From a virus (lineage: Duplodnaviria > Caudoviricetes): 64,000 nucleotides of DNA. The first letter of the stretch is position 1; every line of letters starts with the position of its first letter. Under the pieces are notes generated by a model. That model was not told the origin of the DNA, searched no databases, and worked only from the letters and a program-made list of their open reading frames with translations. The translations under genes were made by a program, and so were the position numbers. Location of the stretch: the IMG/VR virus record IMGVR_UViG_2974778606_000001, positions 32,001 through 96,000 of that record; one strand, written 5' to 3'. Of the stretch, positions 1-64,000 are shown one piece after another.

Positions 1-1
1 T

Positions 2-259
2 CTTGGAATTTCCGCAGGTGCTCTTGGTGACGAGCCAACTGAGCGCTCCGTAGCATTTGTCGGTCCTGCTCCACGAGCAGACGCCGGTACAAAGCGTGAG
101 CGTGTATACCACGTACGACGTGCTCTATCAATTGAGTCTTCTTCTCACTCACTGAGAAGGAACGAGGCAACGGTATTCCCAGTCTCCTTCCGACTTCTTC
201 CAGACCCAAGCTTCTCAGGTCAGGAGTACGGTGTGATTAAGGACAGGAACATCGCCTAA
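2..259 (+). CDS. Major tail protein, 3' end (partial)
   Basis: Open frame from window edge (LGISAGALGDEPTERS...FPVSFRLLPDP...IKDRNIA*); followed by terminator, chaperones and tape measure gene. Confidence 0.75.
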   Translation, partial: LGISAGALGDEPTERSVAFVGPAPRADAGTKRERVYHVRRALSIESSSHSLRRNEATVFPVSFRLLPDPSFSGQEYGVIKDRNIA

Positions 260-277
260 TACGATGACTTTAGCGTT

Positions 278-300
278 AGCCCCCGAAAGGGGGCTTTCGC
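278..300 (+). terminator. Intrinsic terminator
   Basis: AGCCCCC-GAAA-GGGGGCT hairpin followed by TTT. Confidence 0.75.
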
Positions 301-355
301 ATTTTGGATTATGATAACCCATTGATATAATCGAGTTAAACACATAGGAGGAAAT

Positions 356-700
356 GTGGCAAACAGTGTATACACAGTCGAGGAGATTGTGCTACAGGAC
401 GGCAATGAGGTGACACTCAAGCCGCTAAACATTAAGGGACTTCGAAAGTTCATGAAGAAGTTCAAGGAGATTGACAAGCTAAAGGATGATGACCAGGTGG
501 TTGACTTCCTTATTGAGGTTGGTCAGCTATGTCTGTCATCTCTGCACCCAGAGTATGCCGACACTGACAAGTACGAGGACGCAGTTGATATGCCAACAGT
601 TCACAAGATTATCGAAATCTGTGGTGGGGTCAAGCTGAATGACCCGGAACTGATGGCCGCAGCAGCGGCAGTGATGGAGCAGCAAGCTGGGACGAGCTGA
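356..700 (+). CDS. Tail assembly chaperone
   Basis: 114 aa, AGGAGG RBS, between tail tube and tape measure genes. Confidence 0.8.
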   Translation: MANSVYTVEEIVLQDGNEVTLKPLNIKGLRKFMKKFKEIDKLKDDDQVVDFLIEVGQLCLSSLHPEYADTDKYEDAVDMPTVHKIIEICGGVKLNDPELMAAAAAVMEQQAGTS

Positions 701-729
701 ACCTAGTTCAGCTCGAAGCAGAACTTTTT

Positions 730-999
730 ATGCTCGGCATTTGGAAGAACTTTGAAGAGATTGAAGAAAATCTGACACTGGCAGAACTGGAAAAGCTACT
801 CGAAGTAAAGAGAGACCAGGACTTCCAGGAGAAGAAATTCGTGGCGGCACTGAAGGGTATAAGTCTTGATGACCCTAATGAAGGTGACGCGCCAAGCTTC
901 GAAGACATCAAGCGTCGTGCAGAGGCCAAGGCCAAGGGGGTTTCAGCCGAGGCGCTGGAATTCGCAGAAATTGGAATTGGTATAGAAGGAGATGACTGA
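730..999 (+). CDS. Tail assembly chaperone second part (probable -1 frameshift extension; frame open from 643)
   Basis: -1 frame relative to upstream chaperone; no clear RBS. Confidence 0.7.
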   Translation: MLGIWKNFEEIEENLTLAELEKLLEVKRDQDFQEKKFVAALKGISLDDPNEGDAPSFEDIKRRAEAKAKGVSAEALEFAEIGIGIEGDD

Positions 1000-1001
1000 C
1001 A

Positions 1002-4000
1002 ATAGAGAACATTAATATCCGCTTTAGTGCTACAGCGGACTTCCGTGCGGCAGCTCGTGAAATCGAGGCCATTAACGCTCAGCTTGCAGCAATGCAGGCT
1101 AATTTGGCGCGCGGTATGACGCCAGCAGCCCTTGCAACAAATCAGGCGGCATTCAGGAATCAGGTACGCAGTCTCGGTAGTATGACTACTGAGACTATGC
1201 GTGTTGCTTCTGCGTCTGAGATGTATACAAAGGCGCTATTGAAGGAGGATATTACTCTTCGTCAGGCACTTCGAAATCGTCAGACATTCAATCAGGTTCT
1301 AAGAGAGCAGTATCAGCTAAGCAGAGCTGCCTCAATGCAGTGGAGCACAAACAGTCGTGGTGGCTCCACCATGGACCTTATCGTTCCTAGAGACGCCCCA
1401 GAGCGTCTAGGTCGATTCAGACAAACACTCGGTGCAGTCCGAGCCGGAACCATTTCTACCAATGTAGCACTGGGAGAAATGGCCATCAAGATGGGTCTTG
1501 TTAGCCAGGTAGCAAGTTCAGCCGGTGCTAACATGATTAAGTGGGGTAAGAACACCCAGTGGGCCGGTAGACAGCTTATGGTTGGTCTCACAATGCCTGT
1601 TCTTGCGGCCGGTGCTGCAATGGGTAAGCTTGCATACGATGTCGAAAAGGAAATGACTCGTATCAACAAGGTCTACGACTTCTCTGCGACTCGTGACGAA
1701 AATGCTGCAAAGCATGCACAGGAAACCGCAACACTACGTGCTAATTCTATGAGAGCTGCACGAACGGCTGCGGAACAGTATGGTGCCTCAATGCAGGACA
1801 CTCTAAAGGTAGAGGCTAACCTTGCAGCGACAGGTGAGCGTGGAAACGAGCTTATCTCAAAGACAACTGAAGTAATGCGTCTCGCAACTCTTGGTGAAAT
1901 GGATTACCAGGAGGCAATGGAAGCTACCATTACATTGCAGTCTGTTTACAAGATGAGCGCTGACCAGCTTTCCGAGAGCTTCAACTACATGAACTCTGTT
2001 GAGAACGCAACTTCACTCAGCATCGAGGACTTCGCAAAGGCTATTCCAAAGGTAGCTGGACCTATGAATCAGCTTGGTGGTTCATTGCAGGATGTTGGTA
2101 CCCTATTGACTGCTATGCGTGCACGTGGTATCCAGGCGGTCGAAGGTGCTAACGCAATTAAGTCATCATTCACCCGAATCCTGAATGCAACTGGCCCGGC
2201 AAAGAAGATGTTCGAGGTTTATACAGGACAGACTCTAGAGGAGCTAGTACAGAAGACCAAGGGTGAGGTAATTCCTACCTTTATGGAACTGTACAAGGCA
2301 ACCGCTGGTCTTGAGCCACTAGCACGCCAGAGAATCTTCTCAAAGCTATTCGGTACTCAGCAGAACACCCGACTACAGGCAATCACCGACGAAATGGCCA
2401 ACCTGAATGATGAAACCACTCAGGTAGGTAAGGCTTACGCAATTGCCAAACAGAACGGCACCGAATGGGCCGACAGTGCTAGCCGAGAGATGGAAGCATT
2501 GCAGAAGTCTGCTTCTGGACGTCTAAAGATTGCTATCGAGAGTCTAAAGGTAGAGCTGGCAGAAGCCGGTAAGCCATTCCTTGAGATTGCTGGATACATC
2601 GTCAAGGGTGTTACCTGGATTGTCAAGGCATTCAATGAACTGCCAGGACCAGTAAAGTCATTCGCTACCATTGCAATTATTGCCGGTGCGATTGCAGGTC
2701 CAGTCATTATGCTTGTCGGTCTGTTCGCTAACCTAGCAGGACAGGCAGTCAAGATGGGTGCAGGTCTTCTTGGACTCGTATTCCGATTCCGTGCACTTCT
2801 ACCAGAGCAGGTAGCATCACGACTTGCCTCAATGCAGCAGACGGCAGCAATGCAGACTCAGCAGGGGCAGACTCAGGCCCTTATCGCAACGGTAAATGAA
2901 CTTACCGCAGCACTTGGACGAGCAACCGCAGCACAGCAGGGATTGACCCAGGCCCAGAGAACTGGACAGGCTGTTAGCGGAATTCGACCAGGTGTAGTTT
3001 CTGGTGCCCCACTTCCACCTCAGACAGCTCCACAGCCAACAATTACCGGGCCAATCACAATGACTGGTGCCGGATATCGTGATGCCGCTGGACGTGCTCT
3101 GACTCAGCAGGAAGTAAGAAACTGGCAGGCAGCTCAGGCAGCTTCTACAAGCATTAACAACAACTCTGCTGCGACACGTCGTAACTGGCAGCAGATGGGA
3201 AGCAGTTTTCAGAACCTTGCTCTAGGTGCAGCGTTTGTTGGAACAATGGCCACTGAGTCAGGCTCAATGGCAAACAACATTGCTCAGATGATGATTCCTC
3301 TGGCTCTGTTTGGACCAATGCTTATTGGGCCTGTGGTCAGATTCGCTGGCGCTATTAGAACAATTGCTATGCCAGCTCTCAGTGCCCTAGGAACGGCCGC
3401 CAGCTCTGTATTCGGAAGCATTGCAACTCGTGGTAGAACTGCCATGGGTTCAGTTCGTACGTCAATTGGTGGCGCGGTAACAGCATTGGGTGGTCTTAGC
3501 GCAGTAATGGGAACCGTCCTTGCAGCAGCCCTTGCAATCGGTGCAGCCTGGTATATCATCAATAAGAATGTAGCGGCTTCTCGAAAGGAACAGGAAAACA
3601 TCGAGAAGTCTTCCGAGGCATGGGCTAAGACTCTAGGATTCACTTACACCGAGCAGCAGAAGATTGTTGCTCAGGGAACTCACAATGTTTCTTCTCTGAA
3701 TGACAAGATGAACGAATTCAAGAAGAACAACAAGGACGCTTACCAGGATATTCAGAAGTTCTACGACTCAAGCGAGGCCGAGAAGTGGGGTCGTGCAATT
3801 GAAGAGGGTGTAAAGGTTCGTCTTCATGGAGGAACTGTAAGCGCGGCACAGGAAGCCGTTCGCACCTCTCTTGCAATTATGGGTCAGAAGTATTCCACTG
3901 CTGAATTCCAGTACAAGCTAAAGGCGCAGATTGACTTTGACGATGTTTCTCAGGTTGTTGAGAGGCGTCTAAAGGACGCTGCTCAGGATATGCGTGACGC

Positions 4001-7000
4001 GACCAATCTGAAGTTTGACCAGTCTAACTCTGAAAGCTTTGCACGATTCTTCGCTAACCCAGGAACCATCCAGCAGAAGGCCGGTGAGGCAATTAAGCAG
4101 AACGCCAAGGATTTGTGGGACATCTACGACAACACTCAGGAAACAGAAAAGAAGAAGGTATTCGATAAGATTGCCGAGTCTGTAAACGCTGAGTCTGTCA
4201 AGCTATTCGAGACCTATAAGAAGAAGTACTCCAAGGAATTCAAGGAGATGGGAATCGAGACCTTCAAGGACTGGACTGACTACCTGAACAAGGACCAGAA
4301 CATCGAGTCCGGTGTTGCTGACATTGCCCTTGGAGAAAAGCTTGGTCTTTCTGATGGTGAAATTCATAAGGTCCAGCGAGCTGGTGACGCAGTAAAGGGA
4401 TTCTCTAAGGAATTCGCTGACATGCAGGGTATTCCAAAGGGCAAGGCAGGAGTAAACTTCAATGACTTGACCAAGGAATTGCCTGAACTACAGAAGGTAA
4501 AGCAGGAGCTTATTTCCGTAAAGCAGGCCGAGGACGGATATTACTCAATGCTTCGCGAGCGTGCGCGTGCTGGAGCAAAGACAACTGACGCTGACAGACT
4601 AGCAATTCTTAACATGCAGCGTAGAGCGGCCGGTCTGGAAGAGGCAACCTCTCTTGAGCAGATGTTCCAGAAGGAAATCGACAAGAGCACCAATTCTCTA
4701 GACGAGAACATGAATTCATGGGCTGCAAACGCAGATAATATCGATGACTTCATTGGTGCCTACAAGGGTGTAATGTCCAATACTCGCGACGAGGCAATGG
4801 GTCGCGCGGAAGAAATCTTGAACGAGCAGATGCAGGGAGAAATCGACGGCATCAATGCTCGCTCTGAGGCGCGCTCAAAGGCACTGGACGCTGCACAGGA
4901 AAAGGCAGATGACAGATTCGATGCCCGACAGGAGCGTACAGAAAAGCGTTTCGAAGCCAAGCAGGAATCCCTTGACAAGAAGTTCGAGAACAAGCAGAAG
5001 GCGTTCGACAAGAAGTGGGATAACATCATGGAGAACCACGACAAGAAGTGGGAAAACCGAACTGATGCTATCAACAAGGCTTACGACGCCAAGGTCAAGA
5101 AGATTGAAGACGCAATCAAGGCCGAGCAGGATGCTGAGCAGAAGCGTCAGGAAATCTTCGAGAAGGAAAAGACTCGAATTCAGAGAATGGCCTCTCTTGC
5201 CAATCAGAATATCGACTTCAACATGGCTATCAATTCAGGTAACCTTGATGAAGCTGCCAAGATTGGTAACAACATCCAGGCCGACCTTGATTCTTGGGCA
5301 ACTGAAGATGCTGCGGCATCTAGCCAGTCAGCTTCCGACAAGAAGATTGCTGGTCTTGAGAACCAGAAGACAACTGTTGAGGCTGAAAGAGACCGTCGTC
5401 TCAAGGTCATTCAGCAGATGGAAGAGGCTGAGAAGAAGCAGCTAGAGGCTCGAAAGGAAAGAGAGCAGGAGGCTCTTAATGCCCAGCGAGACGCTGCAAA
5501 CAAGGCATTGCAGATTGCCCGTGAGACAGCTCTCAAGAAGATTCAGATTGAGCGTGAAGCCTACAACAAGGGAATTCAGGCTCAGCGTGAGGCATTGCAG
5601 AAGGAAACGCAGGACAAGATTAAGGCCACGCAGAGAAAGTACGAAGCTGCGAAGAAGGCAATTGAGCAGGAGCTTGCGACCCTGAAGGCATTCGTTCCAC
5701 GTAACAAGAAGGAACTTGACGAACAAATCAAGAAGATTGAAGAGGCTTACAGGAAGTACGGTGTAAACCTAAAGGGCAAGGGTAACGACTGGTCAAAGTA
5801 CATCAAGGACAGCCTTAATAAGAACATCAAGGTTGCTGCGGCTGACCTCAAGAACAAGATTGCTTGGGACAAGATTGCTAAGGACGTTGCAAACGAGATT
5901 TCTGAGGGTGCGTTCGGTCTAACCATTGGACAGTTCTCCACATGGGTATCTAAGGGTACCCTACCTAAGTCTGGCCTCAATGAGAAGTCTGGAAAGAACA
6001 AGTCTCTAGATTCTCACCACGAGGGTGGTCTTATTGGAGGAAAGGCCGGTGGCTCAGGTAGAACCGGTTACTCTGGTGGACGTGCTCACTCCGAGCTAGA
6101 TATTCGTGCCAAGAAGGGCGAATTCATGATGAAGGACAAGGCCGTAAAGAAGTATGGTCTTGACTTCATGGAGAACGTCAACAAGGGAAATGTCGACCCT
6201 TATGCAATCGGTGGTTATGGCGACAGCATGGGCCTTGCAGGTCTTCTTGGTGCTGGAATGGCCGGTATGATGCAGGCTGTAATCCAGGAAGGTATTAAGA
6301 CTGGTGCCAATCAGGCCCTAATGCTCGGAATGGATGGAACTGCAATTGCTGGTGCTGCTGGTACTTATGCAGGAGTTGGACTTAATGCAACTCAGATGCA
6401 GAACGCTGCAACCATTATCGGAACTGGTAAGGGTCTAGGAGCAAGTCAGCGAGACCTCATCATTGCGATTATGACAGCGATGCAGGAGTCCACCCTTCGT
6501 AACCTGAATTACGGTGACCGTGACTCTCTTGGTCTGTTCCAGCAGCGTGCTGCATGGGGTCCTGCCTCAGCTCGTACCAACCCAGCGGAAGCAACTCGAA
6601 TGTTCTTCCACGGTGGTGCTCAGGGACAGAGAGGTCTATTCGACTTCCCTAACCGAGACAAGATGTCATTGGGTCAGGCTGCACAGGCCGTTCAGGTTTC
6701 TGCATTCCCTCACGCTTACGCAAAGTGGGAAGACATGGCCCGAGCCGTTGTTGCTGCGACGACATTCCAGGCATTGGCAGGAAACTCTGGATTCAGACGA
6801 CCAATCAATGCTCCGGTTTCTCGACCATACTCACAGCACACCAACCTTCCACGAGCAACTGACTTTGCGGCCCCATCTGGAACCCCAGTTATGTCAGCAA
6901 TGAATGGTACAGTCGTAACCTCTTCCGACCTTCATGGAAGTGGAAATGGTGGATACCGTTCATACGGTCGATACGTTGTCGTTAGAAACGGTATGGACAG

Positions 7001-7424
7001 CACGCTTTATGCTCACCTTAGCAGAAGAAGTGCAAGTGTTGGGCAGACTGTTCGACCAGGACAGCTAATTGGTTACTCTGGTAACACAGGTAATTCAACC
7101 GGTCCTCACCTTCACTTCGAGACATGGCGTGGAGGACAGACAATTCCACCGGGTGCATTTGGTATTCCAGGTCTGCTAACTGGTGGAAAGGTCAAGTACG
7201 ATAACACCATTGCTAACCTTCACAAGAATGAGGCAGTTCTTACAGCTCCACTCACAGCAAAGCTTGAGAGTGGAATTGACAAGATTGACTCAGGAAGCGG
7301 TAACACGTACAATTTCACTATTAATGCAGAAGGTATCAATACCGAGATTGATTTTGAAAAGGTAGTTACCAGAGCACTCGATAAGATTGAGAGCAAGAAG
7401 GGAAGGAGTAGGGTAGTAAGATAA
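1002..7424 (+). CDS. Tape measure protein with C-terminal lysozyme/transglycosylase-like and M23 peptidase domains (first ATG 1092; probable non-canonical start near 996-1002)
   Basis: >2100 aa helical/coiled-coil; QES...RDSLGLFQQR motif; GNTGNSTGPHLHFE motif. Confidence 0.93.
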   Translation: MENINIRFSATADFRAAAREIEAINAQLAAMQANLARGMTPAALATNQAAFRNQVRSLGSMTTETMRVASASEMYTKALLKEDITLRQALRNRQTFNQVLREQYQLSRAASMQWSTNSRGGSTMDLIVPRDAPERLGRFRQTLGAVRAGTISTNVALGEMAIKMGLVSQVASSAGANMIKWGKNTQWAGRQLMVGLTMPVLAAGAAMGKLAYDVEKEMTRINKVYDFSATRDENAAKHAQETATLRANSMRAARTAAEQYGASMQDTLKVEANLAATGERGNELISKTTEVMRLATLGEMDYQEAMEATITLQSVYKMSADQLSESFNYMNSVENATSLSIEDFAKAIPKVAGPMNQLGGSLQDVGTLLTAMRARGIQAVEGANAIKSSFTRILNATGPAKKMFEVYTGQTLEELVQKTKGEVIPTFMELYKATAGLEPLARQRIFSKLFGTQQNTRLQAITDEMANLNDETTQVGKAYAIAKQNGTEWADSASREMEALQKSASGRLKIAIESLKVELAEAGKPFLEIAGYIVKGVTWIVKAFNELPGPVKSFATIAIIAGAIAGPVIMLVGLFANLAGQAVKMGAGLLGLVFRFRALLPEQVASRLASMQQTAAMQTQQGQTQALIATVNELTAALGRATAAQQGLTQAQRTGQAVSGIRPGVVSGAPLPPQTAPQPTITGPITMTGAGYRDAAGRALTQQEVRNWQAAQAASTSINNNSAATRRNWQQMGSSFQNLALGAAFVGTMATESGSMANNIAQMMIPLALFGPMLIGPVVRFAGAIRTIAMPALSALGTAASSVFGSIATRGRTAMGSVRTSIGGAVTALGGLSAVMGTVLAAALAIGAAWYIINKNVAASRKEQENIEKSSEAWAKTLGFTYTEQQKIVAQGTHNVSSLNDKMNEFKKNNKDAYQDIQKFYDSSEAEKWGRAIEEGVKVRLHGGTVSAAQEAVRTSLAIMGQKYSTAEFQYKLKAQIDFDDVSQVVERRLKDAAQDMRDATNLKFDQSNSESFARFFANPGTIQQKAGEAIKQNAKDLWDIYDNTQETEKKKVFDKIAESVNAESVKLFETYKKKYSKEFKEMGIETFKDWTDYLNKDQNIESGVADIALGEKLGLSDGEIHKVQRAGDAVKGFSKEFADMQGIPKGKAGVNFNDLTKELPELQKVKQELISVKQAEDGYYSMLRERARAGAKTTDADRLAILNMQRRAAGLEEATSLEQMFQKEIDKSTNSLDENMNSWAANADNIDDFIGAYKGVMSNTRDEAMGRAEEILNEQMQGEIDGINARSEARSKALDAAQEKADDRFDARQERTEKRFEAKQESLDKKFENKQKAFDKKWDNIMENHDKKWENRTDAINKAYDAKVKKIEDAIKAEQDAEQKRQEIFEKEKTRIQRMASLANQNIDFNMAINSGNLDEAAKIGNNIQADLDSWATEDAAASSQSASDKKIAGLENQKTTVEAERDRRLKVIQQMEEAEKKQLEARKEREQEALNAQRDAANKALQIARETALKKIQIEREAYNKGIQAQREALQKETQDKIKATQRKYEAAKKAIEQELATLKAFVPRNKKELDEQIKKIEEAYRKYGVNLKGKGNDWSKYIKDSLNKNIKVAAADLKNKIAWDKIAKDVANEISEGAFGLTIGQFSTWVSKGTLPKSGLNEKSGKNKSLDSHHEGGLIGGKAGGSGRTGYSGGRAHSELDIRAKKGEFMMKDKAVKKYGLDFMENVNKGNVDPYAIGGYGDSMGLAGLLGAGMAGMMQAVIQEGIKTGANQALMLGMDGTAIAGAAGTYAGVGLNATQMQNAATIIGTGKGLGASQRDLIIAIMTAMQESTLRNLNYGDRDSLGLFQQRAAWGPASARTNPAEATRMFFHGGAQGQRGLFDFPNRDKMSLGQAAQAVQVSAFPHAYAKWEDMARAVVAATTFQALAGNSGFRRPINAPVSRPYSQHTNLPRATDFAAPSGTPVMSAMNGTVVTSSDLHGSGNGGYRSYGRYVVVRNGMDSTLYAHLSRRSASVGQTVRPGQLIGYSGNTGNSTGPHLHFETWRGGQTIPPGAFGIPGLLTGGKVKYDNTIANLHKNEAVLTAPLTAKLESGIDKIDSGSGNTYNFTINAEGINTEIDFEKVVTRALDKIESKKGRSRVVR

Positions 7425-7825
7425 TGGCTATGACATTTATTAAGCCTCGTCTTATGCGATGGAATGGTAATGCCATCACTGACCACAATCGTGGTGAGCT
7501 GTCAGTAGACGTAGAGCGAATTGAAAAGAAGCAGCGCATGGCAAATGGAACTATGCGTAAGTACATTGTCGCAGATAAGCGCACCTTTGGTGTGCAGTGG
7601 CAAAATCTACCGCATTCTTCCTCCTATACGGTAGATGGTTTCTGGGGTGCGCGTCAAATTGAAGACTTTTTTGACGCCACCCCAGGAGCCTTCACATTGG
7701 AATTGACGTATGGAGATGGAACTGTGGAGACGTTTCAGGTGATGTTTTCAGACTTCAACATCAACCTTAGCAAGCGAGGTCATTTCGACTTCCATGAAGT
7801 CTCAGTAACATTGGAACAGGTATAA
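7424..7825 (+). CDS. Minor tail protein (distal-tail-like)
   Basis: 133 aa directly after tape measure gene. Confidence 0.7.
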   Translation: MAMTFIKPRLMRWNGNAITDHNRGELSVDVERIEKKQRMANGTMRKYIVADKRTFGVQWQNLPHSSSYTVDGFWGARQIEDFFDATPGAFTLELTYGDGTVETFQVMFSDFNINLSKRGHFDFHEVSVTLEQV

Positions 7826-10800
7826 ATGCAGACAACGACTTTTGAGGTAAATAAGCTACTGAAGGAGGGGTACGCCGTCAAGGCAGTACCTCAGCTTATT
7901 GCTGAATGGAATCAGAATCGTTATGCGGGCATTCAGACGGTAGACAGCACCCCATCAGAATATGATGAGGGTGACCCAGAATACTACCCAATTGAATCAA
8001 TCGCTGACCCTCTGCGCCCTTCCAAGAAGGGAATTGTAAAGGCACGAGCGAGCGTTCAGGGAATTGTTTCTGAATACACAGACAGGCCCGGTGGAGTAAG
8101 GTACTACCTTGCTGGCCTTGATGACCCATATAAGTACTGGACCTCTCCAGTAGCCAGCTCTCTTATCGGTGGAGTCAATGGATTTTCAAAGACTGTCCGA
8201 CCTTACATCATCTACAAGACATCCTGCTGGACCAACAAGCTGTATTTCCTTTTCGAAACCACAGCAGCCTGGCCTGTAGATTATGACATTGATATCACGA
8301 CAGACGGCACGACGTGGACAACAGTTTCCGGAGACATCATTCCTGACTCAAATGGTCGAGTAACCATTTACAGGCAGGCCAATGGAACTTGGGGAACAAC
8401 CGTTTATCGAAGCAATCCAATGCTCATCAAGGGAATCCGTCTCAAGGTGAACACCATCTCAGCTCTTGGAAAGTACCTTGAGCTTATCGAGATGTCAGCA
8501 AGGCTTGAGCAGGACTTGACAGACACTTTGATTTCAAGTGATTCACAGTTCGATATGGGAACCACTTCATTCATTACGCCTCTCGGCGCTGCCTCTTCAA
8601 ATACTGCCAGCATTCAGCTATCCAATATTGATGGACGTTACAACAATACAAATGACGAATCCCTCTTTAAGGGACTCATCGATAAGAATGTAAAGTTCAC
8701 TTACAATATTGGTTATGACACAACGCCGGTAGGCGGAAGTGGCATGGTCTACATTAGAGAATACACAATGTATTCAGATAGCTGGGCTGGACAGGGTGAA
8801 GAAATCGCCACCGTTTCCTTGAAGGACGCATCTAAGTTCTTGCAGGAAATCAAGCCTCCAAAGATGTTCTTTGAGAAGATGACAATCGGAAGAATTGTTT
8901 GGCAGCTCTGTGACATCATTGGATTCAGCGACTATTTCTACGACAAGATTGACGATGACAAGGCAACTGTCATTCCTTATTTCTGGACCGATGGCGAGAA
9001 GACCGTATGGGAAATATTCTCAAGCCTGGCAGTTACGACTCAGAGTGCAATCTATTTTGACGAATTCGGAATTCTTCAGATTCTTACCAGAGATAAAGCT
9101 TACAATCTGGGCAATCCAATTGCCTGGCAGCTTGATGGCGTCCAGAATGGAACAAAGCTACCTGACATTATTGACCTCTCCCAGAAGTACGATTACGAGG
9201 CGAACAATGTAACGGTTCGATATGCCAAGACAGCAATGTCAGAAACGAAGGCCGGTAGCAGAACACCAGTAATGGACATTGTTTGGCAGCCAGAAGGCGA
9301 TGTAGTTCTTCGTTCAAGTCAGCTAAGAGAGTCAATGACTGATTCTCAGATGTTCATCAGAATGACCGGTAGCGAAGCGGCTGTATGGCCATACTCAGGA
9401 ATCATTGAGTGTGAGGGAGAACTCATGCGATATGACGCCAAGGGATATTGGTACTACAACAAGTCAAAGGTTCTGACCTTCAAGGCAATCACCTCTTCAG
9501 ATGAGAAGAAGCAGATTGACGAGGAGCTTTCAGACCCAGAGCTGGCATTCAAGAATTACTTCTCTGGATGGTTCAGAATCACCGAAAGAGGTCTTTGGAA
9601 CACTTATCCAGCAGTTCACAAGAATGACGCTGCCGGGTATTATGTCAAGGTTGCCAATTACAAGGGCGACTACAAGACGTGGACCGGAGGCTTTGTCCAC
9701 AACAAGGACCAGTCAACCATCAGCTTGAAGGCCACCAAGAATACCAACATCAATACATGTTATGTTGCCTCACGTGGTAGCAGTCTTGATAAGAGCATTT
9801 GGTACGTGGGCACCAGGCTTCGTTTCAGGGACTCTGGATACAACAACGGCATGGCAGGAATTGCCTTCAATCTGGGCGATAAGGACAAGGGTTACTACCT
9901 TGAGCTTTGTAGAACAGACAGGCTTCCTGGCGGTCGAAAGTATCAGAATGAAGTCAACTTCTACATTCGTAGAAGCAATGGAAAGCTGGAGCGATTCGGC
10001 CCTAATAAGGGCAAGGGCGTTGCTATGGCTATTTCAAAGAACGTCTGGTACGACATTGACATTGCCATCCGAATGGAGAACGGTGTTTATGGAGACCCTG
10101 GTGCATTCGTTGGTCACGTAATTGAAGTTGCGATTAATGGTGTCCACAAGATGACCTTCACCATTCCTGTATCAAAGAAGGAGCCTCTGACCGGACGATT
10201 CGGTTGTTTCACTCGTGGATTTACTCACGCTGACTTTGAGTACCTTTACGGAAATGGAACGACAGAGAACTTGCATATCGATAAGACTGGATTCTTCGAT
10301 AGAATTCGAGGCGGTATTGTAAGTAGCCAGGCGTACACGGAATGGCTTTACAAGTGGCACTTCACGAGTCACATCGTAAAGAAAAAGAAGAAGTATCTAT
10401 GGGCACGATATGCGCAGAGATTCTTTGACGACTTCGGTCCAATCTGTCATGAAGTAAGAGAGTTTGATGTGACATTCGATAAGGCACCTGCGGTGCACTC
10501 GAACATCTATTTCTCAAATACAACACAGATTGTGTGTCCAGAGTATTCAGCCGACCCATTCGGTGCGAAGTTCATTCTCACCAATGCCTATCGAAGCAAT
10601 GCCATTGTAAATGGCGAAGACACCCTCACATATGGTGCTGATAATCCAGTTGAGCAGAAGCTGATGATTTATGGTCGAACTGTCACAAAGGAAGACGAAA
10701 AAACAATCGTCTCCAAGAACGACGATGCAATTCGTCGTCGTGGTCAGGTCGATACAGAATTGCAGCCAGAATGGATTCAGTCAGAGAGTGGTGCAAAGGC

Positions 10801-11023
10801 ATTGTCTGATTGGATTACTCATCACTGGGCAGAAGGATGCGATGAGGTGGAGGCTGAAATCTTTGGTAATCCATTGATTCAGCTAGGAGACATCGTGTCT
10901 GTCAATTATCCGCAGAAGGATTTTGACCCGGTACATCACAGGTACTTCGTGGTAAGCATTGGTCGTAGCTATGACCAGGGTTACGAGAATACGAAGCTCA
11001 CCCTGCGACGTGTCAAGATTTAA
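7826..11023 (+). CDS. Minor tail / baseplate hub protein
   Basis: 1065 aa; C-terminal GNPLIQLGDIV typical of tail hub proteins; synteny. Confidence 0.75.
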   Translation: MQTTTFEVNKLLKEGYAVKAVPQLIAEWNQNRYAGIQTVDSTPSEYDEGDPEYYPIESIADPLRPSKKGIVKARASVQGIVSEYTDRPGGVRYYLAGLDDPYKYWTSPVASSLIGGVNGFSKTVRPYIIYKTSCWTNKLYFLFETTAAWPVDYDIDITTDGTTWTTVSGDIIPDSNGRVTIYRQANGTWGTTVYRSNPMLIKGIRLKVNTISALGKYLELIEMSARLEQDLTDTLISSDSQFDMGTTSFITPLGAASSNTASIQLSNIDGRYNNTNDESLFKGLIDKNVKFTYNIGYDTTPVGGSGMVYIREYTMYSDSWAGQGEEIATVSLKDASKFLQEIKPPKMFFEKMTIGRIVWQLCDIIGFSDYFYDKIDDDKATVIPYFWTDGEKTVWEIFSSLAVTTQSAIYFDEFGILQILTRDKAYNLGNPIAWQLDGVQNGTKLPDIIDLSQKYDYEANNVTVRYAKTAMSETKAGSRTPVMDIVWQPEGDVVLRSSQLRESMTDSQMFIRMTGSEAAVWPYSGIIECEGELMRYDAKGYWYYNKSKVLTFKAITSSDEKKQIDEELSDPELAFKNYFSGWFRITERGLWNTYPAVHKNDAAGYYVKVANYKGDYKTWTGGFVHNKDQSTISLKATKNTNINTCYVASRGSSLDKSIWYVGTRLRFRDSGYNNGMAGIAFNLGDKDKGYYLELCRTDRLPGGRKYQNEVNFYIRRSNGKLERFGPNKGKGVAMAISKNVWYDIDIAIRMENGVYGDPGAFVGHVIEVAINGVHKMTFTIPVSKKEPLTGRFGCFTRGFTHADFEYLYGNGTTENLHIDKTGFFDRIRGGIVSSQAYTEWLYKWHFTSHIVKKKKKYLWARYAQRFFDDFGPICHEVREFDVTFDKAPAVHSNIYFSNTTQIVCPEYSADPFGAKFILTNAYRSNAIVNGEDTLTYGADNPVEQKLMIYGRTVTKEDEKTIVSKNDDAIRRRGQVDTELQPEWIQSESGAKALSDWITHHWAEGCDEVEAEIFGNPLIQLGDIVSVNYPQKDFDPVHHRYFVVSIGRSYDQGYENTKLTLRRVKI

Positions 11024-11059
11024 TTTTGCTTTGAGTAACAGCTCAGATATAATTGCTTC

Positions 11060-11425
11060 ATGACCATCAATAGCAATCAAATCATCAAGAAGCCTGATGT
11101 CGTTATCGACCCCAATTTCTTTCTTCCACCTGGGGTCGTTGACGCTCGTTATCCAAACGAGATTGAAGTCACCACGGAAGAGGTCACGGATGTAGTCGAT
11201 ACAGACGATATTCTTGACGTAGAAAGTGATGATGTAATTCTTGACGAATCAGAAGAGACTGGTGAAGACAATGACCCAGTTGTTCTATATCCACCTGATA
11301 CCGCAATCGTTGTCAGTCAGACAATCAGATTCGACGGTACAGGAAAGCAGGTAGTAGACGTAATTCTGGAAGTACCAGACGTAGATGATTCAATTCAGGT
11401 AGACGTTAGGATGACCAAGGCATGA
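11060..11425 (+). CDS. Acidic tail-region protein, probably leaderless
   Basis: TATAAT at 11048-11053, 6 nt before ATG. Confidence 0.65.
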   Translation: MTINSNQIIKKPDVVIDPNFFLPPGVVDARYPNEIEVTTEEVTDVVDTDDILDVESDDVILDESEETGEDNDPVVLYPPDTAIVVSQTIRFDGTGKQVVDVILEVPDVDDSIQVDVRMTKA

Positions 11426-12219
11426 TAACAACTCAGGGAAAGTCAGTAATCTTCAGGTATCTAGCAGGAAACCTCCCTCGAATTGCAGAGTCAATCGCAC
11501 TCGGAATTGGTTCAACAGCCGAGAACGTCAGCGACACGGCTTTGAAGTTTGAGGTCGACAGGGTTCCTGTTGCTTTGGTGTCTGCGGATATTCTCAACGA
11601 CAAGATTATTTTCAAGGGCACTATTCCACAGGAATACGTGGGAACCATCTACGAGGTTGGACTATGGTATGGAACGCCACCACAGACCTCTGGAGGCAGC
11701 ACAGTAATTGTGTCTTTTGATTCGGAGACTGAGGAGTGGACCCCAGCAACATGGAATACCGCATTGGCCAGAATCGGCACAGACGCTCTACAGGTTGCTG
11801 GTGGAAGTAGTTCCACCCTGTCAGATATCGCCCTTGACTTGTCTGTATATTCAGACGCTGACTTTATGTCATTGGCTTACAACGCAGATGCTGCAATCAA
11901 CAACATCGTAATCAGGTTCAGCACAGATACAACCAATTACTACGAGTACAGTTTTGCAGCGGCAACCGGATATGAAGTCAAGACAATGGGCAAGACACTA
12001 TTTACAGCAACTGGAACTCCTGACTGGAGCAATATCACTTCAATCACTGTTTCAGCGACCGGCACAGGAAATGCAGTCTTCGATGGTATTAGAGCAGAAG
12101 ATGCAGACACCATCAGCACAGACTACGCGCTTGTAGCAAGGTCAGTCCTTCCAGTACCAAAGGTAAAAACTGCTGATACTGAGATGGACATTGAGTACGC
12201 ATTGGAAATCACTATATGA
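11422..12219 (+). CDS. Minor tail protein
   Basis: 265 aa; N-terminus resembles tail-collar domains; overlaps neighbours. Confidence 0.65.
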   Translation: MITTQGKSVIFRYLAGNLPRIAESIALGIGSTAENVSDTALKFEVDRVPVALVSADILNDKIIFKGTIPQEYVGTIYEVGLWYGTPPQTSGGSTVIVSFDSETEEWTPATWNTALARIGTDALQVAGGSSSTLSDIALDLSVYSDADFMSLAYNADAAINNIVIRFSTDTTNYYEYSFAAATGYEVKTMGKTLFTATGTPDWSNITSITVSATGTGNAVFDGIRAEDADTISTDYALVARSVLPVPKVKTADTEMDIEYALEITI

Positions 12220-15200
12220 GAATTCTTCTAAGAGACCTGACACCAGGAACAGATTACAACATTCAGCTTCGTGCGAATGACGGAACCAACGTCTCCGACT
12301 GGAGCCGTATTTTTCCACTTACCACCATTCAGGACACGCTAGCTCCAGCAGCCCCAACGGGGCTTACTTGGGTTGTCAACAGAACCGCATTTTCCGCCAA
12401 ATGGAACGCGGTTACTCAGAATGAGGATGCGAGCCCACTGGAAGACTTCTCTCACTATCTTGTGAAGATTCAGATTCCTGGCGGCTCATATGTCACTGTC
12501 AAGACGACCAACACTTTCTATGACCTGTCATTTGAGACCAATAAGGCTCTGTTCGGAACTCCACAGCCTTCTCTGGAATGCACGGTTTATGCTGTAGACC
12601 TCACTGGAAATGTCTCAGTTCCATCAAGCACCATTACTGCTACCAATCCACCACCACCTGACCCAACTGGAGTAGTTGCGGCCGGTATTGTGGGTGGCGT
12701 CAGCATGCGTTGGGATGTACAGACAATTGATGACCTGGCAGCATACGACGTGTACATGAGCACATCTGGTTCAGGGTTCACTCCAACTACTGCAAATAGA
12801 ATTTACAGCGGAACGGGTAACACGGTTGTCTACGACTCATCCTCTCTTGGTGTGACTCATTACTTCAAGATTCGCTCACGTGACGTATTCGATAGCATTT
12901 CAAATTACGTCACTGTATCAGCGACTCCAATTTCACCAACTGATGTAGACACAACTCCACCAGGCGTTCCAACTGGCCTAGCAGCAACGATGGCTGTAGA
13001 CACCAATGACTCTGCCTTTGCAACGGCAGCGGTTTCATGGACTGCTCCATCAGACACCGACCTTGCTGGATATGTTGTTAGATACAAGCAGAATGCAAGT
13101 AGCACCTACGACTACGTAAACGTCCCTGTAGGCACGACCTCAATTACTATTGGAGGTCTAGTTGTTGGTGTCCAGTACAATTTTTCAGTGCAGGCATTCG
13201 ACCGAAGCACAAACAGAAGTGCGTTCAGTTCAGCAGTAAATGCGACGGCAGCGAACACCGCTCCGTCTACTCCTGCTGCCCCAACTGCATCAGTCAACAC
13301 ATTGCAGATTCAGGTAAATCACGCAATGCAGAAGGCGACTTCTGGACGACTCGAAGCAGACGTTTCCTACCTTGAAGTACACGTAGGAACCACGTCTACA
13401 TTCACCGCAAGCGACTCTACGATGATTGGGCAATTGCAGGTCGAGCCAGGTAGCACCTTCGTTTCTGAAGTTTTCCCTATGGCTGTTACAGACACGACTC
13501 AGGCCCGTTGGGTTCGAGTCATTGCTGTTGACCGAGGTGGATTGAAGTCTTCTCAGTCTGCCGCTGCTGCTGTGACTGTTGGATTGATTTCTGACACGAA
13601 CATTGCCAACGCTACCATCACGTCTGCCAAGATTGCCAGCCTTGAGGCGAACAAGATTACAGCCGGTACTGGTATCATCAACGCATTGCTTATCAAGAAC
13701 TCTCTTACCGTCGATACTGGCGGTACCATCAAGAGCACCAACTATGCGGCCGGTAGCACTGGATACCAGCTATCCAACAATACCCTTGAAATCAATCAGG
13801 GTACAATTCGTGCTGCCGCCCTTCTATTGCAGGATGCTCCTAACATTGTTCTTCCTCAGTATGCAGATTTCGAATTCCAGTCAACCTGGTACACAGGAAA
13901 GACTGTCACATTCAATGATGGAGGAACGACCACTTGGGCAATCGCCACTGCTCCAGAAGTCACGCCAAAGTTTGGTACTCAGTGCCTTAAGCACACCTGG
14001 ACCGGTGGAGGAACATTCTCCCGAGTTTATCAGGGTTCAAGTTACACAGACTACAATGTCATTGTAGAGCCAAACACAGATTACATTGCATCAGTTTGGG
14101 TATTCAACCCAACTGGCTCCGGTGACAAGATGGTCGGCTTTGGTGTAAAGATGGGTGATGGTACAACTTATCCACAGCCTGGTGGAACTCCAATTGTTGT
14201 TGCTAATGGAACGTGGACTAGAATTTCCGGTACATTCAACACTGGTGCAAACAGCACTCTGATGACTTACATGAGCCTTTACAACGCTGGCTCTGTGTAC
14301 TTTGATGGAATTCAGATTGAACGCAAGCTAACCAGTGCAACGACAGCCTCTCCATGGAGAGCCCCAAGCACAACTTCCATTGATGGTGGAATTATCCGTA
14401 CTGGTGAAATTCGTTCCACCGCTTTGGCAAATGGCCTTTCAGGGCAGCCAGCATGGTCAATTAACATGACTGGTGGGGCCCAGTTTGGTGATGCCACAGT
14501 TCGAGGACGCATTGTAGTTGGTGACCCAACCAATCCAACTGCCGATGGTGTGAACAGCCGAATTCACTCAGCTAATTATGTGGCCGGTACGAGTGGATGG
14601 ATTATCCGTAATGATGGATATGCTGAATTCCGTAACCTTGCTGTCAACTCAATCAAGGTAACAGCCCTTGACGCTCCAATGCAGAACAACACCTATGCGA
14701 AGCTATTTGACTACATGCAGGATGGCAATCTATGGCTTTCTCATGGTGCAGTTATTCAGAAGACTGACCCTGGTGCTTACTCTGCTGAATCTCTATTCGA
14801 ATTCACCGGTTCAGGTTTGGTTCTTCGTAATGCTGTTGGTGTTACCAAGGTTGCTTATGACCCAACAATTCTATACCGTATTTCTGCTCGTATTCGTGCA
14901 TTCTCTGTAGGAACACTTAACAGCAATAGCACATTCGAAGCTGGCAATACAACAGGATGGACGACTGATGCAAGCGGAGTGACGCTTGCAGCAAGCACGG
15001 ATTACGCATCCAGTGGAACTTATTCCATGAAGATGACATCAAATGCAACGGGTACGCCTTATCGTGCCTGGACTCTGGTAAATGTTAAGGAAGGATACTC
15101 TTACGCAATCAATGCCAGAATTAAGGCAATGATTCAGGCAGCTTACTACAATGCATCAAACGCAGGAAACATTGAACTTCGAGTTACATGGCTATCTGGT

Positions 15201-18200
15201 GGCTCATATATGAGTGAAGAAGTTCAACTTCTTTCTCCACCAACTGACAGTAATGGAACAATGCTCACAGCGCCTACTGATTGGTTCTCTGTTGGTGGCA
15301 CCTTTGTTGCCCCTGCTGGTGCTACTCAGGCAAACTTCTTTATTCGTCTAGCGCGTTATGACAGCGTTGCTGCTGGTACTGTTATTGGATATATAGATGA
15401 TGTAACAGTAACTACTCCACCACGTATTAAGGTTGGTCTGTTTGGATTCGACAATTCCAATAACATCATCGACTGGGATTATGTCGATGACGCAACCACG
15501 CCTACAAAGAAGCATCCGATGCCAACCGATTACAGTCTTCTTTCTGGATATGCAGCCAATCAGTACATGATGGTTCAGAACAATTCAGAAGTTCAGATTG
15601 CAACCGGTAGCTCTGGCACGACTGCTGACTGGATTACTGTAACTGGATATGTTCGTGGTCGAGGTGGAGCCGGTGCAACGGGTGTCCTTGGTACTCAAGG
15701 AGAGCGTCAAGACCCATACAACCCAGCTTCTCTGAATCAGTCTGTACGCTATCTGGTTCCTTATGTGGAATGGGATGTAGCAACTGGTTCAAAGGCCCAA
15801 CTTGACCAGTTTTCCATCGAGGCTTATGAGAATGGTGCTCCTGCAAAGGTTGCAACCACTGACATCAATGGTCAGAAGGCGGTTTCTGTTGAGAATATTC
15901 AGGGTTCCATATTTGACCACGCAATCAGATTCTACACTGGCGAGCCAGATGAACAGTACCCTGGAATGATTGGTCACGTAATGGACGGAGACTGGAATGA
16001 CGCTTCTCATATCAGAATCTCTCCTCCTCTCATCAACAAGGACTCTGACTACGGTGGTGTATACATTGGCGTCTACGACCGCAATCCGAACTACATCTAC
16101 GATGCCACATTCGAAGATGGTATTACTGGATGGACCGGAATGGCAAATACCACCCTGTCTCATGAAACCACAGTTGGTAGAGAAGATACGAACTCACTGA
16201 AGATTCTTGCGACTGGTACAATCTCAAACCCAGCAACCACAGAACTTCTCGGTAAGTATTCAGTATCAACTCTGACCAACCAGGAACTCGTTGGTCAGAA
16301 GGTATCTGTTAGTGGTTATGCAATGATGGGAACCGCGACCGGTAGAAACGTGCGCCTTGTCGTCAAGTTCATGGATGAAGCAGGAGCAATGATTACTGGA
16401 TACTTCGTCGAGAAGGCAGTAACAAACACTGCTTGGACAAGCTACTCATTCGTCTCTCCAATCGTCATCCCAGACACCTGTTACTCTGTTGAATTCTCAT
16501 TCTCATGGTTCAATGGTGCAACTGGCGACATTGTATATGTCGACGACGTTCAGCTTGAGATGGGAACCAAGAGTGAATTCCGTACCGCGTCTGCAAGCAA
16601 GATTATGCTTCAGTCCGATTACGTAAAGAGCAATGGTGGAATCATCATTTCAAGTTCCGAGCTTGATTTGCCAGATAACGTCTGGGGAGCAACTGTTGGT
16701 GGTCGTCGTGATATGCCATTCTATCCTGGTGTAATCCTTCAGTCTGAAGGTGGAACCAGTGCATTCCGTTATGTAAACTACACAGATTCATCTGGTAACA
16801 GAGCGTCTACACAGGTCACTAACTTCTCTCCTTCAGGAACAGAAGAACACGGAATCAGATTCTATGGAATGAACGATTCAACGTATCCTGGTCGTTGGGT
16901 TCTAACAAATACTACTGGACAGTTTGTTATGTCTAGCTATGCTGACACTGGCGAAGACATGACGACTGCAAGGAATGTTCGTGTCTACGGCCATCTCGAT
17001 GTTGAGGGTGCCCCACCTTGGTCAGCACTGACTCTTGCATCTGGTACTCAGGCCGGTAGCACATATGACGTTTCTTGGTACTTGAACAATGAAACTGTTT
17101 ACCTACGTGGTGTTATCCAGTCCTATGCCGCACGAACGACTCTGTTCACGCTTCCTTCTGGAGGAAGGCCAGTCACCCCAGTTTGGCTATCTACCAACAC
17201 ATGGGACACTGCTGCTTCTACCAGCGTCTCTCCAGCGGTTCTTCGTGTAAACACAGATGGTACTGTTCAGGTTTATCAGGTTTCAACAGTTCGACCTTAC
17301 ATTACACTGGACGGACTAAGCTTCTCTGTAGCTCCAGAAGCAACAGCGCCACCTTCAAGCGGTGATACGACGGCTCCTGGAACTCCTACCGGATTCAAGA
17401 TTACACCATTGTCATCAAGTACCACAACTGGTACTTATCGTCTGAACTGGACTAACCCTTCAGCATCAGACACGGCCGGTGTCAAGATTATCTGGAGAAG
17501 CGACAGATATCCTACTGTAACCATTGCAGCAAGTGGTACCAAGACTCTGACCACAGATGGAAAAATCATTACCGTAACAGGTGCTGCAAGCGCTGCAAAG
17601 CAGTATGACCACTCAGGTCTACCAGTGAACAAGACCATCTATTACCGAGTTGTTTCCTACGATACAAGTGGAAACCACTCAACTTATGTGTCTGCTTCAC
17701 GATACCTGCTAGCTTCACCAATTACAGTGACTGCGAATTCATCAGACTCATACCGTCTTGGATATGGCGGTATGTGGAGAAACGACGGTGACGAAGTTTA
17801 TCAGGGTGACTGGTCAGGTAATGACAATCACAGAGGTATTTACTTGTACGGAACCAAGATTTACGACGCTCTGTCTGCTGGTGGTGTGGTAAGAACTCCG
17901 ACAAAGGCAACTATCTACCTCAAGAGACTGAGCACAGCTCATGGTAACAATACTGGAGTAGGAATCAACCTAAGAGGTCATGTCTACCAGACTAAGCCAT
18001 CTGGTGACCCTGTTGGTGGTATGACTAATGAAGGTTCAGACGGAGATGACATTGTATTCCTATCAAGAGGAGAAGCAGCTACAGTAACAATTCCATCAAG
18101 CTGGTATAACAATATTGTAGATTCAACTGCTGTGAATCGAATTGAAGGATTCGGTGTTTATGGAAGTGCTACAGGTGACTATGCAGTAATGTACGGAGTA

Positions 18201-18248
18201 AGTTCCGGTTCTTCTTACGGAAAGCTTACGCTCTACCACAAGGGCTGA
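12216..18248 (+). CDS. Large tail fibre/adhesin with fibronectin-III repeats and carbohydrate-binding-like modules
   Basis: 2010 aa; repeated DTTPPGVPTGL/W..P..DLAGY FN3 motifs; FE.G.TGW...YIDDV modules. Confidence 0.85.
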   Translation: MRILLRDLTPGTDYNIQLRANDGTNVSDWSRIFPLTTIQDTLAPAAPTGLTWVVNRTAFSAKWNAVTQNEDASPLEDFSHYLVKIQIPGGSYVTVKTTNTFYDLSFETNKALFGTPQPSLECTVYAVDLTGNVSVPSSTITATNPPPPDPTGVVAAGIVGGVSMRWDVQTIDDLAAYDVYMSTSGSGFTPTTANRIYSGTGNTVVYDSSSLGVTHYFKIRSRDVFDSISNYVTVSATPISPTDVDTTPPGVPTGLAATMAVDTNDSAFATAAVSWTAPSDTDLAGYVVRYKQNASSTYDYVNVPVGTTSITIGGLVVGVQYNFSVQAFDRSTNRSAFSSAVNATAANTAPSTPAAPTASVNTLQIQVNHAMQKATSGRLEADVSYLEVHVGTTSTFTASDSTMIGQLQVEPGSTFVSEVFPMAVTDTTQARWVRVIAVDRGGLKSSQSAAAAVTVGLISDTNIANATITSAKIASLEANKITAGTGIINALLIKNSLTVDTGGTIKSTNYAAGSTGYQLSNNTLEINQGTIRAAALLLQDAPNIVLPQYADFEFQSTWYTGKTVTFNDGGTTTWAIATAPEVTPKFGTQCLKHTWTGGGTFSRVYQGSSYTDYNVIVEPNTDYIASVWVFNPTGSGDKMVGFGVKMGDGTTYPQPGGTPIVVANGTWTRISGTFNTGANSTLMTYMSLYNAGSVYFDGIQIERKLTSATTASPWRAPSTTSIDGGIIRTGEIRSTALANGLSGQPAWSINMTGGAQFGDATVRGRIVVGDPTNPTADGVNSRIHSANYVAGTSGWIIRNDGYAEFRNLAVNSIKVTALDAPMQNNTYAKLFDYMQDGNLWLSHGAVIQKTDPGAYSAESLFEFTGSGLVLRNAVGVTKVAYDPTILYRISARIRAFSVGTLNSNSTFEAGNTTGWTTDASGVTLAASTDYASSGTYSMKMTSNATGTPYRAWTLVNVKEGYSYAINARIKAMIQAAYYNASNAGNIELRVTWLSGGSYMSEEVQLLSPPTDSNGTMLTAPTDWFSVGGTFVAPAGATQANFFIRLARYDSVAAGTVIGYIDDVTVTTPPRIKVGLFGFDNSNNIIDWDYVDDATTPTKKHPMPTDYSLLSGYAANQYMMVQNNSEVQIATGSSGTTADWITVTGYVRGRGGAGATGVLGTQGERQDPYNPASLNQSVRYLVPYVEWDVATGSKAQLDQFSIEAYENGAPAKVATTDINGQKAVSVENIQGSIFDHAIRFYTGEPDEQYPGMIGHVMDGDWNDASHIRISPPLINKDSDYGGVYIGVYDRNPNYIYDATFEDGITGWTGMANTTLSHETTVGREDTNSLKILATGTISNPATTELLGKYSVSTLTNQELVGQKVSVSGYAMMGTATGRNVRLVVKFMDEAGAMITGYFVEKAVTNTAWTSYSFVSPIVIPDTCYSVEFSFSWFNGATGDIVYVDDVQLEMGTKSEFRTASASKIMLQSDYVKSNGGIIISSSELDLPDNVWGATVGGRRDMPFYPGVILQSEGGTSAFRYVNYTDSSGNRASTQVTNFSPSGTEEHGIRFYGMNDSTYPGRWVLTNTTGQFVMSSYADTGEDMTTARNVRVYGHLDVEGAPPWSALTLASGTQAGSTYDVSWYLNNETVYLRGVIQSYAARTTLFTLPSGGRPVTPVWLSTNTWDTAASTSVSPAVLRVNTDGTVQVYQVSTVRPYITLDGLSFSVAPEATAPPSSGDTTAPGTPTGFKITPLSSSTTTGTYRLNWTNPSASDTAGVKIIWRSDRYPTVTIAASGTKTLTTDGKIITVTGAASAAKQYDHSGLPVNKTIYYRVVSYDTSGNHSTYVSASRYLLASPITVTANSSDSYRLGYGGMWRNDGDEVYQGDWSGNDNHRGIYLYGTKIYDALSAGGVVRTPTKATIYLKRLSTAHGNNTGVGINLRGHVYQTKPSGDPVGGMTNEGSDGDDIVFLSRGEAATVTIPSSWYNNIVDSTAVNRIEGFGVYGSATGDYAVMYGVSSGSSYGKLTLYHKG

Positions 18249-18255
18249 CCTGAGC

Positions 18256-18285
18256 TTGACAGGTCAGCTCGGTATGAGCTAGAGT
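18256..18285 (+). promoter_or_regulatory. Sigma70/HrdB-type promoter overlapping a hairpin
   Basis: TTGACA-N18-TAGAGT; GCTGACCTG/CAGGTCAGC inverted repeat around the -35. Confidence 0.7.
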
Positions 18286-18323
18286 AGGATTACACTAGAG
18301 AAAAGAAAGAGAAAAATATATAA

Positions 18324-18551
18324 ATGAATCACAAAGATACTCTAAAAGTAATGGCTCTTAGAGAGAGAATTGCTGAGATTACTGCTGGATATGAAGATAA
18401 GATTGCAGACATCCGTGCAGACTTCACCCTTGCAGTAGAAGACCTTCAGTCTCAGATTAATAAGCTTGAAGAAGAGAAGAAGCTTCTGGAAGATGCTAAC
18501 GCTAGCTACCTTGAAAGGCTTGAGGGCAATGTGGTGGCGAAGGAGGGCTAA
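18324..18551 (+). CDS. Hypothetical coiled-coil protein
   Basis: 75 aa downstream of promoter and A-rich leader. Confidence 0.7.
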   Translation: MNHKDTLKVMALRERIAEITAGYEDKIADIRADFTLAVEDLQSQINKLEEEKKLLEDANASYLERLEGNVVAKEG

Positions 18552-18969
18552 GCTGCCTCCAGTACCGACAGTCCCTGTAGATTACCCTACAGGGACTTGC
18601 GTACAGACGGAGAAGGGAGTATTCTTCATCAAGGGCAAGTTCAGGTTCAGAGTCACATCTGAGAGAATCCTGTCTAGCTGGCGCTACCCCTTTGTGATTC
18701 GTTCATCAGAGGCGGCTTGCGCCCGGTATCAGGTTGCTGGTAAGCTTGGATTCCGTCAAGGAACTTTGGTTAAGGATATGTCCAATGGTAAAATGTATCT
18801 GATATCAGAGAACCTTAGACGACAGATTGTTTCGCCAGACTTCTTTGATGTCATGCTATTTCCTCGTGAAGCGATGATTGAAGCTTCACCAGAAGAGATA
18901 GCCCTACATAAGGAAGGAGCGAACATAACTTGGCAATCACCCCCTACAAGCCTACAAGCTGGTCTCTAG
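18529..18969 (+). CDS. Hypothetical protein with two internal repeats
   Basis: Start MWWRRR after GAGGG; repeated GT.V.....G..Y.I....R module. Confidence 0.65.
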   Translation: MWWRRRAKLPPVPTVPVDYPTGTCVQTEKGVFFIKGKFRFRVTSERILSSWRYPFVIRSSEAACARYQVAGKLGFRQGTLVKDMSNGKMYLISENLRRQIVSPDFFDVMLFPREAMIEASPEEIALHKEGANITWQSPPTSLQAGL

Positions 18970-19370
18970 GCGAACAGATTACTCGTGAGAAGCTGAATCA
19001 GATGACAGCCAATGACCAGTGGATTTTTGAGAATCAGCCTAACGCATTCTACAATGCGCATGGAATCAAGAAGACATCTGGTCTGAAGATTATGGCTGGC
19101 TATGTTTACATCAAGGGCGGAAAGGCCCGGCACTACGAGAAGGCTGTATACTTTGGTAACTTCTTCTCAGTAGGATGTAAGCCAGTCATCGTCACAGGAC
19201 AGGTCATTCAGAAGCAGTCTCGAATCCACTGTATCATCAGAGGACTCACAGGAGAATACTGGCCTGACCACAGAGGATTTACCGCTGTGGTAGACTCAGA
19301 CGAGCTAAGCTCAAAGTCTAACTATTTCCACTATGGCGTGAACGTTCAGTTCATTGCTGTTGGATACTGA
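18930..19370 (+). CDS. Hypothetical, possibly minor tail protein
   Basis: 146 aa ending FIAVGY like tail-fibre C-termini. Confidence 0.6.
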   Translation: MAITPYKPTSWSLGEQITREKLNQMTANDQWIFENQPNAFYNAHGIKKTSGLKIMAGYVYIKGGKARHYEKAVYFGNFFSVGCKPVIVTGQVIQKQSRIHCIIRGLTGEYWPDHRGFTAVVDSDELSSKSNYFHYGVNVQFIAVGY

Positions 19371-19666
19371 TGTATCGACCAATTCGAAATTGGCACAACC
19401 GAAAGAGAATGCTCTCAGAAGATGGTTATGTACTGGTGTTTGCACCAGAGCACCCAAAGAGCTTCAATGGCGGCTGGTACTACGAACATCGAATGGTATT
19501 CGAAGCGAAGCTAGGAAGACTACTCAAGAGTGACGAGACTGTTCATCATATTGGAATAAAGACAGACAACTCTCAGAGAAACTTGTTCCTCTGTTCGTGG
19601 GCAGAGCATGAGCGCCTGAATCGACAAGAGCACATGGCCTTGACACGTCGTCAGCGCCTGTGTTAG
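19370..19666 (+). CDS. HNH endonuclease-like protein
   Basis: YEHRMV...ETVHH...DNSQRNL...EH motif. Confidence 0.75.
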   Translation: MYRPIRNWHNRKRMLSEDGYVLVFAPEHPKSFNGGWYYEHRMVFEAKLGRLLKSDETVHHIGIKTDNSQRNLFLCSWAEHERLNRQEHMALTRRQRLC

Positions 19667-19669
19667 GCT
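19640..19669 (+). promoter_or_regulatory. Sigma70/HrdB-type promoter
   Basis: TTGACA-N18-TAGGCT. Confidence 0.65.
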
Positions 19670-19697
19670 TGTCCGTACAACAACGAAAGGAACAAGC

Positions 19698-20453
19698 ATG
19701 TCCGATATGACATGGCTGTTTGTGTCTGACGTCCATTTCCCGAACCATGACAGGCGAATGCTTGACCTGTGGTTCGACGTGATGGATTATCTTAAGCCGG
19801 GAGCTATCGACCTGCTTGGAGATATTGACGACGCAGACGGCACGGGCCGGTGGGCAGAAGGAACTTCCCGAGAAGGCTTCTCCCAGAACGACCCTGGTGT
19901 CACAGGAACACGAGATTTCCTAGCGGAAATCCATGCCAAGGCACCTGATGCTGACAAGCATTTCTTCGATGGTAACCATGGTTGGCATCGGCACGTGAAA
20001 TGGCTGGACAAAAACAATCCTCAGTCTCTTGTGGACGGACTGTATACTCCAGAGAGCATCTACGGTGTTGCGGCCAACGGCTTCGTGTGGCACAATTACC
20101 TGGAACGACCAACTAAGCGATATGGTGACATTTATGCGCACCATGGAGTGAGCATTTCTCAGTACTCTGCTGAGTCTGTTCGCAACGATGTCAAGAAGTT
20201 CGAAGTCTCATTGATTCGTGGACATTCACATCGTCAGGGCTATTATGCTCACACAGCTCCACTGGAAGACCGCACTGTGCGTGGTTGGGAAATCGGCCAC
20301 ATGTGCGTACCTACTGGTCAGGACTATGACCTTTCTCCTGACTGGCAGGCAGGCTTCGCATATGGTGTAGTCTCTGGCGACGAGGTCTTTATTGACCTTG
20401 TGCCTGTAATCAACTACCGATGTAATATCGGTACGAAGGTATTCAACGGATAA
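19698..20453 (+). CDS. Calcineurin-like metallophosphoesterase
   Basis: SDVH, GDIDD, GNH, HHG, GHSH motifs. Confidence 0.88.
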   Translation: MSDMTWLFVSDVHFPNHDRRMLDLWFDVMDYLKPGAIDLLGDIDDADGTGRWAEGTSREGFSQNDPGVTGTRDFLAEIHAKAPDADKHFFDGNHGWHRHVKWLDKNNPQSLVDGLYTPESIYGVAANGFVWHNYLERPTKRYGDIYAHHGVSISQYSAESVRNDVKKFEVSLIRGHSHRQGYYAHTAPLEDRTVRGWEIGHMCVPTGQDYDLSPDWQAGFAYGVVSGDEVFIDLVPVINYRCNIGTKVFNG

Positions 20454-20504
20454 AGATAAGACCTCCCATGCTATAATGAAAGAAAAAGCAAGGGAGGTTT
20501 AATC

Positions 20505-20756
20505 TTGAAGACCAGTAAGTTCTGGAAGGATGCTTTCGAGCGTGCTCTGAAGACTTTTGCTCAGGCAGCAGTCGCAGTTCTCGCTGTGGCAACTGGTGTG
20601 CTCGATGCTAATTGGGCACAGGCCATTTCTGTTGCTGGACTAGCAGGTGTCGTTTCTCTTCTCACATCCATAGCTTCTGCGGGTGTTGGTGATAAGGAGA
20701 GCGCATCCCTTGTTGTCGCAACAAAGGATAAGGTGCCAACAGTTGACACATACTAA
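20505..20756 (+). CDS. Holin (r1t-like)
   Basis: FWKDAFERALKTFAQ...SLLTSI; two hydrophobic segments; GGAGG RBS. Confidence 0.85.
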   Translation: MKTSKFWKDAFERALKTFAQAAVAVLAVATGVLDANWAQAISVAGLAGVVSLLTSIASAGVGDKESASLVVATKDKVPTVDTY

Positions 20757-20922
20757 GTGTGGCGGAAGAGTGTTCATCGACAGAGTCTTTTCAGATAAGA
20801 CTCATCTAGAATTGGCCTGCATTGAGTGCGGGTCTCGATGGATGCTTGACAAAGCCAAGAACAAGCTTGCCAAGTGGCTAGTGCAGAGAGAAAAGAATCA
20901 CTCGGCACAGTTTGCTAGGTGA
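20743..20922 (+). CDS. Small Zn-ribbon protein
   Basis: HTKCGG...CIECG. Confidence 0.6.
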   Translation: MTHTKCGGRVFIDRVFSDKTHLELACIECGSRWMLDKAKNKLAKWLVQREKNHSAQFAR

Positions 20923-20998
20923 AAGACAGGATGCTATACTCGACATAGCGCTCCCCTGCGTACGCAAGTGCGCAGGGGACATTATTGTTTGGAGACCA

Positions 20999-21520
20999 AT
21001 GGGAAAAGAAAAGAAGCCAAAGCAGAGAAAGCGACCGGCAGACAAGTATTTCTTTCTCGATGATGTCCCTCACAAGAAACTGCAAATTAATCGTGGGGCA
21101 GATACTCTGCTCGCATGGAATTACATTGAGCGCAAGAGAGTTCAATATGTCTGGTCGATTGTAAAGAGAAATATGACCAGGGCCTTTTATGGTTCTGAGG
21201 TTCAGAAAATGCTCGGCAGGCATAGAAACAGTCTGTACCTCTATACAAAAGAAGAGCAAATCAGGAAGCCATTCAGAACTTACACTCTGGATGGAGAGTT
21301 CCGACCAGGAATCTATCTCTGGTCAGAGAAGAACATTCTTGAATTGCACGAGCTTCTTGTGCAAAGAGGGTACGGAGCGAAGCGCAAAGATGGATTGCCA
21401 ACTGCGACACGCTTGCCTTCCAGAACCGAACTACTTGCCATGATGCGCAACGATGTGGTTCTATACACGAAGACCAGAGATGGCAACTTCACGCCAGTCT
21501 GGCAAGAAAATGATTGGTAG
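20999..21520 (+). CDS. Putative DNA-binding protein
   Basis: Basic; HTH-like SEVQKMLGRHRNSL; GGAG RBS; TGCTATACT upstream. Confidence 0.55.
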   Translation: MGKEKKPKQRKRPADKYFFLDDVPHKKLQINRGADTLLAWNYIERKRVQYVWSIVKRNMTRAFYGSEVQKMLGRHRNSLYLYTKEEQIRKPFRTYTLDGEFRPGIYLWSEKNILELHELLVQRGYGAKRKDGLPTATRLPSRTELLAMMRNDVVLYTKTRDGNFTPVWQENDW

Positions 21521-21525
21521 GTCAG

Positions 21526-21825
21526 ATGGCTACAGCTAAATATACTCCATTTGGAGACACACTTAATCCAGCAGTTGCAATTATTCAGGCTGCGAACGCT
21601 CTTGATGTCGCTGCTCGATTTGCGGTGGAGACCAAAGACTCTAGGGCTCTTACAGAGATTGCCAGGTCATGGGTTGAAATCAGTGGTCGGCTGGGGTACG
21701 ATGACGAAGAAGAGGGCGACGATGAACCAGAAGATGTTGAGCGTCGCTCATTTGGTTTCTCAGTAACGAGTGATATCGAAGAAAAGGATGAGGAGGAAGA
21801 AATTGTCTCAGTCAGTGAGTGCTGA
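21526..21825 (+). CDS. Hypothetical acidic protein
   Basis: ORF tightly packed in operon. Confidence 0.6.
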   Translation: MATAKYTPFGDTLNPAVAIIQAANALDVAARFAVETKDSRALTEIARSWVEISGRLGYDDEEEGDDEPEDVERRSFGFSVTSDIEEKDEEEEIVSVSEC

Positions 21826-22021
21826 AATCGGAATTACAAAGAATCTAGGTAATTTCGAAAACGTAAGGGTCACCATTGGACTTGAGGACTATGTTCGAAA
21901 TGGTGAGACATTCGACCAGGCGTATGCCAGGGTGTTTGCTAAGGTAGAAGACAAGCTGGCCGACGAGATTGCCCGAGTCGTAAAGGAACTTACGGGTAAG
22001 GAGATTTCAGAGCTAGGATGA
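21803..22021 (+). CDS. Hypothetical protein
   Basis: GGAGG RBS, TTG start. Confidence 0.7.
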   Translation: MSQSVSAEIGITKNLGNFENVRVTIGLEDYVRNGETFDQAYARVFAKVEDKLADEIARVVKELTGKEISELG

Positions 22022-22383
22022 CCAGGAAGCAGAAGAGTCCAAGGGCGAAGGCATTCGAGCTTATTGGCGTCTACAAAAAGCTCTATCGTGAGAAGTACGG
22101 CAGACTCCCCCTGATGAATAGCAATGCTCTACAGTGGGGTTTCATGGCTGCTATTGATGACTTGGAGTACGGTAACGCAAGGAAAGCGCTCGAATACTTC
22201 TTCACTTGTGAGTCTCCTGGTCATGATGTTCAGGTGTTCCTGAACAAGTATGATAAGCTTCACGAAAACAGGCTCAGGGTAGAAGAGGACGCCCGGAAGC
22301 GAGTAGAACGTCTACGCAAGACAGCAGCTCTAGTAGCTGCACTAGACAAAAAGAATGAGGAGGCAGTAAGTGGCGAGCACTGA
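22018..22383 (+). CDS. Hypothetical replication-associated protein
   Basis: Overlaps both neighbours; directly upstream of helicase. Confidence 0.65.
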   Translation: MTRKQKSPRAKAFELIGVYKKLYREKYGRLPLMNSNALQWGFMAAIDDLEYGNARKALEYFFTCESPGHDVQVFLNKYDKLHENRLRVEEDARKRVERLRKTAALVAALDKKNEEAVSGEH

Positions 22384-23590
22384 GGCAAAGCTCATCAACT
22401 CCATTTGCCGTTCAAAGCAAGTGGGAACCCTGCTCGCTGATAATGTCGATGACCTCTTTGTAGTGTACAAGGACATCTGGATTGGACTGCGTAAGTATTA
22501 CATGCAGTTCAAGGCAATTCCAGATGTCTCTGTGCTTCAGGAGCGATATGCTCTACTGGAGGACATTGATGTTAAGGGCGAACCTGAGTTCTACCTAGAC
22601 GAACTCAAGGGGGAATATCTTCGAAGCCGTATGGTTAGCATCATGGGCAAGGCAGACGAATTTCTCGAAAGGGAAGCGCCTGCTAGGGTTCTGGCAAAGC
22701 TAACGGCTGAGCTTGGTAAGCTGAACAAGTTCACCAACAACGTACGAGACCTGAACCTGACAGATATCGAATCTGCCGAAAGGCACTTTGAGTCTGTTCG
22801 AGAGCGCGCGGCAGCAAATGGTTCACCTGGTATTCCTACAGGTATTAAGGCTATTGACGCTGCATATCCTACTGGTATGGCTCCTGGTCACCTAATCGTG
22901 GCTATCGGCTGGCCTGGTAAGGGTAAGACTTGGTTCACATCCTACCTTGCTTGCAAGGCTTGGGAGCGGGGATTCAAGCCAATGATTGTCTCTCTTGAGA
23001 TGAGTCCTGAGAACATGCGTGACCGAATCTATACTCTTATGGGTTCTGGTCTGTTCTCTGCAACGGACTTTGCTCGTGGTCAGGTCGACATTGACAACTT
23101 CCGTGCCTGGGGACAGAAGAAGCTGGTCAACAAGCCAGACTTTGTTATCGTCTCAAATGAGGGCGTTGGCGATGTGACTCCTAACACTGTTCAGGCTAAG
23201 ATTGAGCAGCATCGTCCAGACATTGTAATCTGTGACTATCATCAGCTATTCACGAACAACAACCGAAGCAACTCTCCTGTAGAGCGAGCAATGGGCGTCT
23301 CTCGTGAATTCAAGCAGCTTGCAATCACGAATAACATTCCTCTGATTGACATCACTGCCGCAACGGCTGACGACACGAACAGCACCAAGACTGCTCCGAT
23401 GCTGAACCAGGTTGCCTGGTCAAAGGCTATCGAGTATGATGCTGACATGGCCTTTGCAGTTCACCGTGACCCTGACAGTGGCCTCATGCAGGTCATTTGC
23501 AGGAAGAATCGTCATGGCTCAGACTTCGAGTTTGAGATTGACGCAGACCTCGACAAGGGTGTCTGGAAGGAATCCTACGGCGGTTTCTGA
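22370..23590 (+). CDS. dnaB: DnaB-like replicative helicase
   Basis: GWPGKGKT, SLEMS, DYHQL, IEYDAD, KNRHG motifs. Confidence 0.93.
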   Translation: MASTEAKLINSICRSKQVGTLLADNVDDLFVVYKDIWIGLRKYYMQFKAIPDVSVLQERYALLEDIDVKGEPEFYLDELKGEYLRSRMVSIMGKADEFLEREAPARVLAKLTAELGKLNKFTNNVRDLNLTDIESAERHFESVRERAAANGSPGIPTGIKAIDAAYPTGMAPGHLIVAIGWPGKGKTWFTSYLACKAWERGFKPMIVSLEMSPENMRDRIYTLMGSGLFSATDFARGQVDIDNFRAWGQKKLVNKPDFVIVSNEGVGDVTPNTVQAKIEQHRPDIVICDYHQLFTNNNRSNSPVERAMGVSREFKQLAITNNIPLIDITAATADDTNSTKTAPMLNQVAWSKAIEYDADMAFAVHRDPDSGLMQVICRKNRHGSDFEFEIDADLDKGVWKESYGGF

Positions 23591-23886
23591 TGCACAGCAA
23601 TGTCAAAAGGTTTCAGGTGGACGGTATCATCAATGATGATGCTGATTTTCCACGGCTGAGGACACACTACGAACATTTGCTGGTTAAAGAAATGCGCGGT
23701 ACTGGATATGTACCAGTCCTTGATTTGGGTCCATACTTCTCAACTGAATATAGGGAAGACAATAAATATAATTTCGTAGTAACCGCTTATGGGATATATG
23801 TTGGGAGGAGAAAGTCTTGGGAAATTCATGGGATAGTGAATGGTCAAATGGTCTTAATGACTACACAGCAGAACAAATCGAAGTAG
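23590..23886 (+). CDS. Hypothetical protein
   Basis: 98 aa coupled to helicase stop. Confidence 0.65.
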   Translation: MHSNVKRFQVDGIINDDADFPRLRTHYEHLLVKEMRGTGYVPVLDLGPYFSTEYREDNKYNFVVTAYGIYVGRRKSWEIHGIVNGQMVLMTTQQNKSK

Positions 23887-24881
23887 TCATTCAGGGCATT
23901 GGTGTAGAGGTGGAAGGCGAGACGGGAAACGACTTTTTGTGCTACTGCCCATTTCACGGTAACACGGATACCCCAAGCTTCTCCGTCTCAAAGCGTAATG
24001 GTACGTATATCTGCTTCAATGCTGCCTGCGCAGAACAGGGTAATCTGACTGGTCTGGTGCAGCGTATGAGAAAGTGCAATGTGATGGAGGCACTGCGCTT
24101 CATCACTAAGCACAAGGAAAGCAAGCACGTTACGCTTGCTGAGCGTCGGAAGAAGAGGGCTCTGAGTGCAGGAGATTTCACAATCTTTCCTGACGAGCCA
24201 TTCAACCGAATGTATGAAGATTTCTGGAAGTATCCAGAGGCTGTAAGGTACATGGTGGAGGACAGAGGATTCGAAGAGGAAACTCTCGAACACTTCCGAA
24301 TTGGTTATTCTGTAAAGAACGACATGGTAATTGTTCCCATGCATTCTCCTGATGGAAAGCACGTGGGTCTGATTGGTCGTTCAATTGAGGGTAAGCGATT
24401 CAAGAATTCACCAGGTCTTCCTGTTTCACGAACCATGTGGAATCTGAACAGGGCAAGGGCGGCCGGTGATGCAGTAGTAGTTACTGAAGCATCGTTCGAC
24501 AGTATGAGAGTCCATCAAGCTGGTTATCCCTGTACGGTAGCTTTGCTAGGTGGTCACCTCAGTACAATCCATATTGAGCTGTTCAACAGGTACTTCAACA
24601 CTATCATCATCATGACTGATTTTGATAATAAGGAAGACCACATTTCTCCAGTATGTAAGAAATGTCGTGGTAAGTGTACAGGTCACAATCCAGGACGAGA
24701 CCTTGGAAAGGCCATTGCAGAGGCGCTTCCTCGAAAGAGGATTAAGTGGGCCTCGTATGGCTACAAAGAGGTTTATCCTAATGCAGCAAAGGATGCTGGC
24801 GCTCTGGATGACAAGGAAATCAAAGCCTGTATTCAGGGTGCAGTCTCCAACTTTGAGTACCGCAGGTGGGGCTTGTACTAA
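23817..24881 (+). CDS. dnaG: DNA primase
   Basis: CPFH...TPSF...C zinc finger; TOPRIM E..FD and DFD motifs. Confidence 0.92.
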   Translation: MGNSWDSEWSNGLNDYTAEQIEVVIQGIGVEVEGETGNDFLCYCPFHGNTDTPSFSVSKRNGTYICFNAACAEQGNLTGLVQRMRKCNVMEALRFITKHKESKHVTLAERRKKRALSAGDFTIFPDEPFNRMYEDFWKYPEAVRYMVEDRGFEEETLEHFRIGYSVKNDMVIVPMHSPDGKHVGLIGRSIEGKRFKNSPGLPVSRTMWNLNRARAAGDAVVVTEASFDSMRVHQAGYPCTVALLGGHLSTIHIELFNRYFNTIIIMTDFDNKEDHISPVCKKCRGKCTGHNPGRDLGKAIAEALPRKRIKWASYGYKEVYPNAAKDAGALDDKEIKACIQGAVSNFEYRRWGLY

Positions 24882-24954
24882 AGCCTCTATGCTGCTACAA
24901 TAGACATTAGCAGGCTCTGAGTAGCCTCAAATTACACAGGAGATTATAAACTAA

Positions 24955-25725
24955 ATGGGAACTCTAAAAGGACTAGCTGCAATTCGTGCCTACACTGAGA
25001 AGCAGGCGCAGGCGGCAAAGGAACGTGAAGACCGTCTTAATGCACCAAAGGTTGAGTATCTGAACCTGAGCGATGGTCAGAGCGTCCGGGTACGTTTCCT
25101 TCAGGAAATGGACCCGGAATCAGAGAACTACGACAAGACTCGTGGAACCGGTACCCTTGCCGTTGAGCACGTAGTCTTCGTAAAGTCTCTACGAAGGATG
25201 TACCGAGCAACTTGCACCATTGAGGACGAAGGCCGTTGCTACGGCTGTGAGCGTGCTCGTGCTGGTGACAAGGAATTCGCACAGAAGCGCAACTACTACA
25301 TCAATGCACTTGTTGACTTCATGGACGGCGAAGCACCAAAGACCATGATTGTTTCCCGAGGAATGGGTTCAACATTCTTCGCTCAGCTATTCGAAGAGGC
25401 TGAGGAGGGCACTATCACGGAGTCCAATTACAAGATTACTCGTAAGGGTTCTGGTACGGACACCAAGTGGCTTCTAAAGGTTCTTCCAAAGGATGAGCCT
25501 CTGGATGACAGTGAGGCTGTCGTTCACGACATTGACGACGAGAAGAACGGTATCATCAGGAGCTTCCCTTACGAGGCAACCAATGAGAAGGCTTCTCAGG
25601 AGCAGTACTTCAATGGCGAGACCTACAATGACACAAAGAGTGAAGACTCTGAGTCAAGGGAAGTAAACTCAAAGGCAGCTTCAACGTCTGGTGGCGCAAG
25701 CTACGACATGAATCAGTCCTGGTAA
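24955..25725 (+). CDS. Single-stranded DNA-binding protein (gp32-like)
   Basis: VRFL, H..C..C..C zinc ligands, ITRKGSG.DT, acidic tail. Confidence 0.8.
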   Translation: MGTLKGLAAIRAYTEKQAQAAKEREDRLNAPKVEYLNLSDGQSVRVRFLQEMDPESENYDKTRGTGTLAVEHVVFVKSLRRMYRATCTIEDEGRCYGCERARAGDKEFAQKRNYYINALVDFMDGEAPKTMIVSRGMGSTFFAQLFEEAEEGTITESNYKITRKGSGTDTKWLLKVLPKDEPLDDSEAVVHDIDDEKNGIIRSFPYEATNEKASQEQYFNGETYNDTKSEDSESREVNSKAASTSGGASYDMNQSW

Positions 25726-25736
25726 CACAACTTGTG

Positions 25737-25770
25737 AGACGCCCCGCTTCGGCGGGGCTTCTTGCGTCTC
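25737..25770 (+). terminator. Hairpin/terminator after SSB
   Basis: GCCCCGC-TTCG-GCGGGGC followed by TTCTT. Confidence 0.7.
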
Positions 25771-25818
25771 TGACCTTGGTCTGCTAGGATGGACCTACAA
25801 CAACAAGGAAGGTAATCA

Positions 25819-28800
25819 ATGAAGCAGCCTGTTGAACTTCACCTTCACGATGATTATTCATCCATGGACGGAACCAATACCGCAGCAGAGTATATGGTCC
25901 GAGCCAAGGAACTAGGGATGACGCATCTTGCCCAAACAAATCACGGTACCCTTGGTGGTCACCGCGCGTTTCAGCAAGCTGCACGTGAGGCTGGTATTGT
26001 TCCAATTCTGGGAGTAGAGGCTTACATTTCTCCCACTGACCGTTTTGACAAGCGCTCCAAGGCGTCTCGTTCAGACGGCACCAATGCGTATAACCACCTT
26101 ATCGTTCTGGCTCAGAACGAGACTGGTCTACAGACTCTCAACCGAATCAACCGTATTGCATGGACCGAAGGCTTTTACTCAAAGCCTCGTATCGATATGG
26201 AGGTTCTGGAGAACGACAATGAGGGTCTGATTGTTCTGTCAGGTTGTCTGAATGGACTTATCTGTAAGGCAATTGAGCGAGGCGAGCTTGAAGAGGCTAT
26301 GGCTATTGCCGACCGATTCAAGGGAATCCTTGGCGACCGATTCTTCATTGAGGTTCAAGGTCACAATCCTGTCGAGATGAATGAGGCACTGTTCCACATT
26401 GCTGACACCAAGGGCATCAAGCCTGTTGTCACAAGTGACTGCCACTACGCTCGTAAGGAAGACCTGTGGATTCAGGAAGCAATGCTTATCCTGAGCACGA
26501 ATCCTAAGAAGAACAAGGACGCTGAGCTTTCCAAGTCACAGAAGATGGATATGCTTGAGCGGTTCAACTATCTGTACCCTGACCGCAAGATGACCTTTGA
26601 GCAGATTGAGATTTACCTCCACTCTGCTGAGGAGCACCGTGCGGCATTCAAGGCACAGGGATTTGACCGTGAGGACATTATCGACAACACGCACGTAGTT
26701 GCGAGCATGATTGGCGATTATCCATTTCATCAGGGGCTAGACCTTCTGCCTAGGCCGAAGGAAGGCACTCCTGATGAGCTTCTGGAGAAGAAGGCCCGGC
26801 AGGGATTGAAGGACCGTGGCTTTGGTGATAACAAGCAGTACATTGAGCGTCTTGAAGAAGAACTCGAAATCATCAAGTCAAAGGACTTCTCTACCTACTT
26901 CCTCATCGTTGAGGACATGATTTCTTGGGCGAAGTCTCAGGGAATTCTGGTCGGTCCTGGTCGTGGTTCTGGTGCTGGCTCCCTTGTGAACTATGCACTT
27001 GGAATTACTGAGGTTGACCCAATTGTGGACAACCTGCTGTTTTTCCGATTCATCAACCCTGAGCGTAATGACTTCCCTGATATCGACACTGACTTTGAGG
27101 ACGTTCGTCGTGGTGAGGTCAAGGAATACCTTCGAAAGAAGTATGGTCACGTTGCATCCATTGCGACGTTTGGTTACTTCAAGGACAAGGTGGTTGTAAA
27201 GGACGCTGCACGTGTCTTCTGCATCCCTATTGGTGAAGTGAACCGTGCCCTGAAGTATGTGGAGACGTGGGAGCAATTCCTTACCTCTCCTACTACTGAG
27301 GACTTCCGTAAGAAGTATCCTGAAGTCATTAAGCTGGGAGAGCGTCTTCGTGGTCGTATTCGTCAGACGGGTATGCACGCGGCCGGTGTGGTAATTGCGA
27401 ATCAGCCTCTGGCCAACTTCGCACCCATCGAAACCGCAAAGGACCCTAACGACCCTGACGGCCCTCGCATCCCTCTTGTGGCCATGGACATGGACCAGGC
27501 AGCAGACCTCGGTCTGGTAAAGCTTGATGCTCTTGGCCTTAAGACTCTCAGCATCATCAGGGACTCTCTTGAGATGATTAAGGAGCGTCACGGAAAGGAA
27601 ATCGACCTAAACAGCATTCCCCTGACTGACAGCCGTGTGTACGCAATGCTTTCAGAGGGATACACCAAGGGTGTGTTCCAGTGTGAAGCCCAGGCATACA
27701 CAAAGCTGATTATCAAGATGGGCGGTATCAAGAACTTCGATGAGCTGGCAGCGTCTAACGCTCTTGTTCGTCCTGGTGCAATGAATACCATTGGTGCTGA
27801 GTACATCGCTCGAAAGAACGGAAAGTCTCCTGTAAAGTATCACCACTTTGAGATGAAGCCATTCACCTCAGAGACTTATGGTGAGATTCTGTATCAGGAG
27901 CAGGTCATGCTTACCATGACGGAATTGGCCGGTATGAAGATGGCCACTGCCGACAAGGTACGTAAGATTATTGGTAAGAAGAAGGATGCACGAGAGTTCG
28001 ACCAGTACAGGGAAGAATTCCTTGAAGGCGCGAGTAAGAAGGTTCATCCTGCCGTTGCTGAAAAGCTTTGGCACGACTTCGAGGCTCACGCTGGATACTC
28101 CTTCAACAAGTCTCACGCCATTGCATATAGTCGCCTCAGCTACTACACTGCATGGCTGAAGAAGCACTATCCTCTGGAGTTCATGTGTGCTACGCTCAGG
28201 AATGAAGGAGACAAGGATGCTCTGACTGAGTACCTGATTGAGGCAAAGCGTATGGGAATCAAGATGTTGCTCCCTCACGTCAATGTCTCAGGAGTCAACT
28301 TTGAAATTGAAGGTGACGCCATTCGATTCGGTCTGACGAACATCAAGTTCATTCGTGAGCCTGGTGCTCTGAGGCTGATGGAATATCGCCCATTCACCTC
28401 GTATGCTGACCTGTATGCCAAGGTTACAGAAAAGGGGAATGGACTCAGCACAAGGACGCTTACAGGTCTTAATGCAATTGGAGCAGCCGCATTCGAGGAC
28501 CATCCTCGTACAGGTGAGGAGCGAGAGAACTTCTATGAGTATCTTCGCATCCCTGCCTTCGAGCTTAAGTTCATTCCTCCAAAGGTCAGGGCTCAGTTCA
28601 CTGACCTTGAAGACTACAAGGACAAGGGCGCTTTCTGTGTCCTTGCCATGGTCAGGGGAATTAAGCGCGGCGAAGGGTGGGCTCGTGTAGACCTGATTGA
28701 CGAGACTGGAACTGCTGGAGTGTTCACCAATCCAGAGACTCCTATCGAGTCTGGTCAGATGTATGCTATCCTGGTATCTGACAACAGGGTTGCGAGGTTT

Positions 28801-29103
28801 GCAACCATGGACGAGCTGATTAACAGGATTCCTAACGGCTTCGTTGACTATCTGTATGCGAGTGAGTACGGTGATATTCCTGACGGAATGTACAAGGTGC
28901 TTGCTTTCCAGCGGTACATCACGAAGGCGAAGAAGACCATGGCATACACGACCATCTGCGATTCAGAAAAGAATCTGTATCCTGTTATGGCCTTCCCTAC
29001 CATGTTCCACAAGGCATATGGTAAGTGCAAGGATGGCGCAGTGATTGATGCTATTCTGAAGCAGACGCAGGAAGGTAGCTGGTTCTACGACAACATCCTG
29101 TAA
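25819..29103 (+). CDS. dnaE: DNA polymerase III alpha subunit
   Basis: PHP domain, GPGRGSGAGSL, PDIDTD, GMHAAG, YSFNKSH. Confidence 0.97.
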   Translation: MKQPVELHLHDDYSSMDGTNTAAEYMVRAKELGMTHLAQTNHGTLGGHRAFQQAAREAGIVPILGVEAYISPTDRFDKRSKASRSDGTNAYNHLIVLAQNETGLQTLNRINRIAWTEGFYSKPRIDMEVLENDNEGLIVLSGCLNGLICKAIERGELEEAMAIADRFKGILGDRFFIEVQGHNPVEMNEALFHIADTKGIKPVVTSDCHYARKEDLWIQEAMLILSTNPKKNKDAELSKSQKMDMLERFNYLYPDRKMTFEQIEIYLHSAEEHRAAFKAQGFDREDIIDNTHVVASMIGDYPFHQGLDLLPRPKEGTPDELLEKKARQGLKDRGFGDNKQYIERLEEELEIIKSKDFSTYFLIVEDMISWAKSQGILVGPGRGSGAGSLVNYALGITEVDPIVDNLLFFRFINPERNDFPDIDTDFEDVRRGEVKEYLRKKYGHVASIATFGYFKDKVVVKDAARVFCIPIGEVNRALKYVETWEQFLTSPTTEDFRKKYPEVIKLGERLRGRIRQTGMHAAGVVIANQPLANFAPIETAKDPNDPDGPRIPLVAMDMDQAADLGLVKLDALGLKTLSIIRDSLEMIKERHGKEIDLNSIPLTDSRVYAMLSEGYTKGVFQCEAQAYTKLIIKMGGIKNFDELAASNALVRPGAMNTIGAEYIARKNGKSPVKYHHFEMKPFTSETYGEILYQEQVMLTMTELAGMKMATADKVRKIIGKKKDAREFDQYREEFLEGASKKVHPAVAEKLWHDFEAHAGYSFNKSHAIAYSRLSYYTAWLKKHYPLEFMCATLRNEGDKDALTEYLIEAKRMGIKMLLPHVNVSGVNFEIEGDAIRFGLTNIKFIREPGALRLMEYRPFTSYADLYAKVTEKGNGLSTRTLTGLNAIGAAAFEDHPRTGEERENFYEYLRIPAFELKFIPPKVRAQFTDLEDYKDKGAFCVLAMVRGIKRGEGWARVDLIDETGTAGVFTNPETPIESGQMYAILVSDNRVARFATMDELINRIPNGFVDYLYASEYGDIPDGMYKVLAFQRYITKAKKTMAYTTICDSEKNLYPVMAFPTMFHKAYGKCKDGAVIDAILKQTQEGSWFYDNIL

Positions 29104-29111
29104 GGAGTAAA

Positions 29112-29294
29112 ATGAATGAGGCAGTAACTCCAGAAGACATTCTGAGATTGCTGCTCATCGCTAACGGCCCTGTCACTATCTCTGCTGAGGAGATGGACAG
29201 GGCCCTACGTGATGACACGCATTATCAAGTGGCCGTAAGCTACGAGCCATTCAAAGAAGAGTTTACAATACACCTGACTACGGAGAATGAATGA
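29112..29294 (+). CDS. Hypothetical protein
   Basis: AGGAG RBS, 60 aa. Confidence 0.6.
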   Translation: MNEAVTPEDILRLLLIANGPVTISAEEMDRALRDDTHYQVAVSYEPFKEEFTIHLTTENE

Positions 29295-29641
29295 ACGACC
29301 TGTCAATGACTGATTACCAGATGGCTGCCGCTGAGACTGGCATCTATCCTGGTCATGGCGAAGCTACCACTGAGGCAATTGGATACACTGTTCTTGGCCT
29401 GGTGGGAGAAGCTGGTGAAATCGCCAATGGATTCAAGAAGTCAATCCGAGATGAGAATGGCGTAGTGACGGCTGAAAAGGCACAGGCACTGGCTGCTGAG
29501 CTGGGAGATGTGCTTTGGTATGTTGCCAATCTTGCCAATGAGCTTGGATACCCGCTTGAGCTAATCGCCAAGCAGAATCTCCAAAAGCTAAAGTCTCGAC
29601 AGGCACGAGGTGTGATTCAGGGTAGCGGAGACAACCGCTAA
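29291..29641 (+). CDS. mazG: MazG-like nucleotide pyrophosphohydrolase
   Basis: GLVGEAGE...ELGDVLWY...GSGDNR. Confidence 0.9.
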   Translation: MNDLSMTDYQMAAAETGIYPGHGEATTEAIGYTVLGLVGEAGEIANGFKKSIRDENGVVTAEKAQALAAELGDVLWYVANLANELGYPLELIAKQNLQKLKSRQARGVIQGSGDNR

Positions 29642-29657
29642 CTGATATACTGGGCCT

Positions 29658-29858
29658 ATGAGCACAGAAGCATATTTCCTCCAAGGGGTAGAAGACGAAC
29701 ATCTACTGGTGTTTCGTGGAAACTCTGCGGAGGAAATTTTGTTTATCATTAAGCGGTTGGCCGCCTGCCGCGATAAAGAAATAAAGGCAATGGCAAGAAA
29801 ACTTGAAGAAGAATGGAATCGAAGAGAATATGGAAATAGAAGAGGAGATTCTAGCTAA
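29658..29858 (+). CDS. Hypothetical protein, leaderless
   Basis: TGATATACT ends 6 nt before ATG. Confidence 0.6.
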   Translation: MSTEAYFLQGVEDEHLLVFRGNSAEEILFIIKRLAACRDKEIKAMARKLEEEWNRREYGNRRGDSS

Positions 29859-30834
29859 GCTAAGCCCAAAGGTTCTGTCACGAGCTAAGATGGCACACGA
29901 AGTGCAATTGATGAAGCAGCCCACTCCAAGTACAGGGCTGAATTCTGCATTGCGTGGTGGCATTGGATATGGTCGTCAGACTCTGATTTGGGGAAGCAAG
30001 TCAGCAGGAAAGTCAACATTCTGTCTAGGCACCCTAGGACTTGCACAGGCGGCCGGTAAGAGAGCGGCCTTCATTGATGCAGAACAGTCCTTTGACCCCT
30101 CCTGGGCAGAACGTCTAGGAGTAGACACAAGAAAGCTTATCTATACTGACGTAAAGACAATCGAAGACATGGTAAGTGCAGGAGTGGAGTTCATGAAGGC
30201 TGGCATTGATATTGTCACTGTTGACTCAATCTCAGCGCTACTGTCTTCAGCGTACTTTGAAAAGGATAAGAAGAACGACGAACTTAAGGAGCTTTCTGGC
30301 ACAAAGCAGATTGGTTCCGAGGCTCGTGAGCTAGCTAATGGCGTAAAGATGCTGAACTACGCCAACAAGAATACTGCTCTGATTCTCATTTCTCAGGTTC
30401 GTAACAAGATTACGACCTATGGAGCGATGCATCAGGCGACTGGTGGCCATGCGGTAGACTTCTTCAGTTCTACTGTCATCAAGCTATGGAGTTCTGCCAG
30501 AGATGATGACCAGATTAAGGGCGAAGTCTACAACGGAGACCTTGTTCTCAAGCAGCCAATCGGCCGAAAGGTCATCTGGAACATTGACAAGAACAAGCTC
30601 GGTCCACCTAACAGGTCTGGCGAATACGGTCTGTTCTACGATGGAGATTTCATTGGAATTGACCAGGTTGGTGAAGCGGTTGACCTAGGAGTAGCCCTTG
30701 GCATCGTGAACAAGTCAGGAAACTGGCTTACCTATGGTGACCTCAAGGTAAACGGCAAGGACAGCTTTACCATCCAGCTCAGACAGCAGCCAGAATTGGC
30801 AGAAAAGTTGGTCGGTGAGGTAGAGGCTTCATGA
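29830..30834 (+). CDS. recA: RecA-like recombinase
   Basis: GSKSAGKST, FIDAEQ, VDSISAL, SQVR, TGG, KNK. Confidence 0.93.
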   Translation: MEIEEEILAKLSPKVLSRAKMAHEVQLMKQPTPSTGLNSALRGGIGYGRQTLIWGSKSAGKSTFCLGTLGLAQAAGKRAAFIDAEQSFDPSWAERLGVDTRKLIYTDVKTIEDMVSAGVEFMKAGIDIVTVDSISALLSSAYFEKDKKNDELKELSGTKQIGSEARELANGVKMLNYANKNTALILISQVRNKITTYGAMHQATGGHAVDFFSSTVIKLWSSARDDDQIKGEVYNGDLVLKQPIGRKVIWNIDKNKLGPPNRSGEYGLFYDGDFIGIDQVGEAVDLGVALGIVNKSGNWLTYGDLKVNGKDSFTIQLRQQPELAEKLVGEVEAS

Positions 30835-31031
30835 TTAATCCATTCCATCAGCCAGCAGAGAAGCCCGTCGATGACATTCCACAGGGTATCGTCATCGACG
30901 GCACCTTTGTCTGTATGACATGTGGCGAGACTTGTGATGAGGCAGAATACTTCCCTGTGGAAAAGATTTTGGTATGGCTGTGTTCAGACGAACACAAGTC
31001 AGCTATCGAAGGGTTCAATCTAGGTGTCTGA
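30831..31031 (+). CDS. Small Zn-binding protein
   Basis: CMTC...C...H. Confidence 0.6.
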   Translation: MINPFHQPAEKPVDDIPQGIVIDGTFVCMTCGETCDEAEYFPVEKILVWLCSDEHKSAIEGFNLGV

Positions 31032-31344
31032 AGAAAACGAAATCAGAAGAGACGGTGGAAAGGCTCAAAAGAATTCGGGCCGTGGTCAATACCAGAAGGG
31101 CGACGCCAAGCTTGGCCCATTCTGTTATGACATCAAGGAGTATGCCAATTCTTTCAGTGTCAGCAAAACGTCCTGGGGCAAGGTTTGCACTGATGCCTTC
31201 AAGTCTGGTAGGATGATACCTGCACTTAAGCTGGTCCTAGGGGCCGGTAATCAGAAGGTGCGTCTCTGGGTTATTGGAGACGACATGTTCAAGGAAATGC
31301 TAGAAGCATGGGAGGAAAAGTATGGCGAAGCTAGTGAGGGTTGA
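31024..31344 (+). CDS. PD-(D/E)xK nuclease, Holliday junction resolvase-like
   Basis: NSGRG..KGD...DIK motif. Confidence 0.65.
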   Translation: MSEENEIRRDGGKAQKNSGRGQYQKGDAKLGPFCYDIKEYANSFSVSKTSWGKVCTDAFKSGRMIPALKLVLGAGNQKVRLWVIGDDMFKEMLEAWEEKYGEASEG

Positions 31345-31480
31345 GTTTATCCGCAGCCCGAAGGATGGCCAGTGGATGGTCTTTGAAAAGTTTGACGATG
31401 GCAATGAGCAGGGTGGCCGTCGCAGCTACGAAGACATGCAGAAGATTTTCGAAGACATGTTCAGGGACGAAGATGAGTGA
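31322..31480 (+). CDS. Hypothetical 52-aa protein (not in ORF track)
   Basis: GGAGG RBS; MAKLVRVEFIRSPKDGQW...DEDE*. Confidence 0.6.
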   Translation: MAKLVRVEFIRSPKDGQWMVFEKFDDGNEQGGRRSYEDMQKIFEDMFRDEDE

Positions 31481-31808
31481 GCCAACACCACTAGAAATCA
31501 TTTCAAAGATTGGTGAGTTCCAGGAGCTTCATGAGTTCATGGACGACCCGGAACTAGATGAGGCTCTTGCCATTCTTGTTCAGGTAATGGTTAATCCAAA
31601 TCTGAAGCCAGAAACCAATCAGCGACTCATTGTCCAGCTACAGGCATACGCAGCTAAGTTCAGCATGCTTGCAGCGATGTATACGACAATCAAGAAGGCT
31701 CCTGCTGGAAGCCCAAACAACTTCAAAAAGAATATCTACTACACAACAGCAGAGTCATTGGACAAGTTGGTACAGGCATTGAAGTACACTTTCAAACTGC
31801 CCTACTGA
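31473..31808 (+). CDS. Hypothetical protein
   Basis: Start MSEPTPL overlapping upstream small ORF. Confidence 0.65.
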   Translation: MSEPTPLEIISKIGEFQELHEFMDDPELDEALAILVQVMVNPNLKPETNQRLIVQLQAYAAKFSMLAAMYTTIKKAPAGSPNNFKKNIYYTTAESLDKLVQALKYTFKLPY

Positions 31809-31853
31809 TGTGATACAATAATAATCACTAAGAGAAACGGAAACCAACAAAAA

Positions 31854-32627
31854 ATGTCTGATGGACTACTGAAGATTGGTCGGCTGGGAAATAAGGCTGA
31901 CTTCGATATCAAGAAGCTTGTAGCAGTTCTTGAGGATGCGTATGTCAATTCCCGCCCCAAGGAAAGATATTCCAAGAAGGTCTCATTCAGTCCGTCCTCT
32001 CTTGGCTATGGTGCCGGTACCTGTCCTAGGTACTGGTATCTGGCTTTTGAGGGCGGAACGTTTGTCGATACCTTTGATGGACTAAGTGTCGCCAATATGG
32101 CAAACGGAACAGCAGCACACGCACGTATCGAAAAGCTATTCGGTGATGCTGGTGTGCTTGATGCAGCAGAAAAGGAAATCACCTATCAGAATCCCCCAAT
32201 CAGGGGATTCGTTGATGTTATCGTAGATTTCGAGGGACGAAAGATTGTTGGTGAATTCAAGACTACTCGCCAGGAATCATACATCCACCGAGAGGCGAAC
32301 GGCACGCCAATTGATTACCATAAGGTGCAGGTGCTCATTTACATGCGCGTGCTCGGTATCGATGATGGGTTCGTTCTCTACGAAAACAAGAACACTCAGG
32401 AACTCTTCCTCGTCCCTATCAAGATGGACGACGCAAACGCGGAATATACGGACTACATTTTCCAGTGGATGCGAGATGTTCGTGAGAATTGGGAAAACCA
32501 GACTCTGCCGACCCGACCATTTACAAAGAAGAATAAGGCGTGCAAGTCATGCGCGCTATTCAATGTGTGTTGGAACGAATCTCCAGATGGCGACATTACT
32601 ATAGCACCACTGGAGGTGAAGAAGTAA
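31854..32627 (+). CDS. Cas4-family / RecB-like exonuclease
   Basis: CPR, GTAAH, G.VD, EFKT, Q...Y, C-terminal CxxC...C. Confidence 0.88.
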   Translation: MSDGLLKIGRLGNKADFDIKKLVAVLEDAYVNSRPKERYSKKVSFSPSSLGYGAGTCPRYWYLAFEGGTFVDTFDGLSVANMANGTAAHARIEKLFGDAGVLDAAEKEITYQNPPIRGFVDVIVDFEGRKIVGEFKTTRQESYIHREANGTPIDYHKVQVLIYMRVLGIDDGFVLYENKNTQELFLVPIKMDDANAEYTDYIFQWMRDVRENWENQTLPTRPFTKKNKACKSCALFNVCWNESPDGDITIAPLEVKK

Positions 32628-32909
32628 TTGATTTGCGCCTACGGAGAATGCGGTAACATGTTTGAGCCCAAGACTCATAATCAGAAGTTTTGCAGCTCAG
32701 CATGTTGCCGTAAGGCGACCAACGCAAGAATCATGGAGAAGTACTACGCTCGTCGAGCACGTCAAAAGGGAATTGCAAGAACGTGTTCAAGCTGCCCCAC
32801 AGTCCTCTCCAGATACAACAGCTCAGACAAATGCGAGGGCTGTAAAGCGGAGCAGCGCCGGAAGGAACGAGTGCAACTATTGGAGTTGATTGACAGTGTC
32901 TCTGTCTGA
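32628..32909 (+). CDS. Cys-rich Zn-finger protein
   Basis: Several CxxC pairs, QKFCS..C. Confidence 0.7.
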   Translation: MICAYGECGNMFEPKTHNQKFCSSACCRKATNARIMEKYYARRARQKGIARTCSSCPTVLSRYNSSDKCEGCKAEQRRKERVQLLELIDSVSV

Positions 32910-33462
32910 CCTACATAAGACAAAGGCTCAAAGGGTCATGGGAATTGACTGCTCAACCAAATCCATAGCATTCACTATTTTTGATGGAGAGAATTTCCTC
33001 AAGTGTGGAGAGGTTTTCTTCCATGGAGATACAGTTTTCGAAAGAGTGCATGATGCGAACGTGAAGACTTTGGCACTCTTCGAAAGTTTCTCTCCAGATT
33101 TTGTTGCAATTGAAGCAGCCATTATGGTTCGAAGCACATCAGTTGCTATTAAGATGGCTTATGTGTTTGGTGCCGTGATTGCTGCTCTCTTGAAAAAGGG
33201 AGCAAGGGTAATTGAAGTATCACCTATCTCATGGCAGTCTTTCATTGGTAACAAGAATCTAACTCTGGCAGAGAAGAATGCTATAAAGAAGGAATTTCCT
33301 GGTAAGTCTGTAAGCTGGTATCAGAACAAGGGCAGGCAAATCAGGAAGCAGCGAACCATCGACTTTGCCAAGAATCAGTTTGGCATTGAGCTTGAAAGCG
33401 ATAACGTAGCTGACTCATTGGGTATTGCCTGGTGGGCAGTGCAGAATAAGACTAGGAGATAA
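32890..33462 (+). CDS. RuvC-like resolvase
   Basis: MGID, VAIE, DNVADS acidic residues. Confidence 0.85.
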   Translation: MTVSLSDLHKTKAQRVMGIDCSTKSIAFTIFDGENFLKCGEVFFHGDTVFERVHDANVKTLALFESFSPDFVAIEAAIMVRSTSVAIKMAYVFGAVIAALLKKGARVIEVSPISWQSFIGNKNLTLAEKNAIKKEFPGKSVSWYQNKGRQIRKQRTIDFAKNQFGIELESDNVADSLGIAWWAVQNKTRR

Positions 33463-33464
33463 GC

Positions 33465-33926
33465 ATGATTGTTGCGGGAACAGGTCATCGAGAGCTGAGG
33501 GACCGTGACTGGATTGCTGCTCAAACTGAGAGGGCCCTCATCGATATGGGGGCCTCTTTGGTTTATACGGGCATGGCATCTGGTTTCGACCTGCTATTGG
33601 CTAAAACGGCCTGGGGTCTAGGGATTCCTTTTATTGCTGCAAAGCCATGGAGGGGTCATACGCCTCGTGTGGCAGACCAGTACGACTACTACAGGGCGCT
33701 TGAGCTGGCTCAGGATGTCGTCAACGTATTGCCAAATGATGACTACCCTGGAGCATGGGCTTACCAAAAGCGCAATGAGTACATGGTCGATAACGCAGAA
33801 AGTGTGCTCGCCCTGCTTGAGGCCGGTAAAAAGGGTGGCACATATAACTGCTTGAAGTACGCCTCTGGTAAAATGCCTATTAAGGTAATTGACCCATTGA
33901 TGAAGGAGGTGTGGGATGTCGAATAG
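33465..33926 (+). CDS. SLOG-family protein (YspA/DprA-like)
   Basis: TGHR, TGMASGFD, KRNEYMVD, GGT. Confidence 0.85.
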   Translation: MIVAGTGHRELRDRDWIAAQTERALIDMGASLVYTGMASGFDLLLAKTAWGLGIPFIAAKPWRGHTPRVADQYDYYRALELAQDVVNVLPNDDYPGAWAYQKRNEYMVDNAESVLALLEAGKKGGTYNCLKYASGKMPIKVIDPLMKEVWDVE

Positions 33927-34068
33927 TCTGTATAAGAGCAAGGCTTGGTTGCAATCTCGATATCGTACCAAGACTGCTGCTCAAATCGCTGAGGAATGCG
34001 GCGTGTCAGAGATGACCATCACTCGCTACCTTGAGCTATATCAAATCAAAAGAAGGAGAAGCAGGTGA
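33916..34068 (+). CDS. Small HTH protein, 50 aa (not in ORF track)
   Basis: GGAGG RBS; TAAQIAEECGVSEMTITRYL. Confidence 0.75.
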   Translation: MSNSLYKSKAWLQSRYRTKTAAQIAEECGVSEMTITRYLELYQIKRRRSR

Positions 34069-34835
34069 AGTATTTCTCACGTGAAGATGTTGAGAATATA
34101 GGTAAGGCAGGAGCCATGTTCGAAGAGGATGAGCATGGTATAAGGTTCAGAATGCTCAGCAGTTTCTGGATGTATGCAGAAGATGATGATGAGGCAATGA
34201 CTCCTCATTTCAAGAACGGACTTTGTTTCTGGGAAAGCTGGGTGACAAAGTACATCAGTGAACGAGTTCCGGCAGGAGCATACTTCGTTGATGTCGGTGC
34301 AAACGTAGGCTACTATTCATTGTGGGCAGCAGCTCATGGATGTAATGTCATTGCCTATGAGCCAAACAAGCACCTGGTGCAAATGCTGGAAAACTCTGCC
34401 AAGGCCAATGGGATGTATATTGAGGTATTCCCTTGGGCGCTTTCTGACAAGAATGGCAAGATGAATCTGTATGTTCCAGAACATCATTCTGGAGCTGGCA
34501 GCCTGCACCACAAGCTTGGTAAGAAGACTGCTGTCAATGTCCAGAAGTTCGATGATTCATATCAGTTCGAGCCTGGTGCAGATGTCTATATGAAGATTGA
34601 TGCTGAGGGTGCTGAGCCATTTATTTGGGCCGGTATGCAGAAGGCATGGGAAACCTACAACATGGTAGTCTTCATGGAATGGTCCAGCGCTCGGTACTCA
34701 GAAGCCTTTGGAAAGCGTCTGCTTGACGCAGCCAAGGTCAGTCTGATACAGTACGATGGAACTGCAACAGAGGTGTCTGAGAAAGAACTACTCGACATCA
34801 ACGACATCAGAATGATTGTTTTGGAGCGCAAGTGA
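34065..34835 (+). CDS. FkbM-family SAM methyltransferase
   Basis: VDVGANVGYYS, YEPN, MKIDAEGAE. Confidence 0.88.
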   Translation: MKYFSREDVENIGKAGAMFEEDEHGIRFRMLSSFWMYAEDDDEAMTPHFKNGLCFWESWVTKYISERVPAGAYFVDVGANVGYYSLWAAAHGCNVIAYEPNKHLVQMLENSAKANGMYIEVFPWALSDKNGKMNLYVPEHHSGAGSLHHKLGKKTAVNVQKFDDSYQFEPGADVYMKIDAEGAEPFIWAGMQKAWETYNMVVFMEWSSARYSEAFGKRLLDAAKVSLIQYDGTATEVSEKELLDINDIRMIVLERK

Positions 34836-35452
34836 TTAAGATTGGCATGATGGGCTCTCAAGGAACAGGAAAGACTTCGATGGCAGAGGCTATGAAAAAT
34901 AGCCCTGCCTTCAGTCTTTTCAGGACAGTTCCGTCAACGGCCCGGCAGATAAAGGCGTATGGCTATCCTATCAATAGAGAAGCTACAGAGCTAAGTCAGA
35001 TTCTCGTTCCCCTTCTTCGAATTATCGATGAAGCAGAGGCGATGACTGATACTCACAATAGAATGTATAAGCAGGGACTAATTTCTGACCGAACGCTGGT
35101 CGACTCCCTTGCATACACAATGTATCAGTCTGCTAATGTGTGGGACAATGGAGAATTCATTGGGCATGTCACGTATCGTCTGACACAGATGTACATGAGG
35201 ACATACTCTCTTCTACTCTACTTCCCCATCTATTGGGCTAATGTGGATGATGGAGTTCGAGACCCTGACGAGAAGTACCGACGAGAAATCGACAACAACA
35301 TAAAGACAGTCCTGGAAATGTTGGATGTTCCCTATTTCACAGTTCCGAACGTCTCTCCTCAAATGCGTGTGAACTGGCTTGTTGACAAGCTAGATATTCA
35401 GCGTGAGGAAGAGGCTCGGAAGTGGATGGAAATCTTTCAGGGCATGCTATAA
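34832..35452 (+). CDS. P-loop nucleotide kinase (NadR/AAA_28-like)
   Basis: GSQGTGKTS, SDRTLVD, DDGVR. Confidence 0.8.
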   Translation: MIKIGMMGSQGTGKTSMAEAMKNSPAFSLFRTVPSTARQIKAYGYPINREATELSQILVPLLRIIDEAEAMTDTHNRMYKQGLISDRTLVDSLAYTMYQSANVWDNGEFIGHVTYRLTQMYMRTYSLLLYFPIYWANVDDGVRDPDEKYRREIDNNIKTVLEMLDVPYFTVPNVSPQMRVNWLVDKLDIQREEEARKWMEIFQGML

Positions 35453-35476
35453 TTATCTTGAAAGTGAGGAGATACT

Positions 35477-35797
35477 ATGGGAACACCGACACGAAGGCGC
35501 TCTAAGGAAAAGAATCCAGATAGCTGGTGGCAAGGAGCGTATGCCGGAATCCCACACATCATCGCTTCATATGAATTTGAACTAAATGGTGACAGCATTA
35601 CGCCAAAGGCTCTCATCAAGTTCAAGAATACGCGAGGCTCTTACAAATTCCGATGTGTGGCAACCAATACAAGGACTGGCAAAACCTGGATTGACTGCAT
35701 CAATGCAGACACAGGCGAATGGAAGTCTTTCTATGTGGAGAAGCTTAAGGGACTTGTAAAGCCAAGGCGTCCACGTAGAAGGAGAAGGGTTGCCTAA
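35477..35797 (+). CDS. Hypothetical basic protein
   Basis: GAGGAG RBS; TGCTATAAT upstream. Confidence 0.7.
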   Translation: MGTPTRRRSKEKNPDSWWQGAYAGIPHIIASYEFELNGDSITPKALIKFKNTRGSYKFRCVATNTRTGKTWIDCINADTGEWKSFYVEKLKGLVKPRRPRRRRRVA

Positions 35798-36317
35798 AGA
35801 ACTAGACCAGCTAGACAGAATTGAACAGATGAATTCTGTTGTGGCTGCTCATCTGAAGGGCGACAATCCGACCGCAATTGCCCGGAATACGGGAATGAAG
35901 CGTGCCCAAGTACTCGAATATATAGACGAGTGGAAGGCACTGGCTGCAAACAATAAGACAATTCAGGCTCGTGCAACAGAGGCCCTTACAGGCATGGACG
36001 AGCACTTCTCAATGATTATCAGAGAACTCTGGGGAGTCCTGGAGGAAGCTGATATGAATAATGACCTCAAGACCAAGACAACCGTCTTGAAGAATCTTGC
36101 TGATGTTGAGGGAAAGAGAGTTGACCTTCTTCAGAAGGCTGGCCTGCTTGACAATCAGCAGATTGGAGATGAGGTTATTGAGATGGAGAGGAAGCATGAA
36201 ATTCTTATTAGCATTCTCCGTGAAGTGACCTCAGAATGTCCTCACTGTAAGGTGGAAGTAGCACGCAGACTGAGCCGAGTGACCGATAAAGCCGAAACGA
36301 TTGTCGTCCCGAATTGA
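35790..36317 (+). CDS. HTH protein, probable terminase small subunit
   Basis: N-terminal HTH, helical body, directly upstream of large terminase. Confidence 0.6.
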   Translation: MPKELDQLDRIEQMNSVVAAHLKGDNPTAIARNTGMKRAQVLEYIDEWKALAANNKTIQARATEALTGMDEHFSMIIRELWGVLEEADMNNDLKTKTTVLKNLADVEGKRVDLLQKAGLLDNQQIGDEVIEMERKHEILISILREVTSECPHCKVEVARRLSRVTDKAETIVVPN

Positions 36318-36362
36318 TTAAACCCCTTCATGATATACTTTTATCAATGAAGGGGTTTAATT

Positions 36363-38183
36363 TTGTCAACTGATTTTGCTGAGTTCTTCAATGCGTTGTC
36401 TGACGATGACTTTGAAGAAATTCCGGTAGATATTGAGGTCTTCGTACAGAGCGAAGACTATCTTGGCATGCCTCATTTGTCTGAGTATCAGTACCAGCTT
36501 ATCAGGGCATCCAGCCAGATTTACAAGCACAGCACTCTGCACAATCTATATGACGCAGAGAGGGCGGAACGAAGATGGAAAGAAACATGCAATGAGGTAA
36601 TCGCCTGTCTGGGTAAGGGTAGCGGAAAGGACTTTACGTCCACCATTGCCTGTGCCTACATTGTTTATTTGCTTCTGTGTCTCCGTAATCCAGCCAAGTA
36701 TTTTGGAAAGCCTGTAGGCGACTCCATCGACATCCTGAACATTGCTATCAACGCAGCTCAGGCCAACAACGTATTCTTCAAGGGTTTCAAGAGTCGTATT
36801 GAGGGCTCTCCTTGGTTTGTAGGAAAGTACACGACCAAGGCTGGTCACATTGCTTTCGACAAAAACATCAATGTGTATTCAGGCCACTCAGAGCGAGAGG
36901 CTTGGGAGGGCTACAATCTCATCTATTGCGTACTTGACGAGATTTCCGGTTTTGCACTAGACTCCACGTCAGGAAACGAGCAGGCCAAGACTGCTGACGC
37001 TGTCTATAAGATGTATCGAGCATCTGTGGACTCTCGATTCCCGCAGGAAGGAAAGGTAGTTCTACTATCATTCCCTCGATTTAAGAACGACTTTATCTCA
37101 CAGAGATATGACGCGGTAGTTGCGGAAAAGGAAGTCATAGAACGTAGTCACACATTCAAGCTAGACCCTGAACTACCTGATGAGATTGAAGAGAACAAGT
37201 TCACCATCAAGTGGGAAGAGGACCACATTGTTTCCTACAATGTGCCTCGTGTCTATGCATTGAAGCGTCCTACATGGGATGTCAATCCTACTCGTAAGAT
37301 TGAAGACTTTACGACTGCATTCTTTACCGACCCAATTGACGCACTTTCTCGATTCGCCTGTATGCCACCTGACGCAATCGACGCTTTCTTCAAGGACAGA
37401 GAGAAGGTAGAAGCTGTCTTTGTAAGACCTAATGGCGTTGATGAAGACGGCACATATCGTGCAGACTTTACACCAAAGGAAGGTGTGCGCTACTATGTAC
37501 ATGTAGACCTTGCGCAGAAGCACGACCACTGTGCTGTAGCACTTGCGCATGTTGAAAAGTTTGTACAGAAAAAGATTGGTGGTCAACTGAATGAGGTGCT
37601 TCCTTATGTAGTTGTTGACGCTGTCCGATGGTGGACACCAAAGCCTGGCAAGGATATTGACTTTGCCGATGTAAGAGACTATATTACAGGACTGAAGCGA
37701 AGAGGTTTCGACCTCAAGCTAGTTACATTTGACCGTTGGAATTCCAACGACCAAATCAAATATCTGCGTGGTGCAGGCATCAGTTCAGAAGTCTTGTCTG
37801 TTGCAAAGAAGCATTACGAAGACTTGAGCTGGGTTATCTATGACCAGAGAATTATGGGTCCAGATATCCCATTGCTCAGGAAAGAATTGCTTCAGCTACG
37901 TATCATGCCAAATGACAAAATTGACCACCCTAGAACGGGGTCAAAGGACTTGGCGGATGCTACGTGTGGAGCAGTTCACAATGCAATCACATATACGCCA
38001 CGTGATGACTATGGTACCATCGAGGTACAGACATACGAGTCAATTCGACGTGCTGAGATTGAGGCACGCAAGGAGGCCCTTGACATCGAGCGTGAACGTG
38101 ATAATGTGATTGAAGCACCTCGTGAGAAGAGGGTTATGCCAGATGAGCTGGCTGACTATCTCACGAAACTTGAAATCATATGA
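36363..38183 (+). CDS. Terminase large subunit
   Basis: GKGSGKD, VLDE, HVDLA...D, FDRWNS, KDLADA. Confidence 0.9.
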   Translation: MSTDFAEFFNALSDDDFEEIPVDIEVFVQSEDYLGMPHLSEYQYQLIRASSQIYKHSTLHNLYDAERAERRWKETCNEVIACLGKGSGKDFTSTIACAYIVYLLLCLRNPAKYFGKPVGDSIDILNIAINAAQANNVFFKGFKSRIEGSPWFVGKYTTKAGHIAFDKNINVYSGHSEREAWEGYNLIYCVLDEISGFALDSTSGNEQAKTADAVYKMYRASVDSRFPQEGKVVLLSFPRFKNDFISQRYDAVVAEKEVIERSHTFKLDPELPDEIEENKFTIKWEEDHIVSYNVPRVYALKRPTWDVNPTRKIEDFTTAFFTDPIDALSRFACMPPDAIDAFFKDREKVEAVFVRPNGVDEDGTYRADFTPKEGVRYYVHVDLAQKHDHCAVALAHVEKFVQKKIGGQLNEVLPYVVVDAVRWWTPKPGKDIDFADVRDYITGLKRRGFDLKLVTFDRWNSNDQIKYLRGAGISSEVLSVAKKHYEDLSWVIYDQRIMGPDIPLLRKELLQLRIMPNDKIDHPRTGSKDLADATCGAVHNAITYTPRDDYGTIEVQTYESIRRAEIEARKEALDIERERDNVIEAPREKRVMPDELADYLTKLEII

Positions 38184-38196
38184 CCGGAGGTATGCC

Positions 38197-38733
38197 ATGC
38201 CTGATTTAAAGCGTAAGCCGAAGGGAATCTCACGCGCTGAGATTTCTGAGATACTGGCAAAGCGCGACGGTTTCATATGTCAATACCCAGGCTGTGACCT
38301 TCCATTTACGAAGGATAACGGACCTACCATCGACCACTGGATTCCTTTGAGCGGTGGAGGTACATGGGATATGGACAACTTGAAGCTGATGCACAAGAAG
38401 TGCAACTCTGCAAAGGGTGACCGACTACCACTTGACGACGGTACGTTGCCTGTGATAGAAAGGAAGCCTAGGGTCAGCCGAGCCATCAAGCGAAGCGAAC
38501 GACCTGAAGTCTGTGAGCGCTGCCAGTCTGGTAGGTCGCTCGGCCCGGAAGAGGAATGTGACCAATGCGGTAGCGGTCCGATGCCCCCAAGGTATCCTCA
38601 ATGGGCTAAGGTGAAGCCAAACGAATGTACGCACGAAGGCATCTGGTGGTGCTGGTGCTGTATGAGCGGTGTGGTTGACAGAGTGCCAGCCAGTAAGATA
38701 GTTTTTGATGGAGGAGAGCCGGGGATAGACTAG
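38197..38733 (+). CDS. HNH endonuclease
   Basis: RDGFICQY...TIDHWIP...GG...NL...CN..K; GGAGG RBS. Confidence 0.85.
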   Translation: MPDLKRKPKGISRAEISEILAKRDGFICQYPGCDLPFTKDNGPTIDHWIPLSGGGTWDMDNLKLMHKKCNSAKGDRLPLDDGTLPVIERKPRVSRAIKRSERPEVCERCQSGRSLGPEEECDQCGSGPMPPRYPQWAKVKPNECTHEGIWWCWCCMSGVVDRVPASKIVFDGGEPGID

Positions 38734-38760
38734 TCCCCGGCACCTCTAAAAAGGAGAGTA

Positions 38761-39363
38761 ATGACTGATGTAGATATTGTACTGATTGTAGACCGTTCTG
38801 GTAGCATGGCTACTATCCAGATGGAAGCAGAAACGGCCATCAATCAGTTTCTCAAGGACCAGAAGGAACTTGAGGGTGACGTGTTCGTTACTTTCGTGCA
38901 ATTCGACAACAAGTATGAGCAGGTTTTTGAGAAGGTGAATCTTCCCAATGTTCCTCGTGTGGAGATTACTCCTCGCGGCATGACTGCCCTGCTTGACGCA
39001 ATCGGTCGAACCGTAGTGAACTATGTTCCACGAACTGAGAAGACTATCTACGTCATCATGACTGATGGCCTGGAGAATGCTTCTCAGGAGTGGACAAATG
39101 ATGCGGTCAAGAATCTGATTGAAGAAGAAAAGCAGCACGGAAGTGAGTTTGTCTATCTTGGTGCAAATCAAGATGCTGTATCTGTAGGTGCTAAGATGGG
39201 AATTCCCGTTGCAAGCAGCCTAACATTTGCGGCAGACAAGCAGGGGCTTGACGCAGTATCTCGAAGTATGACAAGCTACGTATCAGCGACTCGCTCTGGA
39301 CTCGCATATGAGTTCACCGATGAGGACCGCAAGAACGCTACTGGCTTGACAGACGAAGAGTGA
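38761..39363 (+). CDS. vWA domain protein
   Basis: DRSGSM MIDAS, TALLDA, MTDGLENAS. Confidence 0.9.
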   Translation: MTDVDIVLIVDRSGSMATIQMEAETAINQFLKDQKELEGDVFVTFVQFDNKYEQVFEKVNLPNVPRVEITPRGMTALLDAIGRTVVNYVPRTEKTIYVIMTDGLENASQEWTNDAVKNLIEEEKQHGSEFVYLGANQDAVSVGAKMGIPVASSLTFAADKQGLDAVSRSMTSYVSATRSGLAYEFTDEDRKNATGLTDEE

Positions 39364-39374
39364 GCTGCTAAAGT
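39346..39374 (+). promoter_or_regulatory. Promoter heading the RNA gene region
   Basis: TTGACA-N17-TAAAGT; predicted start near 39381 matches the Y-like RNA 5' end. Confidence 0.75.
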
Positions 39375-39380
39375 AGTAAA

Positions 39381-39470
39381 TGTGGGTCGAACGAGATTCG
39401 GTTATCTCAAACAATTGGTGATTGAATCGCCCCGTGCAGGGGCTCTCCGAAGCTCAAATATTTATCCACA
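39381..39470 (+). ncRNA. Y-RNA-like RNA 1
   Basis: TGTGGGT/ATCCACA terminal stem, GTCGAACG motif, GAGATTCGG/CCGAAGCTC stem, TTATCT. Confidence 0.7.
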
Positions 39471-39474
39471 CAAT

Positions 39475-39545
39475 GCATCGGTAGTTTAATGGTAGAACGC
39501 CTGACTTCCAATCAGACAGCGCGGGTTCGATTCCCGCTCGGTGCT
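39475..39545 (+). tRNA. tRNA-Gly(TCC)
   Basis: Cloverleaf, loop CTTCCAA, U73. Confidence 0.92.
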
Positions 39546-39667
39546 CTGACTGTTCTCTTGAAGTGCCAGCATTAGCAGAGAGAATGCCGTTGGCGTCTGG
39601 CAACGCACGAATGGCGTCCGCTAGGTAGCACCTAGCAGGGAGAGGGCAATGTTTATCTCCCATACAT

Positions 39668-39738
39668 TCCCCTTTGGTGTAACGGCAACACAACAGACTC
39701 TGAATCTGTAGTTCCTAGTTCGAATCTAGGTTGGGGAG
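39668..39738 (+). tRNA. tRNA-Gln(CTG)
   Basis: ACAGA-CTCTGAA-TCTGT. Confidence 0.9.
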
Positions 39739-39945
39739 CTGGTCCGACTTCGTGATATCGGCGGAAATAACGGAACCGGAACTCACATAATAACCATGGT
39801 AAAAGTGAGGAATGGCGAAGGGAAATATGCGGGAAGCGTAGGGTAAAACCACCTCGGACCGACAACTTGAAGGTGAGCAGGTTGCATACTAGTTAGCGTA
39901 ATCGAACCTCCTGCATTAACATTGGCGTACTAACACCTTCAACAT

Positions 39946-40016
39946 ATGTCCTAAGTGTTACGGTAGCACGGAAGGCTCCAACCCTTCAAGCGTGGGTTCG
40001 ACTCCTACAGGACATG
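39946..40016 (+). tRNA. tRNA-Trp(CCA)
   Basis: GAAGG-CTCCAAC-CCTTC. Confidence 0.92.
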
Positions 40017-40063
40017 CTTAAAAGCCCCGACTTCGGTCGGGGCAAAACCATTTAGGAGGAAAG

Positions 40064-40573
40064 TTGGGATACTACACAGATTTCAGACTGAGTGTTGAAG
40101 GTTCTGGCCCGGTGTATGATAAGCTGATGGAGCAGAAGGATAAGGTCATCATCTCTCCTGGCGACTACGATTGGAATTTCGGCCGGTGGGTAAGTGACCA
40201 CTATACCGAAAATGCAAAGTGGTACGACTGGGAAAGTGACATGAAATCATTCTCTCTCGAATGGCCAAACGTTCTGTTCATCCTTGAGGGAAGTGGCGAG
40301 GAGCCTGGCGACATGTGGAAGGCATGGTTCAGAAATGGTGCCATGCGTAAGATTGAAGCCAAGATAGTCTTTGAGACTATCGACCCAGAGCTTGACAAGT
40401 ACCTTCCATACGACTATGATTTGGAGAAGAGGTTGGCCAAGAAGTACATGGACGACCTCAAGGAACGCAAGAAGTCTCTAGAAGCTGAGCTACACAGACT
40501 TCAGTCAATGCTTGACAACAGCGTCTCAGACGATGTAAGCTTCAAGAAGACGGGCGGCAAGGACAAGAGTTGA
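40064..40573 (+). CDS. Hypothetical protein
   Basis: AGGAGG RBS; 169 aa. Confidence 0.75.
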   Translation: MGYYTDFRLSVEGSGPVYDKLMEQKDKVIISPGDYDWNFGRWVSDHYTENAKWYDWESDMKSFSLEWPNVLFILEGSGEEPGDMWKAWFRNGAMRKIEAKIVFETIDPELDKYLPYDYDLEKRLAKKYMDDLKERKKSLEAELHRLQSMLDNSVSDDVSFKKTGGKDKS

Positions 40574-40598
40574 CACCGCCGAGAGCGTCTGCTAAGAT
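40570..40598 (+). promoter_or_regulatory. Sigma70/HrdB-type promoter
   Basis: TTGACA-N17-TAAGAT. Confidence 0.7.
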
Positions 40599-40629
40599 TA
40601 AGTACAACGCAGCAAGCGATTGCTGCTAT

Positions 40630-40701
40630 CAGGCACGGGGAAGATGGTAATCCGTTGGCTTTGGAAGCCTAAGACACTCGGTTCGATTCCGAGGTGCCTG
40701 A
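40630..40701 (+). tRNA. tRNA-Pro(TGG), atypical A37
   Basis: CAGGCAC/GTGCCTG acceptor; loop TTTGGAA. Confidence 0.82.
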
Positions 40702-40836
40702 CCGAATGTAGCTCCTAGGGGCTACACGTCCTGCGAGGGTGAGTGGTGGAGCGCCTGAATCTTGCGAGGTTCGGGACCGAGTTCGAGTCTCGGCACACTG
40801 CGTACTGGGGCTGATACGATAACTCAGCAAATACTT

Positions 40837-40910
40837 CGGGATGTGGCGCAGTTTGGTAGCGCGGTGCGTTTGGGGCGCAATGGTCGCAGGTTCGAATCCT
40901 GTCATCCCGA
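40837..40910 (+). tRNA. tRNA-Pro(TGG)
   Basis: CGGGATG/CATCCCG acceptor; loop TTTGGGG. Confidence 0.93.
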
Positions 40911-40913
40911 CAA

Positions 40914-41063
40914 TTTGGGTCGAAAGAAAACGGTTATCTTACACAATGGATAATAGGTTCGATTCCTATCTGTGCCGTAACAAGCACTGGTAAAGCCATC
41001 CGAGATGTGCGTGGTAGGATGGCATAAGGACTACGCTCTCTCCGTTCTCATCACTTACCTAAA
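40914..41063 (+). ncRNA. Y-RNA-like RNA 2 with T-arm
   Basis: TTTGGGT/ACCTAAA stem, GTCGAAAG, CGGTTATCT, ATAGG-TTCGATT-CCTAT T-arm, CTCCGTTCTCA. Confidence 0.72.
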
Positions 41064-41072
41064 GGATTTACT

Positions 41073-41594
41073 ATGACAGTACTTCTAAGGACAATCCACG
41101 GAAGCCATCTGTATGGCCTCGCTCACGCAGGGTCCGATAAGGATATCTACGAAGTCATTGCGACTAAGCGGACTGCGCGTAAGCGAAACATTAAGCAAAC
41201 CATCGTGGATGGAGTTGACAAAACGGTCGTAGACCTGTCAACATTCATGCATATGGTTGACGAATGCGTACCTCAAGCACTTGAAGCGCTATGGACGCCG
41301 GTCGCTGAGATTGATGAAATCCACGAATTCCGGACACAATATCGAGTGAATCGCGCCAAGATGAAGGAAGTATACATTCGAACCGCTCTGAACTTTGCCA
41401 AGCAAAATGATGTTAAGCGTAGGCGTCACGCCATCCGCTTGCTTCTGAACCTTGGTGCAGCATTGGAATACGGGAAGTTTAATCCCAGACTCTCCAATAT
41501 GGATAAGTTCATTCTCCGTTCATCACTCGGAGAATCTGGAGCATATGAGGACGTTTTTCTAGGCGTCCTTGATGAAGTACAAAAGTGGGTCTGA
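41073..41594 (+). CDS. Pol-beta-superfamily nucleotidyltransferase (RlaP-like)
   Basis: HGSHLYG.....SDKD motif. Confidence 0.82.
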   Translation: MTVLLRTIHGSHLYGLAHAGSDKDIYEVIATKRTARKRNIKQTIVDGVDKTVVDLSTFMHMVDECVPQALEALWTPVAEIDEIHEFRTQYRVNRAKMKEVYIRTALNFAKQNDVKRRRHAIRLLLNLGAALEYGKFNPRLSNMDKFILRSSLGESGAYEDVFLGVLDEVQKWV

Positions 41595-41611
41595 AAGACG
41601 GCTCACGCCAC

Positions 41612-41684
41612 TGGGCGGTGGCGAACCGGTGAACGCACCTCTCTGATAAGGAGGCATTGGAGGGTTCAACTCCCTCTCGCCCAA
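41612..41684 (+). tRNA. tRNA-Ile(GAT)
   Basis: CCTCT-CTGATAA-GGAGG. Confidence 0.88.
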
Positions 41685-41723
41685 CTGGTCTCAATGGTGA
41701 GACACTAACGAAATAACAATACA

Positions 41724-43541
41724 ATGGTAGATTTCGACAAGAGACATTCCAAGGAACTTGTGAAACGCCCTGACACAGACCTGGTTGATACCAGGTCTTT
41801 TCGGTCTTCCGGTCAGGGTGTATTTTCGCATGTCCGAAAAGGAATGAAAGTTACCACTAAGGCCATTCTGGATTGGGTCTACCTGAATGACTATAAGGAA
41901 GAGATTGCTAAGGCGAAGATTGATGGCAATTTGGAAAAGGCCCGAAAACTTAAGATTGAACAGGAAAAGCGCAGTGAGCCAAGGCGGAAGAGATTCTATT
42001 CTATTCTTGCTTTCCTGGCTGCCCTGACAGGATGGGCATACGTGACATGGAGCATCGTACCGATTCTCTTTGTTGCAGGTGCCGCGCTGGTTGTGATGTG
42101 GTTCGTAGGAAGTGGCTTCAAGCCATCTGAAGCCTTCTCTGCCATTACAGGAAGCATGGACGAGAAGGACGACCCTATGGAGCCTTTCCCAATTGCTGAC
42201 GCTCGCAACAGAGACGAGGCTCAGGAATGCTTGAGGAGAGCGCTTCTTGCTGAGGGAATCACTCCCAGGGTTATCTTGGAACCAACTCGTTACAATTGGG
42301 GATGGGAAATTCCGGTAGTTCTGAGAAAGGGTACTCCTGACGATGTAATGGCTAAGGCCAAGAAGATGGAAACTCTTATGAGACTTCCATCTGATGGAAT
42401 GCTGGTAGCAGCTACTAGATTCCGGGCCGAAGTAATTATCAGACTTATGCAGACTGACCCATTTGCTGATATGACATCAGAGCCTAGAGCAGAACCATTG
42501 TCTCGTTCTATCAAGAACAAGTACAAGATTGCTCAGCGAATGGACGGTACGCCTCTTGAAATCTCTTTGCTGAGAAACCACGCAGTTGTTATTGCTGCGC
42601 CTGGTGGTGGTAAGTCAATGTTCATGCGTAAGCTGGCAGACATCACCACTAGCTGTAGAGACTGTGTAACTTGGGACATTGACCCTGGTGGTAATGGACT
42701 TGAGGTCTTCGGAAGGGCTATCGCACGACGTGGTAGGACGGAAGAGGAAATTGAGGAAATGCTTACCGAGGCTCTGGAGTACACCAAGATTCGTGCAAAG
42801 AAGCTGACGAAGCTGGGAATGGGTGACAACTGGCAGCCAACCAAGGAGCATCCTGCCCTCATCATCTTCATTGATGAGTTTATTCAGCTAAACAAGAAGT
42901 GCAAGGATTTGGCCATTCAGATTATCCGCAATGGACGTAAGTCTGCTATTACTGTCGTACTGGCTGCACAGCAGGCTACAAAGGACACTCTTGGTGCCGC
43001 CATTGCAGATGCGGTGTCTATCAAGGTTATGTTTGCTTCTCGTCATGCTGACGTACCTCTCGTGTTTGGTGAGGGCATGTTGTCGCAGGGCTGGAGACCT
43101 GATAAGCTACATCCAGCATCAGGTGAGGATGTGGAAGACGCTGGTAAGTGCTACATTTTGGGCGGTGGCTCAAGAGAGCCTTACTTGTACAAGGTCTTCC
43201 CAATCGAACCAGATGAGGCAATCGAGATGGGTGATGAACGTGAAGCAGAGGGCATGCCCGAGCTTGACAAGGATACCTACCTAGATGTTACAGTGACAGA
43301 CACAACCGACAAGCGACTGCTTGAGGACGTGCTTGACATCTTTGAGAACTTCGACGAGAATGATTGGCTACCGGCCAGCATCTTGGTCAAGGAACTCAAG
43401 GGTTACGGTCACACCTTGACAGCCCGTCAGTTGCATGAGATTCTAGGGGATACCGGCCGAGAGAGCCGTATTTGGGAAGGGTCCAAGTACAAGGTGGCTG
43501 GTTACTTCCGAAAGAACATCGAGAAGCAATTGGAGAAGTAA
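41724..43541 (+). CDS. FtsK/SpoIIIE-family DNA translocase, Streptomyces TraB-like
   Basis: Two N-terminal TM helices, APGGGKS, IFIDE, GRK..I....A.Q, short C-terminal wHTH-like domain. Confidence 0.85.
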   Translation: MVDFDKRHSKELVKRPDTDLVDTRSFRSSGQGVFSHVRKGMKVTTKAILDWVYLNDYKEEIAKAKIDGNLEKARKLKIEQEKRSEPRRKRFYSILAFLAALTGWAYVTWSIVPILFVAGAALVVMWFVGSGFKPSEAFSAITGSMDEKDDPMEPFPIADARNRDEAQECLRRALLAEGITPRVILEPTRYNWGWEIPVVLRKGTPDDVMAKAKKMETLMRLPSDGMLVAATRFRAEVIIRLMQTDPFADMTSEPRAEPLSRSIKNKYKIAQRMDGTPLEISLLRNHAVVIAAPGGGKSMFMRKLADITTSCRDCVTWDIDPGGNGLEVFGRAIARRGRTEEEIEEMLTEALEYTKIRAKKLTKLGMGDNWQPTKEHPALIIFIDEFIQLNKKCKDLAIQIIRNGRKSAITVVLAAQQATKDTLGAAIADAVSIKVMFASRHADVPLVFGEGMLSQGWRPDKLHPASGEDVEDAGKCYILGGGSREPYLYKVFPIEPDEAIEMGDEREAEGMPELDKDTYLDVTVTDTTDKRLLEDVLDIFENFDENDWLPASILVKELKGYGHTLTARQLHEILGDTGRESRIWEGSKYKVAGYFRKNIEKQLEK

Positions 43542-43542
43542 C

Positions 43543-43758
43543 ATGTGGACAGCGGGTGTAATCTTTTACCTCGCAGTCTGTGCTTACCTTTGTAAGAAGA
43601 AGGGTTGGCAGATTCATTACATTGCCTGGGGCATGGTTGGTGGACTGATTCTCGCCACCATCGTTCCGACCCTTCCAGCACAGACGAAGCAGACAATGGA
43701 AAACGCTGCTCAGGCAGTTGTTTCTATCTTCGAAAGTTCCGGCATCGGGCAGGGTTGA
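43543..43758 (+). CDS. Small membrane protein
   Basis: Two hydrophobic segments; follows translocase gene by 1 nt. Confidence 0.7.
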   Translation: MWTAGVIFYLAVCAYLCKKKGWQIHYIAWGMVGGLILATIVPTLPAQTKQTMENAAQAVVSIFESSGIGQG

Positions 43759-43783
43759 CAGCAACTCTGCCTCGCTGTAGGAT
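43755..43783 (+). promoter_or_regulatory. Sigma70/HrdB-type promoter
   Basis: TTGACA-N17-TAGGAT. Confidence 0.7.
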
Positions 43784-43816
43784 AGACTTAAACCTAGTCC
43801 TTGTGGGGCTAGCGGA

Positions 43817-43889
43817 GCGCCTGTAGCATAACGGTCGATGCATCTGTCTTATAAGCAGACGATAGGTGGTTCAATTCCACCCAGGCGCA
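43817..43889 (+). tRNA. tRNA-Ile(TAT)
   Basis: TCTGT-CTTATAA-GCAGA. Confidence 0.88.
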
Positions 43890-43916
43890 CTTCATAACTA
43901 CAATCTAGGGGCAAGA

Positions 43917-44081
43917 ATGGCTCTTACGCATTCCCACGGTACACGGGTTGTTGTGCTCAAGGGAAGTCACCGAAATCAAGTTGGCACTGTTACTGTCAAG
44001 GTCAGAATGAAGGTCATCATCCTTGACAAGGACAACGTCGAGCTGATGGGTGCCTCTGACGAAATGGTCAGGAAGCTGTGA
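43917..44081 (+). CDS. KOW-like microprotein
   Basis: GTRVVVLKGSHRNQVGTV. Confidence 0.65.
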   Translation: MALTHSHGTRVVVLKGSHRNQVGTVTVKVRMKVIILDKDNVELMGASDEMVRKL

Positions 44082-44260
44082 AGTGCAAGAAGTGTGGGGA
44101 ATCTGAGAAGGAAGTGCGTGTTGCTCCCATCGTAGGTGACCCACTATGTGAGAGATGCTGGAACGACGTTCAGAATGATATGCGTCGGAAAGGTGCAAAC
44201 TCTAAGAGCGAGTACGAAGAGTACGTCCGAACGCAATACAAGAGATGGCTGAGGAGCTGA
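44078..44260 (+). CDS. Small Zn-finger protein
   Basis: CKKC...CERC. Confidence 0.65.
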   Translation: MKCKKCGESEKEVRVAPIVGDPLCERCWNDVQNDMRRKGANSKSEYEEYVRTQYKRWLRS

Positions 44261-44262
44261 TT

Positions 44263-44436
44263 ATGGAAAGTAAGAAGCACCTTGAGGTCGGAGACACCGT
44301 TTACGTTCTTCATGCACGGGCGGAAGTCTGGGACCTTGTTCCTTCCAACACTGCTATGATTAAGGTGTTGATGAAGGAAGGCCCTTCTGAGGGCCAGGTT
44401 TTCCCTGTAGTCCTTAAGCAAGTTGAGCGCGGCTGA
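44263..44436 (+). CDS. SH3-like microprotein
   Basis: GAGGAG RBS; LEVGDTVYV. Confidence 0.6.
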   Translation: MESKKHLEVGDTVYVLHARAEVWDLVPSNTAMIKVLMKEGPSEGQVFPVVLKQVERG

Positions 44437-44639
44437 TGTTTCAAAAAGGGGACATCATTCGTGTAAAGCCAGGTAATACCAAAATGCCTAGAAAGTATTG
44501 GGGATTGACTGGTGTTATTTCTGGGCGAGAATCCTTTCTTGCTCGAAAGGTATTCCGGACAGATTACCTTATAGTTATGCATGGTAGTCTGGAACCTGCA
44601 ACCTTTAAGGAAAGCGACATAGAGCTTTACCGCCCCTGA
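44436..44639 (+). CDS. KOW/SH3-like microprotein
   Basis: FQKGDIIRV...GLTGVI...FKESDIE. Confidence 0.65.
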   Translation: MFQKGDIIRVKPGNTKMPRKYWGLTGVISGRESFLARKVFRTDYLIVMHGSLEPATFKESDIELYRP

Positions 44640-44649
44640 TGGGGCACAT

Positions 44650-44734
44650 GGAATGTAAGCGATTGGCTAGCAGGTATCTTGGAACGGTACTAAGGGTTTT
44701 ACAGCCCGGCTGGGTTCGATTCCCAGGCATTCCG
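44650..44734 (+). tRNA. tRNA-Ser(GGA)
   Basis: GTATC-TTGGAAC-GGTAC, long variable arm, G73. Confidence 0.85.
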
Positions 44735-44747
44735 CAGGAGGTGTGAT

Positions 44748-44966
44748 ATGATAATCTGTGGCGACACAGTGAAAGTAAAGCACGACCGTCCTAACGTGGA
44801 CCCTGCTTATTACGGTAAGCGTGGTAGGATTCATAAGAGGACTCGTATGCTTGGTGTTCTTGGTGCTGGGCAATACGAAATTATGTTCTTCGAAAGTGAC
44901 CTGAATCATCCAATTATGGGTGTCATGGGTGGCTTCAATGAAGATGACTTGGAAGTTGAACGCTGA
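44748..44966 (+). CDS. KOW/SH3-like microprotein
   Basis: GGAGG RBS; GDTVKV...GKRGRI...FNEDDLE. Confidence 0.7.
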   Translation: MIICGDTVKVKHDRPNVDPAYYGKRGRIHKRTRMLGVLGAGQYEIMFFESDLNHPIMGVMGGFNEDDLEVER

Positions 44967-44975
44967 CTTCCCTAT

Positions 44976-45061
44976 GGAGGCACGCATTGGTGGGCTTATC
45001 GGTCTTGAAAACCGTGATGGCGTAGTGATATGCCGTGGGGGTTCGATTCCCTCTGTCTCCG
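44976..45061 (+). tRNA. tRNA-Ser(TGA)
   Basis: Loop CTTGAAA, long variable arm, G73. Confidence 0.87.
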
Positions 45062-45065
45062 CTTC

Positions 45066-45094
45066 GCCCGGTACATAATGTACCGGGCATTTTT
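45066..45094 (+). terminator. Intrinsic terminator
   Basis: GCCCGGTACA-TAA-TGTACCGGGC then ATTTTT. Confidence 0.85.
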
Positions 45095-45105
45095 GTAGGA
45101 GCATA

Positions 45106-45258
45106 ATGCTAGGAAAAGGAAAGAAGCAGAAGGACTGCTATCATGCCAGAGTAAGAGAAATATATGGTGACGAAATCATCGCCTCTGGCTATAAGCGCGC
45201 CTACTGCTACGATTGCAAAAGATACCTGCCCGAACTACCTCCAGAGAGAAGAAAGTAA
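45106..45258 (+). CDS. 50-aa Zn-binding microprotein (not in ORF track)
   Basis: AGGAG RBS; CYH...CYDC. Confidence 0.6.
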   Translation: MLGKGKKQKDCYHARVREIYGDEIIASGYKRAYCYDCKRYLPELPPERRK

Positions 45259-45444
45259 ATGGCCAAGGAGTTCCCCAAGGGGAATAACAAGAGGGACTTC
45301 ATCGAGTTCCTTGAGAAGAACAGAATTGAATTCTGGTGCTCCATCTGCAATACCGAAAACCCTCGCAAGTGTCAGTGCTGGACAGACATTCAGCGATGGG
45401 AGCAGGTTGAGCTGTGGCAGGGTGAGGAGAGGCGCAAGAAGTGA
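45259..45444 (+). CDS. Small Cys-rich protein
   Basis: CSIC...CQC. Confidence 0.6.
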   Translation: MAKEFPKGNNKRDFIEFLEKNRIEFWCSICNTENPRKCQCWTDIQRWEQVELWQGEERRKK

Positions 45445-45833
45445 CAGCCGTTCTCATCGGTGTCCTGCTCCATTTCATTGGTGATTATCTCATTCAGACA
45501 GACTGGATGGCACAGCTAAAGACAAAGCGCTGGCTACCGGCCATTGTCCACGGTGTCACCTATGGTGTCCCATTCATGTTTGTCACGATGTCACCAATAG
45601 CTTTGGCTGTCATCATTGTCACTCACATTGTCATCGACCATTATCGACTGGCAAGACATGTTGTCTGGGCAAAGAACCAGCTAGCACCAAAAGAATGGCG
45701 GTATTCATGGGCTGAGGGTAACCTCACTGGATATCGCAATGACGCACCACCATGGTTGACAACCTGGTTGATGATTATCGCGGACAACACTCTGCATGTC
45801 ATCATCAACACTCTAGCCATCCTCTATCTATGA
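45441..45833 (+). CDS. DUF3307-like membrane protein
   Basis: HFIGDY..QT.WMA..K, H...DH, DNTLH. Confidence 0.8.
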   Translation: MTAVLIGVLLHFIGDYLIQTDWMAQLKTKRWLPAIVHGVTYGVPFMFVTMSPIALAVIIVTHIVIDHYRLARHVVWAKNQLAPKEWRYSWAEGNLTGYRNDAPPWLTTWLMIIADNTLHVIINTLAILYL

Positions 45834-45843
45834 GGATGGCTTT

Positions 45844-45940
45844 TGTCATTCTCAGGACAGTCTGTCACTTGTCCCGTGACATGTCCTGTGACACGATGAC
45901 ATGTCCAGTGACATCCATGTGACATGTCCTACGGCTGTCC
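45844..45940. repeat. Dense array of TGACATGTCC / TGTCA repeats
   Basis: Three TGACATGTCC copies plus several partial copies in 100 bp of non-coding DNA. Confidence 0.8.
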
Positions 45941-46084
45941 TCGCAATTTGAGAAAGAGGCGGCGGCTCCGGAGGTCGCATTCGTTTTGTTCAATCCTCAG
46001 AGCGCGGCCCGGCGGCCTTGAGGACGGAAGAATGTCTTAGAGACCAGATACAAGAGAGAAGACCTAATAGGTTCAAGGAGGGAG

Positions 46085-46114
46085 TTGACAGGATTCTCAG
46101 AGGTCTGCTAAGGT
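46085..46114 (+). promoter_or_regulatory. Promoter followed by AT-rich tract (to 46197)
   Basis: TTGACA-N18-TAAGGT. Confidence 0.65.
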
Positions 46115-46197
46115 GTAGTTACACTAGAAAAGAATAAAGAAAAATATCTAGAAAGAATCTAAACCGGTTCTAAATAATATAGAATAGATTAGAGAAT

Positions 46198-46476
46198 ATG
46201 AGACTATTTGAACTTCATAGAGATATAGACTCCTCTGGAGTCTCTGGCACAGGCGTTGTTGCTCAAGGTGTTGAGTTTGACAATCGTCAGTGTTGTATGA
46301 CATGGTTGACGGAGTGGAACTCAGTGGCTGTCTATCCCGACATCCAGACCCTTGAAGCTATCCATGGACACGGTGGCAACACTCGTGTAGTATGGGTGGA
46401 AGGCCCGGCGACACAGAAGTATGTAAGAGTTGCTGGTAAAGACAGACCAATTCAGAGAGTTGACAAGCTCTCTTGA
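46198..46476 (+). CDS. Hypothetical protein
   Basis: 92 aa downstream of promoter. Confidence 0.75.
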   Translation: MRLFELHRDIDSSGVSGTGVVAQGVEFDNRQCCMTWLTEWNSVAVYPDIQTLEAIHGHGGNTRVVWVEGPATQKYVRVAGKDRPIQRVDKLS

Positions 46477-46562
46477 GTCATGTAGAGTAAAACGTAGATG
46501 GTCGGCAAGCAGGTAAGAGAGGAACACAGGAGCTTGAGCGACAACCCCTCCACCATCACCTT

Positions 46563-46638
46563 GCCTCTGTAGTATAGTCTGGTCTAATGCACCTGATTGT
46601 CAATCAGGAAATCGCCGGTTCAAATCCGGTCAGGGGCG
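46563..46638 (+). tRNA. tRNA-Asp(GTC)
   Basis: CCTGA-TTGTCAA-TCAGG, G73. Confidence 0.92.
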
Positions 46639-46641
46639 CAT

Positions 46642-46842
46642 ATGAAATGGGATATAGAGCTGGTATTGGAGCATCAACCGACAGGGTTTGCTCGACAGAT
46701 AATGATGATAGGTCATCCAGCAGAATCCATGTTTGATATAGTAAGAACCCTGATAGAAAACTCAGCAGAACTAGCTGACGATGTCAGGGTCACTCACCTT
46801 GAAATAAGGGAGAATAATGGCAGCGATTCGATACTGCCCTAA
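46642..46842 (+). CDS. Hypothetical protein
   Basis: ATG 3 nt after tRNA-Asp. Confidence 0.55.
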   Translation: MKWDIELVLEHQPTGFARQIMMIGHPAESMFDIVRTLIENSAELADDVRVTHLEIRENNGSDSILP

Positions 46843-46996
46843 CTGCTTCAAGAATGTTCTCACACAGCCCTTGAAGCAGAGTTGCAGTGAGTGTGGACGA
46901 AAGCACACACTTCCTGTTGACAGAAGTCTTCCAATTCCGGAAGATAGAGGTAAGCACGATAGGTTTGTTGACTACCGAGAATACCGTGAGGATTAA
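46817..46996 (+). CDS. 59-aa Zn-ribbon protein (not in ORF track)
   Basis: GGGAG RBS; CPNC...CSEC. Confidence 0.65.
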   Translation: MAAIRYCPNCFKNVLTQPLKQSCSECGRKHTLPVDRSLPIPEDRGKHDRFVDYREYRED

Positions 46997-47238
46997 TGGC
47001 TGACAAGCAGTGGCTCGTAAAGGGTCATTACACCAAGGACGGAAAGCGAAAGCCTTTCGATAACGTTTATTCCGCTTCAAATAAGTCCGGTGCTGAACGG
47101 GCTGCCAAGGCTGACTATGATAGTTATGTCAATGGTGGATATGAGAAGGGGACCTTTGGCAAGCTCAATGTAACCCAGGTTAGTGAATGGACTGAGAAGG
47201 ACCGCAAGGCTTTTCTCAAGTCTAAGGGTATTAAGTGA
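46996..47238 (+). CDS. Hypothetical protein
   Basis: GAGGA RBS, 80 aa. Confidence 0.7.
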   Translation: MADKQWLVKGHYTKDGKRKPFDNVYSASNKSGAERAAKADYDSYVNGGYEKGTFGKLNVTQVSEWTEKDRKAFLKSKGIK

Positions 47239-47258
47239 AGAAGGCCCGGAAGGGCTGA

Positions 47259-47329
47259 CCCGGCATAGTGTAGTGGAAACACGATACATTGTCAGTGTAT
47301 TATCGAGGGTTCAATTCCCTCTGCCGGGA
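47259..47329 (+). tRNA. tRNA-Asp(GTC), atypical A73
   Basis: ATACA-TTGTCAG-TGTAT. Confidence 0.85.
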
Positions 47330-47333
47330 CTTT

Positions 47334-47443
47334 GCGGGTCGAAAGAGTAATCGGTTATCTTCCCAATTGAAATGAGAAACGGCAGGTTCGAATCCTGCAA
47401 GGGCCAAGGAACGGCCAACTCCGATTCTCACCAATATATCCGC
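47334..47443 (+). ncRNA. Y-RNA-like RNA 3 with T-arm
   Basis: GCGGGT/ATCCGC stem, GTCGAAAG, GAGTAATCGG/CCGATTCTC, TTATCT, GCAGG-TTCGAAT-CCTGC. Confidence 0.75.
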
Positions 47444-47449
47444 TACAGT

Positions 47450-47773
47450 ATGAATACTGAAGAAAGAATTGCAAAGTTCAAGGAACTCTGGAAGGAACAT
47501 ACATATTTCGAGGATGCCATGGGCTGGCTCGAAGATGAAATTCCAGAAGGAGAATTCAAGCCTAAGTGGGTTACCACTGTTGAAGAGGATGAGTCTCGCT
47601 GGATGATTCACACCCTTGAGGTGATGGAGATTGACGAAGGCGTATACGTTGGTGTACGCTGGGAGCGAGGCAAGACAGAGATGCAGGAAAACCTGTACGA
47701 AGACGACGATGTCTACCTTCTTGACAAGAAGATTGTTGAGAGAGTAGAGTGGGAGACTAAGAAGAGGCTATGA
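47450..47773 (+). CDS. Hypothetical acidic protein
   Basis: Start MNTEERI just after the Y-like RNA. Confidence 0.7.
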   Translation: MNTEERIAKFKELWKEHTYFEDAMGWLEDEIPEGEFKPKWVTTVEEDESRWMIHTLEVMEIDEGVYVGVRWERGKTEMQENLYEDDDVYLLDKKIVERVEWETKKRL

Positions 47774-48192
47774 AGAACTGGCTTGGACATGATATTGTCG
47801 TAGGCGCAGTTGTCTTTCGCGGTGGAAGGCAGGGAGACAGTTCCTCCTTCCGCGTCGGCGAAGTCGATGCAATCGACGAGACAAAGCGCACGGCTCGTGT
47901 AATCTGGCATTGGGTTCCTTGTCAACGGCCGGTGTGGGATAGTGACCAATATGAGTATTGGCATCAGGACGACAATCGGTATTACGTAGAGGGCCCAAGT
48001 GAGGCCCATACCCAGAAAACTCGATATAACATCAACGACCTTGTTCGTCTTGATGATGAAACTCTTGAGCGCCTGAATAAGCGTCATAAGCTTATCAAGG
48101 CAGCCATTCACTACAAGATTCGCAAGGAAGACTTTGCTCAGTTTGAGCACGATTTTGAAATGGGACTAATTCCCGAATACTCTATGCCTTAG
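47770..48192 (+). CDS. Hypothetical protein
   Basis: 140 aa, coupled to upstream gene. Confidence 0.7.
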   Translation: MKNWLGHDIVVGAVVFRGGRQGDSSSFRVGEVDAIDETKRTARVIWHWVPCQRPVWDSDQYEYWHQDDNRYYVEGPSEAHTQKTRYNINDLVRLDDETLERLNKRHKLIKAAIHYKIRKEDFAQFEHDFEMGLIPEYSMP

Positions 48193-48210
48193 AAAGGGCC
48201 GGTAAGAAAA

Positions 48211-49857
48211 ATGTCAAACGCACTTAATAACGCTGCCAAGAGTCTTAACAAGACTGCACAGACTCAGCGTGCTCGCAAGGACCAGGTCAAGAACAACGCT
48301 GGTGGATTCGTCTTCCAGGTTTCTGACCAGGCCAGGCTTGAGCGATTTCTGATTCTGGGTGTTGATGGTGGCACCTATTACGTATCTGAAGTTGACCACG
48401 CAAAGCATAACGTCGACTTCCTCAATGAGATGATTGAGCGAGACGAATCCTCTGTACTTAACACCATTGTGGACGTGTCTGTCAATGGTCGTGCGTACAA
48501 GCAGTCTCCTGCTCTGTTCGCTCTAGCCTCTGTTATTGCCCATGGCAAGGACAAGCAGGCGGTCAAGGCAGTATTCAATCGTGTCGTTCGTACAGGTACT
48601 CACCTGTATGAGTTGATGAACTACCTTACTTCACTCAATGTGGGTTGGGGTCGTTCAAAGCGAGAGATTGTTGCTTCTTGGTTTGACCGAGATGCTGACA
48701 AGCTGGCTTACCAGGCGGTCAAGTACCGTTCTCGTAAGTTTGGCGAGCAGACTTGGACGCTCCGAGATGTAATGCGTCTTTCCCACCCACGAGATGTGAA
48801 CACGTCTGTTGCAGACTTTGTTCTGGGCAAGCCTCATGACGCTATAGATGACCTTCGGGTTATCGAGGGCTTCAAGAAGATGCAGAAGGCTCAGTCAGTG
48901 GACGATGTTCACAGCGTTCTCCGTGAGTACGAGATGCTTTCATGGGAGGCAATCCCAACTCAGTTCCTCAAGGATGTGAGTGTATGGAAGCGAATCTTCG
49001 CTAACGGACAGCTTCGTGGCCAGGCTCTAGTCCGAAACATTACTCGCCTCGCGCGAATTGGTGCTTTCCAGGACATGCGCTTTGCTGCTGCTTATGCAGG
49101 ACAGCTCACGAATCAGGAGATGATTGTACAGACTCGTCTGCACCCAATCAACTTCCTGAACGCGACTGTTGTGTATAATGAAGGCCAGATGAAGACCGTA
49201 AGGGACCGATTTGGCTGGGAGCGTGAGGAGCGTGTCAAGGACTGGACGACTGAGAGTGTTATCGTAGATGCCCTCAATGAGGGATTCCACAAGGCATTCA
49301 AGGCTGTCGAGCCTGCTGGTAAGCGAACGATGCTAGCCATCGATGTTTCAGGTTCTATGAGTGCAAAGGCTAATGGTCTCGACCTTAGCTGTGCTCAGGT
49401 ATCTGCTGCAATGGCAATGACCATCGCTCGTACCGAGCCTGCTCACATCATCCGTGGCTTCACGTGTGACGGTTACAGCTATAGGAACAGTGGTCTTACT
49501 GACCTGGGTATTTCTGCCAGGACCGACCTTGCTACGGCAATGCGTAAGGTTCAGCGAAGTAACTTTGGTGGCACAGACTGTTCTCTTCCTATGGTCTGGG
49601 CAAAGCAGAATGATGTAGAGGTTGACACATTCGTCGTTATCACTGATAACGAGACGTATGCTGGCAACATTCACCCATTCCAAGCGCTGAAGGACTACCG
49701 TAAGGCAACTGGTATTGACGCAAGGCTCGCTGTTCTAGGAGTCGCATCAACTCCATTCACCATTGCGGACCCATCAGACGCAGGCATGATGGACTTCGTA
49801 GGATTTGACAGCAATGCGCCTCGTGTGCTGGCTGACTTCTCCGCAGGTCGCATCTGA
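48211..49857 (+). CDS. Ro60/Rsr-like TROVE + vWA RNA-binding protein
   Basis: NNAGGFVF, RFLILG..GGTYY, KYRSR, LHP, DVSGSM, GGTDCSLP, TDNET, GFD. Confidence 0.95.
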   Translation: MSNALNNAAKSLNKTAQTQRARKDQVKNNAGGFVFQVSDQARLERFLILGVDGGTYYVSEVDHAKHNVDFLNEMIERDESSVLNTIVDVSVNGRAYKQSPALFALASVIAHGKDKQAVKAVFNRVVRTGTHLYELMNYLTSLNVGWGRSKREIVASWFDRDADKLAYQAVKYRSRKFGEQTWTLRDVMRLSHPRDVNTSVADFVLGKPHDAIDDLRVIEGFKKMQKAQSVDDVHSVLREYEMLSWEAIPTQFLKDVSVWKRIFANGQLRGQALVRNITRLARIGAFQDMRFAAAYAGQLTNQEMIVQTRLHPINFLNATVVYNEGQMKTVRDRFGWEREERVKDWTTESVIVDALNEGFHKAFKAVEPAGKRTMLAIDVSGSMSAKANGLDLSCAQVSAAMAMTIARTEPAHIIRGFTCDGYSYRNSGLTDLGISARTDLATAMRKVQRSNFGGTDCSLPMVWAKQNDVEVDTFVVITDNETYAGNIHPFQALKDYRKATGIDARLAVLGVASTPFTIADPSDAGMMDFVGFDSNAPRVLADFSAGRI

Positions 49858-49860
49858 GCG

Positions 49861-49885
49861 AATCCCCTCTTCGGAGGGGATTTTT
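49861..49885 (+). terminator. Intrinsic terminator
   Basis: AATCCCCTC-TTCG-GAGGGGATT-TTT. Confidence 0.88.
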
Positions 49886-49899
49886 GCTATACTGGATAG

Positions 49900-50040
49900 A
49901 TGATAAGCAAAGAAGAAAGAAAAGAACTAAAGCTCGCAAGGTCAAAGGCAGAACTAGTAAGAACTGTGACTAGCATCTTCCAGATGATTATTGCTTCTGC
50001 GACTCTCATCATCCTGGTCTACGTCAACTTCATGCGTTGA
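49900..50040 (+). CDS. 46-aa leaderless membrane microprotein (not in ORF track)
   Basis: TGCTATACT 6 nt before ATG; hydrophobic C-terminus. Confidence 0.65.
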   Translation: MISKEERKELKLARSKAELVRTVTSIFQMIIASATLIILVYVNFMR

Positions 50041-50072
50041 CAGGCTGCGCGTCGTGGTGTAGAGTCTTACTC

Positions 50073-50459
50073 ATGGGAACGAAGATTTCTATCCAAGAGC
50101 TGTACGAGCGTGACAAGGGAATCTGTGGACTCTGTGGTAAGCGCGTGACGCGCAAGCAGCTCCTTGCAGGACTTGCTAATCGAGACCACATTGTTCCGGC
50201 CTCTAAGGGAGGAACTAATCGAGCTGATAACCTGCGCCTGACTCACTACGGCTGCAACATTCGTCGTGGCAATGGTGAGGACAATGGTGAAAAGGGCCGC
50301 TTGGTCATCGAGAACAAGCGCAGGGAAATTTTCGAAAAGCAGGATGGCTTGTGCTACCATTGCACCAATCCAATCTCTGACGACAAGGAAACGGTCGCTC
50401 TGATTCGTGGAAGCTACCTCGCCCATCGGGAATGTATTCGTCGTGATAGGCAGAAGTAG
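50073..50459 (+). CDS. HNH endonuclease, leaderless
   Basis: RDKGICGLC...DHIVP.SKGG...NL; TTGACA-N17-TAGAGT ends 7 nt before ATG. Confidence 0.82.
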   Translation: MGTKISIQELYERDKGICGLCGKRVTRKQLLAGLANRDHIVPASKGGTNRADNLRLTHYGCNIRRGNGEDNGEKGRLVIENKRREIFEKQDGLCYHCTNPISDDKETVALIRGSYLAHRECIRRDRQK

Positions 50460-50641
50460 TGGATAAGAACGAACCAGGCGTATCAATCCTCAGTCTATTG
50501 AGGATGCTCAAGCGCGCAAAGAAAATTCGGCCGGTAGTGGAAATGTCTACCTGTGGCCATTGTAAGACACAGTACGATATCCATAAGGGACATATGTGCC
50601 CTTACATCAGAGAACTCTATAAGAACATGGAGAATTCATGA
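50459..50641 (+). CDS. Small Zn-binding protein
   Basis: CGHC...HMC. Confidence 0.55.
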   Translation: MDKNEPGVSILSLLRMLKRAKKIRPVVEMSTCGHCKTQYDIHKGHMCPYIRELYKNMENS

Positions 50642-50853
50642 GTGGCTACGAGACTCGTTACTACACCTTCAAGGGAAGTAACAAGCTGGCTGATGAGATT
50701 GCCTATCTTGCAGTCAAGAATCATTGTCGGGTTGCCAACCGTACGTGCACTGGCATTTTCAACAAGGAGCATCGCTTTGAGGTTTTTGGTGATGTCAGCG
50801 GCATGAACCGATTTGAAGTTGAAATGGCTGACGCTAAGCGGAGGCTTTCTTGA
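50638..50853 (+). CDS. Hypothetical protein
   Basis: GGAG RBS, coupled. Confidence 0.6.
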   Translation: MSGYETRYYTFKGSNKLADEIAYLAVKNHCRVANRTCTGIFNKEHRFEVFGDVSGMNRFEVEMADAKRRLS

Positions 50854-51233
50854 GCAACAGTTTTTACCATGCTCGCAGCTCTGCCCGGAAGTGGGGAGGT
50901 GAGCCAGAGGACTATATCGCCATTCATGAATGGATTGATGCATCCAAGGCTCATTTCGGAGACGCCCGGCACAGAGCATTGCGTCATCACACAGAAGGAT
51001 GCTGGGAGGCCGAACGAGTATTTGGCCTCACCATCACAGTAAAGAAGAGAAGGTCTGGCGTAGAAGTGCGTGTACCTGTTCGTGAAATTGCTGAACAGCA
51101 CGTCTTTGAAGACCTGGGCTACATTCCAAGCCTTGCTGACTGGTTGAAAAACATGCAGCTAAAGGAATGGATGGGCGGCAAGGTAAAGACTGTCGTCTCG
51201 CGTTCTGATGTATTGAAGGGAAACAATGACTAA
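50850..51233 (+). CDS. Conserved hypothetical (DUF6915-like)
   Basis: HA.SSARKWGG...IH.W.D.SK...RHRALRHH...EQHV.ED. Confidence 0.75.
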   Translation: MSNSFYHARSSARKWGGEPEDYIAIHEWIDASKAHFGDARHRALRHHTEGCWEAERVFGLTITVKKRRSGVEVRVPVREIAEQHVFEDLGYIPSLADWLKNMQLKEWMGGKVKTVVSRSDVLKGNND

Positions 51234-51732
51234 TCTATATGGCCGTAATCTTCGTGGCGAGCCACAGGACAATGATTCATGGCCGGAACAGGATGACACG
51301 AAGGTATTGATTGATGCAATCGATGCTTTGCTTGACCTGGACCATGTGAAGGCAGTAAGCTGGACCCAGCACACACCAAGCTTCAACGATGGAGAGCCTT
51401 GCCGATTTGGCGTAGGAACTGTGTCTGTTAGCCTTGAGGGTGTTCAGCGCGAAGAAGACAGTGACTGGTATGACGATGAGCACGGATACTTCCTGTCTGA
51501 GTACGACCTGTACAGCTACAAGGACAATGAAGACGGAAGCACCAATTGGGATGAAAAGGTGTGGGAAGTCTCTGGGGTGCCAACGAAGGAAATCTATGAT
51601 AAGCTCAACGAGCTAGAGAAGATTCTCGACAATGGCGCTCACTATGCGTGGCTCATGACCTCTTTCGGAGACCCGGCAGAAGTAGTGGCTACAGAAGAAG
51701 ACTTCATTGTCGAAAGATATGAAGGCGAGTAA
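51226..51732 (+). CDS. Hypothetical acidic protein
   Basis: 168 aa; WTQHTPSFNDGEPC. Confidence 0.75.
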   Translation: MTNLYGRNLRGEPQDNDSWPEQDDTKVLIDAIDALLDLDHVKAVSWTQHTPSFNDGEPCRFGVGTVSVSLEGVQREEDSDWYDDEHGYFLSEYDLYSYKDNEDGSTNWDEKVWEVSGVPTKEIYDKLNELEKILDNGAHYAWLMTSFGDPAEVVATEEDFIVERYEGE

Positions 51733-51740
51733 GGAGCAAC

Positions 51741-51926
51741 ATGTCTTTGGAGCATATTGATGCAGAAGGAGTCCTTGACCTTATTTCAGGTACCATTGAT
51801 GGTGGCTGGAATGATGGAATCAATGCTTTCGTTGGTGCATCAAATGATGGTGAATTCCTGAACGTCGAAGTTGAGGACGAGCACGGGAACAAGAAGACCT
51901 TCACTCTGACGATTGAAGAAAGCTGA
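51741..51926 (+). CDS. Hypothetical protein
   Basis: AAGGAG RBS. Confidence 0.65.
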   Translation: MSLEHIDAEGVLDLISGTIDGGWNDGINAFVGASNDGEFLNVEVEDEHGNKKTFTLTIEES

Positions 51927-51978
51927 CAATTCATAACATCATCTATAGTACAATGTGACTATAAGGAGGTGTTATACA

Positions 51979-52287
51979 TTGGCATACATCGAAATCAATA
52001 GCTTTCATTTCGATACCGAAACTGGAAACATCATTGTTCAGTTTTCTCGTCCAGTAAATGTTTCATATGAGCACGACGAAATGGCTTCTGCCTATGAAGT
52101 GCTCGAAGGAGAGCTATTCCTTGACGCTAACAGTACTGTGATTGGAAACTGGTGGCCAGCGTCCCTTGACGGAAACATCGAGCAGGGGTACTCTGGAAGA
52201 CAGCAGGGAGAGACCAGGAACGTCATTCCTGAAACCCCACTGCATGATGTTCCAACTTCTGACCAAGTCCCTCAGCCTGAAGAGTGA
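51979..52287 (+). CDS. Hypothetical protein
   Basis: AGGAGG RBS then TTG (MAYIEINSF). Confidence 0.65.
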   Translation: MAYIEINSFHFDTETGNIIVQFSRPVNVSYEHDEMASAYEVLEGELFLDANSTVIGNWWPASLDGNIEQGYSGRQQGETRNVIPETPLHDVPTSDQVPQPEE

Positions 52288-52288
52288 C

Positions 52289-52317
52289 TTGACAGGCCAA
52301 GCAAGACACGTTAGACT
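52289..52317 (+). promoter_or_regulatory. Promoter of second tRNA cluster
   Basis: TTGACA-N17-TAGACT. Confidence 0.7.
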
Positions 52318-52361
52318 AGTAACACAGCGCAGGACGGAGCGCAGCAACTAAATCCGTTCAT

Positions 52362-52432
52362 GCCCCTATAGTCTAAGGGTAGGATACAAGATTCTCAATC
52401 TTGTGGTCGGAGTTCAACTCTCCGTAGGGGTA
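52362..52432 (+). tRNA. tRNA-Glu(CTC)
   Basis: CAAGA-TTCTCAA-TCTTG. Confidence 0.9.
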
Positions 52433-52433
52433 C

Positions 52434-52694
52434 GTGGCACCACCAAAGATACCAACTCAAATAGAAGCGAAATTAGTAGTGGCTATACTCTGTGGAGTGA
52501 TTGGCTCACTACTAGCAAGCTTTCTCATGATGGGTTGTATCGCAGAGACAAATGAAACTAGCAAGATGAAGGCATGTGTCTCTAAGGGTTATGAGTGGGT
52601 AGCAGCGCCCGGTGGTCCTGAGTGCAAGAAGCCGGTTGACATAGTGTTTCAACCAAGCTACGATAGTAACAACGAAACAGACAAGCCCCGTTAG
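52434..52694 (+). CDS. Small membrane protein
   Basis: One TM helix; GTG 1 nt after tRNA. Confidence 0.55.
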   Translation: MAPPKIPTQIEAKLVVAILCGVIGSLLASFLMMGCIAETNETSKMKACVSKGYEWVAAPGGPECKKPVDIVFQPSYDSNNETDKPR

Positions 52695-52759
52695 TCTAGC
52701 GGCCTAGGATTCCAGACTTTCAATCTGCGAGAACGTCGGTTCGAATCCGACACGGGGTA
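52685..52759 (+). tRNA. tRNA-Glu(TTC)
   Basis: Loop CTTTCAA. Confidence 0.9.
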
Positions 52760-52835
52760 CGTACAAAGTGGTCCTGTCTGATGCGCAGGTTAAATACTAT
52801 CAAGACGTTACTAGTGCGTCTGAAAGTGCCATTAT

Positions 52836-52908
52836 GCGGGTGTCGTCTAGCGGCTAAGGCCCCATCCTTACAAGATGGTCATCGGAGGTTCGAGTCCTCT
52901 CACCCGTA
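52836..52908 (+). tRNA. tRNA-Val(TAC)
   Basis: CCATC-CTTACAA-GATGG. Confidence 0.9.
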
Positions 52909-52995
52909 CGAGTCCCCGTCAGAGGCTAGAGGATGACGACCTACATTCTGACAGCAGTTGGGCACACCATAGTTAGGATAGCCACGAACTGCATT

Positions 52996-53072
52996 GGGTT
53001 TGATTGGTATGACGTTAGTGAAAGCCGACAATGGACCGCTAACCGCAGAGGGTTCGAATCCCTCCAAATCCA
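52996..53072 (+). ncRNA. Mini tmRNA-like RNA (tRNA-like domain only)
   Basis: GGGTTTG/CAAATCC acceptor with G3:U70 and A73; stemless D region; 7-bp helix; canonical T-arm. Confidence 0.6.
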
Positions 53073-53252
53073 CGTTGGAAGGTGTTGAGGTGAGAGAAAA
53101 GTTGGTCACTCAGTATCTCTGCTCATTGTGTAAGGTCTAACCAACCATCACACCAGGCACGAATCTGGCCCTTCCGTAGACTTGATGATAAAGACCCCTA
53201 AGCTGATATTCCATATCAGCCGGACACTTGGCGGTGACGCCTTTCATCATAT

Positions 53253-53327
53253 GCTCCCATAGACCAATTGGCAGGAGTCGCACGGCTTAGACCCGTGAAT
53301 GTGTCGGTTCGAATCCGACTGGGAGTA
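53253..53327 (+). tRNA. tRNA-Leu(TAG) with short variable arm
   Basis: CACGG-CTTAGAC-CCGTG; 5-nt variable loop. Confidence 0.85.
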
Positions 53328-53355
53328 CTCCATAACTACAAAGACAAGGATACAG

Positions 53356-53457
53356 GTGGCAGCCTGCCCCAAGGGTGGAAAGCACGATTGGAAGATATGG
53401 TCTGGAAAGTATCGCTGTCGTAAGTGTGGTGAAACAAGTAAGATACAGCCTGCTTAG
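53356..53457 (+). CDS. 33-aa Zn-finger microprotein (not in ORF track)
   Basis: AAGGA RBS; MAACPKGGKHDW...RCRKCG. Confidence 0.6.
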   Translation: MAACPKGGKHDWKIWSGKYRCRKCGETSKIQPA

Positions 53458-53466
53458 GTTGTTTAT

Positions 53467-53545
53467 GCGTCTGTGGTGGAATGGTAGACACGCTGGTCTT
53501 AGGAACCAGTTCTTCGGAGTGCAGGTTCGAGTCCTGTCAGACGTA
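53467..53545 (+). tRNA. tRNA-Leu(TAG)
   Basis: CTGGT-CTTAGGA-ACCAG with variable arm. Confidence 0.92.
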
Positions 53546-53598
53546 CTTTGACTGTCATCCGGAGTCAGTCAAATGCATATAGGGTCGCTCCCTATATG

Positions 53599-53726
53599 AG
53601 GAACATAGTTTAAATGGGAGAACGGCGAAATGCGCTGTCGAACGGGAGATGCTGCCGAGCTAAAGGTGGGTTCTTTGCTAGTAGATAACAGAGTAGTCAG
53701 TGTCGGTTCGAATCCGGCTGTTCCGC
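53599..53726 (+). ncRNA. tRNA-like RNA with about 55 extra nt in place of the anticodon arm
   Basis: GGAACA/TGTTCC acceptor, D-arm, GTCGG-TTCGAAT-CCGGC T-arm. Confidence 0.6.
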
Positions 53727-53865
53727 TAGCCTGCGACGACGTTTCGATGTAGGTCCCCTAGGGTTTGCGCAGACCCGAAGGGCATTCGAGAAAGGTGCCT
53801 AGCTAGGTCCGTCTATCAATAGGGTGAGAGTTTTTCGCGGTTTTCCTCATAATTAAACCGTGCTT

Positions 53866-53937
53866 GGTCCTTTAGCTGAGATAGATTAGCGATAGCCTGA
53901 AAAGCTTTAGAGGTCGGTGCGATACCGTCAGGGACCA
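53866..53937 (+). tRNA. tRNA-Phe(GAA), T-loop TGCGATA
   Basis: Loop CTGAAAA; GGTCCTT/AGGGACC. Confidence 0.82.
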
Positions 53938-54067
53938 CAATGAATGGATGACTCATCTGATTTCGAATAGGATGTTGAATCCATGCAGGAGGCCCGGTAT
54001 GCTAGCTAGGGTAACGGATGTTGCATGACGGCTTCGGACATCCAAAAACAAACAGGAAACCGTCCCC

Positions 54068-54138
54068 TCCGTAGTGGTGTAACGGTAACATACCTCCTTG
54101 CCAAGGAGGCGTCGCGGGTTCGATTCCCGTCTACGGGA
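54068..54138 (+). tRNA. tRNA-Gly(GCC), atypical A73
   Basis: CCTCC-TTGCCAA-GGAGG. Confidence 0.88.
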
Positions 54139-54143
54139 CTCTT

Positions 54144-54218
54144 GCCCCAGTATTGGCCCGGCCTTCTAAGCCAGAGGCGCATAATGGAAAGATGCAGGTT
54201 CGAATCCTGTCTGGGGTG
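54144..54218 (+). tRNA. D-armless tRNA-Arg(TCT)-like RNA
   Basis: GCCCCAG/CTGGGGT acceptor, loop CTTCTAA, intact T-arm, no D-arm. Confidence 0.55.
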
Positions 54219-54219
54219 C

Positions 54220-54390
54220 GTGAAGGTGAGAAAAATGGTCGTATATTACGACGGTGTCAGCGAAGAAGAGGAAGACAAGCTTATGGAAGCTGTAGAAAAT
54301 ATCCTCTGTCCGAATGCTGAAGAAGAGAATCATGAATGCAGAATGCATCTGATGACCTGGCAGACCGTTGACGACTACAACGATGAATGA
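54220..54390 (+). CDS. Hypothetical acidic microprotein
   Basis: GTG 1 nt after tRNA-like RNA, or ATG 54235. Confidence 0.55.
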   Translation: MKVRKMVVYYDGVSEEEEDKLMEAVENILCPNAEEENHECRMHLMTWQTVDDYNDE

Positions 54391-54498
54391 AAATGCTCGG
54401 TAGAAAAGTCTGGAGAGGCCAGACGTTCGAGGACTCTCCGCTTAAAAACAAAATTTGGAGGCGTCGTGAACGAAGAGACTGGCAGCGAGAATGGAGTC

Positions 54499-54657
54499 AT
54501 GACAGACTTGGTTCTGGCAGGAATTCTTCAGATTGAAGAGATAGAAGAAAATGGTGACATTCTACTATCTCTTGACTGGGAAAAGCTTTACGAATACGAT
54601 TCAAACATCTACTACTACCTCAGAGAAGCTGAGCTAAACGGTGAGATGATACAATAG
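54499..54657 (+). CDS. Hypothetical protein
   Basis: GGAG before ATG (MTDLVLAG). Confidence 0.55.
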   Translation: MTDLVLAGILQIEEIEENGDILLSLDWEKLYEYDSNIYYYLREAELNGEMIQ

Positions 54658-54661
54658 GGAC

Positions 54662-54817
54662 ATGAAGACCTATGAAATCGCAGTTAGCCTGTTGCTGTCA
54701 GTAGAAGCTCCTGACAAATCAGACGCACTTGAAGCAGTCAAGGACACGTTTGGTGAAGGTGAAATCTGCGGAATAGATATCAAGGACATCGAGGTTGAAG
54801 TTGTCGATGAACTTTGA
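54662..54817 (+). CDS. 51-aa hypothetical protein (not in ORF track)
   Basis: MKTYEIAVSL...VEVVDEL* fills gap. Confidence 0.6.
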   Translation: MKTYEIAVSLLLSVEAPDKSDALEAVKDTFGEGEICGIDIKDIEVEVVDEL

Positions 54818-54818
54818 T

Positions 54819-54995
54819 ATGCTGTCTAACGTACCAGGTGTTGAGTTCTTCCTTAAGTGCACATTTTGCCCGGAAGAGTCAGACGGTAACTTGACAGTAG
54901 AGCTTGAACCTGGTATGTTTGTACCAATGCCAATCTGTGAAGATTGCTTGGAGCAGCAAGCCAAGAACTTCAATATGATTGAAAGTCCTGAATAA
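54819..54995 (+). CDS. Small Zn-binding protein
   Basis: CTFC...CEDC. Confidence 0.6.
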   Translation: MLSNVPGVEFFLKCTFCPEESDGNLTVELEPGMFVPMPICEDCLEQQAKNFNMIESPE

Positions 54996-55002
54996 GGACT
55001 AT

Positions 55003-55077
55003 GGGCGGTTAGTGTTAATGGTAGCACGAGTGCTTTGCACGCATTAAGCAGGGGTTCGAATCCCCTACTGTCCACCA
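55003..55077 (+). tRNA. tRNA-Ala(TGC), CCA encoded
   Basis: G3:U70; loop TTTGCAC. Confidence 0.93.
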
Positions 55078-55157
55078 GAACTGGGTTTGATTCAACAAAG
55101 GCTTAGGCTTAGAGGTGTACCACTCGGTTCTTAACTTCCTGCGCAGGGAGGTGCAAA

Positions 55158-55232
55158 ATGACACCAGAAAGAGCATTGGCAATTGGAATTCTAGCACTAG
55201 TGCTACTTGCAATTTTGTTTGCCGTTCTGTAA
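55158..55232 (+). CDS. 24-aa hydrophobic peptide (not in ORF track)
   Basis: GGAGG RBS; MTPERALAIGILALVLLAILFAVL*. Confidence 0.65.
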   Translation: MTPERALAIGILALVLLAILFAVL

Positions 55233-55347
55233 AAATATTGGCTGGCCGATACGAACCCCATCGTATCCTTGCCCGAGGGTTAGGGACCAGCATTTATTAT
55301 GCCCGAGCTAGGTACTTAGGAGTCGGGAGAATGTAACCCTAGCGTAT

Positions 55348-55422
55348 GCTCCAGTCGCACAGTCTGGTAGTGCAACGGACTCTTAATCCGTGTGGACGTC
55401 GGTTCAAATCCGACCTGGAGTA
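55348..55422 (+). tRNA. tRNA-Lys(CTT)
   Basis: ACGGA-CTCTTAA-TCCGT. Confidence 0.92.
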
Positions 55423-55430
55423 CATAAACC

Positions 55431-55458
55431 ACCCAATCCCTAGTGGATTGGGTTTTTT
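55431..55458 (+). terminator. Intrinsic terminator
   Basis: ACCCAATCC-CTAGT-GGATTGGGT-TTTTT. Confidence 0.85.
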
Positions 55459-55476
55459 CATGCTACAATAATTAGT

Positions 55477-56025
55477 ATGACTACACCAAAGAAGTACACC
55501 CCAAGACCAGGTGACATTGGACTGACCCGAATCGGTGGCCTTACAGGCGTTCTAGTGGGCCTAGGGCAATTCATCTTGAGGGATGCGAGCAGATACACCC
55601 ACGTCTTTGTTGTTTTGGACAACGAGGAAGTCATAGAGGCGATGCCAGCTGGAGCAATCATCAGCCCGCTGGACAAGTATGCTGGAACTACTAAGTATGG
55701 AAGTCCACTGGCAGCTTACCTAGACATCAAGTTGACACAGGAGCAGCGAGACGCTATCGTAAGAGAAGCCCGGCAGCTAGAGGGAGTTCCATATAGCTTC
55801 CTTGACTACGTTGCCTTGGCACTAGAACGTGTTGGCTTGCACTGGAAGTGGATTGAGAATAGAGTCACTTCTAGCAAGCATCTAATCTGTTCCCAATTGG
55901 CCGATGAAGCCTATAAGCGTGCAGGTGTTCATCTGTTCGAAGATGGTAGGCTATCTCAAAAGGTCACTCCTGGGGACTTGACGTACGTAGGATTTGACCA
56001 GAGGTACGATGAAGAAGTGCTCTGA
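55477..56025 (+). CDS. Permuted NlpC/P60 (YiiX/YebB-like) hydrolase, leaderless
   Basis: PGDI, YTH, IEA, G.PY, ICSQL, TPGDL; TGCTACAAT 7 nt before ATG. Confidence 0.82.
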   Translation: MTTPKKYTPRPGDIGLTRIGGLTGVLVGLGQFILRDASRYTHVFVVLDNEEVIEAMPAGAIISPLDKYAGTTKYGSPLAAYLDIKLTQEQRDAIVREARQLEGVPYSFLDYVALALERVGLHWKWIENRVTSSKHLICSQLADEAYKRAGVHLFEDGRLSQKVTPGDLTYVGFDQRYDEEVL

Positions 56026-56512
56026 TTGTAAAAGAGACAAGGCAGAGAGCGAGTTTTACAAGACCTCCAAAACTGGAGGTCTTCGCTCTTACTGCAAGGA
56101 ATGTAGTAAGGTACGTAGTAGAAAATACCTGAAAGAAAACCCGGAACGAGAAAAACAGCATCAGCAAACCTATAGAGATAAGCACAGAGAACAACTCAAT
56201 GCATGGTTTGTTGAGTGGAGAAGGAAAAACAATTCAAGAGCTAAAGAAATTTCTGCAAAGGCGAGGGCCAAAAGAAAGGAAGCTCTAGGAGATTTTGAAC
56301 TTCCTGTTGGGTTCTGGGACGTACTGCTTGACTTCTACGAGGGAGCTTGCCTCTCATGTGGAACTGATGGTAAGCTAGAGCTAGACCACGTTGTTCCACT
56401 AGCAAAAGGTGGGACTCATTCCGTAGACAACTTTCAGATTCTTTGTCGCTCATGTAATGCTAGGAAGGCTACAAAGTCTACTGATTACAGGAAGGGAAGA
56501 ATCTTCAAGTGA
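56009..56512 (+). CDS. HNH endonuclease
   Basis: CLSCG...DHVVPLAKGG.H...N....CRSCN. Confidence 0.88.
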   Translation: MKKCSDCKRDKAESEFYKTSKTGGLRSYCKECSKVRSRKYLKENPEREKQHQQTYRDKHREQLNAWFVEWRRKNNSRAKEISAKARAKRKEALGDFELPVGFWDVLLDFYEGACLSCGTDGKLELDHVVPLAKGGTHSVDNFQILCRSCNARKATKSTDYRKGRIFK

Positions 56513-56706
56513 GTACGATGAAGTGCCTGGGCTGTAAGAAAGAAAAGCCCAGAAGTGATTTTGGAACGACCGGTACGGCGAAGGGCTTGTGCAAGTCCTG
56601 TCGCTCTGGTAGAGTGAGTAGCACAGGCAAGGGAAAGAGGTCAGGAAGCTGGCTCGATGGCGTTGGAGATGCTATCGGTGACTTCATCGAGGCGATTCTA
56701 CCTTGA
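56509..56706 (+). CDS. Small Zn-finger protein
   Basis: CLGC...CKSC. Confidence 0.6.
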   Translation: MSTMKCLGCKKEKPRSDFGTTGTAKGLCKSCRSGRVSSTGKGKRSGSWLDGVGDAIGDFIEAILP

Positions 56707-56993
56707 CTAGAACTCAACTACTTGCTATCCTAGACAGGAAGGCAAAGCTAGCGAAGAGAAACATGTCAGCCGCTAATCAGCGAGATGACCGAGTTGAGAC
56801 TCGTGCATATGCTGTTGAGCTGACTGAGACAAATGCATTCATTCAGGCACTGAAAAGACTCAAGAGCCTAGATTAGGAAGTAATGTATATTTACTACAAG
56901 TCCAGGGAACTGGCTTCTAAGTTGGGATGGTTCTTTCTCGGAAAGTACCGTGAGCTGAAGATGCGAAACATGTAAAATGCCCGAAAGGGCTAT

Positions 56994-57070
56994 TCCCACG
57001 ATACACCTGTGTGGCTCGGTGTAGCAGACTGTTAATCTGCCGGTCGTTGGTTCGACTCCAACCGTGGGAG
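56994..57070 (+). tRNA. tRNA-Asn(GTT), unusual 5-bp D-stem
   Basis: GCAGA-CTGTTAA-TCTGC; ACACC/GGTGT. Confidence 0.85.
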
Positions 57071-57413
57071 CTGGCCGCCAAAGCTTAGGGAGATAGCTAC
57101 CCTAGGCAAGGATAAACCGGATGATAGCTTGTGATATTCTAGACAGGTCATAAGTGAAGACAAGGTGGAAACCCAGAGGCAAACTGGGGCACGGCCAACC
57201 ACTTATAGCTTTACTAACAGCACGTAGATTGTCTGTGTACCTTTGGTTTTACGGCTTTTTAAATCTTAGGAGCAGGCATGAAGAAGGGTTTAGCGGCCCT
57301 ACCCAATCAAGAGGAAGCCGTTGAGATTGGTCGTGCTAGAGTAAATAAGCGGCTGTTGGGACCGCTTCAAGCAAGAGACACCGCTCAAAGGTGGAGTGCT
57401 GCATCCCTTCCTA

Positions 57414-57485
57414 TGGCCTATAGCTTAACGGCAGAGCGATTGACTGTTAATCAATTAGGTGCTGGTTCGAATCCAGCTAGGTCAG
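57414..57485 (+). tRNA. tRNA-Asn(GTT)
   Basis: ATTGA-CTGTTAA-TCAAT. Confidence 0.92.
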
Positions 57486-57519
57486 CTCGCACAGAGATTG
57501 TATCAACGTGCTCTCGTCA

Positions 57520-57544
57520 GACCCCGGCACTAGTCGGGGTTTTT
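57520..57544 (+). terminator. Intrinsic terminator
   Basis: ACCCCGGC-ACTA-GTCGGGGT-TTTT. Confidence 0.82.
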
Positions 57545-57578
57545 GGCGTATGGTATCCTTGCATAGAAGGAGGATACT

Positions 57579-57746
57579 ATGATAAAGTTCGTTTCCGGAC
57601 TGAAGCCCGGTGATGTTACAGGGTTTGGCACTGTTGTTGCCTCGCAACGAGGTCTTGACGGCAGAACCTACACCTTGGTACTATCAGAGGGTAGAGAAGT
57701 TCAACTCAACCGATTCAGACTAGTTAGGACTAGACGTGAGTTTTAA
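57579..57746 (+). CDS. 55-aa SH3-like microprotein (not in ORF track)
   Basis: AGGAGG RBS; LKPGDV...GTVV. Confidence 0.65.
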   Translation: MIKFVSGLKPGDVTGFGTVVASQRGLDGRTYTLVLSEGREVQLNRFRLVRTRREF

Positions 57747-58098
57747 GGAAACCATCAGGGCCAAGGGTTCCGAGTACGCCAAGAAGGGCGTCAAGGCTGC
57801 TGGTTCTGGTGCAAAGAGCGTTGCTCTTTCCGGCATCATGGCGAGCGGTAAGGGAATCAAGGCTGGCTGGGAGCTTGGCAAGAACTATGCTCAGACAAAG
57901 AAGTATGCTGACCTCAAGGTTGGCGACTTCATTGAGCAGGGCCAGGTCGTGCAGAACATGCAGAATTTTTCAGACCGTAGGATGCGTGAAATCACTGTGA
58001 CTGGTGAGCATACCGAAACCCTTACCGTAAAGGGTGGAGACCGAGTAAAGGTCATCACTGCTGTTCAGTGTGGTAAGCTTGCTGTAGACTTCGAGTAA
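57736..58098 (+). CDS. Hypothetical protein
   Basis: 120 aa; DLKVGDFI. Confidence 0.7.
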   Translation: MSFKETIRAKGSEYAKKGVKAAGSGAKSVALSGIMASGKGIKAGWELGKNYAQTKKYADLKVGDFIEQGQVVQNMQNFSDRRMREITVTGEHTETLTVKGGDRVKVITAVQCGKLAVDFE

Positions 58099-58119
58099 TC
58101 GAAGGGCCTTCGGGCCAAT

Positions 58120-58191
58120 GTCCCTATAGTTTAGAGGATAGAACGTCACTCTCCTAAAGTGAAGACGCAGGTTCGAGTCCTGCTGGGGATA
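58120..58191 (+). tRNA. tRNA-Arg(CCT)
   Basis: TCACT-CTCCTAA-AGTGA. Confidence 0.92.
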
Positions 58192-58192
58192 C

Positions 58193-58441
58193 ATGGACGA
58201 TAAAGTATATCTAGTTTTTCAATGGACAGACAACGATGACCCCGATTACGAAACGGATATCGAATATCTGGGGGTCGCAATGTCAGAGAAGCGAGCGAAG
58301 GAAGTCATCGACGCCTTTAATCCTGGTCCTGATTGGGAAAAGAATGGCGAATATGAATGGCGCTGGACCGAAAAGCAGTCCAATGGCTGGACACGTTGGG
58401 CCGAGACTGGTGTGACATACACCCCTCTTGACATCCTGTGA
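58193..58441 (+). CDS. Hypothetical protein
   Basis: ATG 1 nt after tRNA; resembles 58526 ORF (KVYLV...G...SEKRAKE). Confidence 0.7.
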   Translation: MDDKVYLVFQWTDNDDPDYETDIEYLGVAMSEKRAKEVIDAFNPGPDWEKNGEYEWRWTEKQSNGWTRWAETGVTYTPLDIL

Positions 58442-58525
58442 GTTGACAAGAGGCCCAGCGCAGAGTAGAGTAGTCAACAGATGGACACCTCCTAGTGTCT
58501 AGAGTACACATCAATAGGAGGAAAA

Positions 58526-58681
58526 ATGAAGGTATGGCTCATCGTTGACGGTTGCGGATGCGGCTGGTACGATGGAGAAGTAATCAAGGGCGCTTACACT
58601 TCTGAGAAGAAGGCAAAGGAAGCACTTGATAACATTGAAGATGGCTACTACCTTGACATCAAGGAGCTGGTAGTCGAATAA
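58526..58681 (+). CDS. 51-aa hypothetical protein (not in ORF track)
   Basis: AGGAGG RBS; MKVWLIV...GAYTSEKKAKE; TTGACA-N17-TAGAGT at 58443-58471. Confidence 0.7.
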   Translation: MKVWLIVDGCGCGWYDGEVIKGAYTSEKKAKEALDNIEDGYYLDIKELVVE

Positions 58682-58695
58682 AGCCGAAAGGCTAT

Positions 58696-58768
58696 GGGGA
58701 TGTAGCTCAATTGGAAGAGCAGTTCAATGGCATTGAACAGGTTGTGGGTTCGAATCCCATCTTCTCCA
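58696..58768 (+). tRNA. tRNA-Ala(GGC)
   Basis: G3:U70; GTTCA-ATGGCAT-TGAAC. Confidence 0.9.
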
Positions 58769-58939
58769 CGCAGTTTTATCAGTTTCTGGCACAACATGAA
58801 ACTGAACGAGGCAGGTTCTAGCAGACCTAATTGGTAGCAAGGTGTAGCCCGTACACCCCTTGCAGCGTACAGACCACATGTGCTAGCATGGTACGTATAT
58901 TAGGGAATGTGCGGCTGGTCCCCAATCATTCCCAACCAA

Positions 58940-59012
58940 GCTCCGGTAGCTCAGTTGGTAGAGCAGGCGGCTCTTAACCGTCGTGTCGCTGGTTCAAGTC
59001 CAGTTCGGAGTA
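58940..59012 (+). tRNA. tRNA-Lys(CTT)
   Basis: GGCGG-CTCTTAA-CCGTC. Confidence 0.92.
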
Positions 59013-59139
59013 CAAAACGAGGTTGCAAACTCGTTCAATCATGTTGGGGTTCGATTCCCTCTGGTGAAACAACATGGTGTAATTGAGAGGAAAAGGCGGG
59101 GGCACATAATAAAGCCCTGCTGTCTAGCCACTCTTTTAT

Positions 59140-59214
59140 GGTCCGGTCGCACAGTCTGGTAGTGCAATTGACTTTTAATCTTTGAGGACGTGGGTTCGAA
59201 TCCCACCCGGACCA
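59140..59214 (+). tRNA. tRNA-Lys(TTT), weak anticodon stem
   Basis: Loop CTTTTAA; two U-U mismatches in stem. Confidence 0.82.
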
Positions 59215-59215
59215 C

Positions 59216-59374
59216 ATGGGTAATAAGGTATGGAATAAGGGTGATAAGGTCATCCGAAACAATAACACTGATGCTGGTACTGTTGAGAAGCAAGACGGCC
59301 GGTGGGTGATAGTTACCCTTGACACTGGTGGCCAGAAGCGTCTTGGTGCCAACGATTTGAAGCGAAGGCGTTGA
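59216..59374 (+). CDS. 52-aa SH3-like microprotein (not in ORF track)
   Basis: WNKGDKVI...GTVE...V.V.LDTG; ATG 1 nt after tRNA. Confidence 0.65.
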   Translation: MGNKVWNKGDKVIRNNNTDAGTVEKQDGRWVIVTLDTGGQKRLGANDLKRRR

Positions 59375-59526
59375 TGGCATTCAAAGTACATGATAAGGTA
59401 AAAGTAGTCAGTGGTCCTCACGCTGGCAAGACTGGTAAGGTCTTGGCAGTCACAGGAAAGACCTGTACAGTGAAGACAAAGGAAGGTACTTATCACATCC
59501 ATGAGAACGACCTCAGAGGGAACTGA
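59374..59526 (+). CDS. 50-aa KOW microprotein (not in ORF track)
   Basis: FKVHDKVKVVSGPHAGKTGKV. Confidence 0.75.
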   Translation: MAFKVHDKVKVVSGPHAGKTGKVLAVTGKTCTVKTKEGTYHIHENDLRGN

Positions 59527-59534
59527 GGTTTTAT

Positions 59535-59607
59535 CTCCTCTTAGCTCAATGGATAGAGCGACAGGCTTCGAACCTGTGCGTAGGGAGTTCGATTCTCTCA
59601 GGGGAGG
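59535..59607 (+). tRNA. tRNA-Arg(TCG)
   Basis: ACAGG-CTTCGAA-CCTGT. Confidence 0.9.
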
Positions 59608-59665
59608 CTTGACATAGCCAACATGGCATGTCAGACTAAAGGCAGGCAGACGGACAAGGAGAACA

Positions 59666-60031
59666 GTGGTTCAAGGTCCATGCATTCTGTGGACCGGCAA
59701 TACTATTGAAACACATGGCAATACCTACGGGATTTTGCCCGGTAAGAAGATAGTCCTTGCCCACAGAGTTGCTTATGAGAAGAAGCATGGGAAGATTCCT
59801 GACGGTCTAGTAATTGACCACTTGTGCAGGAACGGACTGTGTGTTAACGTTAAGCATCTAGAGGCAGTCACCAATGTAGAAAATGTAATGCGTGGTGAAG
59901 GTGCTCCAGCAAAGAATGCTAGAAAGACTCATTGTCTGAGGGGCCACGCGCTTACTCCAGACAATATTTACAATCGCAGAAACGGTCGAAGAGACTGTAA
60001 ACTCTGCAACAAAATAAGGCGTGACAAGTAA
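59666..60031 (+). CDS. HNH endonuclease
   Basis: CILWTG...AHRVAY...IDHLCRN..CVN..HLE.VT..EN. Confidence 0.88.
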   Translation: MVQGPCILWTGNTIETHGNTYGILPGKKIVLAHRVAYEKKHGKIPDGLVIDHLCRNGLCVNVKHLEAVTNVENVMRGEGAPAKNARKTHCLRGHALTPDNIYNRRNGRRDCKLCNKIRRDK

Positions 60032-60241
60032 GCGGTCGGACAAGGCTATGGAGTGTGAGAGTAGTTCAAGCGGTGGTAACTTAAATGCCCACTTAATGAT
60101 GCTCAACAAAACTGTGGGATGCGAGTGGACCAGCCTTACTTGACACAAGCGGGGAACATGAGTATGCTAACCTCTAAGAGGAACGACGACTACAAGTTCC
60201 CCGCTTTTCAATAAACAAATCTAGTAACTAGGAGTTACATA

Positions 60242-61030
60242 ATGAGTTTTCTGCGTAAGATGAAGAACTTCACGCCTGCCGCTCACCTGTCTCCCAAGAA
60301 GACAGTTGCGCTGACGCGAATCAATTCTGGTCAGCCTGCTGCAAACGTGAGTCTCATCAAGCAGAACGGCGTCTCCTTCGAGAAGAAGGTTGCTAGCGCT
60401 GTGTCTCTTCAGAAGAGCATGGGCGTTGAGAATCGATTTGATGTCATTGCTCTGATTGACGAGTCTGGCTCAATGGGCGGACTTTTCCGCGATGGAACTG
60501 TTCAGTCTCTTGCAGAGCGTGCTCTAGCATGGACAGCCGGTGTGGATGCGGATGGCATGGCCCCTGTTGGTGGCTTTGCTTCTGGCTTCAAGTGGCACGG
60601 AGAAATCAGTCTGTCCAACGTTATGGGATGCGCTGCAAATTGGCGTACCTGGGGCAGCACTGACCTGACTGCTGGCCTGAAGGCGGCTCTGGAAGTTGCA
60701 AAGGGTGCTGACAATCCTGTCTACCTCTTTGTTATCACTGATGGCTCTCCTGATGACCGAGGCTCTGCCGTTAAGCTTATCAAGGAGATGTCTCAGTATC
60801 CTATCTTCATCAAGTTCTTGCTAGTTGGGAATGACCGATGGGGCAAGGAGTTCCTTGAGTACGTGGACGACCTTGAGCAGCACGAGCCTGGTGGTCGACT
60901 GTTTGACAACGTCGACACTCAGCACATCGTGAACGTCTCTCGCGTCAGCGACGACGATTTCAACAAGGCGATGACTGAGGAAGTTGCATCATCCGTTGCT
61001 GCAATGAAGCAGGTTGGCCTGGTTCGTTGA
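60242..61030 (+). CDS. vWA protein (TerF-like)
   Basis: DESGSM..LF.DG.VQ.L.ER, ITDG, RLFDN. Confidence 0.85.
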   Translation: MSFLRKMKNFTPAAHLSPKKTVALTRINSGQPAANVSLIKQNGVSFEKKVASAVSLQKSMGVENRFDVIALIDESGSMGGLFRDGTVQSLAERALAWTAGVDADGMAPVGGFASGFKWHGEISLSNVMGCAANWRTWGSTDLTAGLKAALEVAKGADNPVYLFVITDGSPDDRGSAVKLIKEMSQYPIFIKFLLVGNDRWGKEFLEYVDDLEQHEPGGRLFDNVDTQHIVNVSRVSDDDFNKAMTEEVASSVAAMKQVGLVR

Positions 61031-61263
61031 GTTGACACAACTCACTACATGATGTAGAGTAGTACTCATAACCAGCTCAAGCTTGGCCGAAAGGCCCGGC
61101 GGCGTTCAGGGAAGCTGGGATGTGTGATAGAGTGAACGTACTCACACAAAGGCCACAGTAGAAAGTCCCCGAACTGGTCTTGACACATTGCAGGGCAAGC
61201 GCTACAGTCGAAGAGGTGGAGCGAAAGCAGAGAAGCCGATGACTCGACCAAAAGCGCTTATAT

Positions 61264-61333
61264 GGCAGCAGGGCGCTGGTGTGCCAATAGCTCTCATAAG
61301 GCTAAGGGGAAGGTTCGAAACCTTCTGTTGCTA
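61264..61333 (+). tRNA. tRNA(CAT), Met or Ile2
   Basis: TAGCT-CTCATAA-GGCTA. Confidence 0.8.
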
Positions 61334-61336
61334 CAA

Positions 61337-61405
61337 AGCGGATTAGTGAAACGGTATCACGCGAGGCTCATAATCTCGTATTCCTGTTCGAATCAGGGTC
61401 CGCCC
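61337..61405 (+). tRNA. tRNA(CAT), initiator-like 1:72 mismatch, atypical
   Basis: CGAGG-CTCATAA-TCTCG; short T-stem. Confidence 0.7.
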
Positions 61406-61444
61406 CCACTTATAATAAGCAGTACAACCAACAAGGAGAATAAA

Positions 61445-61576
61445 ATGCCTGGTCCCCTCTCTACCCCGAACGCTTCCAAGCCGATGACGCAGAAGGAGCT
61501 TCGCGAGCGGGTTGAGAACCTGATGCGCGGTAAGGTCCCTACGACTGGCAAGACTGCCAAGGTTAAGGGCCACTGA
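61445..61576 (+). CDS. Small basic protein
   Basis: AAGGAG RBS. Confidence 0.6.
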   Translation: MPGPLSTPNASKPMTQKELRERVENLMRGKVPTTGKTAKVKGH

Positions 61577-61591
61577 CCTCAAGGAGGTTAA

Positions 61592-61774
61592 ATGGCTGAC
61601 AAGTACCGAATCAAGGAACATCTCGAAACGGTATACGATAAGGACAAGGTTCAAGAGAGAATCGATGCTCTGCAAAGCATAGTTGACAACCGCAAGCGCG
61701 GTGGTAAGATTATCGCAGAGCACAAGCAGACGGGACGGAAGCACCAGTGGCTTCTATGGTACGTCAAGCAGTGA
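61592..61774 (+). CDS. Hypothetical protein
   Basis: AAGGAGGT RBS. Confidence 0.7.
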   Translation: MADKYRIKEHLETVYDKDKVQERIDALQSIVDNRKRGGKIIAEHKQTGRKHQWLLWYVKQ

Positions 61775-61790
61775 GGCCCTTCGGGGTCAA

Positions 61791-61872
61791 GCATGAGCGG
61801 CGAAGTTGGAGAGTCGCGGTGGTCTGTAAAACCATTTCTTCGGGTGAGTCAGTTCGAATCTGGCCTCATGCA
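61791..61872 (+). tRNA. tRNA-Tyr(GTA)
   Basis: GTGGT-CTGTAAA-ACCAT with variable arm. Confidence 0.9.
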
Positions 61873-62061
61873 CGCAACAGGCAAAGTCATACCTTAACTA
61901 GCTAGGGGTCCTGGAGAAAAGTGACTGGCTGAGCGGGAAGCGATTCCCCTTCTGGGCTGACAACCGCGACTGTCAATCCGTGCGCGGCACACGGAAAAGC
62001 TATCGAGTTTACCCATCAGGGCGACGGTCCAAAATGCGTAATCAGATAGCATGCCCCATCT

Positions 62062-62133
62062 GCATGTAAGCCAGGGATAAGCTAGGCGGGCCTGTAAAGC
62101 CCTACCTCGATGGTTCGAATCCGTCTACATGCA
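62062..62133 (+). tRNA. tRNA-Tyr(GTA), short variable arm
   Basis: GGGC-CTGTAAA-GCCC; GCATGTA/TACATGC. Confidence 0.75.
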
Positions 62134-62136
62134 CTT

Positions 62137-62218
62137 GCAGGTGATAGGCCAATGGATGGCTCAAACGCTTAAGCGTGGATATCTGAGAAAGCACGGTTCG
62201 ATTCCGGCATCATCTGCT
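62137..62218 (+). ncRNA. tRNA-like RNA with 9-bp acceptor stem and no normal anticodon loop
   Basis: GCAGGTGAT/ATCATCTGC; GCCA/TGGC D-arm; CGG-TTCGATT-CCG. Confidence 0.55.
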
Positions 62219-62221
62219 CTT

Positions 62222-62293
62222 GGTGGCTATAGCATAAAAGTAATGTTCAAGGCTGTGAACCTTGAGAAGAGGGGGCGGTACCCTCTAGTCACC
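62222..62293 (+). tRNA. tRNA-His(GTG), G-1:C73, aberrant T-loop
   Basis: CAAGG-CTGTGAA-CCTTG; T-loop GGCGGTA. Confidence 0.8.
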
Positions 62294-62494
62294 CTTTGCA
62301 GGCTAGAATCTACTCTATGGTTAGACTAAGGTAGACTATGAAAAGGAGTCGTACGCTCCTAGCACCCCTCTCCAGTAGGTGTCTGCAAGAACTGGAAAAC
62401 TTAAGCTGCCGTAGCTCAAGCACCTGCCTATAAGCGGGAAAGAGCGTCTATTCGTGGAGAATAGAAGATGCTGAATTAACGGCCGGTGGCGCAT

Positions 62495-62570
62495 GGGGTT
62501 GGTAGCTCAATTGGACAAGAGCGCTGCGTTGTGGTCGCAGTGGTTGCGGGTTCGAGTCCCGTCCTTCCCA
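62495..62570 (+). tRNA. tRNA-His(GTG), A73
   Basis: CTGCG-TTGTGGT-CGCAG. Confidence 0.85.
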
Positions 62571-62571
62571 C

Positions 62572-62901
62572 ATGAATAGAATGAGAAAGGCGGTCGGTGT
62601 TGCTAGCCTTCTTCTCGTTCTTGTTGGATGCGGTAGCGATAACAAGGATAGTCTTACAACTAGAGACAAAGCGTATGTAAATACTCTGAGAGAAGAAATC
62701 ACTGGCGTCAAAGATATGAGCGACACCAAGCTAGTAGCCCTAGGCAGAGAAGCTTGTGCAAGCTCAGACAATGGTGATAACTTCAATGAGACCGTTCGCA
62801 AAGTAAGCAACTATGGTTTGACAGAAAGTGATTCTGCTTATCTGACAGGAGCTGCATTCGCTGCTTATTGTCCAAGCAACGTCCCAAAAATCGGAAGCTG
62901 A
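62572..62901 (+). CDS. Lipoprotein (DUF732-like)
   Basis: Lipobox LVGC; D..LV.LG..AC...AA..AYCP. Confidence 0.8.
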   Translation: MNRMRKAVGVASLLLVLVGCGSDNKDSLTTRDKAYVNTLREEITGVKDMSDTKLVALGREACASSDNGDNFNETVRKVSNYGLTESDSAYLTGAAFAAYCPSNVPKIGS

Positions 62902-62902
62902 C

Positions 62903-63142
62903 ATGATGCAAATAGACATTAGATATTCATTTGGCAATGGCCCCTACACTGTAGGTGGAGAGATTGACAACATCCCATTTGAAATGACATATTTCTATGG
63001 GGAAGCATATCTGATTGTCTTGACAGAGGATTTCGTTCTTCGAACTGGATGCATGTACAATCCGATTGCTGGCAAGCTGGACAACATTATGACAGGTCAG
63101 TTGATATTCAATCTGGCCAGGCAGCTTGACAGCGAGCTGTAA
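62903..63142 (+). CDS. Hypothetical protein
   Basis: 79 aa, 1 nt after lipoprotein stop. Confidence 0.6.
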   Translation: MMQIDIRYSFGNGPYTVGGEIDNIPFEMTYFYGEAYLIVLTEDFVLRTGCMYNPIAGKLDNIMTGQLIFNLARQLDSEL

Positions 63143-63161
63143 GTAATGTAATGTAGTTAAT

Positions 63162-63235
63162 GAGGTAGAAGCAGCGGGTGCTGCCGACAGTCTGCAAAAC
63201 TGTTTGTATTTGGAGTTCGACTCTCCTCTATCTCT
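63162..63235 (+). tRNA. tRNA-Cys(GCA) with 8/4 fold
   Basis: GAGGTAGA/TCTATCTC; ACAGT-CTGCAAA-ACTGT; U73; promoter TTGACA-N17-TAATGT at 63126-63154. Confidence 0.8.
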
Positions 63236-63252
63236 CTGGTATAATTACCAAT

Positions 63253-63327
63253 GCCACGTTAGCTCATTTGGTGTAGAGCGACGCTCTTGTAAAGCGTAGG
63301 TGGTCGGTTCGAAACCGACACGTGGCT
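63253..63327 (+). tRNA. tRNA-Thr(TGT)
   Basis: ACGCT-CTTGTAA-AGCGT. Confidence 0.93.
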
Positions 63328-63420
63328 CAATGAGGCGTCATGCTGGGGAGAATGCAACCGAACTAGCCTCTGGCAAATCAGGACGGTCTAGTAGCTAGTT
63401 GCAGGCGAACGGCCTTTAAT

Positions 63421-63492
63421 GCCCCCATAGTGCTAGTGGTAACACATATCCTTGGTACGGATATATCGTCAGTTCGATTCTGACTGGGGGAT
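63421..63492 (+). tRNA. tRNA-Thr(GGT)
   Basis: TATCC-TTGGTAC-GGATA; 1:72 mismatch. Confidence 0.88.
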
Positions 63493-63617
63493 TCGAAATA
63501 AACCGAAAGGTGTGTTTTAATGAGTACTCTAGGACTCAGGCTAAAGGCGCTATTCCTTAAGGCCAAGCCTTACCTTCCACTAGCTCTTGTCTGGTGGAAA
63601 AATCGTAAGAGGAAGTA

Positions 63618-63998
63618 ATGCCAACAATAAATTACCAAGGGCGCAATGGTGAACTAACCATTGAGTCAGAATCTCATTCGGTTTACGGATATGAAACTTC
63701 GTGGGATAAGAATTGGAAAATTAAGGACAGCGCAGGGCATTGGCATTTCTATGGTTCTGATGATGACCCGTTTCCAACTCTTTACAGTAAGCCGTGGAAG
63801 GTTTATGACGAAGACAATCCCGACGATGAATGGGAAGAGACAAAGTATTTCTGCAAAGAATGTCATGTAGAGGTCACTCCAAAGCAAACAAGACAACAGG
63901 TTTTCAAGGAAATCAAGGGTGACACTCGTTACATTTTGACTCGTGAAGTGTCAGAAGAAGAGGCAATGGCATGGCTTCAAGAGCAACAAATAGGGTAA
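63618..63998 (+). CDS. Hypothetical protein
   Basis: GAGGA RBS; 126 aa. Confidence 0.7.
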   Translation: MPTINYQGRNGELTIESESHSVYGYETSWDKNWKIKDSAGHWHFYGSDDDPFPTLYSKPWKVYDEDNPDDEWEETKYFCKECHVEVTPKQTRQQVFKEIKGDTRYILTREVSEEEAMAWLQEQQIG

Positions 63999-64000
63999 TT

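What the first reader, a model, noticed from the sequence alone, without database searches (positions are those of the whole stretch)
39381..49857. Three paralogous Y-RNA-like genes with phage Ro60 and a nucleotidyltransferase: candidate modular RNP for tRNA protection or repair
Seen: 39381-39470, 40914-41063 and 47334-47443 share one scaffold. It has a paired terminal stem ending GGGT, then CGAA(A/C)G, a second stem (GA..xxCGG / CCGxxxCTC), then TTATCT. Stems differ by compensatory changes, while the interiors are unrelated (one has no T-arm, two carry a tRNA T-arm plus different hairpins). RNA 1 starts at a predicted TSS; RNAs 2 and 3 start 3-4 nt after a tRNA. RNA 2 abuts the nucleotidyltransferase gene; RNA 3 is three genes upstream of Ro60. 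Known: bacterial Y RNAs bind Ro60/Rsr through a GNCGAAN(0-1)G motif and YrlA mimics tRNA; UUAUC is conserved in metazoan Y/sbRNA loops. Inference: one Ro60 uses interchangeable RNA adaptors to tether different effectors or to decoy anti-tRNA defences.
Basis: partly seen in the sequence, partly recalled or inferred. Interest (0 to 1): 0.92.

Follow-up and report, generated by a model that had tools for sequence, protein, structure and literature searches.

The report
Three phage Y RNAs for Ro60
A Streptomyces phage carries three unannotated small RNA genes that share the docking "handle" of Y RNAs, the known partner RNAs of the ring protein Ro60 that the phage also encodes. This is a solid new example of a known system, not a new kind of system.

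Summary
Window 39381-39470, 40914-41063 and 47333-47444 share one scaffold: a 6-7 bp terminal stem, a GGGUCGAA(A/C)G loop, a second stem, then UUAUCU. A covariance model (R1) built from this scaffold finds exactly these three sites in the whole 132,885-bp phage genome.

The same model finds 2-8 copies in each Ro60-encoding actinophage I tested, nearly all beside the Ro60 gene. It finds none in three Ro60-less phages, one of which (BillNye) demonstrably keeps the syntenic tRNA array. It also finds 120 copies in 68 of 80 actinobacterial rsr loci, 116 of them on the rsr strand and almost all within about 700 nt upstream of rsr. Thirteen of 15 handle pairs show compensatory changes.

These are therefore Y RNAs of the bacterial YrlA/YrlB kind, known since Chen et al. 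2014 (22 phages) and shown to bind Ro60 in Thermus phage phiLo (2025). They are unannotated in Streptomyces phage records, or miscalled as tRNA-Ser, and the Rfam YrlA model misses them.

The proposed link to the nucleotidyltransferase is not supported, because RlaP occurs independently of Ro60. Roles in tRNA repair or as decoys remain speculation.

This scan has noted similar multi-RNA Ro60 modules on other phage DNA, including a related "YrlA lacking the acceptor stem".

Verdict: new member of a known kind, moderate interest.

The parts
39346..39374 (+). Promoter-like site TTGACA-17 nt-TAAAGT with TG extension. It ends 7 nt before RNA 1.
   Evidence: 10 of 12 consensus matches, TG present; the -35 GGCTTGACAG and the -10 TGnTAnAGT, with their spacing, are invariant in 7 phages.
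39381..39470 (+). Y RNA 1 (class A, 90 nt, no T-arm). Handle 5' half 39381-39407, GC hairpin 39429-39443, handle 3' half 39447-39470. tRNA-Gly starts 4 nt downstream.
   Evidence: R1 63.1 bits, E 7e-12. Orthologues occur at the same place in Mildred21, NootNoot, Yaboi, Coruscant, Naboo and L004, with covarying stems.
39475..39546 (+). tRNA-Gly(UCC). Its RNase P site would set the 3' end of RNA 1 (inferred).
40837..40911 (+). tRNA-Pro(UGG). Its 3' processing would set the 5' end of RNA 2 (inferred).
40914..41063 (+). Y RNA 2 (class B, 150 nt). UUAUC/GAUAA hairpin 40934-40953, T-arm 40953-40969, hairpin 40972-40989, then a candidate pseudoknot 40995-41001/41017-41023 and 41007-41015/41030-41038.
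   Evidence: R1 69.4 bits. Consensus fold of 7 orthologues. Pseudoknot helices 95.5% paired, with 3 compensatory pairs.
41073..41594 (+). RlaP-family (Pol-beta) nucleotidyltransferase, 173 aa. It is a neighbour of RNA 2; its link to the Ro60 module is not supported.
   Evidence: Pfam PF10127 at 26.6 bits against a cut-off of 23. phrog_388. Its distribution is independent of Ro60.
47259..47330 (+). tRNA-Asp(GUC). Its 3' processing would set the 5' end of RNA 3 (inferred).
47333..47444 (+). Y RNA 3 (class C, about 111 nt). It is YrlA-like but has no acceptor-stem hairpin. Weak hairpin after UUAUC at 47358-47377, T-arm 47382-47398, GG-loop hairpin 47402-47416.
   Evidence: R1 94.7 bits, E 3e-19. 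The unconstrained minimum-free-energy fold equals the handle fold. The T-arm and third hairpin covary in 9 orthologues.
47450..47773 (+). orf107 (phrog_13073, function unknown). Its ATG lies 6 nt after RNA 3 with no Shine-Dalgarno sequence.
47770..48192 (+). orf140 (phrog_2596, function unknown).
48211..49857 (+). Ro60/Rsr orthologue, 548 aa (TROVE plus vWA_Ro60).
   Evidence: Pfam 3e-31 and 1e-59. Full-length match to D. radiodurans Rsr 2NVO at 7.5e-98 and to human and Xenopus Ro60 at about 1e-80.
49866..49879 (+). Terminator-like GC hairpin followed by a T-run, closing the Ro60 transcription unit.

Best explanation
The three elements are genes for Y RNAs, the noncoding partner RNAs of Ro60, belonging to the bacterial and actinophage YrlA/YrlB kind.

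**Shown by sequence comparison**
- All three share a conserved, covarying handle: terminal stem, GYCGAA internal loop, second stem, UUAUC.
- The handle occurs next to Ro60/rsr genes in phages and actinobacteria.
- It is missing from relatives that lack Ro60.

**Inferred from established Y RNA biology**
- The handle docks on the outer face of the phage Ro60 ring. The CGAA motif is needed for binding in Thermus phage phiLo.
- The three different inner modules give three kinds of Ro60 particle: hairpins only in RNA 1, T-arm plus hairpins and a pseudoknot in RNA 2, and T-arm plus a GG-loop hairpin in RNA 3.

**Inferred from gene layout**
- The RNAs are cut out of long phage transcripts by tRNA processing.
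- RNA 1 runs from its own promoter to the RNase P site of tRNA-Gly.
- RNAs 2 and 3 begin at the 3' processing sites of tRNA-Pro and tRNA-Asp.

**Most likely function (about 35%, by precedent only)**
The particles capture a host 3'-5' exoribonuclease such as PNPase, as in Deinococcus, Salmonella and phiLo. This would redirect or damp decay of structured RNAs during infection.
For: - **Motif.** 3 hits against 0 expected.
- **Model in the window's genome.** R1 finds exactly 3 hits in the 132,885-bp genome, all on the Ro60 strand within 9 kb upstream of Ro60, and none on the 33-plus tRNAs.
- **Covariation over 53 distinct copies.** 13 of 15 pairs show compensatory changes. There are 143 double-change cells against 46 in shuffles (0 of 500 reach the observed value), and 88% of cells are paired against 33-49% when partners are slid.
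- **Co-occurrence in whole genomes.** 8 of 8 Ro60-positive genomes have 3-8 hits. 0 of 3 Ro60-negative genomes have any, including BillNye, which keeps the syntenic tRNA array, and NiceHouse, a sister of Trina.
- **Bacterial rsr loci.** 120 R1 hits in 68 of 80 actinobacterial loci, 116 on the rsr strand, nearly all within about 700 nt upstream.
- **Overlap with Rfam YrlA.** R1 hits overlap sub-threshold YrlA matches in Boopy (52 bits), Alice (37) and Trina (24).
- **The protein.** The phage protein is a full-length Ro60.
- **Literature.**
  - GNCGAAN0-1G motif, multiple Y RNAs per locus, co-transcription with tRNA-Asp, and YrlA in 22 phages (PMC4201824).
  - CGAA mutation lowers phage Ro60 binding, and host PNPase is recruited (PMC12135203).
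Against: - There is no expression, end-mapping or binding data for any Streptomyces phage Y RNA.
- Rfam YrlA (RF02553) and Y_RNA give no match on the three RNAs even at E<=10.
- RNAs 1 and 2 lie 8.7 and 7.1 kb from Ro60, beyond the 4 kb used to define YrlA loci.
- For RNAs 1 and 2 the handle fold is 3.1 and 1.5 kcal/mol above the unconstrained minimum.
- RNAs 2 and 3 have no terminator and run straight into ORFs, so they might stay attached to mRNA.
- The effector is unknown.
Confidence: 0.82

Rival explanations
1. They are Ro60-binding RNAs, but they act mainly in cis. RNAs 2 and 3 would stay as 5' leaders of the RlaP mRNA and the orf107-orf140-Ro60 mRNA, so that Ro60 binding, or excision of the RNA, controls translation or stability of the downstream genes, including feedback on Ro60 itself.
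For: - RNA 2 ends 9 nt before the RlaP ATG, and its 3' stem strand overlaps the AAGGA ribosome-binding site.
- RNA 3 ends 6 nt before the orf107 ATG, which has no Shine-Dalgarno sequence.
- No terminator follows either RNA.
- The RNA 3-orf-orf-Ro60 order is conserved in relatives.
Against: - RNA 1 and many family members are followed by tRNAs or by other Y RNAs, not by ORFs.
- Coruscant keeps the RlaP gene directly after tRNA-Pro with no RNA 2.
- Bacterial Y RNAs are stable free RNAs processed from precursors (PMC4201824).
Confidence: 0.1
2. They are decayed tRNA genes or tRNA-array spacers: processing punctuation with T-arm remnants and no Ro60-related role.
For: - They sit flush against tRNAs inside a tRNA array, and two carry T-arms.
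- One orthologue is annotated as tRNA-Ser in Mildred21.
Against: - ARAGORN does not call them, and the Rfam tRNA model gives only 15 bits against a cut-off of 29.
- The conserved part is the non-tRNA handle, with strong covariation.
- BillNye keeps the same tRNA array but has lost both Ro60 and every handle RNA.
- The same handle lies upstream of bacterial rsr, where there is no tRNA array.
Confidence: 0.03
3. They are Ro60-bound Y RNAs whose T-arm modules act as tRNA decoys or docks. They would shield or help repair the phage's tRNAs against host anticodon nucleases, working with RlaP.
For: - The module is embedded in a 33-plus tRNA array and has T-arm mimicry.
- RlaP enzymes add 1-2 nt to damaged RNA 3' ends and help restore repaired tRNA function (PMC12776372).
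- Ro60/TROVE proteins are discussed as RNA-repair platforms in jumbo phages (PMC7824862).
Against: - RlaP and Ro60 occur independently of each other.
- No RtcB, Rnl2-type or LigT-type ligase is detectable in this phage genome.
- BillNye has the tRNA array without Ro60 or Y RNAs.
- There are no data on host nucleases.
Confidence: 0.1

Closest known systems
Bacterial and mycobacteriophage YrlA/YrlB Y RNAs with Rsr (Chen et al. 2014, PMC4201824; Rfam RF02553; YrlA structure 10.1101/312249)
   Same: - Encoded upstream of Ro60/rsr on the same strand.
- Paired 5' and 3' ends with a GNCGAAN0-1G motif on the 5' strand.
- Several Y RNAs per locus, at least one with a tRNA-like T-arm and at least one without a tRNA-like module.
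- The handle model built here detects the RNAs upstream of rsr in 68 of 80 actinobacterial loci and overlaps sub-threshold YrlA matches in three other phages.
   Different: - No Rfam YrlA score on any of the three.
- No canonical D-arm (GCUCA..GGUAGAGC).
- RNA 3 has no acceptor-stem hairpin between the T-arm and the GG-loop hairpin.
- There is an extra hairpin at UUAUC before the T-arm. This hairpin is also present in mycobacteriophage Alice.
- The genes are dispersed over 9 kb among tRNAs rather than lying within 4 kb of Ro60.
Thermus phage phiLo Ro60 with Yrl1 and Yrl2 (PMC12135203)
   Same: - A phage-encoded Ro60 with more than one phage-encoded Y-like RNA upstream.
- A stem-bulge-stem with a CGAA motif. 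In phiLo that motif is shown by mutagenesis to matter for binding.
- No phage-encoded effector in phiLo; host PNPase is recruited.
   Different: - The phiLo RNAs are simple hairpins directly next to the gene.
- Here there are three classes with T-arm modules, interleaved with tRNAs.
- Nothing has been tested experimentally for the Streptomyces phage.
Deinococcus radiodurans Yrn1/Yrn2 and the Ro60-Y RNA-PNPase (RYPER) complex
   Same: - Y RNAs processed from a precursor that also holds a tRNA (tRNA-Asp), as described in PMC4201824.
- A modular RNA that tethers Ro60 to an exoribonuclease.
   Different: - Yrn1 has a different arm order and no detectable sequence homology to YrlA-type RNAs.
- The effector for the phage RNAs is unknown.
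Animal Y RNAs and nematode stem-bulge RNAs (Rfam RF01656; PMC4726728)
   Same: - A Ro60-binding bulged stem followed directly by UUAUC at the base of the loop domain.
- The sbRNA model scores above its gathering cut-off on Nocardia members of the same handle family.
   Different: - The three window RNAs do not reach any reportable score with RF01656 or with Y_RNA.
- In animals UUAUC is tied to DNA replication initiation, which has no known bacterial counterpart.

Membership tests
Y RNA (Ro60/Rsr partner RNA, bacterial type) | Encoded near a Ro60/Rsr orthologue on the same strand | tested here: met
   All three are on the + strand, 0.77, 7.1 and 8.7 kb upstream of Ro60 at 48211-49857. Two of them lie beyond the 4 kb criterion used by Chen et al. 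2014.
Y RNA (Ro60/Rsr partner RNA, bacterial type) | 5' and 3' ends pair into a stem that carries GNCGAAN0-1G on the 5' strand | tested here: met
   GUCGAACG, GUCGAAAG and GUCGAAAG. Terminal stem 95.7% paired and second stem 81.2% paired over 53 copies, with compensatory change in 13 of 15 pairs.
Y RNA (Ro60/Rsr partner RNA, bacterial type) | Occurs together with Ro60 across genomes | tested here: met
   8 of 8 Ro60-positive phage genomes have hits and 0 of 3 Ro60-negative genomes do. 68 of 80 bacterial rsr loci have hits.
Y RNA (Ro60/Rsr partner RNA, bacterial type) | Physically bound and stabilised by Ro60 | not testable with these tools
   No RNA-protein prediction tool was available and no RNA run holds the stretch. 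Precedent only: phiLo EMSA and cryo-EM (PMC12135203).
YrlA (Rfam RF02553, circularly permuted tRNA mimic) | Match to the curated covariance model | tested here: not met
   No YrlA match on any of the three RNAs at the gathering score, or at E<=10 in a 12-kb or a 131-nt search. The only YrlA line in the window (40771-40864, 21.8 bits) is a T-arm followed by the next tRNA's D-arm, which is a known kind of false positive.
YrlA (Rfam RF02553, circularly permuted tRNA mimic) | T-arm, closed acceptor-like hairpin and D-arm, in that order, inside the Ro60-binding stem | tested here: inconclusive
   The T-arm is present and covaries in RNAs 2 and 3. RNA 2 has a hairpin in the acceptor position. RNA 3 has none, and only a GG-loop hairpin where the D-arm would be. 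There is no canonical D-arm sequence. RNA 1 has none of these arms.
tRNA (as annotated for the Mildred21 orthologue) | Cloverleaf recognised by tRNA finders | tested here: not met
   ARAGORN makes no call at the three sites. The Rfam tRNA model gives 15.3 bits on RNA 3 against a cut-off of 29.
Animal Y RNA / nematode sbRNA (RF00019, RF01656) | Match to the curated covariance model | tested here: not met
   No match on the window RNAs. RF01656 does pass its cut-off on three Nocardia RNAs of the same handle family.

The most novel reading that the evidence does not exclude
Each of the three conserved classes delivers the phage Ro60 to a different partner. The T-arm modules would serve as tRNA look-alikes that dock or decoy host enzymes acting on tRNAs, so that the Ro60-Y RNA set is a counter-defence or quality-control device for the phage's own large tRNA array. 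A second part of this reading is that the whole handle, including UUAUC and the 3' ACCAAYUU loop, is a direct homologue of the animal Y RNA/sbRNA handle, so UUAUC would be an ancient protein-contact site.
Probability: 0.12. Interest if true: 0.8.

Novelty: new member of a known kind. Interest (0 to 1): 0.45.

Why it matters
- It adds three real, conserved RNA genes per genome to more than 100 sequenced Streptomyces phages. Public records leave them blank or mislabel them: 'none' in 47 of the 50 records listed, and tRNA-Ser in Mildred21.
- A model of the handle alone finds Y RNAs that the curated YrlA model misses. It detects 2-8 per Ro60-bearing actinophage and up to four per actinobacterial rsr locus.
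- It provides a clean natural co-loss of Ro60 and its RNAs in BillNye and NiceHouse.
- The three classes, conserved across phages that can be grown and engineered, give a practical system for asking what different Y RNA modules recruit. That question is still open for most bacterial Y RNAs.

Tried and rejected
- **Rfam on the window** at the gathering score and at E<=10. No YrlA, Y_RNA or sbRNA match on the three RNAs, so family membership had to be established through a new model.
- **Public RNA data**. No RNA holder was listed. This says nothing about expression.
- **orf107 and orf140** against Pfam, PHROGs and the ESM Atlas. Only phage families of unknown function were found, so no effector candidate was identified.
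- **RlaP as a partner.** Rejected on its distribution and on Coruscant's layout.
- **A phage RNA ligase to complete a repair pathway.** RtcB, RNA_ligase (Rnl2-type) and 2_5_RNA_ligase2 were all absent from the genome.
- **NoodleTree** as a natural Ro60 deletion. It still has the three RNAs, but the deletion looks recent, so it is uninformative.
- **Single-sequence folding**. z-scores of only -0.9 to -2.4, and the handle was not recovered as the minimum-free-energy fold for RNAs 1 and 2. Comparative evidence was needed.
- **PDB sequence search with the nucleotidyltransferase**. No hit.
- **Not run.** Protein-complex prediction and structure prediction, because no specific protein pair was claimed to bind.

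Full report
**What the window is.** The 10.6-kb stretch matches Streptomyces phages of the Stanwilliamsviridae (cluster BE; Mildred21, Daubenski, NootNoot and others) at 83-89% nucleotide identity. The window lies at 32001-96000 of a complete 132,885-bp phage genome with terminal repeats. It holds at least 33 tRNA genes on the + strand.

The ORF at 48211-49857 is a full-length Ro60:
- Pfam TROVE 3e-31 and vWA_Ro60 1e-59.
- 7.5e-98 to Deinococcus Rsr and about 1e-80 to human and Xenopus Ro60.

The ORF at 41073-41594 is a short RlaP-family Pol-beta nucleotidyltransferase (26.6 bits, cut-off 23).

**The observation.** It is accurate.
- The pattern GGTCGAA-N4-14-GGTTATC occurs three times, at the stated places, against none in 100 shuffles.
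- Reading the sequence and a duplex search show the same layout in all three:
  - a 6-7 bp terminal stem ending G.U then U-A;
  - a 5' loop CGAA(A/C);
  - a second stem of 8-9 pairs with one mismatch or bulge;
  - UUAUCU, then a variable interior;
  - the 3' strand CCGxxxCUC, an A/C/U-rich 7-8 nt loop, and the closing strand.
- RNA 1 has two small hairpins and no T-arm. RNAs 2 and 3 have canonical T-arms.
- Single-sequence folding is weak evidence. Only RNA 3 gives the handle as its minimum-free-energy fold. Enforcing the handle costs 3.1 kcal/mol in RNA 1 and 1.5 kcal/mol in RNA 2.

**Comparative test.** I collected 23 copies from related phage loci, aligned them and built covariance model R1 with only the two handle stems as structure.
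- R1 finds exactly the three elements in the window and in the whole genome, at 63, 69 and 95 bits, and no tRNA.
- Across 14 sources it finds 55 matches, all on the Ro60 strand.
- On the 53 distinct copies, 13 of 15 pairs have compensatory changes. Double-change cells number 143 against 46 in shuffles (0 of 500), and 88% of cells are paired against 33-49% with slid partners.
- That alignment is fitted to the model and so leans towards the structure. The unfitted MAFFT alignment gives the same direction: 86% paired, 26 double-change cells against 9.

**Orthologous classes.**
- Class A (RNA 1) sits after a conserved promoter and before tRNA-Gly in Mildred21, NootNoot, Yaboi, Coruscant, Naboo and an uncultured contig. 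The -35 GGCTTGACAG, the extended -10 TGnTAnAGT and the 7-nt distance to the RNA are invariant.
- Class B (RNA 2) follows tRNA-Pro and precedes the nucleotidyltransferase in most BE phages. It is absent from Coruscant.
- Class C (RNA 3) follows tRNA-Asp and heads the orf-orf-Ro60 unit in all relatives. Its T-arm and third hairpin covary.
- Some relatives have a fourth class or a small fifth RNA in tandem.

**Link to Ro60.** Whole-genome scans gave these counts:

| Genome | Ro60 (TROVE) | R1 hits at E<=0.01 |
|---|---|---|
| Window phage | yes | 3 |
| Naboo | yes | 3 |
| Coruscant | yes | 3 |
| Belfort | yes | 6 |
| Forrest | yes | 7 |
| Stigma | yes | 6 |
| Rhodococcus phage Trina | yes | 8 |
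| Gordonia phage Boopy | yes | 4 |
| BillNye | no | 0 |
| NiceHouse | no | 0 |
| Gordonia phage Jumbo | no | 0 |

- Sources.
- In the Ro60-positive genomes nearly all hits lie within about 10 kb of Ro60 on its strand.
- Locus scans also gave 3 hits directly upstream of Ro60 in Mycobacterium phage Alice and 2 in Myrna.
- BillNye is the telling case. It keeps the same Pro-Pro-Gln-Trp-Ile-Ser-Asp tRNA order as its relatives, but the tRNAs are packed together with no handle RNAs and no Ro60.
- NiceHouse is a genus-mate of Trina.

**Link to known Y RNAs.**
- I used an alignment of seven phage Ro60 proteins to fetch 80 bacterial rsr loci, mostly Actinomycetota. R1, built only from Streptomyces phage sequences, gives 120 matches in 68 of them. 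Of these, 116 are on the rsr strand and almost all lie in the 700 nt before the start codon, often two to four in a row. That is where YrlA and YrlB lie in Mycobacterium smegmatis (PMC4201824).
- R1 hits overlap sub-threshold Rfam YrlA matches in Boopy (52 bits), Alice (37) and Trina (24).
- The Alice RNA shows the published YrlA order (T-arm, long acceptor-like hairpin, canonical D-arm) inside the same handle. It also has the UUGAAA-loop hairpin after UUACCU.
- RNA 3 looks like that RNA without the acceptor hairpin. RNA 2 keeps a hairpin in that position and adds a probable pseudoknot.
- The window RNAs themselves get no YrlA score, so I do not file them as members of Rfam RF02553. I file them in the wider Y RNA kind.

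**What is known, and what is new.**
- Chen et al. 2014 reported YrlA-like RNAs near Ro60 in 254 bacteria and 22 phages, the GNCGAAN0-1G motif, at least two Y RNAs per characterised species, and a Deinococcus precursor holding Yrn2, tRNA-Asp and Yrn1.
- The phiLo study (PMC12135203) showed two phage Y-like RNAs binding phage Ro60 through the CGAA motif and recruiting host PNPase.
- The adaptor idea is therefore the textbook model.
- New here: the Streptomyces phage members, their dispersal through a tRNA array up to 8.7 kb from Ro60, three conserved module classes, and the fact that curated models and GenBank annotation miss them (tRNA-Ser in Mildred21).
- My searches of the paper library held here found no paper describing Y RNAs in Streptomyces phages.
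- This scan has already followed up a related phage 'YrlA lacking the acceptor stem' and multi-RNA Ro60-like modules on other DNA.

**The nucleotidyltransferase.** RlaP enzymes add one or two nucleotides to damaged RNA 3' ends (PMC12776372). The gene's distribution does not follow Ro60:
- present in Ro60-less NiceHouse;
- absent from Ro60-bearing Forrest;
- far from Ro60 in Alice;
- placed directly after tRNA-Pro, with no RNA 2, in Coruscant.

No RtcB, Rnl2-type or LigT-type ligase is detectable in this genome. The adjacency is lineage-specific synteny, not evidence of a joint machine.

**UUAUC.** The motif is indeed conserved and functionally important in nematode sbRNAs and vertebrate Y RNAs (PMC4726728). 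The Rfam sbRNA model RF01656 unexpectedly passes its gathering score on three Nocardia Y RNAs of this handle family. The alignment runs through GG.CCG, GGUUAUC and the 3' CACCA..UG.CCG loop. Neither Chen et al. 2014 nor the phiLo paper mentions UUAUC. This hints that more of the handle than the CGAA motif is shared between bacterial or phage Y RNAs and animal Y RNAs. I did not test it further.

**Verdict.** The finding is real and well supported as Y RNA genes for the phage Ro60 (confidence about 0.8). Its mechanism is inferred from precedent. The RlaP, tRNA-repair and decoy layer is unsupported. Interest is moderate.

Noticed in passing
L081:3716-3846, L077:3735-3844, L049:3741-3846 (Nocardia rsr loci): The Rfam nematode stem-bulge RNA model RF01656 (an animal Y RNA homologue) scores above its gathering cut-off on the Y RNAs just upstream of rsr. 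The alignment covers GG.CCG, GGUUAUC and the 3' CACCA..UG.CCG loop. So the handle shared with animal Y RNAs is wider than the published CGAA motif.
   Followed up: partly
window 40995-41038: RNA 2 holds two interleaved helices, 40995-41001/41017-41023 and 41007-41015/41030-41038. This is a candidate H-type pseudoknot: 95.5% paired, with 3 compensatory pairs among 7 orthologues.
   Followed up: partly
L005:6224-6369, L006:4377-4522, L007:4187-4332: NootNoot, Peebs and EGole carry a fourth Y RNA class (146 nt, with a T-arm, directly after a tRNA) that the window's phage lacks. Yaboi, Coruscant and Naboo have a small 68-75 nt Y RNA in tandem after class C.
   Followed up: partly
Belfort MW365952.1 97835-97938; Forrest MZ820093.1 98591-98675; Stigma ON456343.1 98482-98585: Gilsonvirus phages each have one handle-model hit about 27 kb downstream of Ro60, far from the main cluster.
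   Followed up: no
L001:9047-9118; L015:5589-5928; L016:7631-7839: Public annotation overlaps Y RNAs with other calls: tRNA-Ser(tga) in Mildred21, small ORFs gp218 and gp219 in mycobacteriophage Alice, and a 209-nt pseudo 'tRNA-OTHER' in Trina.
   Followed up: partly
window 40704-40836: An unassigned element with a T-arm-like hairpin (CCGAGUUCGAGUCUCGG) lies between the two tRNA-Pro genes. It has only weak Rfam lines (mascRNA-like at 21 bits; the YrlA line is a T-arm followed by the next tRNA's D-arm). ARAGORN and R1 do not call it.
   Followed up: no
window 47444-47452: The ATG of orf107 lies 6 nt after the end of RNA 3 with no Shine-Dalgarno sequence, and the same is true in relatives. Excising the Y RNA would leave a nearly leaderless mRNA for the orf107-orf140-Ro60 unit.
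   Followed up: no
window 39346-50065, + strand: Nine promoter-like sites with a perfect TTGACA -35, mostly with a 17-nt spacer and a TAnnnT -10, several directly ahead of tRNAs. 24 sites were found against 11 expected in shuffles.
   Followed up: no
L086:2001-2117, L087:1139-1269, L089:2403-2529, L096:1398-1527: In Promicromonospora-type loci one handle-model hit lies 1.5-3 kb upstream of rsr on the opposite strand.
   Followed up: no
L021:4558-4902 (Mycobacterium phage NoodleTree): Ro60 is cut down to its first roughly 80 codons by a deletion, yet the three upstream Y RNAs are intact.
   Followed up: partly

What the first reader, a model, noticed from the sequence alone, without database searches (positions are those of the whole stretch)
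41724..45940. Plasmid-type TraB translocase plus small membrane protein in a phage, near a clt-like repeat array
Seen: 605-aa protein with TM helices, FtsK ATPase and a short wHTH-like tail, followed by a 71-aa 2-TM protein; the pair is flanked by two tRNA-Ile genes; a short-repeat array lies 2.3 kb downstream. Known: Streptomyces conjugation needs only TraB, which binds 8-bp repeats in clt via its wHTH, and Spd membrane proteins aid intramycelial spread. Inference: the phage may move its DNA across septa or between hyphae without virions.
Basis: partly seen in the sequence, partly recalled or inferred. Interest (0 to 1): 0.78.

Follow-up and report, generated by a model that had tools for sequence, protein, structure and literature searches.

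The report
Conjugation-type DNA pump in lytic phage
A strictly lytic 133-kb Streptomyces phage carries a membrane-anchored DNA pump built like those that Streptomyces plasmids use to push double-stranded DNA between hyphae, plus arrays of a short DNA word that could be its docking sites. The phage might therefore spread DNA without virus particles, but nothing here tests that.

Summary
Window 41724-43541 encodes a 605-aa protein with two N-terminal membrane helices, an FtsK-type alpha/beta motor and a C-terminal winged helix. A 71-aa membrane protein follows, two tRNA-Ile genes flank the pair, and a repeat array (3x TGACATGTCC) lies 2.3 kb downstream.

The window is a cluster BE1 (Samistivirus) Streptomyces phage. 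About 87 phage records already annotate this gene as "FtsK-like DNA translocase", so the gene itself is not new.

It is neither canonical TraB (NF041214: 26.7 bits, cut-off 800) nor chromosomal FtsK (no PF01580 hit). It sits inside a third lineage of roughly 680 clusters. That lineage includes the only FtsK-like ORF of pFP1-type plasmids, small serine-recombinase elements, and Streptomyces prophages.

Relatives carry a short-repeat array right after the stop codon. The nearest prophage clade uses CGTGAC, the same core as the phage's GTGACA arrays. All 14 related phage loci keep such an array 2-3 kb downstream. A second array lies inside a DUF2637 (transfer-module-type) membrane-protein gene elsewhere in the genome.

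The TraB-like reading is partly supported. DNA binding, transfer and spread are untested, and an origin or regulator role for the arrays is not excluded. This scan has flagged similar modules many times in temperate phages; the precedent is pZL12.

The parts
41612..41685 (+). tRNA-Ile(GAT), upstream flank of the translocase gene
   Evidence: ARAGORN
41724..43541 (+). 605-aa membrane-anchored FtsK/HerA-superfamily dsDNA translocase (P0001). Two TM helices at ~91-133, alpha/beta motor at ~150-520, winged helix at ~545-605. PHROG 12531.
43543..43758 (+). 71-aa hydrophobic protein (P0002), starting 1 nt after the translocase stop codon. PHROG 12950, function unknown. Absent from some BE phages.
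43817..43890 (+). tRNA-Ile(TAT), downstream flank
45441..45833 (+). 130-aa membrane protein gene (annotated DUF3307 in RefSeq relatives). Its 3' half (45432-45640) already carries clustered TGTCA(C) words, forming the left part of array B.
45815..45841 (+). Intrinsic-terminator-like hairpin (10 pairs, then a T tract) ending the membrane-protein gene
45844..45940 (.). Non-coding core of array B. It holds 3 exact TGACATGTCC (palindromic core GACATGTC) plus GTGACA/TGTCAC/GGACA/TGTCC partial copies in both orientations. Candidate clt-like docking site.
45962..45978 (+). Second terminator-like GC hairpin, so the array sits between two hairpins
46085..46114 (+). Conserved promoter-like element TTGACA-18 nt-TAAGGT, followed by an invariant GTGTAGTTACACTAGAAAA and a purine/AT-rich tract (second AT-richest 200 bp of the genome)

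Best explanation
P0001 is an active, membrane-anchored hexameric dsDNA pump. It belongs to a mobile-element lineage of the FtsK/HerA superfamily that has the architecture of Streptomyces conjugative Tra proteins. The phage lineage probably acquired it from the pool shared by pFP1-type plasmids, small integrative elements and Streptomyces prophages. The most likely mechanism has three steps. First, the protein inserts in the hyphal membrane or at septal cross-walls. Second, it is loaded onto replicated phage dsDNA at the GTGACA arrays: array B at 45432-45940 of the window, and array A at genome 13.5-14.0 kb. Third, it pumps that DNA across a membrane or septum into a neighbouring hyphal compartment, so one infection can reach compartments the virion never adsorbed to. 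Shown: the fold, motifs, family placement, contexts of relatives, and the existence, conservation and non-randomness of the arrays. Inferred: ATPase activity, hexamer formation, array binding, the direction and destination of transport, and any effect on spread.
For: Fold and motifs: FtsK motor match at E 5.8e-16; family profile against PDB gives FtsK 6e-17 and EccC 2e-18; Walker A/B are invariant; two TM helices and a wHTH are modelled. The gene is conserved in all BE-type phages found (79-87 records). In the tree the phage clade is monophyletic (99*) and nested (97*, 96*) within cell-borne relatives, apart from canonical TraB (100*) and FtsK. Contexts of relatives: in pFP1-type plasmids it is the only FtsK-like ORF, downstream of GntR regulators and a DUF2637 protein and followed by many small ORFs. 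It also occurs in serine-recombinase elements and in prophages with terminase and portal genes. Arrays: 7 of 7 loci of the nearest prophage clade have 6-10 CGTGAC/GTCACG words directly after the stop codon. Other relatives have different words in the same place (GGTAGAG, ATCGGA), which is the classical clt position. In 14 of 14 phage loci the densest GTGAC window lies 2-3 kb downstream of the gene, with 11-13 copies in BE2 phages. In an unbiased k-mer ranking GTCAC/GTGACA is first or second in both phage and prophage arrays. The translocase is the only DNA-binding protein detectably shared between phage and prophage loci. The phage also has a DUF2637 membrane protein (25.8 bits, cut-off 22.8). 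DUF2637 genes neighbour canonical TraB genes in 4 Streptomyces loci. Literature: TraB binds repeated words in clt through its wHTH, and pWTY27 TraA (688 aa, 2 TM) footprints on TGACACC repeats (PMC3583192).
Against: No experiment of any kind exists for this protein or for any BE phage. The genome has no integrase and BE1 phages are reported as lytic (PMC12509530), so a conjugation-type function has no obvious niche. The array is 2.3 kb from the gene, and nothing repeats directly after the stop codon. The phage wHTH resembles those of relatives whose arrays use other words (ATCGGA, GGTAGAG). The clade sharing the GTGAC word has a poorly alignable tail (16% identity). The shared word may therefore be read by another protein or be convergent. 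Array B also looks like an origin or regulatory site: it sits between two hairpins, upstream of a conserved promoter and of the second AT-richest tract of the genome. Array A lies in coding DNA. The NF041214 hit is unspecific.
Confidence: 0.42

Rival explanations
1. The arrays belong to something else: a replication origin (iterons plus an AT-rich unwinding tract), or operators or tethering sites for another phage DNA-binding protein such as the DUF2637+HTH protein P0271. In this reading the translocase acts on DNA without sequence-specific loading, or on other sites.
For: Array B is followed by a GC hairpin, a conserved promoter and the second AT-richest 200 bp of the genome. Array A sits inside the P0271 gene itself and is conserved there in BE2 phages at 16-18 words per 300 bp. 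P0271 ends in an HTH-like segment. The wHTH similarity pattern does not follow the repeat word.
Against: The same word is arrayed right after the translocase gene in 7 of 7 prophage relatives, and those sites lack an AT-rich tract. No initiator or regulator is detectably shared between these loci and the phage. The cumulative GC skew shows no turn at array B.
Confidence: 0.25
2. The protein is a mimic of host FtsK that manipulates host development or chromosome segregation (septation, sporulation) for the phage's benefit. This is the usual speculation in the literature.
For: Phage papers list ftsK-like genes among candidate developmental manipulators (PMC10117723; PMC13587820). The motor fold is FtsK-like.
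Against: The protein is not close to chromosomal FtsK. PF01580 gives no hit. The family HMM scores Streptomyces FtsK at only 45-48 bits. The tree puts it in a mobile-element clade. The N-terminal domain and linker of FtsK are missing (605 aa, 2 TM).
Confidence: 0.12
3. The pump moves phage DNA into prespore compartments during infection-triggered sporulation, so that the phage persists inside spores. This would be analogous to SpoIIIE-dependent trapping of phage DNA in Bacillus spores (comparison from my own knowledge).
For: The mechanics are the same as in the best explanation. Phage infection triggers sporulation at the plaque edge (PMC10117723, abstract as listed).
Against: Nothing specific supports it. 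No carrier state is reported for BE phages in the papers read.
Confidence: 0.08
4. It is a leftover of a plasmid or prophage transfer module, kept for an unrelated role such as superinfection exclusion or help with genome entry.
For: The parts are dispersed: translocase at 73.7 kb, DUF2637 gene at 13.6 kb, NUDIX homologue at 12.6 kb of the genome. There is no GntR regulator and no adjacent array.
Against: The gene is full-length with intact motifs in every BE phage found, at down to 57% identity. This argues for selection on the motor itself.
Confidence: 0.1

Closest known systems
TraB of Streptomyces plasmid pSVH1 with its clt/TRS repeats (Reuther 2006 and Vogelmann 2011, as cited in PMC3583192), and TraA of pWTY27 (PMC3583192)
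   Same: Size (~600-700 aa), two N-terminal TM helices, FtsK-type motor and C-terminal winged helix. Short repeated words are arrayed near the gene. Transfer by these plasmid systems needs a single pump protein plus the clt site.
   Different: A separate clade: NF041214 scores 26.7 bits against a cut-off of 800, and the tree separates the two. The host replicon is a strictly lytic 133-kb phage. The array is 2.3 kb away. No GntR repressor or spd operon lies beside the gene. Nothing has been tested.
The translocase of pFP1-type Streptomyces plasmids (NC_006912.1). Zhang et al. 2008 (Appl Environ Microbiol 74:3368) called it the major functional traB; this is from my memory of the abstract, as the paper is not held.
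   Same: Same protein family: 41-43% identity over ~400 aa. It is the only FtsK-like ORF in the plasmid.
   Different: The plasmid protein is longer (open frame up to 935 aa; the annotated homologue in NZ_CP108056.1 is 863 aa). It sits in a GntR / DUF2637 / small-ORF cassette, and its post-stop repeats use another word (GTAGAG).
Streptomyces plasmid-phage pZL12 / phiZL12 (Zhong et al. 2010, J Bacteriol 192:3747; cited in PMC4487206), and the prophages found here (L064, L065)
   Same: These are phage genomes that carry a Streptomyces-type tra function. The prophage clade is the nearest cellular kin (45-50% identity) and has CGTGAC arrays.
   Different: They are temperate or plasmid-borne, so conjugal transfer of the replicon makes sense. 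The BE phage has no integrase, and partition functions were not looked for.
Chromosomal FtsK/SpoIIIE with the gamma domain and KOPS/SRS
   Same: Motor fold, and the principle of a wHTH reading short DNA words to load a hexameric pump.
   Different: No PF01580 hit. Different N-terminus and no linker. The words are clustered in two arrays, not spread in a polar manner over the genome.

Membership tests
Canonical Streptomyces plasmid TraB (NCBIfam NF041214, pSVH1 type) | Score at or above the curated cut-off (800 bits) of the equivalog model | tested here: not met
   26.7 bits, E 1.9e-6, covering only the P-loop core 286-461. Chromosomal FtsK scores 67 bits on the same model. True TraBs score 800-1005 bits.
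Canonical Streptomyces plasmid TraB (NCBIfam NF041214, pSVH1 type) | Groups with TraB in a phylogeny of the motor domain | tested here: not met
   TraB (12 rows) is one clade (100*). The phage clade lies in a different clade of 49 rows (96*).
Canonical Streptomyces plasmid TraB (NCBIfam NF041214, pSVH1 type) | Architecture: N-terminal membrane anchor, FtsK-like motor, C-terminal wHTH | tested here: met
   Model with pLDDT 85.8; FtsK motor match; winged-helix matches for the tail.
Canonical Streptomyces plasmid TraB (NCBIfam NF041214, pSVH1 type) | wHTH binds repeated 8-bp words in a clt next to the gene | not testable with these tools
   Arrays exist, but binding needs EMSA or ChIP. The array is 2.3 kb away, and nothing repeats directly after the stop codon.
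Chromosomal FtsK/SpoIIIE (Pfam PF01580) | PF01580 domain above the gathering score | tested here: not met
   No PF01580 hit at E<=1 for P0001. Only 10 of 54 family members hit it, and weakly.
Chromosomal FtsK/SpoIIIE (Pfam PF01580) | Multi-TM N-terminal division domain, long linker, and alpha-beta-gamma C-terminus | tested here: not met
   605 aa with two TM helices and a ~20-residue low-confidence linker. Streptomyces FtsK open frames are ~975 aa.
FtsK/HerA superfamily of P-loop pumps | FtsK-type alpha/beta motor fold with Walker A and B | tested here: met
   Foldseek 2ius E 5.8e-16; family profile against FtsK 5.9e-17 and EccC 2.3e-18; K297, D384 and E385 conserved.
pFP1 / prophage translocase lineage (PHROG 12531 and ~680 clusters) | Homology over the motor region to these proteins (the phage's N-terminus and wHTH tail do not align by BLAST), and nesting among them in the tree | tested here: met
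   E 1e-110 to 1e-100 and 40-50% identity over 60-95% of the query; nested with 97* and 96* support; PHROG 12531 hit over the full length.
pFP1 / prophage translocase lineage (PHROG 12531 and ~680 clusters) | Short-repeat array directly after the stop codon, and a DUF2637-like membrane protein gene directly upstream | tested here: not met
   No array follows the stop codon. The arrays lie 2.3 kb downstream and 60 kb away. The DUF2637 gene is at genome 13.6 kb on the other strand.

The most novel reading that the evidence does not exclude
A strictly lytic Streptomyces phage uses a conjugation-type dsDNA pump, loaded at GTGACA arrays and possibly helped by a DUF2637 membrane protein. The pump pushes replicating phage genomes through cross-walls into neighbouring hyphal compartments. 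This would be a virion-independent cell-to-cell route of infection in a multicellular bacterium.
Probability: 0.22. Interest if true: 0.85.

Novelty: new variant of a known kind. Interest (0 to 1): 0.58.

Why it matters
Phage spread in a compartmentalised mycelium is poorly understood, and the "FtsK-like" genes of actinophages are usually dismissed as possible developmental manipulators. This work gives the gene a concrete hypothesis that can be tested with isolated phages and laboratory Streptomyces strains. The gene belongs to the mobile-element Tra lineage. That lineage characteristically has a repeat array after the gene. The lytic BE phages keep both the pump and arrays of the same word as their nearest prophage kin. 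If the hypothesis holds, it would be a new mode of viral spread in bacteria, and it would link conjugation and infection mechanistically. The analysis also shows that surveys of actinomycete integrative elements based on PF01580 miss this whole translocase lineage.

Tried and rejected
- NCBIfam plasmid_TraB as evidence for the TraB type: rejected. Chromosomal FtsK scores higher on that model, and it rings in 9-13 of 14 control genomes.
- Sequence search of PDB with the single protein: only marginal hits (TrwB at E 0.05). The family profile was needed.
- Foldseek of the tail alone: no hit at E<=0.001. VIA-align gave generic winged-helix matches with Z up to 7.5, and no FtsK gamma domain appeared among the 50 rows shown. 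This is inconclusive rather than negative.
- The search for related loci with the 54-sequence alignment failed because no conserved stretch was long enough.
- Accessions tried for SCP2 and pWTY27 are not in the plasmid collection. The Zhang 2008 paper is not held, so the functional status of pFP1 traB rests on memory.
- GACATGTC counted alone over the window is not significant (3 copies against 1.4 expected). Significance comes from the clustering and from conservation.
- The exact palindrome GACATGTC does not cluster in other BE phages. The conserved unit is the shorter GTGACA/TGTCAC word.
- BLASTP of the DUF2637 protein against the 430-aa protein upstream of the prophage translocase found nothing. 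One homologue gives a sub-threshold DUF2637 hit (E 0.011).
- No link between P0002 and any Spd protein was found.


Full report
**What the window is.** The window is bases 32001-96000 of a complete 132,885-bp phage genome with 11,063-bp direct terminal repeats. It is about 48% G+C and has 33 tRNA genes in the window. By nucleotide identity it is a cluster BE1 Streptomyces siphovirus of the genus Samistivirus. Its closest records are Anedea and Riptide, at about 94% over the region. BE1 phages are described as having ~11-kb terminal repeats (PMC5764925), and the BE1 phage Riptide is reported to follow a lytic life cycle (PMC12509530). The genome has no tyrosine or serine recombinase.

**The observation.**
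- The 605-aa ORF at 41724-43541 (P0001) folds with high confidence (pLDDT 85.8). It has two long hydrophobic helices (about residues 91-133), a compact core (150-520) and a small C-terminal H-beta-H-H-beta-beta-H domain.
- The core superposes on the FtsK alpha/beta motor (2ius, E 5.8e-16). The next-best matches are the pCW3 coupling protein TcpA and EccC/EssC.
- Walker A (GGGKS) and Walker B (FIDE) are conserved across 54 relatives.
- The tail, modelled separately (pLDDT 75.6), matches only winged-helix domains, at modest scores.
- The 71-aa ORF (P0002) starts one base after the stop codon. It has no annotated family beyond PHROG 12950.
- Two tRNA-Ile genes flank the pair.
- The repeat array at 45844-45940 holds three exact TGACATGTCC copies plus partial copies.

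**What is already known.** The gene is annotated "FtsK-like DNA translocase" or "FtsK/SpoIIIE-like protein" in 79-87 deposited BE-type phage genomes, and it has its own PHROG (12531). Papers on Streptomyces phages mention such genes only in passing, as possible manipulators of host development or helpers of replication. In the library searched I found no paper that links the BE gene to the Tra proteins of Streptomyces plasmids or to a cis-acting site.

**Family placement.**
- Pfam's FtsK_SpoIIIE model does not hit the protein at all.
- The best NCBIfam hit is plasmid_TraB, at only 26.7 bits against a cut-off of 800. This hit is not diagnostic, because Streptomyces chromosomal FtsK scores 67 bits on the same model.
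- Exhaustive searches find about 680 clusters of relatives. Many are 40-50% identical over most of the protein and come from Streptomyces and Pseudonocardiales genomes, mostly labelled hypothetical.
- A profile of this family scores canonical TraB at 51-88 bits and FtsK at 45-48 bits, so it is about equally far from both.
- I built a maximum-likelihood tree of the motor region from 64 rows: 9 phage proteins, 40 relatives including one plasmid protein, 12 canonical TraBs taken from Streptomyces genomes, 2 FtsKs and one other FtsK-like protein. The phage proteins form one clade (99*) nested among the cell-borne relatives (97*, 96*). Canonical TraB (100*) and FtsK lie outside on long branches.
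- The protein is therefore a member of a third, poorly annotated lineage. It is not TraB in the strict sense and it is not FtsK.

**What the relatives do for a living.**
- In pFP1-type Streptomyces plasmids (39-63 kb) the homologue is the only FtsK-like ORF of the replicon. It lies downstream of divergently transcribed GntR regulators and a DUF2637 membrane protein, and it is followed by many small ORFs. This is the layout of Streptomyces transfer and spread regions. From memory, Zhang et al. 2008 reported a functional traB on pFP1; that paper is not held.
- In Actinokineospora and Kibdelosporangium the gene lies in small elements that end in a large serine recombinase.
- Two loci of the Streptomyces clade that the tree groups with the phage proteins (80 support, unresolved among several subclades) turned out to be prophages, with DnaB, GntR, an HTH_17 protein, NUDIX, terminase and portal or head genes.
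- The lineage thus circulates among plasmids, integrative elements and temperate phages. The plasmid-phage pZL12 is the published precedent for a Streptomyces phage with a tra function (cited in PMC4487206).
- Earlier notes of this scan report many such temperate phages. I did not rely on them, but my independent contexts agree with them.

**The repeat arrays.** This is the new evidence.
- In 7 of 7 loci of the nearest prophage clade, the intergenic DNA directly after the translocase stop codon holds 6-10 copies of CGTGAC/GTCACG in both orientations. It is the densest such window in each 18-22-kb locus.
- More distant relatives have other words in the same position: GGTAGAG in L013, L015 and L017, and ATCGGA in L069.
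- A short-repeat array after the gene is therefore a trait of the lineage. This is where clt sites of Streptomyces plasmids lie (PMC3583192).
- The BE phages have no array directly after the gene. However, in 14 of 14 phage loci, including one only 57% identical, the densest GTGAC window lies 2-3 kb downstream, with 11-13 copies in BE2 phages.
- In an unbiased k-mer ranking, the top words of the phage arrays (GTGACA, CGTGAC) and of the prophage arrays (CGTGAC; GTGACA in L021) coincide.
- In this genome GTGACA/TGTCAC clusters at only two places, beyond anything seen in 100 simulated genomes.
  - Array B is at window 45432-45940. Its non-coding core sits between two terminator-like hairpins.
  - Array A is at genome 13.5-14.0 kb.
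- Array A lies inside the 3' half of a gene for a DUF2637 membrane protein with an HTH-like end (P0271). The words occur there in two reading frames, which suggests selection at the DNA level. BE2 phages have 16-18 words per 300 bp at the same place.
- DUF2637 genes sit next to canonical TraB genes in four Streptomyces loci and upstream of the homologue in pFP1-type plasmids.
- At the sensitivity of tblastn, the translocase is the only DNA-binding protein shared between the prophage loci and the phage. A NUDIX hydrolase and HNH endonucleases are also shared.

**Caveats.**
- Binding is untested.
- The phage wHTH is most similar to those of relatives with other repeat words. The clade that shares the word has a tail that aligns poorly (16% identity). 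The simple model "wHTH reads GTGACA" is therefore not supported by co-variation.
- Array B is followed by a conserved promoter-like element and the second AT-richest 200 bp of the genome. That gives it an origin-like or regulatory look, although the GC skew does not turn there.
- The small protein P0002 has no detectable relation to Spd proteins and is absent from several BE phages.
- A strictly lytic phage has no obvious use for conjugation proper.

**Verdict.**
- The gene is known and annotated, but its placement is refined. It is a Tra-architecture pump of the plasmid/prophage lineage, not an FtsK copy and not canonical TraB.
- The clt-like reading of the array gains real but circumstantial support. 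A post-stop array is a trait of the lineage, the nearest clade uses the same word, and the array is conserved across BE1 and BE2 phages.
- The proposed biology, virion-free movement of phage DNA between hyphal compartments, is plausible, testable and unproven. I give the full mechanism about 0.4 and the specific cell-to-cell spread reading about 0.2.

Noticed in passing
outside the window: G000:C1:13613-14494 (- strand) = L001:1246-2127: A 293-aa DUF2637 membrane protein (25.8 bits, cut-off 22.8) with an HTH-like C-terminus. Its disordered linker is encoded by the densest GTGACA/TGTCAC array of the genome (11 per 200 bp), with words in two reading frames. BE2 phages have 16-18 per 300 bp at the same place.
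   Followed up: partly
outside the window: G000:C1:12566-12982: A MutT/NUDIX gene about 30% identical to the NUDIX genes of the prophage loci that carry the translocase homologue. It lies near the DUF2637 gene (about 0.6 kb away), so several pieces typical of Streptomyces transfer modules are scattered in this lytic phage.
   Followed up: no
window 46085-46135: A promoter-like TTGACA-18-TAAGGT followed by GTGTAGTTACACTAGAAAA, invariant across seven BE1 phages although the flanks vary. It is followed by a purine/AT-rich leader, the second AT-richest 200 bp of the genome.
   Followed up: partly
window ~45924-46136 (equivalent of Anedea gene 117): A small ORF annotated in phage Anedea spans the end of the array, a GC hairpin and the promoter-like element. 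It is probably not a real gene.
   Followed up: no
L013:11908-12121, L015:12361-12503, L017:13524-13744, L069:2292-2438: Other branches of the translocase lineage carry different short words directly after the stop codon: GGTAGAG/CTCTAC in two integrative elements and a plasmid, and ATCGGA/TCCGAT in a metagenomic contig. This would suit a systematic word-versus-wHTH census.
   Followed up: partly
family level (A2): Pfam PF01580 detects only 10 of 54 members of this lineage, and weakly. Surveys of actinomycete integrative and conjugative elements that use PF01580 as the Tra marker (for example PMC3218068) would miss these elements.
   Followed up: partly
G000:C1:~16000-18000: The cumulative GC-skew minimum and the AT-richest 200 bp of the genome (16955, 69% AT) coincide with the switch from leftward to rightward genes. 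This is a candidate origin or divergent promoter region, about 3 kb from array A.
   Followed up: no

Follow-up and report, generated by a model that had tools for sequence, protein, structure and literature searches.

The stretch of DNA analysed here (the window, 64,000 nucleotides) comes from a Streptomyces phage of the BE1 cluster, whose genome of 132.9 kb carries ~41 tRNAs. We placed tRNA ends with the Rfam tRNA model, which ends at the discriminator (N73), and with ARAGORN, which adds C74. At four tRNAs on the + strand of the window, N73 and C74 are followed at once by ATG or GTG (in the junctions below, a slash marks the 3′ side of C74). The first is tRNA-Glu(ctc) (52362..52433; N73 = 52432, C74 = 52433; Rfam 63.3 bits; ARAGORN), which abuts the GTG of an 86-aa membrane protein gene (52434..52694; junction GGGT.A.C/GTG) that matches phrog_15436 at 1e-40, shows conservation in 12 relatives beginning at codon 2, with in-frame N-terminal indels, and has a dN/dS of 0.15. 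A promoter-like TTGACA-17-TAGACT, a consensus match only, lies 45 nt upstream of this tRNA on the same strand (52289..52317) and implies that tRNA and ORF may be co-transcribed. The second is tRNA-Arg(cct) (58120..58192; N73 = 58191, C74 = 58192; Rfam 66.6 bits; ARAGORN), followed by the ATG of an 82-aa ORF (58193..58441; junction GGAT.A.C/ATG) whose next in-frame start comes only at codon 30; its dN/dS is 0.17, and its resemblance to DUF7336 falls just below threshold (24.8 bits against a 25-bit cut-off).

The third, tRNA-Lys(ttt) (59140..59215; N73 = 59214, C74 = 59215; Rfam 57 bits; ARAGORN), lies downstream of a further promoter-like consensus match (59083-59110) and precedes a 52-aa ORF (59216..59374; junction GACC.A.C/ATG) in which ATG and GTG are interchanged among relatives. 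The end of this ORF is overlapped by a KOW-motif ORF (59371-59526; KOW at 8e-8), after which comes tRNA-Arg(tcg). The fourth, tRNA-His(gtg) (62496..62571; N73 = 62570, C74 = 62571; Rfam 57.2 bits; ARAGORN), runs into the ATG of a 109-aa lipoprotein gene (62572..62901; junction TCCC.A.C/ATG; Pfam DUF732 at 3e-14) with a signal peptide, an LVGC lipobox and a dN/dS of 0.15. In relatives, a 'tRNA-Phe(gaa)' takes the place of tRNA-His before the same lipoprotein ORF. The Anedea record annotates the lipoprotein start 9 nt too late.

Two further loci are imperfect. Downstream of a promoter-like consensus match (TTGACA-17-TAGAGT, 46460-46488), tRNA-Asp(gtc) (46563..46639, + strand; N73 = 46638, C74 = 46639; Rfam 63.4 bits; ARAGORN) is followed by a 66-aa ORF (46642..46842, + strand; junction GGGC.G.C/AT-ATG), and the three nucleotides that the initial annotation counted between discriminator and ATG are C74 and the dinucleotide AT, which would give the mRNA a 2-nt leader and makes the arrangement near-leaderless. 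In phage Anedea, a homologue of this ORF is 261 nt away from the tRNA, with another ORF in front of it, and in two relatives (G001 and G002) other ORF families (fam14 and fam16) begin exactly at position 75 behind tRNA-Asp. The second locus is a degenerate tRNA-Arg(tct)-like element (54144..54219, + strand; G73 = 54218, C74 = 54219), which retains an intact acceptor stem and T-arm, just passes the Rfam threshold (29.5 vs 29 bits) and draws no ARAGORN call; an intact tRNA-Arg(tct) stands in its place in one relative (L003). The GTG of a 56-aa ORF (54220..54390, + strand) follows its G73-C74 at position 75. This case is ambiguous because the frame is already open from 54025 and a rival start, ATG 54235, is preceded by the SD-like GAAGGTGAG. 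In codons 2-5 of this ORF, all three changes among three phages are synonymous third-position changes, a weak hint that these codons may be coding. Rfam places the discriminators of all six elements where the initial annotation had put them (52432, 58191, 59214, 62570, 46638 and 54218), and ARAGORN agrees except for the element at 54218; the recurrent order of discriminator, C and start codon described there holds for Glu, Arg(cct), Lys and His by Rfam, ARAGORN and the sequence itself, and is ambiguous for the Arg-like element.

To count this arrangement, we defined a junction ORF as one of at least 40 aa whose start codon lies exactly at tRNA position 75. Eight of the 41 tRNAs in the genome are followed by one, compared with a mean of 0.62 and a maximum of 3 per offset between +1 and +60; four of the eight, at Leu-gag, Leu-caa, Ser-gct and Gln-ttg, fall outside the window, and ~80% of the phage tRNAs have no such ORF behind them. 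At exact junctions the spacer between C74 and the start codon is 0 nt and the bases 5′ of the start are the tRNA acceptor stem, which leaves, as first noted, no room for a free Shine-Dalgarno (SD) site. There is likewise no room for a promoter between tRNA and ORF, and the promoter-like consensus matches at Glu, Lys and Asp lie just upstream of the tRNAs. A promoter inside the tRNA was rejected, as no TANNNT (-10-like) hexamer was found at -12 to -7 of the junction start codons. The stop codon of the Glu ORF (52692-52694) falls within tRNA-Glu(ttc), and in 54% of tRNAs positions 8-10 form a stop triplet, usually U8-A9-G10 (TAG). We considered these stops as a signal and rejected them as incidental packing, because the number of open frames of at least 50 codons that enter a tRNA is similar in the three frames (40, 44 and 28).

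The initial annotation had proposed counting the spacing across related genomes, and our comparison covered 627 tRNAs in 17 genomes or contigs. It drew on directly retrieved tRNA regions of ten relatives; a search for related loci with a poorly conserved 129-aa ORF as query had returned only 2. Junction ORFs follow 80 of the 627 tRNAs at position 75, whereas every other offset from -10 to +60 holds 0-16. Starts are scarce or nearly absent from +4 to +8, and SD-led starts climb from ~+9. In 13.4% of tRNAs position 75 holds ATG or GTG, whereas positions downstream hold one of the two at a rate of 3.8% each. Of the 84 such codons at position 75, 79 open an ORF of at least 40 aa, against 29% of those at +10 to +60; for TTG at position 75 the figure is only 1 of 30.

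Among the 80 junction ORFs we distinguish 29 families, and the junction is retained both when the ORF is exchanged and when the tRNA is (the lipoprotein gene behind His or 'Phe'). Three unrelated ORFs each are found behind Arg-cct, Lys-ttt and Asp, and two each behind Gln-ttg, Leu-gag, Leu-caa and Leu-taa. The first base of the start codon varies only between A and G, as seen within five families. N-termini are conserved from codon 1-2, matches include DUF732, PHROG and KOW entries, and dN/dS ranges from 0.07 to 0.48 in 11 families, indicating purifying selection. Homologues that lie away from tRNAs carry GGAGG, AGGAG or GAGG 6-10 nt upstream, and about two thirds of the ordinary genes of the region have an SD. 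An internal SD-led start, which would have spoken against the junction codon, was not found before the conserved N-terminus of the Glu ORF, and in three relatives SD-led homologues of the lipoprotein line up with the junction Met and not with Met4. The junction ORFs are genuine phage genes, and their junction is exact, recurrent and selected.

A rationale for this exactness is offered by the host. Mapping of 5′-monophosphate ends in S. coelicolor places the tRNA 3′ processing cut immediately after C74 (PMC4681348, text and Table S4); by our own reading of Table S4, ~43 of 44 S. coelicolor rows have the 5′-P site just 3′ of C74 ('GTAC/ag', 'C/CA'), and none of the mapped host tRNAs has ATG or GTG at position 75. 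In this host 53 of 65 tRNA genes are without CCA (PMC4681348), while C74 is encoded in 40/41, 350/353 and 116/117 phage tRNA genes and a complete CCA is rare. P. acnes makes the same cut after C74, yet is without an obvious tRNase Z (PMC3848588). The initial annotation had RNase Z cutting near the discriminator; cutting is borne out by the host data, the site is after C74, and tRNase Z SCO2547 is a candidate for the enzyme. With the cut there and not at the discriminator, the mRNA would be entirely leaderless, instead of carrying a one-nucleotide C leader. No Lactamase_B_2 or PolyA_pol match, as expected of an RNase Z or a CCA-adding enzyme, was found in the phage, so host enzymes must act; a 173-aa nucleotidyltransferase (41073-41594) was rejected as a CCA enzyme, being RlaP-like. 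Efficient translation of mRNAs with a 5′-terminal ATG or GTG, already invoked in the initial annotation, is known in actinobacteria (PMC4633059; PMC4681348, which lists 264 leaderless mRNAs). In mycobacteria, leaderless initiation occurs at ATG and GTG only (PMC4633059), with which the use of ATG or GTG and the exclusion of TTG at position 75 agree.

Together, these data suggest, with a probability that we put at roughly 0.7, that processing of a co-transcribed tRNA-ORF RNA frees leaderless mRNAs whose start codon is tRNA position 75. The tRNA and the ORF would share one transcript, for which several loci offer a promoter-like site shortly before the tRNA, and the host tRNA 3′-processing endonuclease would cut after C74, as it does on Streptomyces' own tRNA precursors. 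The tRNA would be left with an N73-C74 end for the host CCA-adding enzyme to complete, and the downstream fragment would carry a 5′ monophosphate and begin with the start codon, which Streptomyces ribosomes would translate without an SD site. The tRNA gene would then serve as a removable leader, and the supply of the protein's mRNA would be tied to tRNA maturation. The cut site, mapped on host tRNAs, and the capacity for leaderless translation are carried over from published host data; co-transcription, the same cut on phage precursors and translation of 5′-monophosphate leaderless RNA are our inference. A search for RNA covering the stretch found no run, and four runs that we looked at consisted of contigs, probably of DNA, in which related phages were mixed with tRNAs from other organisms. 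That tRNA maturation yields translatable mRNAs, as originally proposed, is supported by the position-75 peak, the ATG/GTG rule, the swaps, the SDs on copies elsewhere and the dN/dS values.

An alternative is that the position-75 ORFs are real but are translated from the uncut tRNA-mRNA precursor, with the ribosome loading beside the folded tRNA or using a G-rich acceptor strand as a makeshift SD, and that the flush arrangement is simply maximal packing without tRNA overlap. Phage genomes are indeed tightly packed, and certain tRNAs have a G-rich run in the acceptor 3′ strand (GGGG in Glu and Arg-cct) at a distance of 3-4 nt from the start codon. However, that spacing is too short for an SD, the acceptor stem would be paired in a folded precursor, and the strands of His and Lys (CCTTCCC and CCGGACC) contain no SD-like run; an SD hidden in the acceptor strand was rejected on these grounds. 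Packing would also place starts between +1 and +8 or in slight overlap with the tRNA, offsets that are nearly empty, and it leaves the exclusion of TTG unexplained. We therefore regard translation from the precursor as unlikely.

Still less probable, in our judgement, is that the junction is the scar of small-gene insertion or exchange, in which recombination or a mobile cassette targets tRNA 3′ ends and expression is independent of processing. tRNA 3′ ends are classic recombination targets, and this general knowledge favours the idea, as do the unrelated ORFs that replace one another behind the same tRNA and the HNH endonuclease genes scattered through the tRNA array. Insertion does not, however, account for a boundary that always coincides with a start codon opening the frame of a conserved protein, for the A/G interchange at the first base of that codon or for the SD that copies elsewhere have acquired; it is moreover compatible with, and not opposed to, selection for processing-dependent expression. 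Chance or faulty ORF calling, with no expression from the junction codons, is very improbable, and the statistics contradict it. Small ORFs do invite over-calling, and SEA-PHAGES annotators favour the longest ORF without tRNA overlap (such calls occur in Anedea), but 8 junctions against 0.62 expected per offset in the genome, 79 of 84 open ORFs against 29%, dN/dS well under 1, conserved N-termini and the alignment of SD-led homologues to the junction Met all stand against it.

The flush junction does not extend to phages at large. In other viral contigs, sampled neutrally (trigger C74 + TTT), only 2 junction ORFs accompanied 394 C74-only tRNAs, ~115 of which were the trigger tRNAs themselves, and there was no peak; no junction ORF was found in mycobacteriophage Bxz1 or in Vibrio phage KVP40, all of whose tRNAs encode CCA. 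A universal phage rule is ruled out by these results. An ATG-triggered sample gave a local peak of 24 ORFs at position 75, although this sample is biased by its trigger, and in the BE2 phage Belfort a junction ORF lies behind 2 of 31 tRNAs. Because the junction is rare in the neutral sample, we conclude that it is a lineage habit and no general rule.

Our literature search found no paper describing phage ORFs flush with tRNAs as leaderless mRNAs made by processing. The closest parallel is the tRNA punctuation of animal mitochondria, reportedly described by Ojala, Montoya and Attardi in 1981 and referred to in PMC4633059. There too, ORFs abut tRNA genes in one transcript (for the phage, presumably), and RNase P and RNase Z cut out the tRNAs, freeing mRNAs whose 5′ end lies at the start codon or beside it and whose translation involves no SD. 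The phage differs in its bacterial host, its many promoter-like sites, its use of only ~20% of its tRNAs in this way, a probable cut after C74 and not N73, SD-led genes alongside and the absence of polyadenylation that completes stop codons. tRNA-like structures also act as processing signals that define mRNA ends in plant mitochondria, where such t-elements are said to have been described by Forner et al. in 2007, and in Haloferax. The Arg-like element at 54144-54219 would be of the t-element type, whereas most of the phage elements are functional-looking tRNAs with a start codon flush with the cut.

The leaderless mRNAs that arise at actinobacterial transcription starts (PMC4633059; PMC4681348) would share with the phage messages the 5′-terminal ATG or GTG, the lack of an SD and efficient translation in these hosts, but their 5′ end is made by RNA polymerase (triphosphate) and not by cleavage (a predicted monophosphate). 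The phage itself appears to have such transcription-initiated genes, with TGNTAYAAT and a gap of 6-7 nt before ATGs at 49900, 54662 and 55477. E. coli MazF also makes leaderless mRNAs by an endonucleolytic cut (Vesper et al. 2011, as cited in PMC4681348); unlike the arrangement proposed here, it is a stress toxin that cuts at ACA, with specialised ribosomes proposed and no link to tRNA maturation.

If our reading is true, these phages would hold the bacterial-virus equivalent of the tRNA punctuation of mitochondria, and leaderless mRNAs would have a second origin, in RNA processing instead of transcription start. The junctions would provide evidence from within the genome for the unusual cut of actinobacteria after C74, suggest a simple annotation rule (call the ATG or GTG at tRNA position 75) and, for Streptomyces engineering, point to tRNA-flanked ORFs as a compact design for SD-independent messages. 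They may also offer one rationale for the small genes among the tRNA genes of some large actinophages. Streptomyces phages of the BE type, together with a few unrelated lineages of uncultured phages, probably use a mitochondrion-like punctuated expression in which a tRNA gene is also a removable leader: a single cut by the host after C74 would both mature the tRNA and make a leaderless mRNA, and the output of small proteins (membrane proteins, a lipoprotein and KOW-type proteins) would be tied kinetically to tRNA processing and would not depend on SD sites.

Megablast assigns the window to the Streptomyces BE1-cluster phages, with phage Anedea as the closest record (~92-94% identity), and the phage genome spans 132,885 bp with terminal repeats, of which the window is bases 32001-96000. 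Across the genome ARAGORN calls a tmRNA and 41 tRNA genes, 33 of the latter within the window, with small ORFs interspersed. C74 is encoded in nearly all phage tRNA genes (40/41, 350/353 and 116/117), and a full CCA is rare. Directly upstream of base +1, the phage tRNAs have a YYAT consensus in common (for example at 52357-52361 and 59135-59139); across all tRNA genes T occupies -1 in 71% and A occupies -2 in 66%, with G almost absent from -1 to -4, which is presumably the leader context for RNase P. Three further matches to the tRNA model that ARAGORN does not call, at 53866-53937 (44 bits), 62062-62133 (32 bits) and 62223-62293 (45.6 bits), may represent tRNA-like elements of the array or tRNAs that are degenerate or unusual. 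The window also encodes a 173-aa nucleotidyltransferase (41073-41594) that is RlaP-like, of the RNA-repair-associated Pol-beta family, rather than a classical CCA-adding enzyme, and its gene lies near that of a Ro-like protein (48211-49857).

Within this array, several ORFs begin flush with a tRNA. The Rfam tRNA model has the discriminator as its last position, and its matches stop at 52432, 58191, 59214, 62570, 46638 and 54218, as the initial annotation had placed these 3′ ends, and ARAGORN draws two unpaired 3′ bases, N73 and C74. Read from the sequence, four start codons directly follow C74 as proposed: GTG 52434 behind tRNA-Glu (86 aa), ATG 58193 behind tRNA-Arg(cct) (82 aa), ATG 59216 behind tRNA-Lys (52 aa) and ATG 62572 behind tRNA-His (109 aa). 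The ORF behind tRNA-Asp (66 aa) also starts close to its tRNA, with AT between C74 and ATG 46642, a spacing of 2 nt. The sixth case, an Arg-like element at 54144-54219, is a marginal tRNA match (29.5 bits in Rfam) with an intact acceptor stem and T-arm; its tRNA-like 3′ end at 54218 holds, and the start proposed at GTG 54220 is ambiguous because its reading frame is already open further upstream and the Shine-Dalgarno (SD)-like GAAGGTGAG precedes ATG 54235. None of the five other ORFs has an in-frame alternative start with an SD near its N-terminus, save the lipoprotein behind tRNA-His (Met4). Outside the window lie four further exact junctions, at Leu-gag, Leu-caa, Ser-gct and Gln-ttg. For three of the junction ORFs, the GenBank annotation of Anedea already sets the start directly against the tRNA, without comment. 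The tRNA-His itself (62496-62571) has two T-T acceptor-stem mismatches and A73, and in relatives a tRNA called Phe(gaa) takes its place with the same lipoprotein gene behind it.

The junction, a start codon at tRNA position 75 that opens an ORF of ≥40 aa, is concentrated at a single offset. It occurs in 8/41 tRNAs of this genome, and the next 60 offsets hold a mean of 0.62 such ORFs each (maximum 3). We extended the census to whole tRNA regions from ten BE1 relatives and the BE2 phage Belfort, to part of Anedea and to four distant metagenomic contigs that bear tRNA arrays. Here the junction was found in 80/627 tRNAs (4-8 per BE1 genome), with 0-16 at other offsets; hardly any fall at +4 to +8, and starts with an SD appear from about +9. 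Position 75 is ATG or GTG in 13.4% of tRNAs versus 3.8% per position elsewhere, and such a codon opens an ORF of ≥40 aa in 79 of 84 cases, compared with 29% at +10 to +60. When position 75 is TTG (n=30), only one such ORF follows.

The 80 junction ORFs group into 29 families, of which ~25 are credible. In the 11 families large enough for an estimate, dN/dS is 0.07-0.48. The ORF behind tRNA-Glu encodes a conserved membrane protein (phrog_15436 match) that is conserved from codon 2 onward, with N-terminal length differences in frame. The ORF behind tRNA-His encodes a DUF732 lipoprotein, and its homologues in three relatives lie away from a tRNA with AAGGAAG upstream; their single Met aligns to the junction Met and not to Met4. 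At its other end (52636-52694), the Glu-associated ORF shares its last 10 nt, including the TAG stop at 52692-52694, with tRNA-Glu(ttc), and a promoter-like TTGACA-17-TACGAT lies within its 3′ end. Were a read-through transcript cut by RNase P, this mRNA would lose its stop codon; most relatives do not keep the overlap. A 51-aa stand-alone KOW-motif protein is encoded at 59371-59526 (Pfam 8e-8), and a KOW/SH3-like GDxVxxxxGxxKG pattern is common to many 45-78-aa junction ORFs in relatives, which may form a large group of small paralogues dispersed through the tRNA array.

Host data bear on how such mRNAs could arise. In the 5′-monophosphate mapping of Romero et al. (PMC4681348), the processing sites in Table S4 include GTAC|ag, GCAC|gc, CTAC|tc and C|CA, and by coordinate reading ~43/44 of its S. 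coelicolor rows have the site directly after C74; the same study reports 264 leaderless mRNAs in S. coelicolor. In mycobacteria, a 5′-end ATG or GTG is necessary and sufficient for leaderless initiation and TTG is unused (Shell et al. 2015, PMC4633059). Promoter-like sites (TTGACA-17-TAGACT and similar) lie closely upstream of tRNA-Glu, Lys and Asp, and no promoter-like sequence fits between tRNA and ORF. We infer that tRNA and ORF are co-transcribed from a putative upstream promoter, that phage precursors are cut after C74, and that the released RNA, with a 5′ monophosphate and AUG or GUG first, would be translated as a leaderless mRNA. The initial annotation had likewise proposed that a tRNA cut releases the mRNA, placing it near the discriminator and assigning it to RNase Z. 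The host data instead put the cut after C74, so that no C leader would remain, and RNase Z is at most a candidate for the enzyme because P. acnes makes the identical cut with no obvious tRNase Z (PMC3848588). In the phage itself, neither an RNase Z-like homologue nor one of a class II CCA enzyme was found.

Transcription initiation is probably a second source of leaderless mRNAs in this phage, as suggested by several genes without an SD, among them those for a 182-aa peptidase and HNH endonucleases, that have an extended -10 box (TGNTAYAAT, TATGAT or TATACT) 6-7 nt 5′ of the ATG. Such start codons lie at 49900, 54662 and 55477 in the window and at 8459, 9968, 10784 and 16159 of the phage locus L001, and -10 box spacings of 5-8 nt give 22 matches versus 9-13 for other spacings.

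Junction ORFs are unevenly distributed among phages. Belfort has two, and none were found in Vibrio phage KVP40, whose tRNAs all encode CCA, or in mycobacteriophage Bxz1, which has a dense array of the C74 type. Pattern scans of IMG/VR returned other unrelated contigs (29-62% G+C) with nearly all tRNAs of the C74 type and 2-4 junction ORFs each, including a GlcNAc glycosyltransferase, 2OG-Fe(II) oxygenases and a HAD hydrolase. Six IMG/VR loci of uncultured phages with no relation to this one (L122, L143, L084, L115, L170 and L092; 29-59% G+C) each carry 3-4 ORFs at position 75, with enzymes of up to 328 aa and nearly all tRNAs of the C74 type. A neutrally triggered sample showed no position-75 peak, with 2 junction ORFs per 394 C74-only tRNAs, a count that includes ~115 trigger tRNAs themselves; the junction is therefore a trait of certain lineages rather than a general one. 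Our full-text literature search, incomplete in coverage, found no description of tRNA-abutting leaderless genes in phages or bacteria.

Where the junction occurs, it is kept while the genes behind it change. Each of Arg-cct, Lys-ttt, Asp, Gln-ttg, Leu-gag, Leu-caa and Leu-taa has mutually unrelated ORFs at its junction, ORFs are also swapped between L122 and L143, and the lipoprotein gene stands behind either tRNA-His or the putative tRNA-Phe. Within five families the first base of the ORF varies by A/G exchange only. Homologues of junction ORFs located elsewhere in other genomes almost always have a site of the GGAGG, AGGAG or GAGG type 6-10 nt upstream, and roughly two in three ordinary genes of the region carry one too. 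Judged from these natural controls, the tRNA junction behaves as a functional substitute for the ribosome-binding site.
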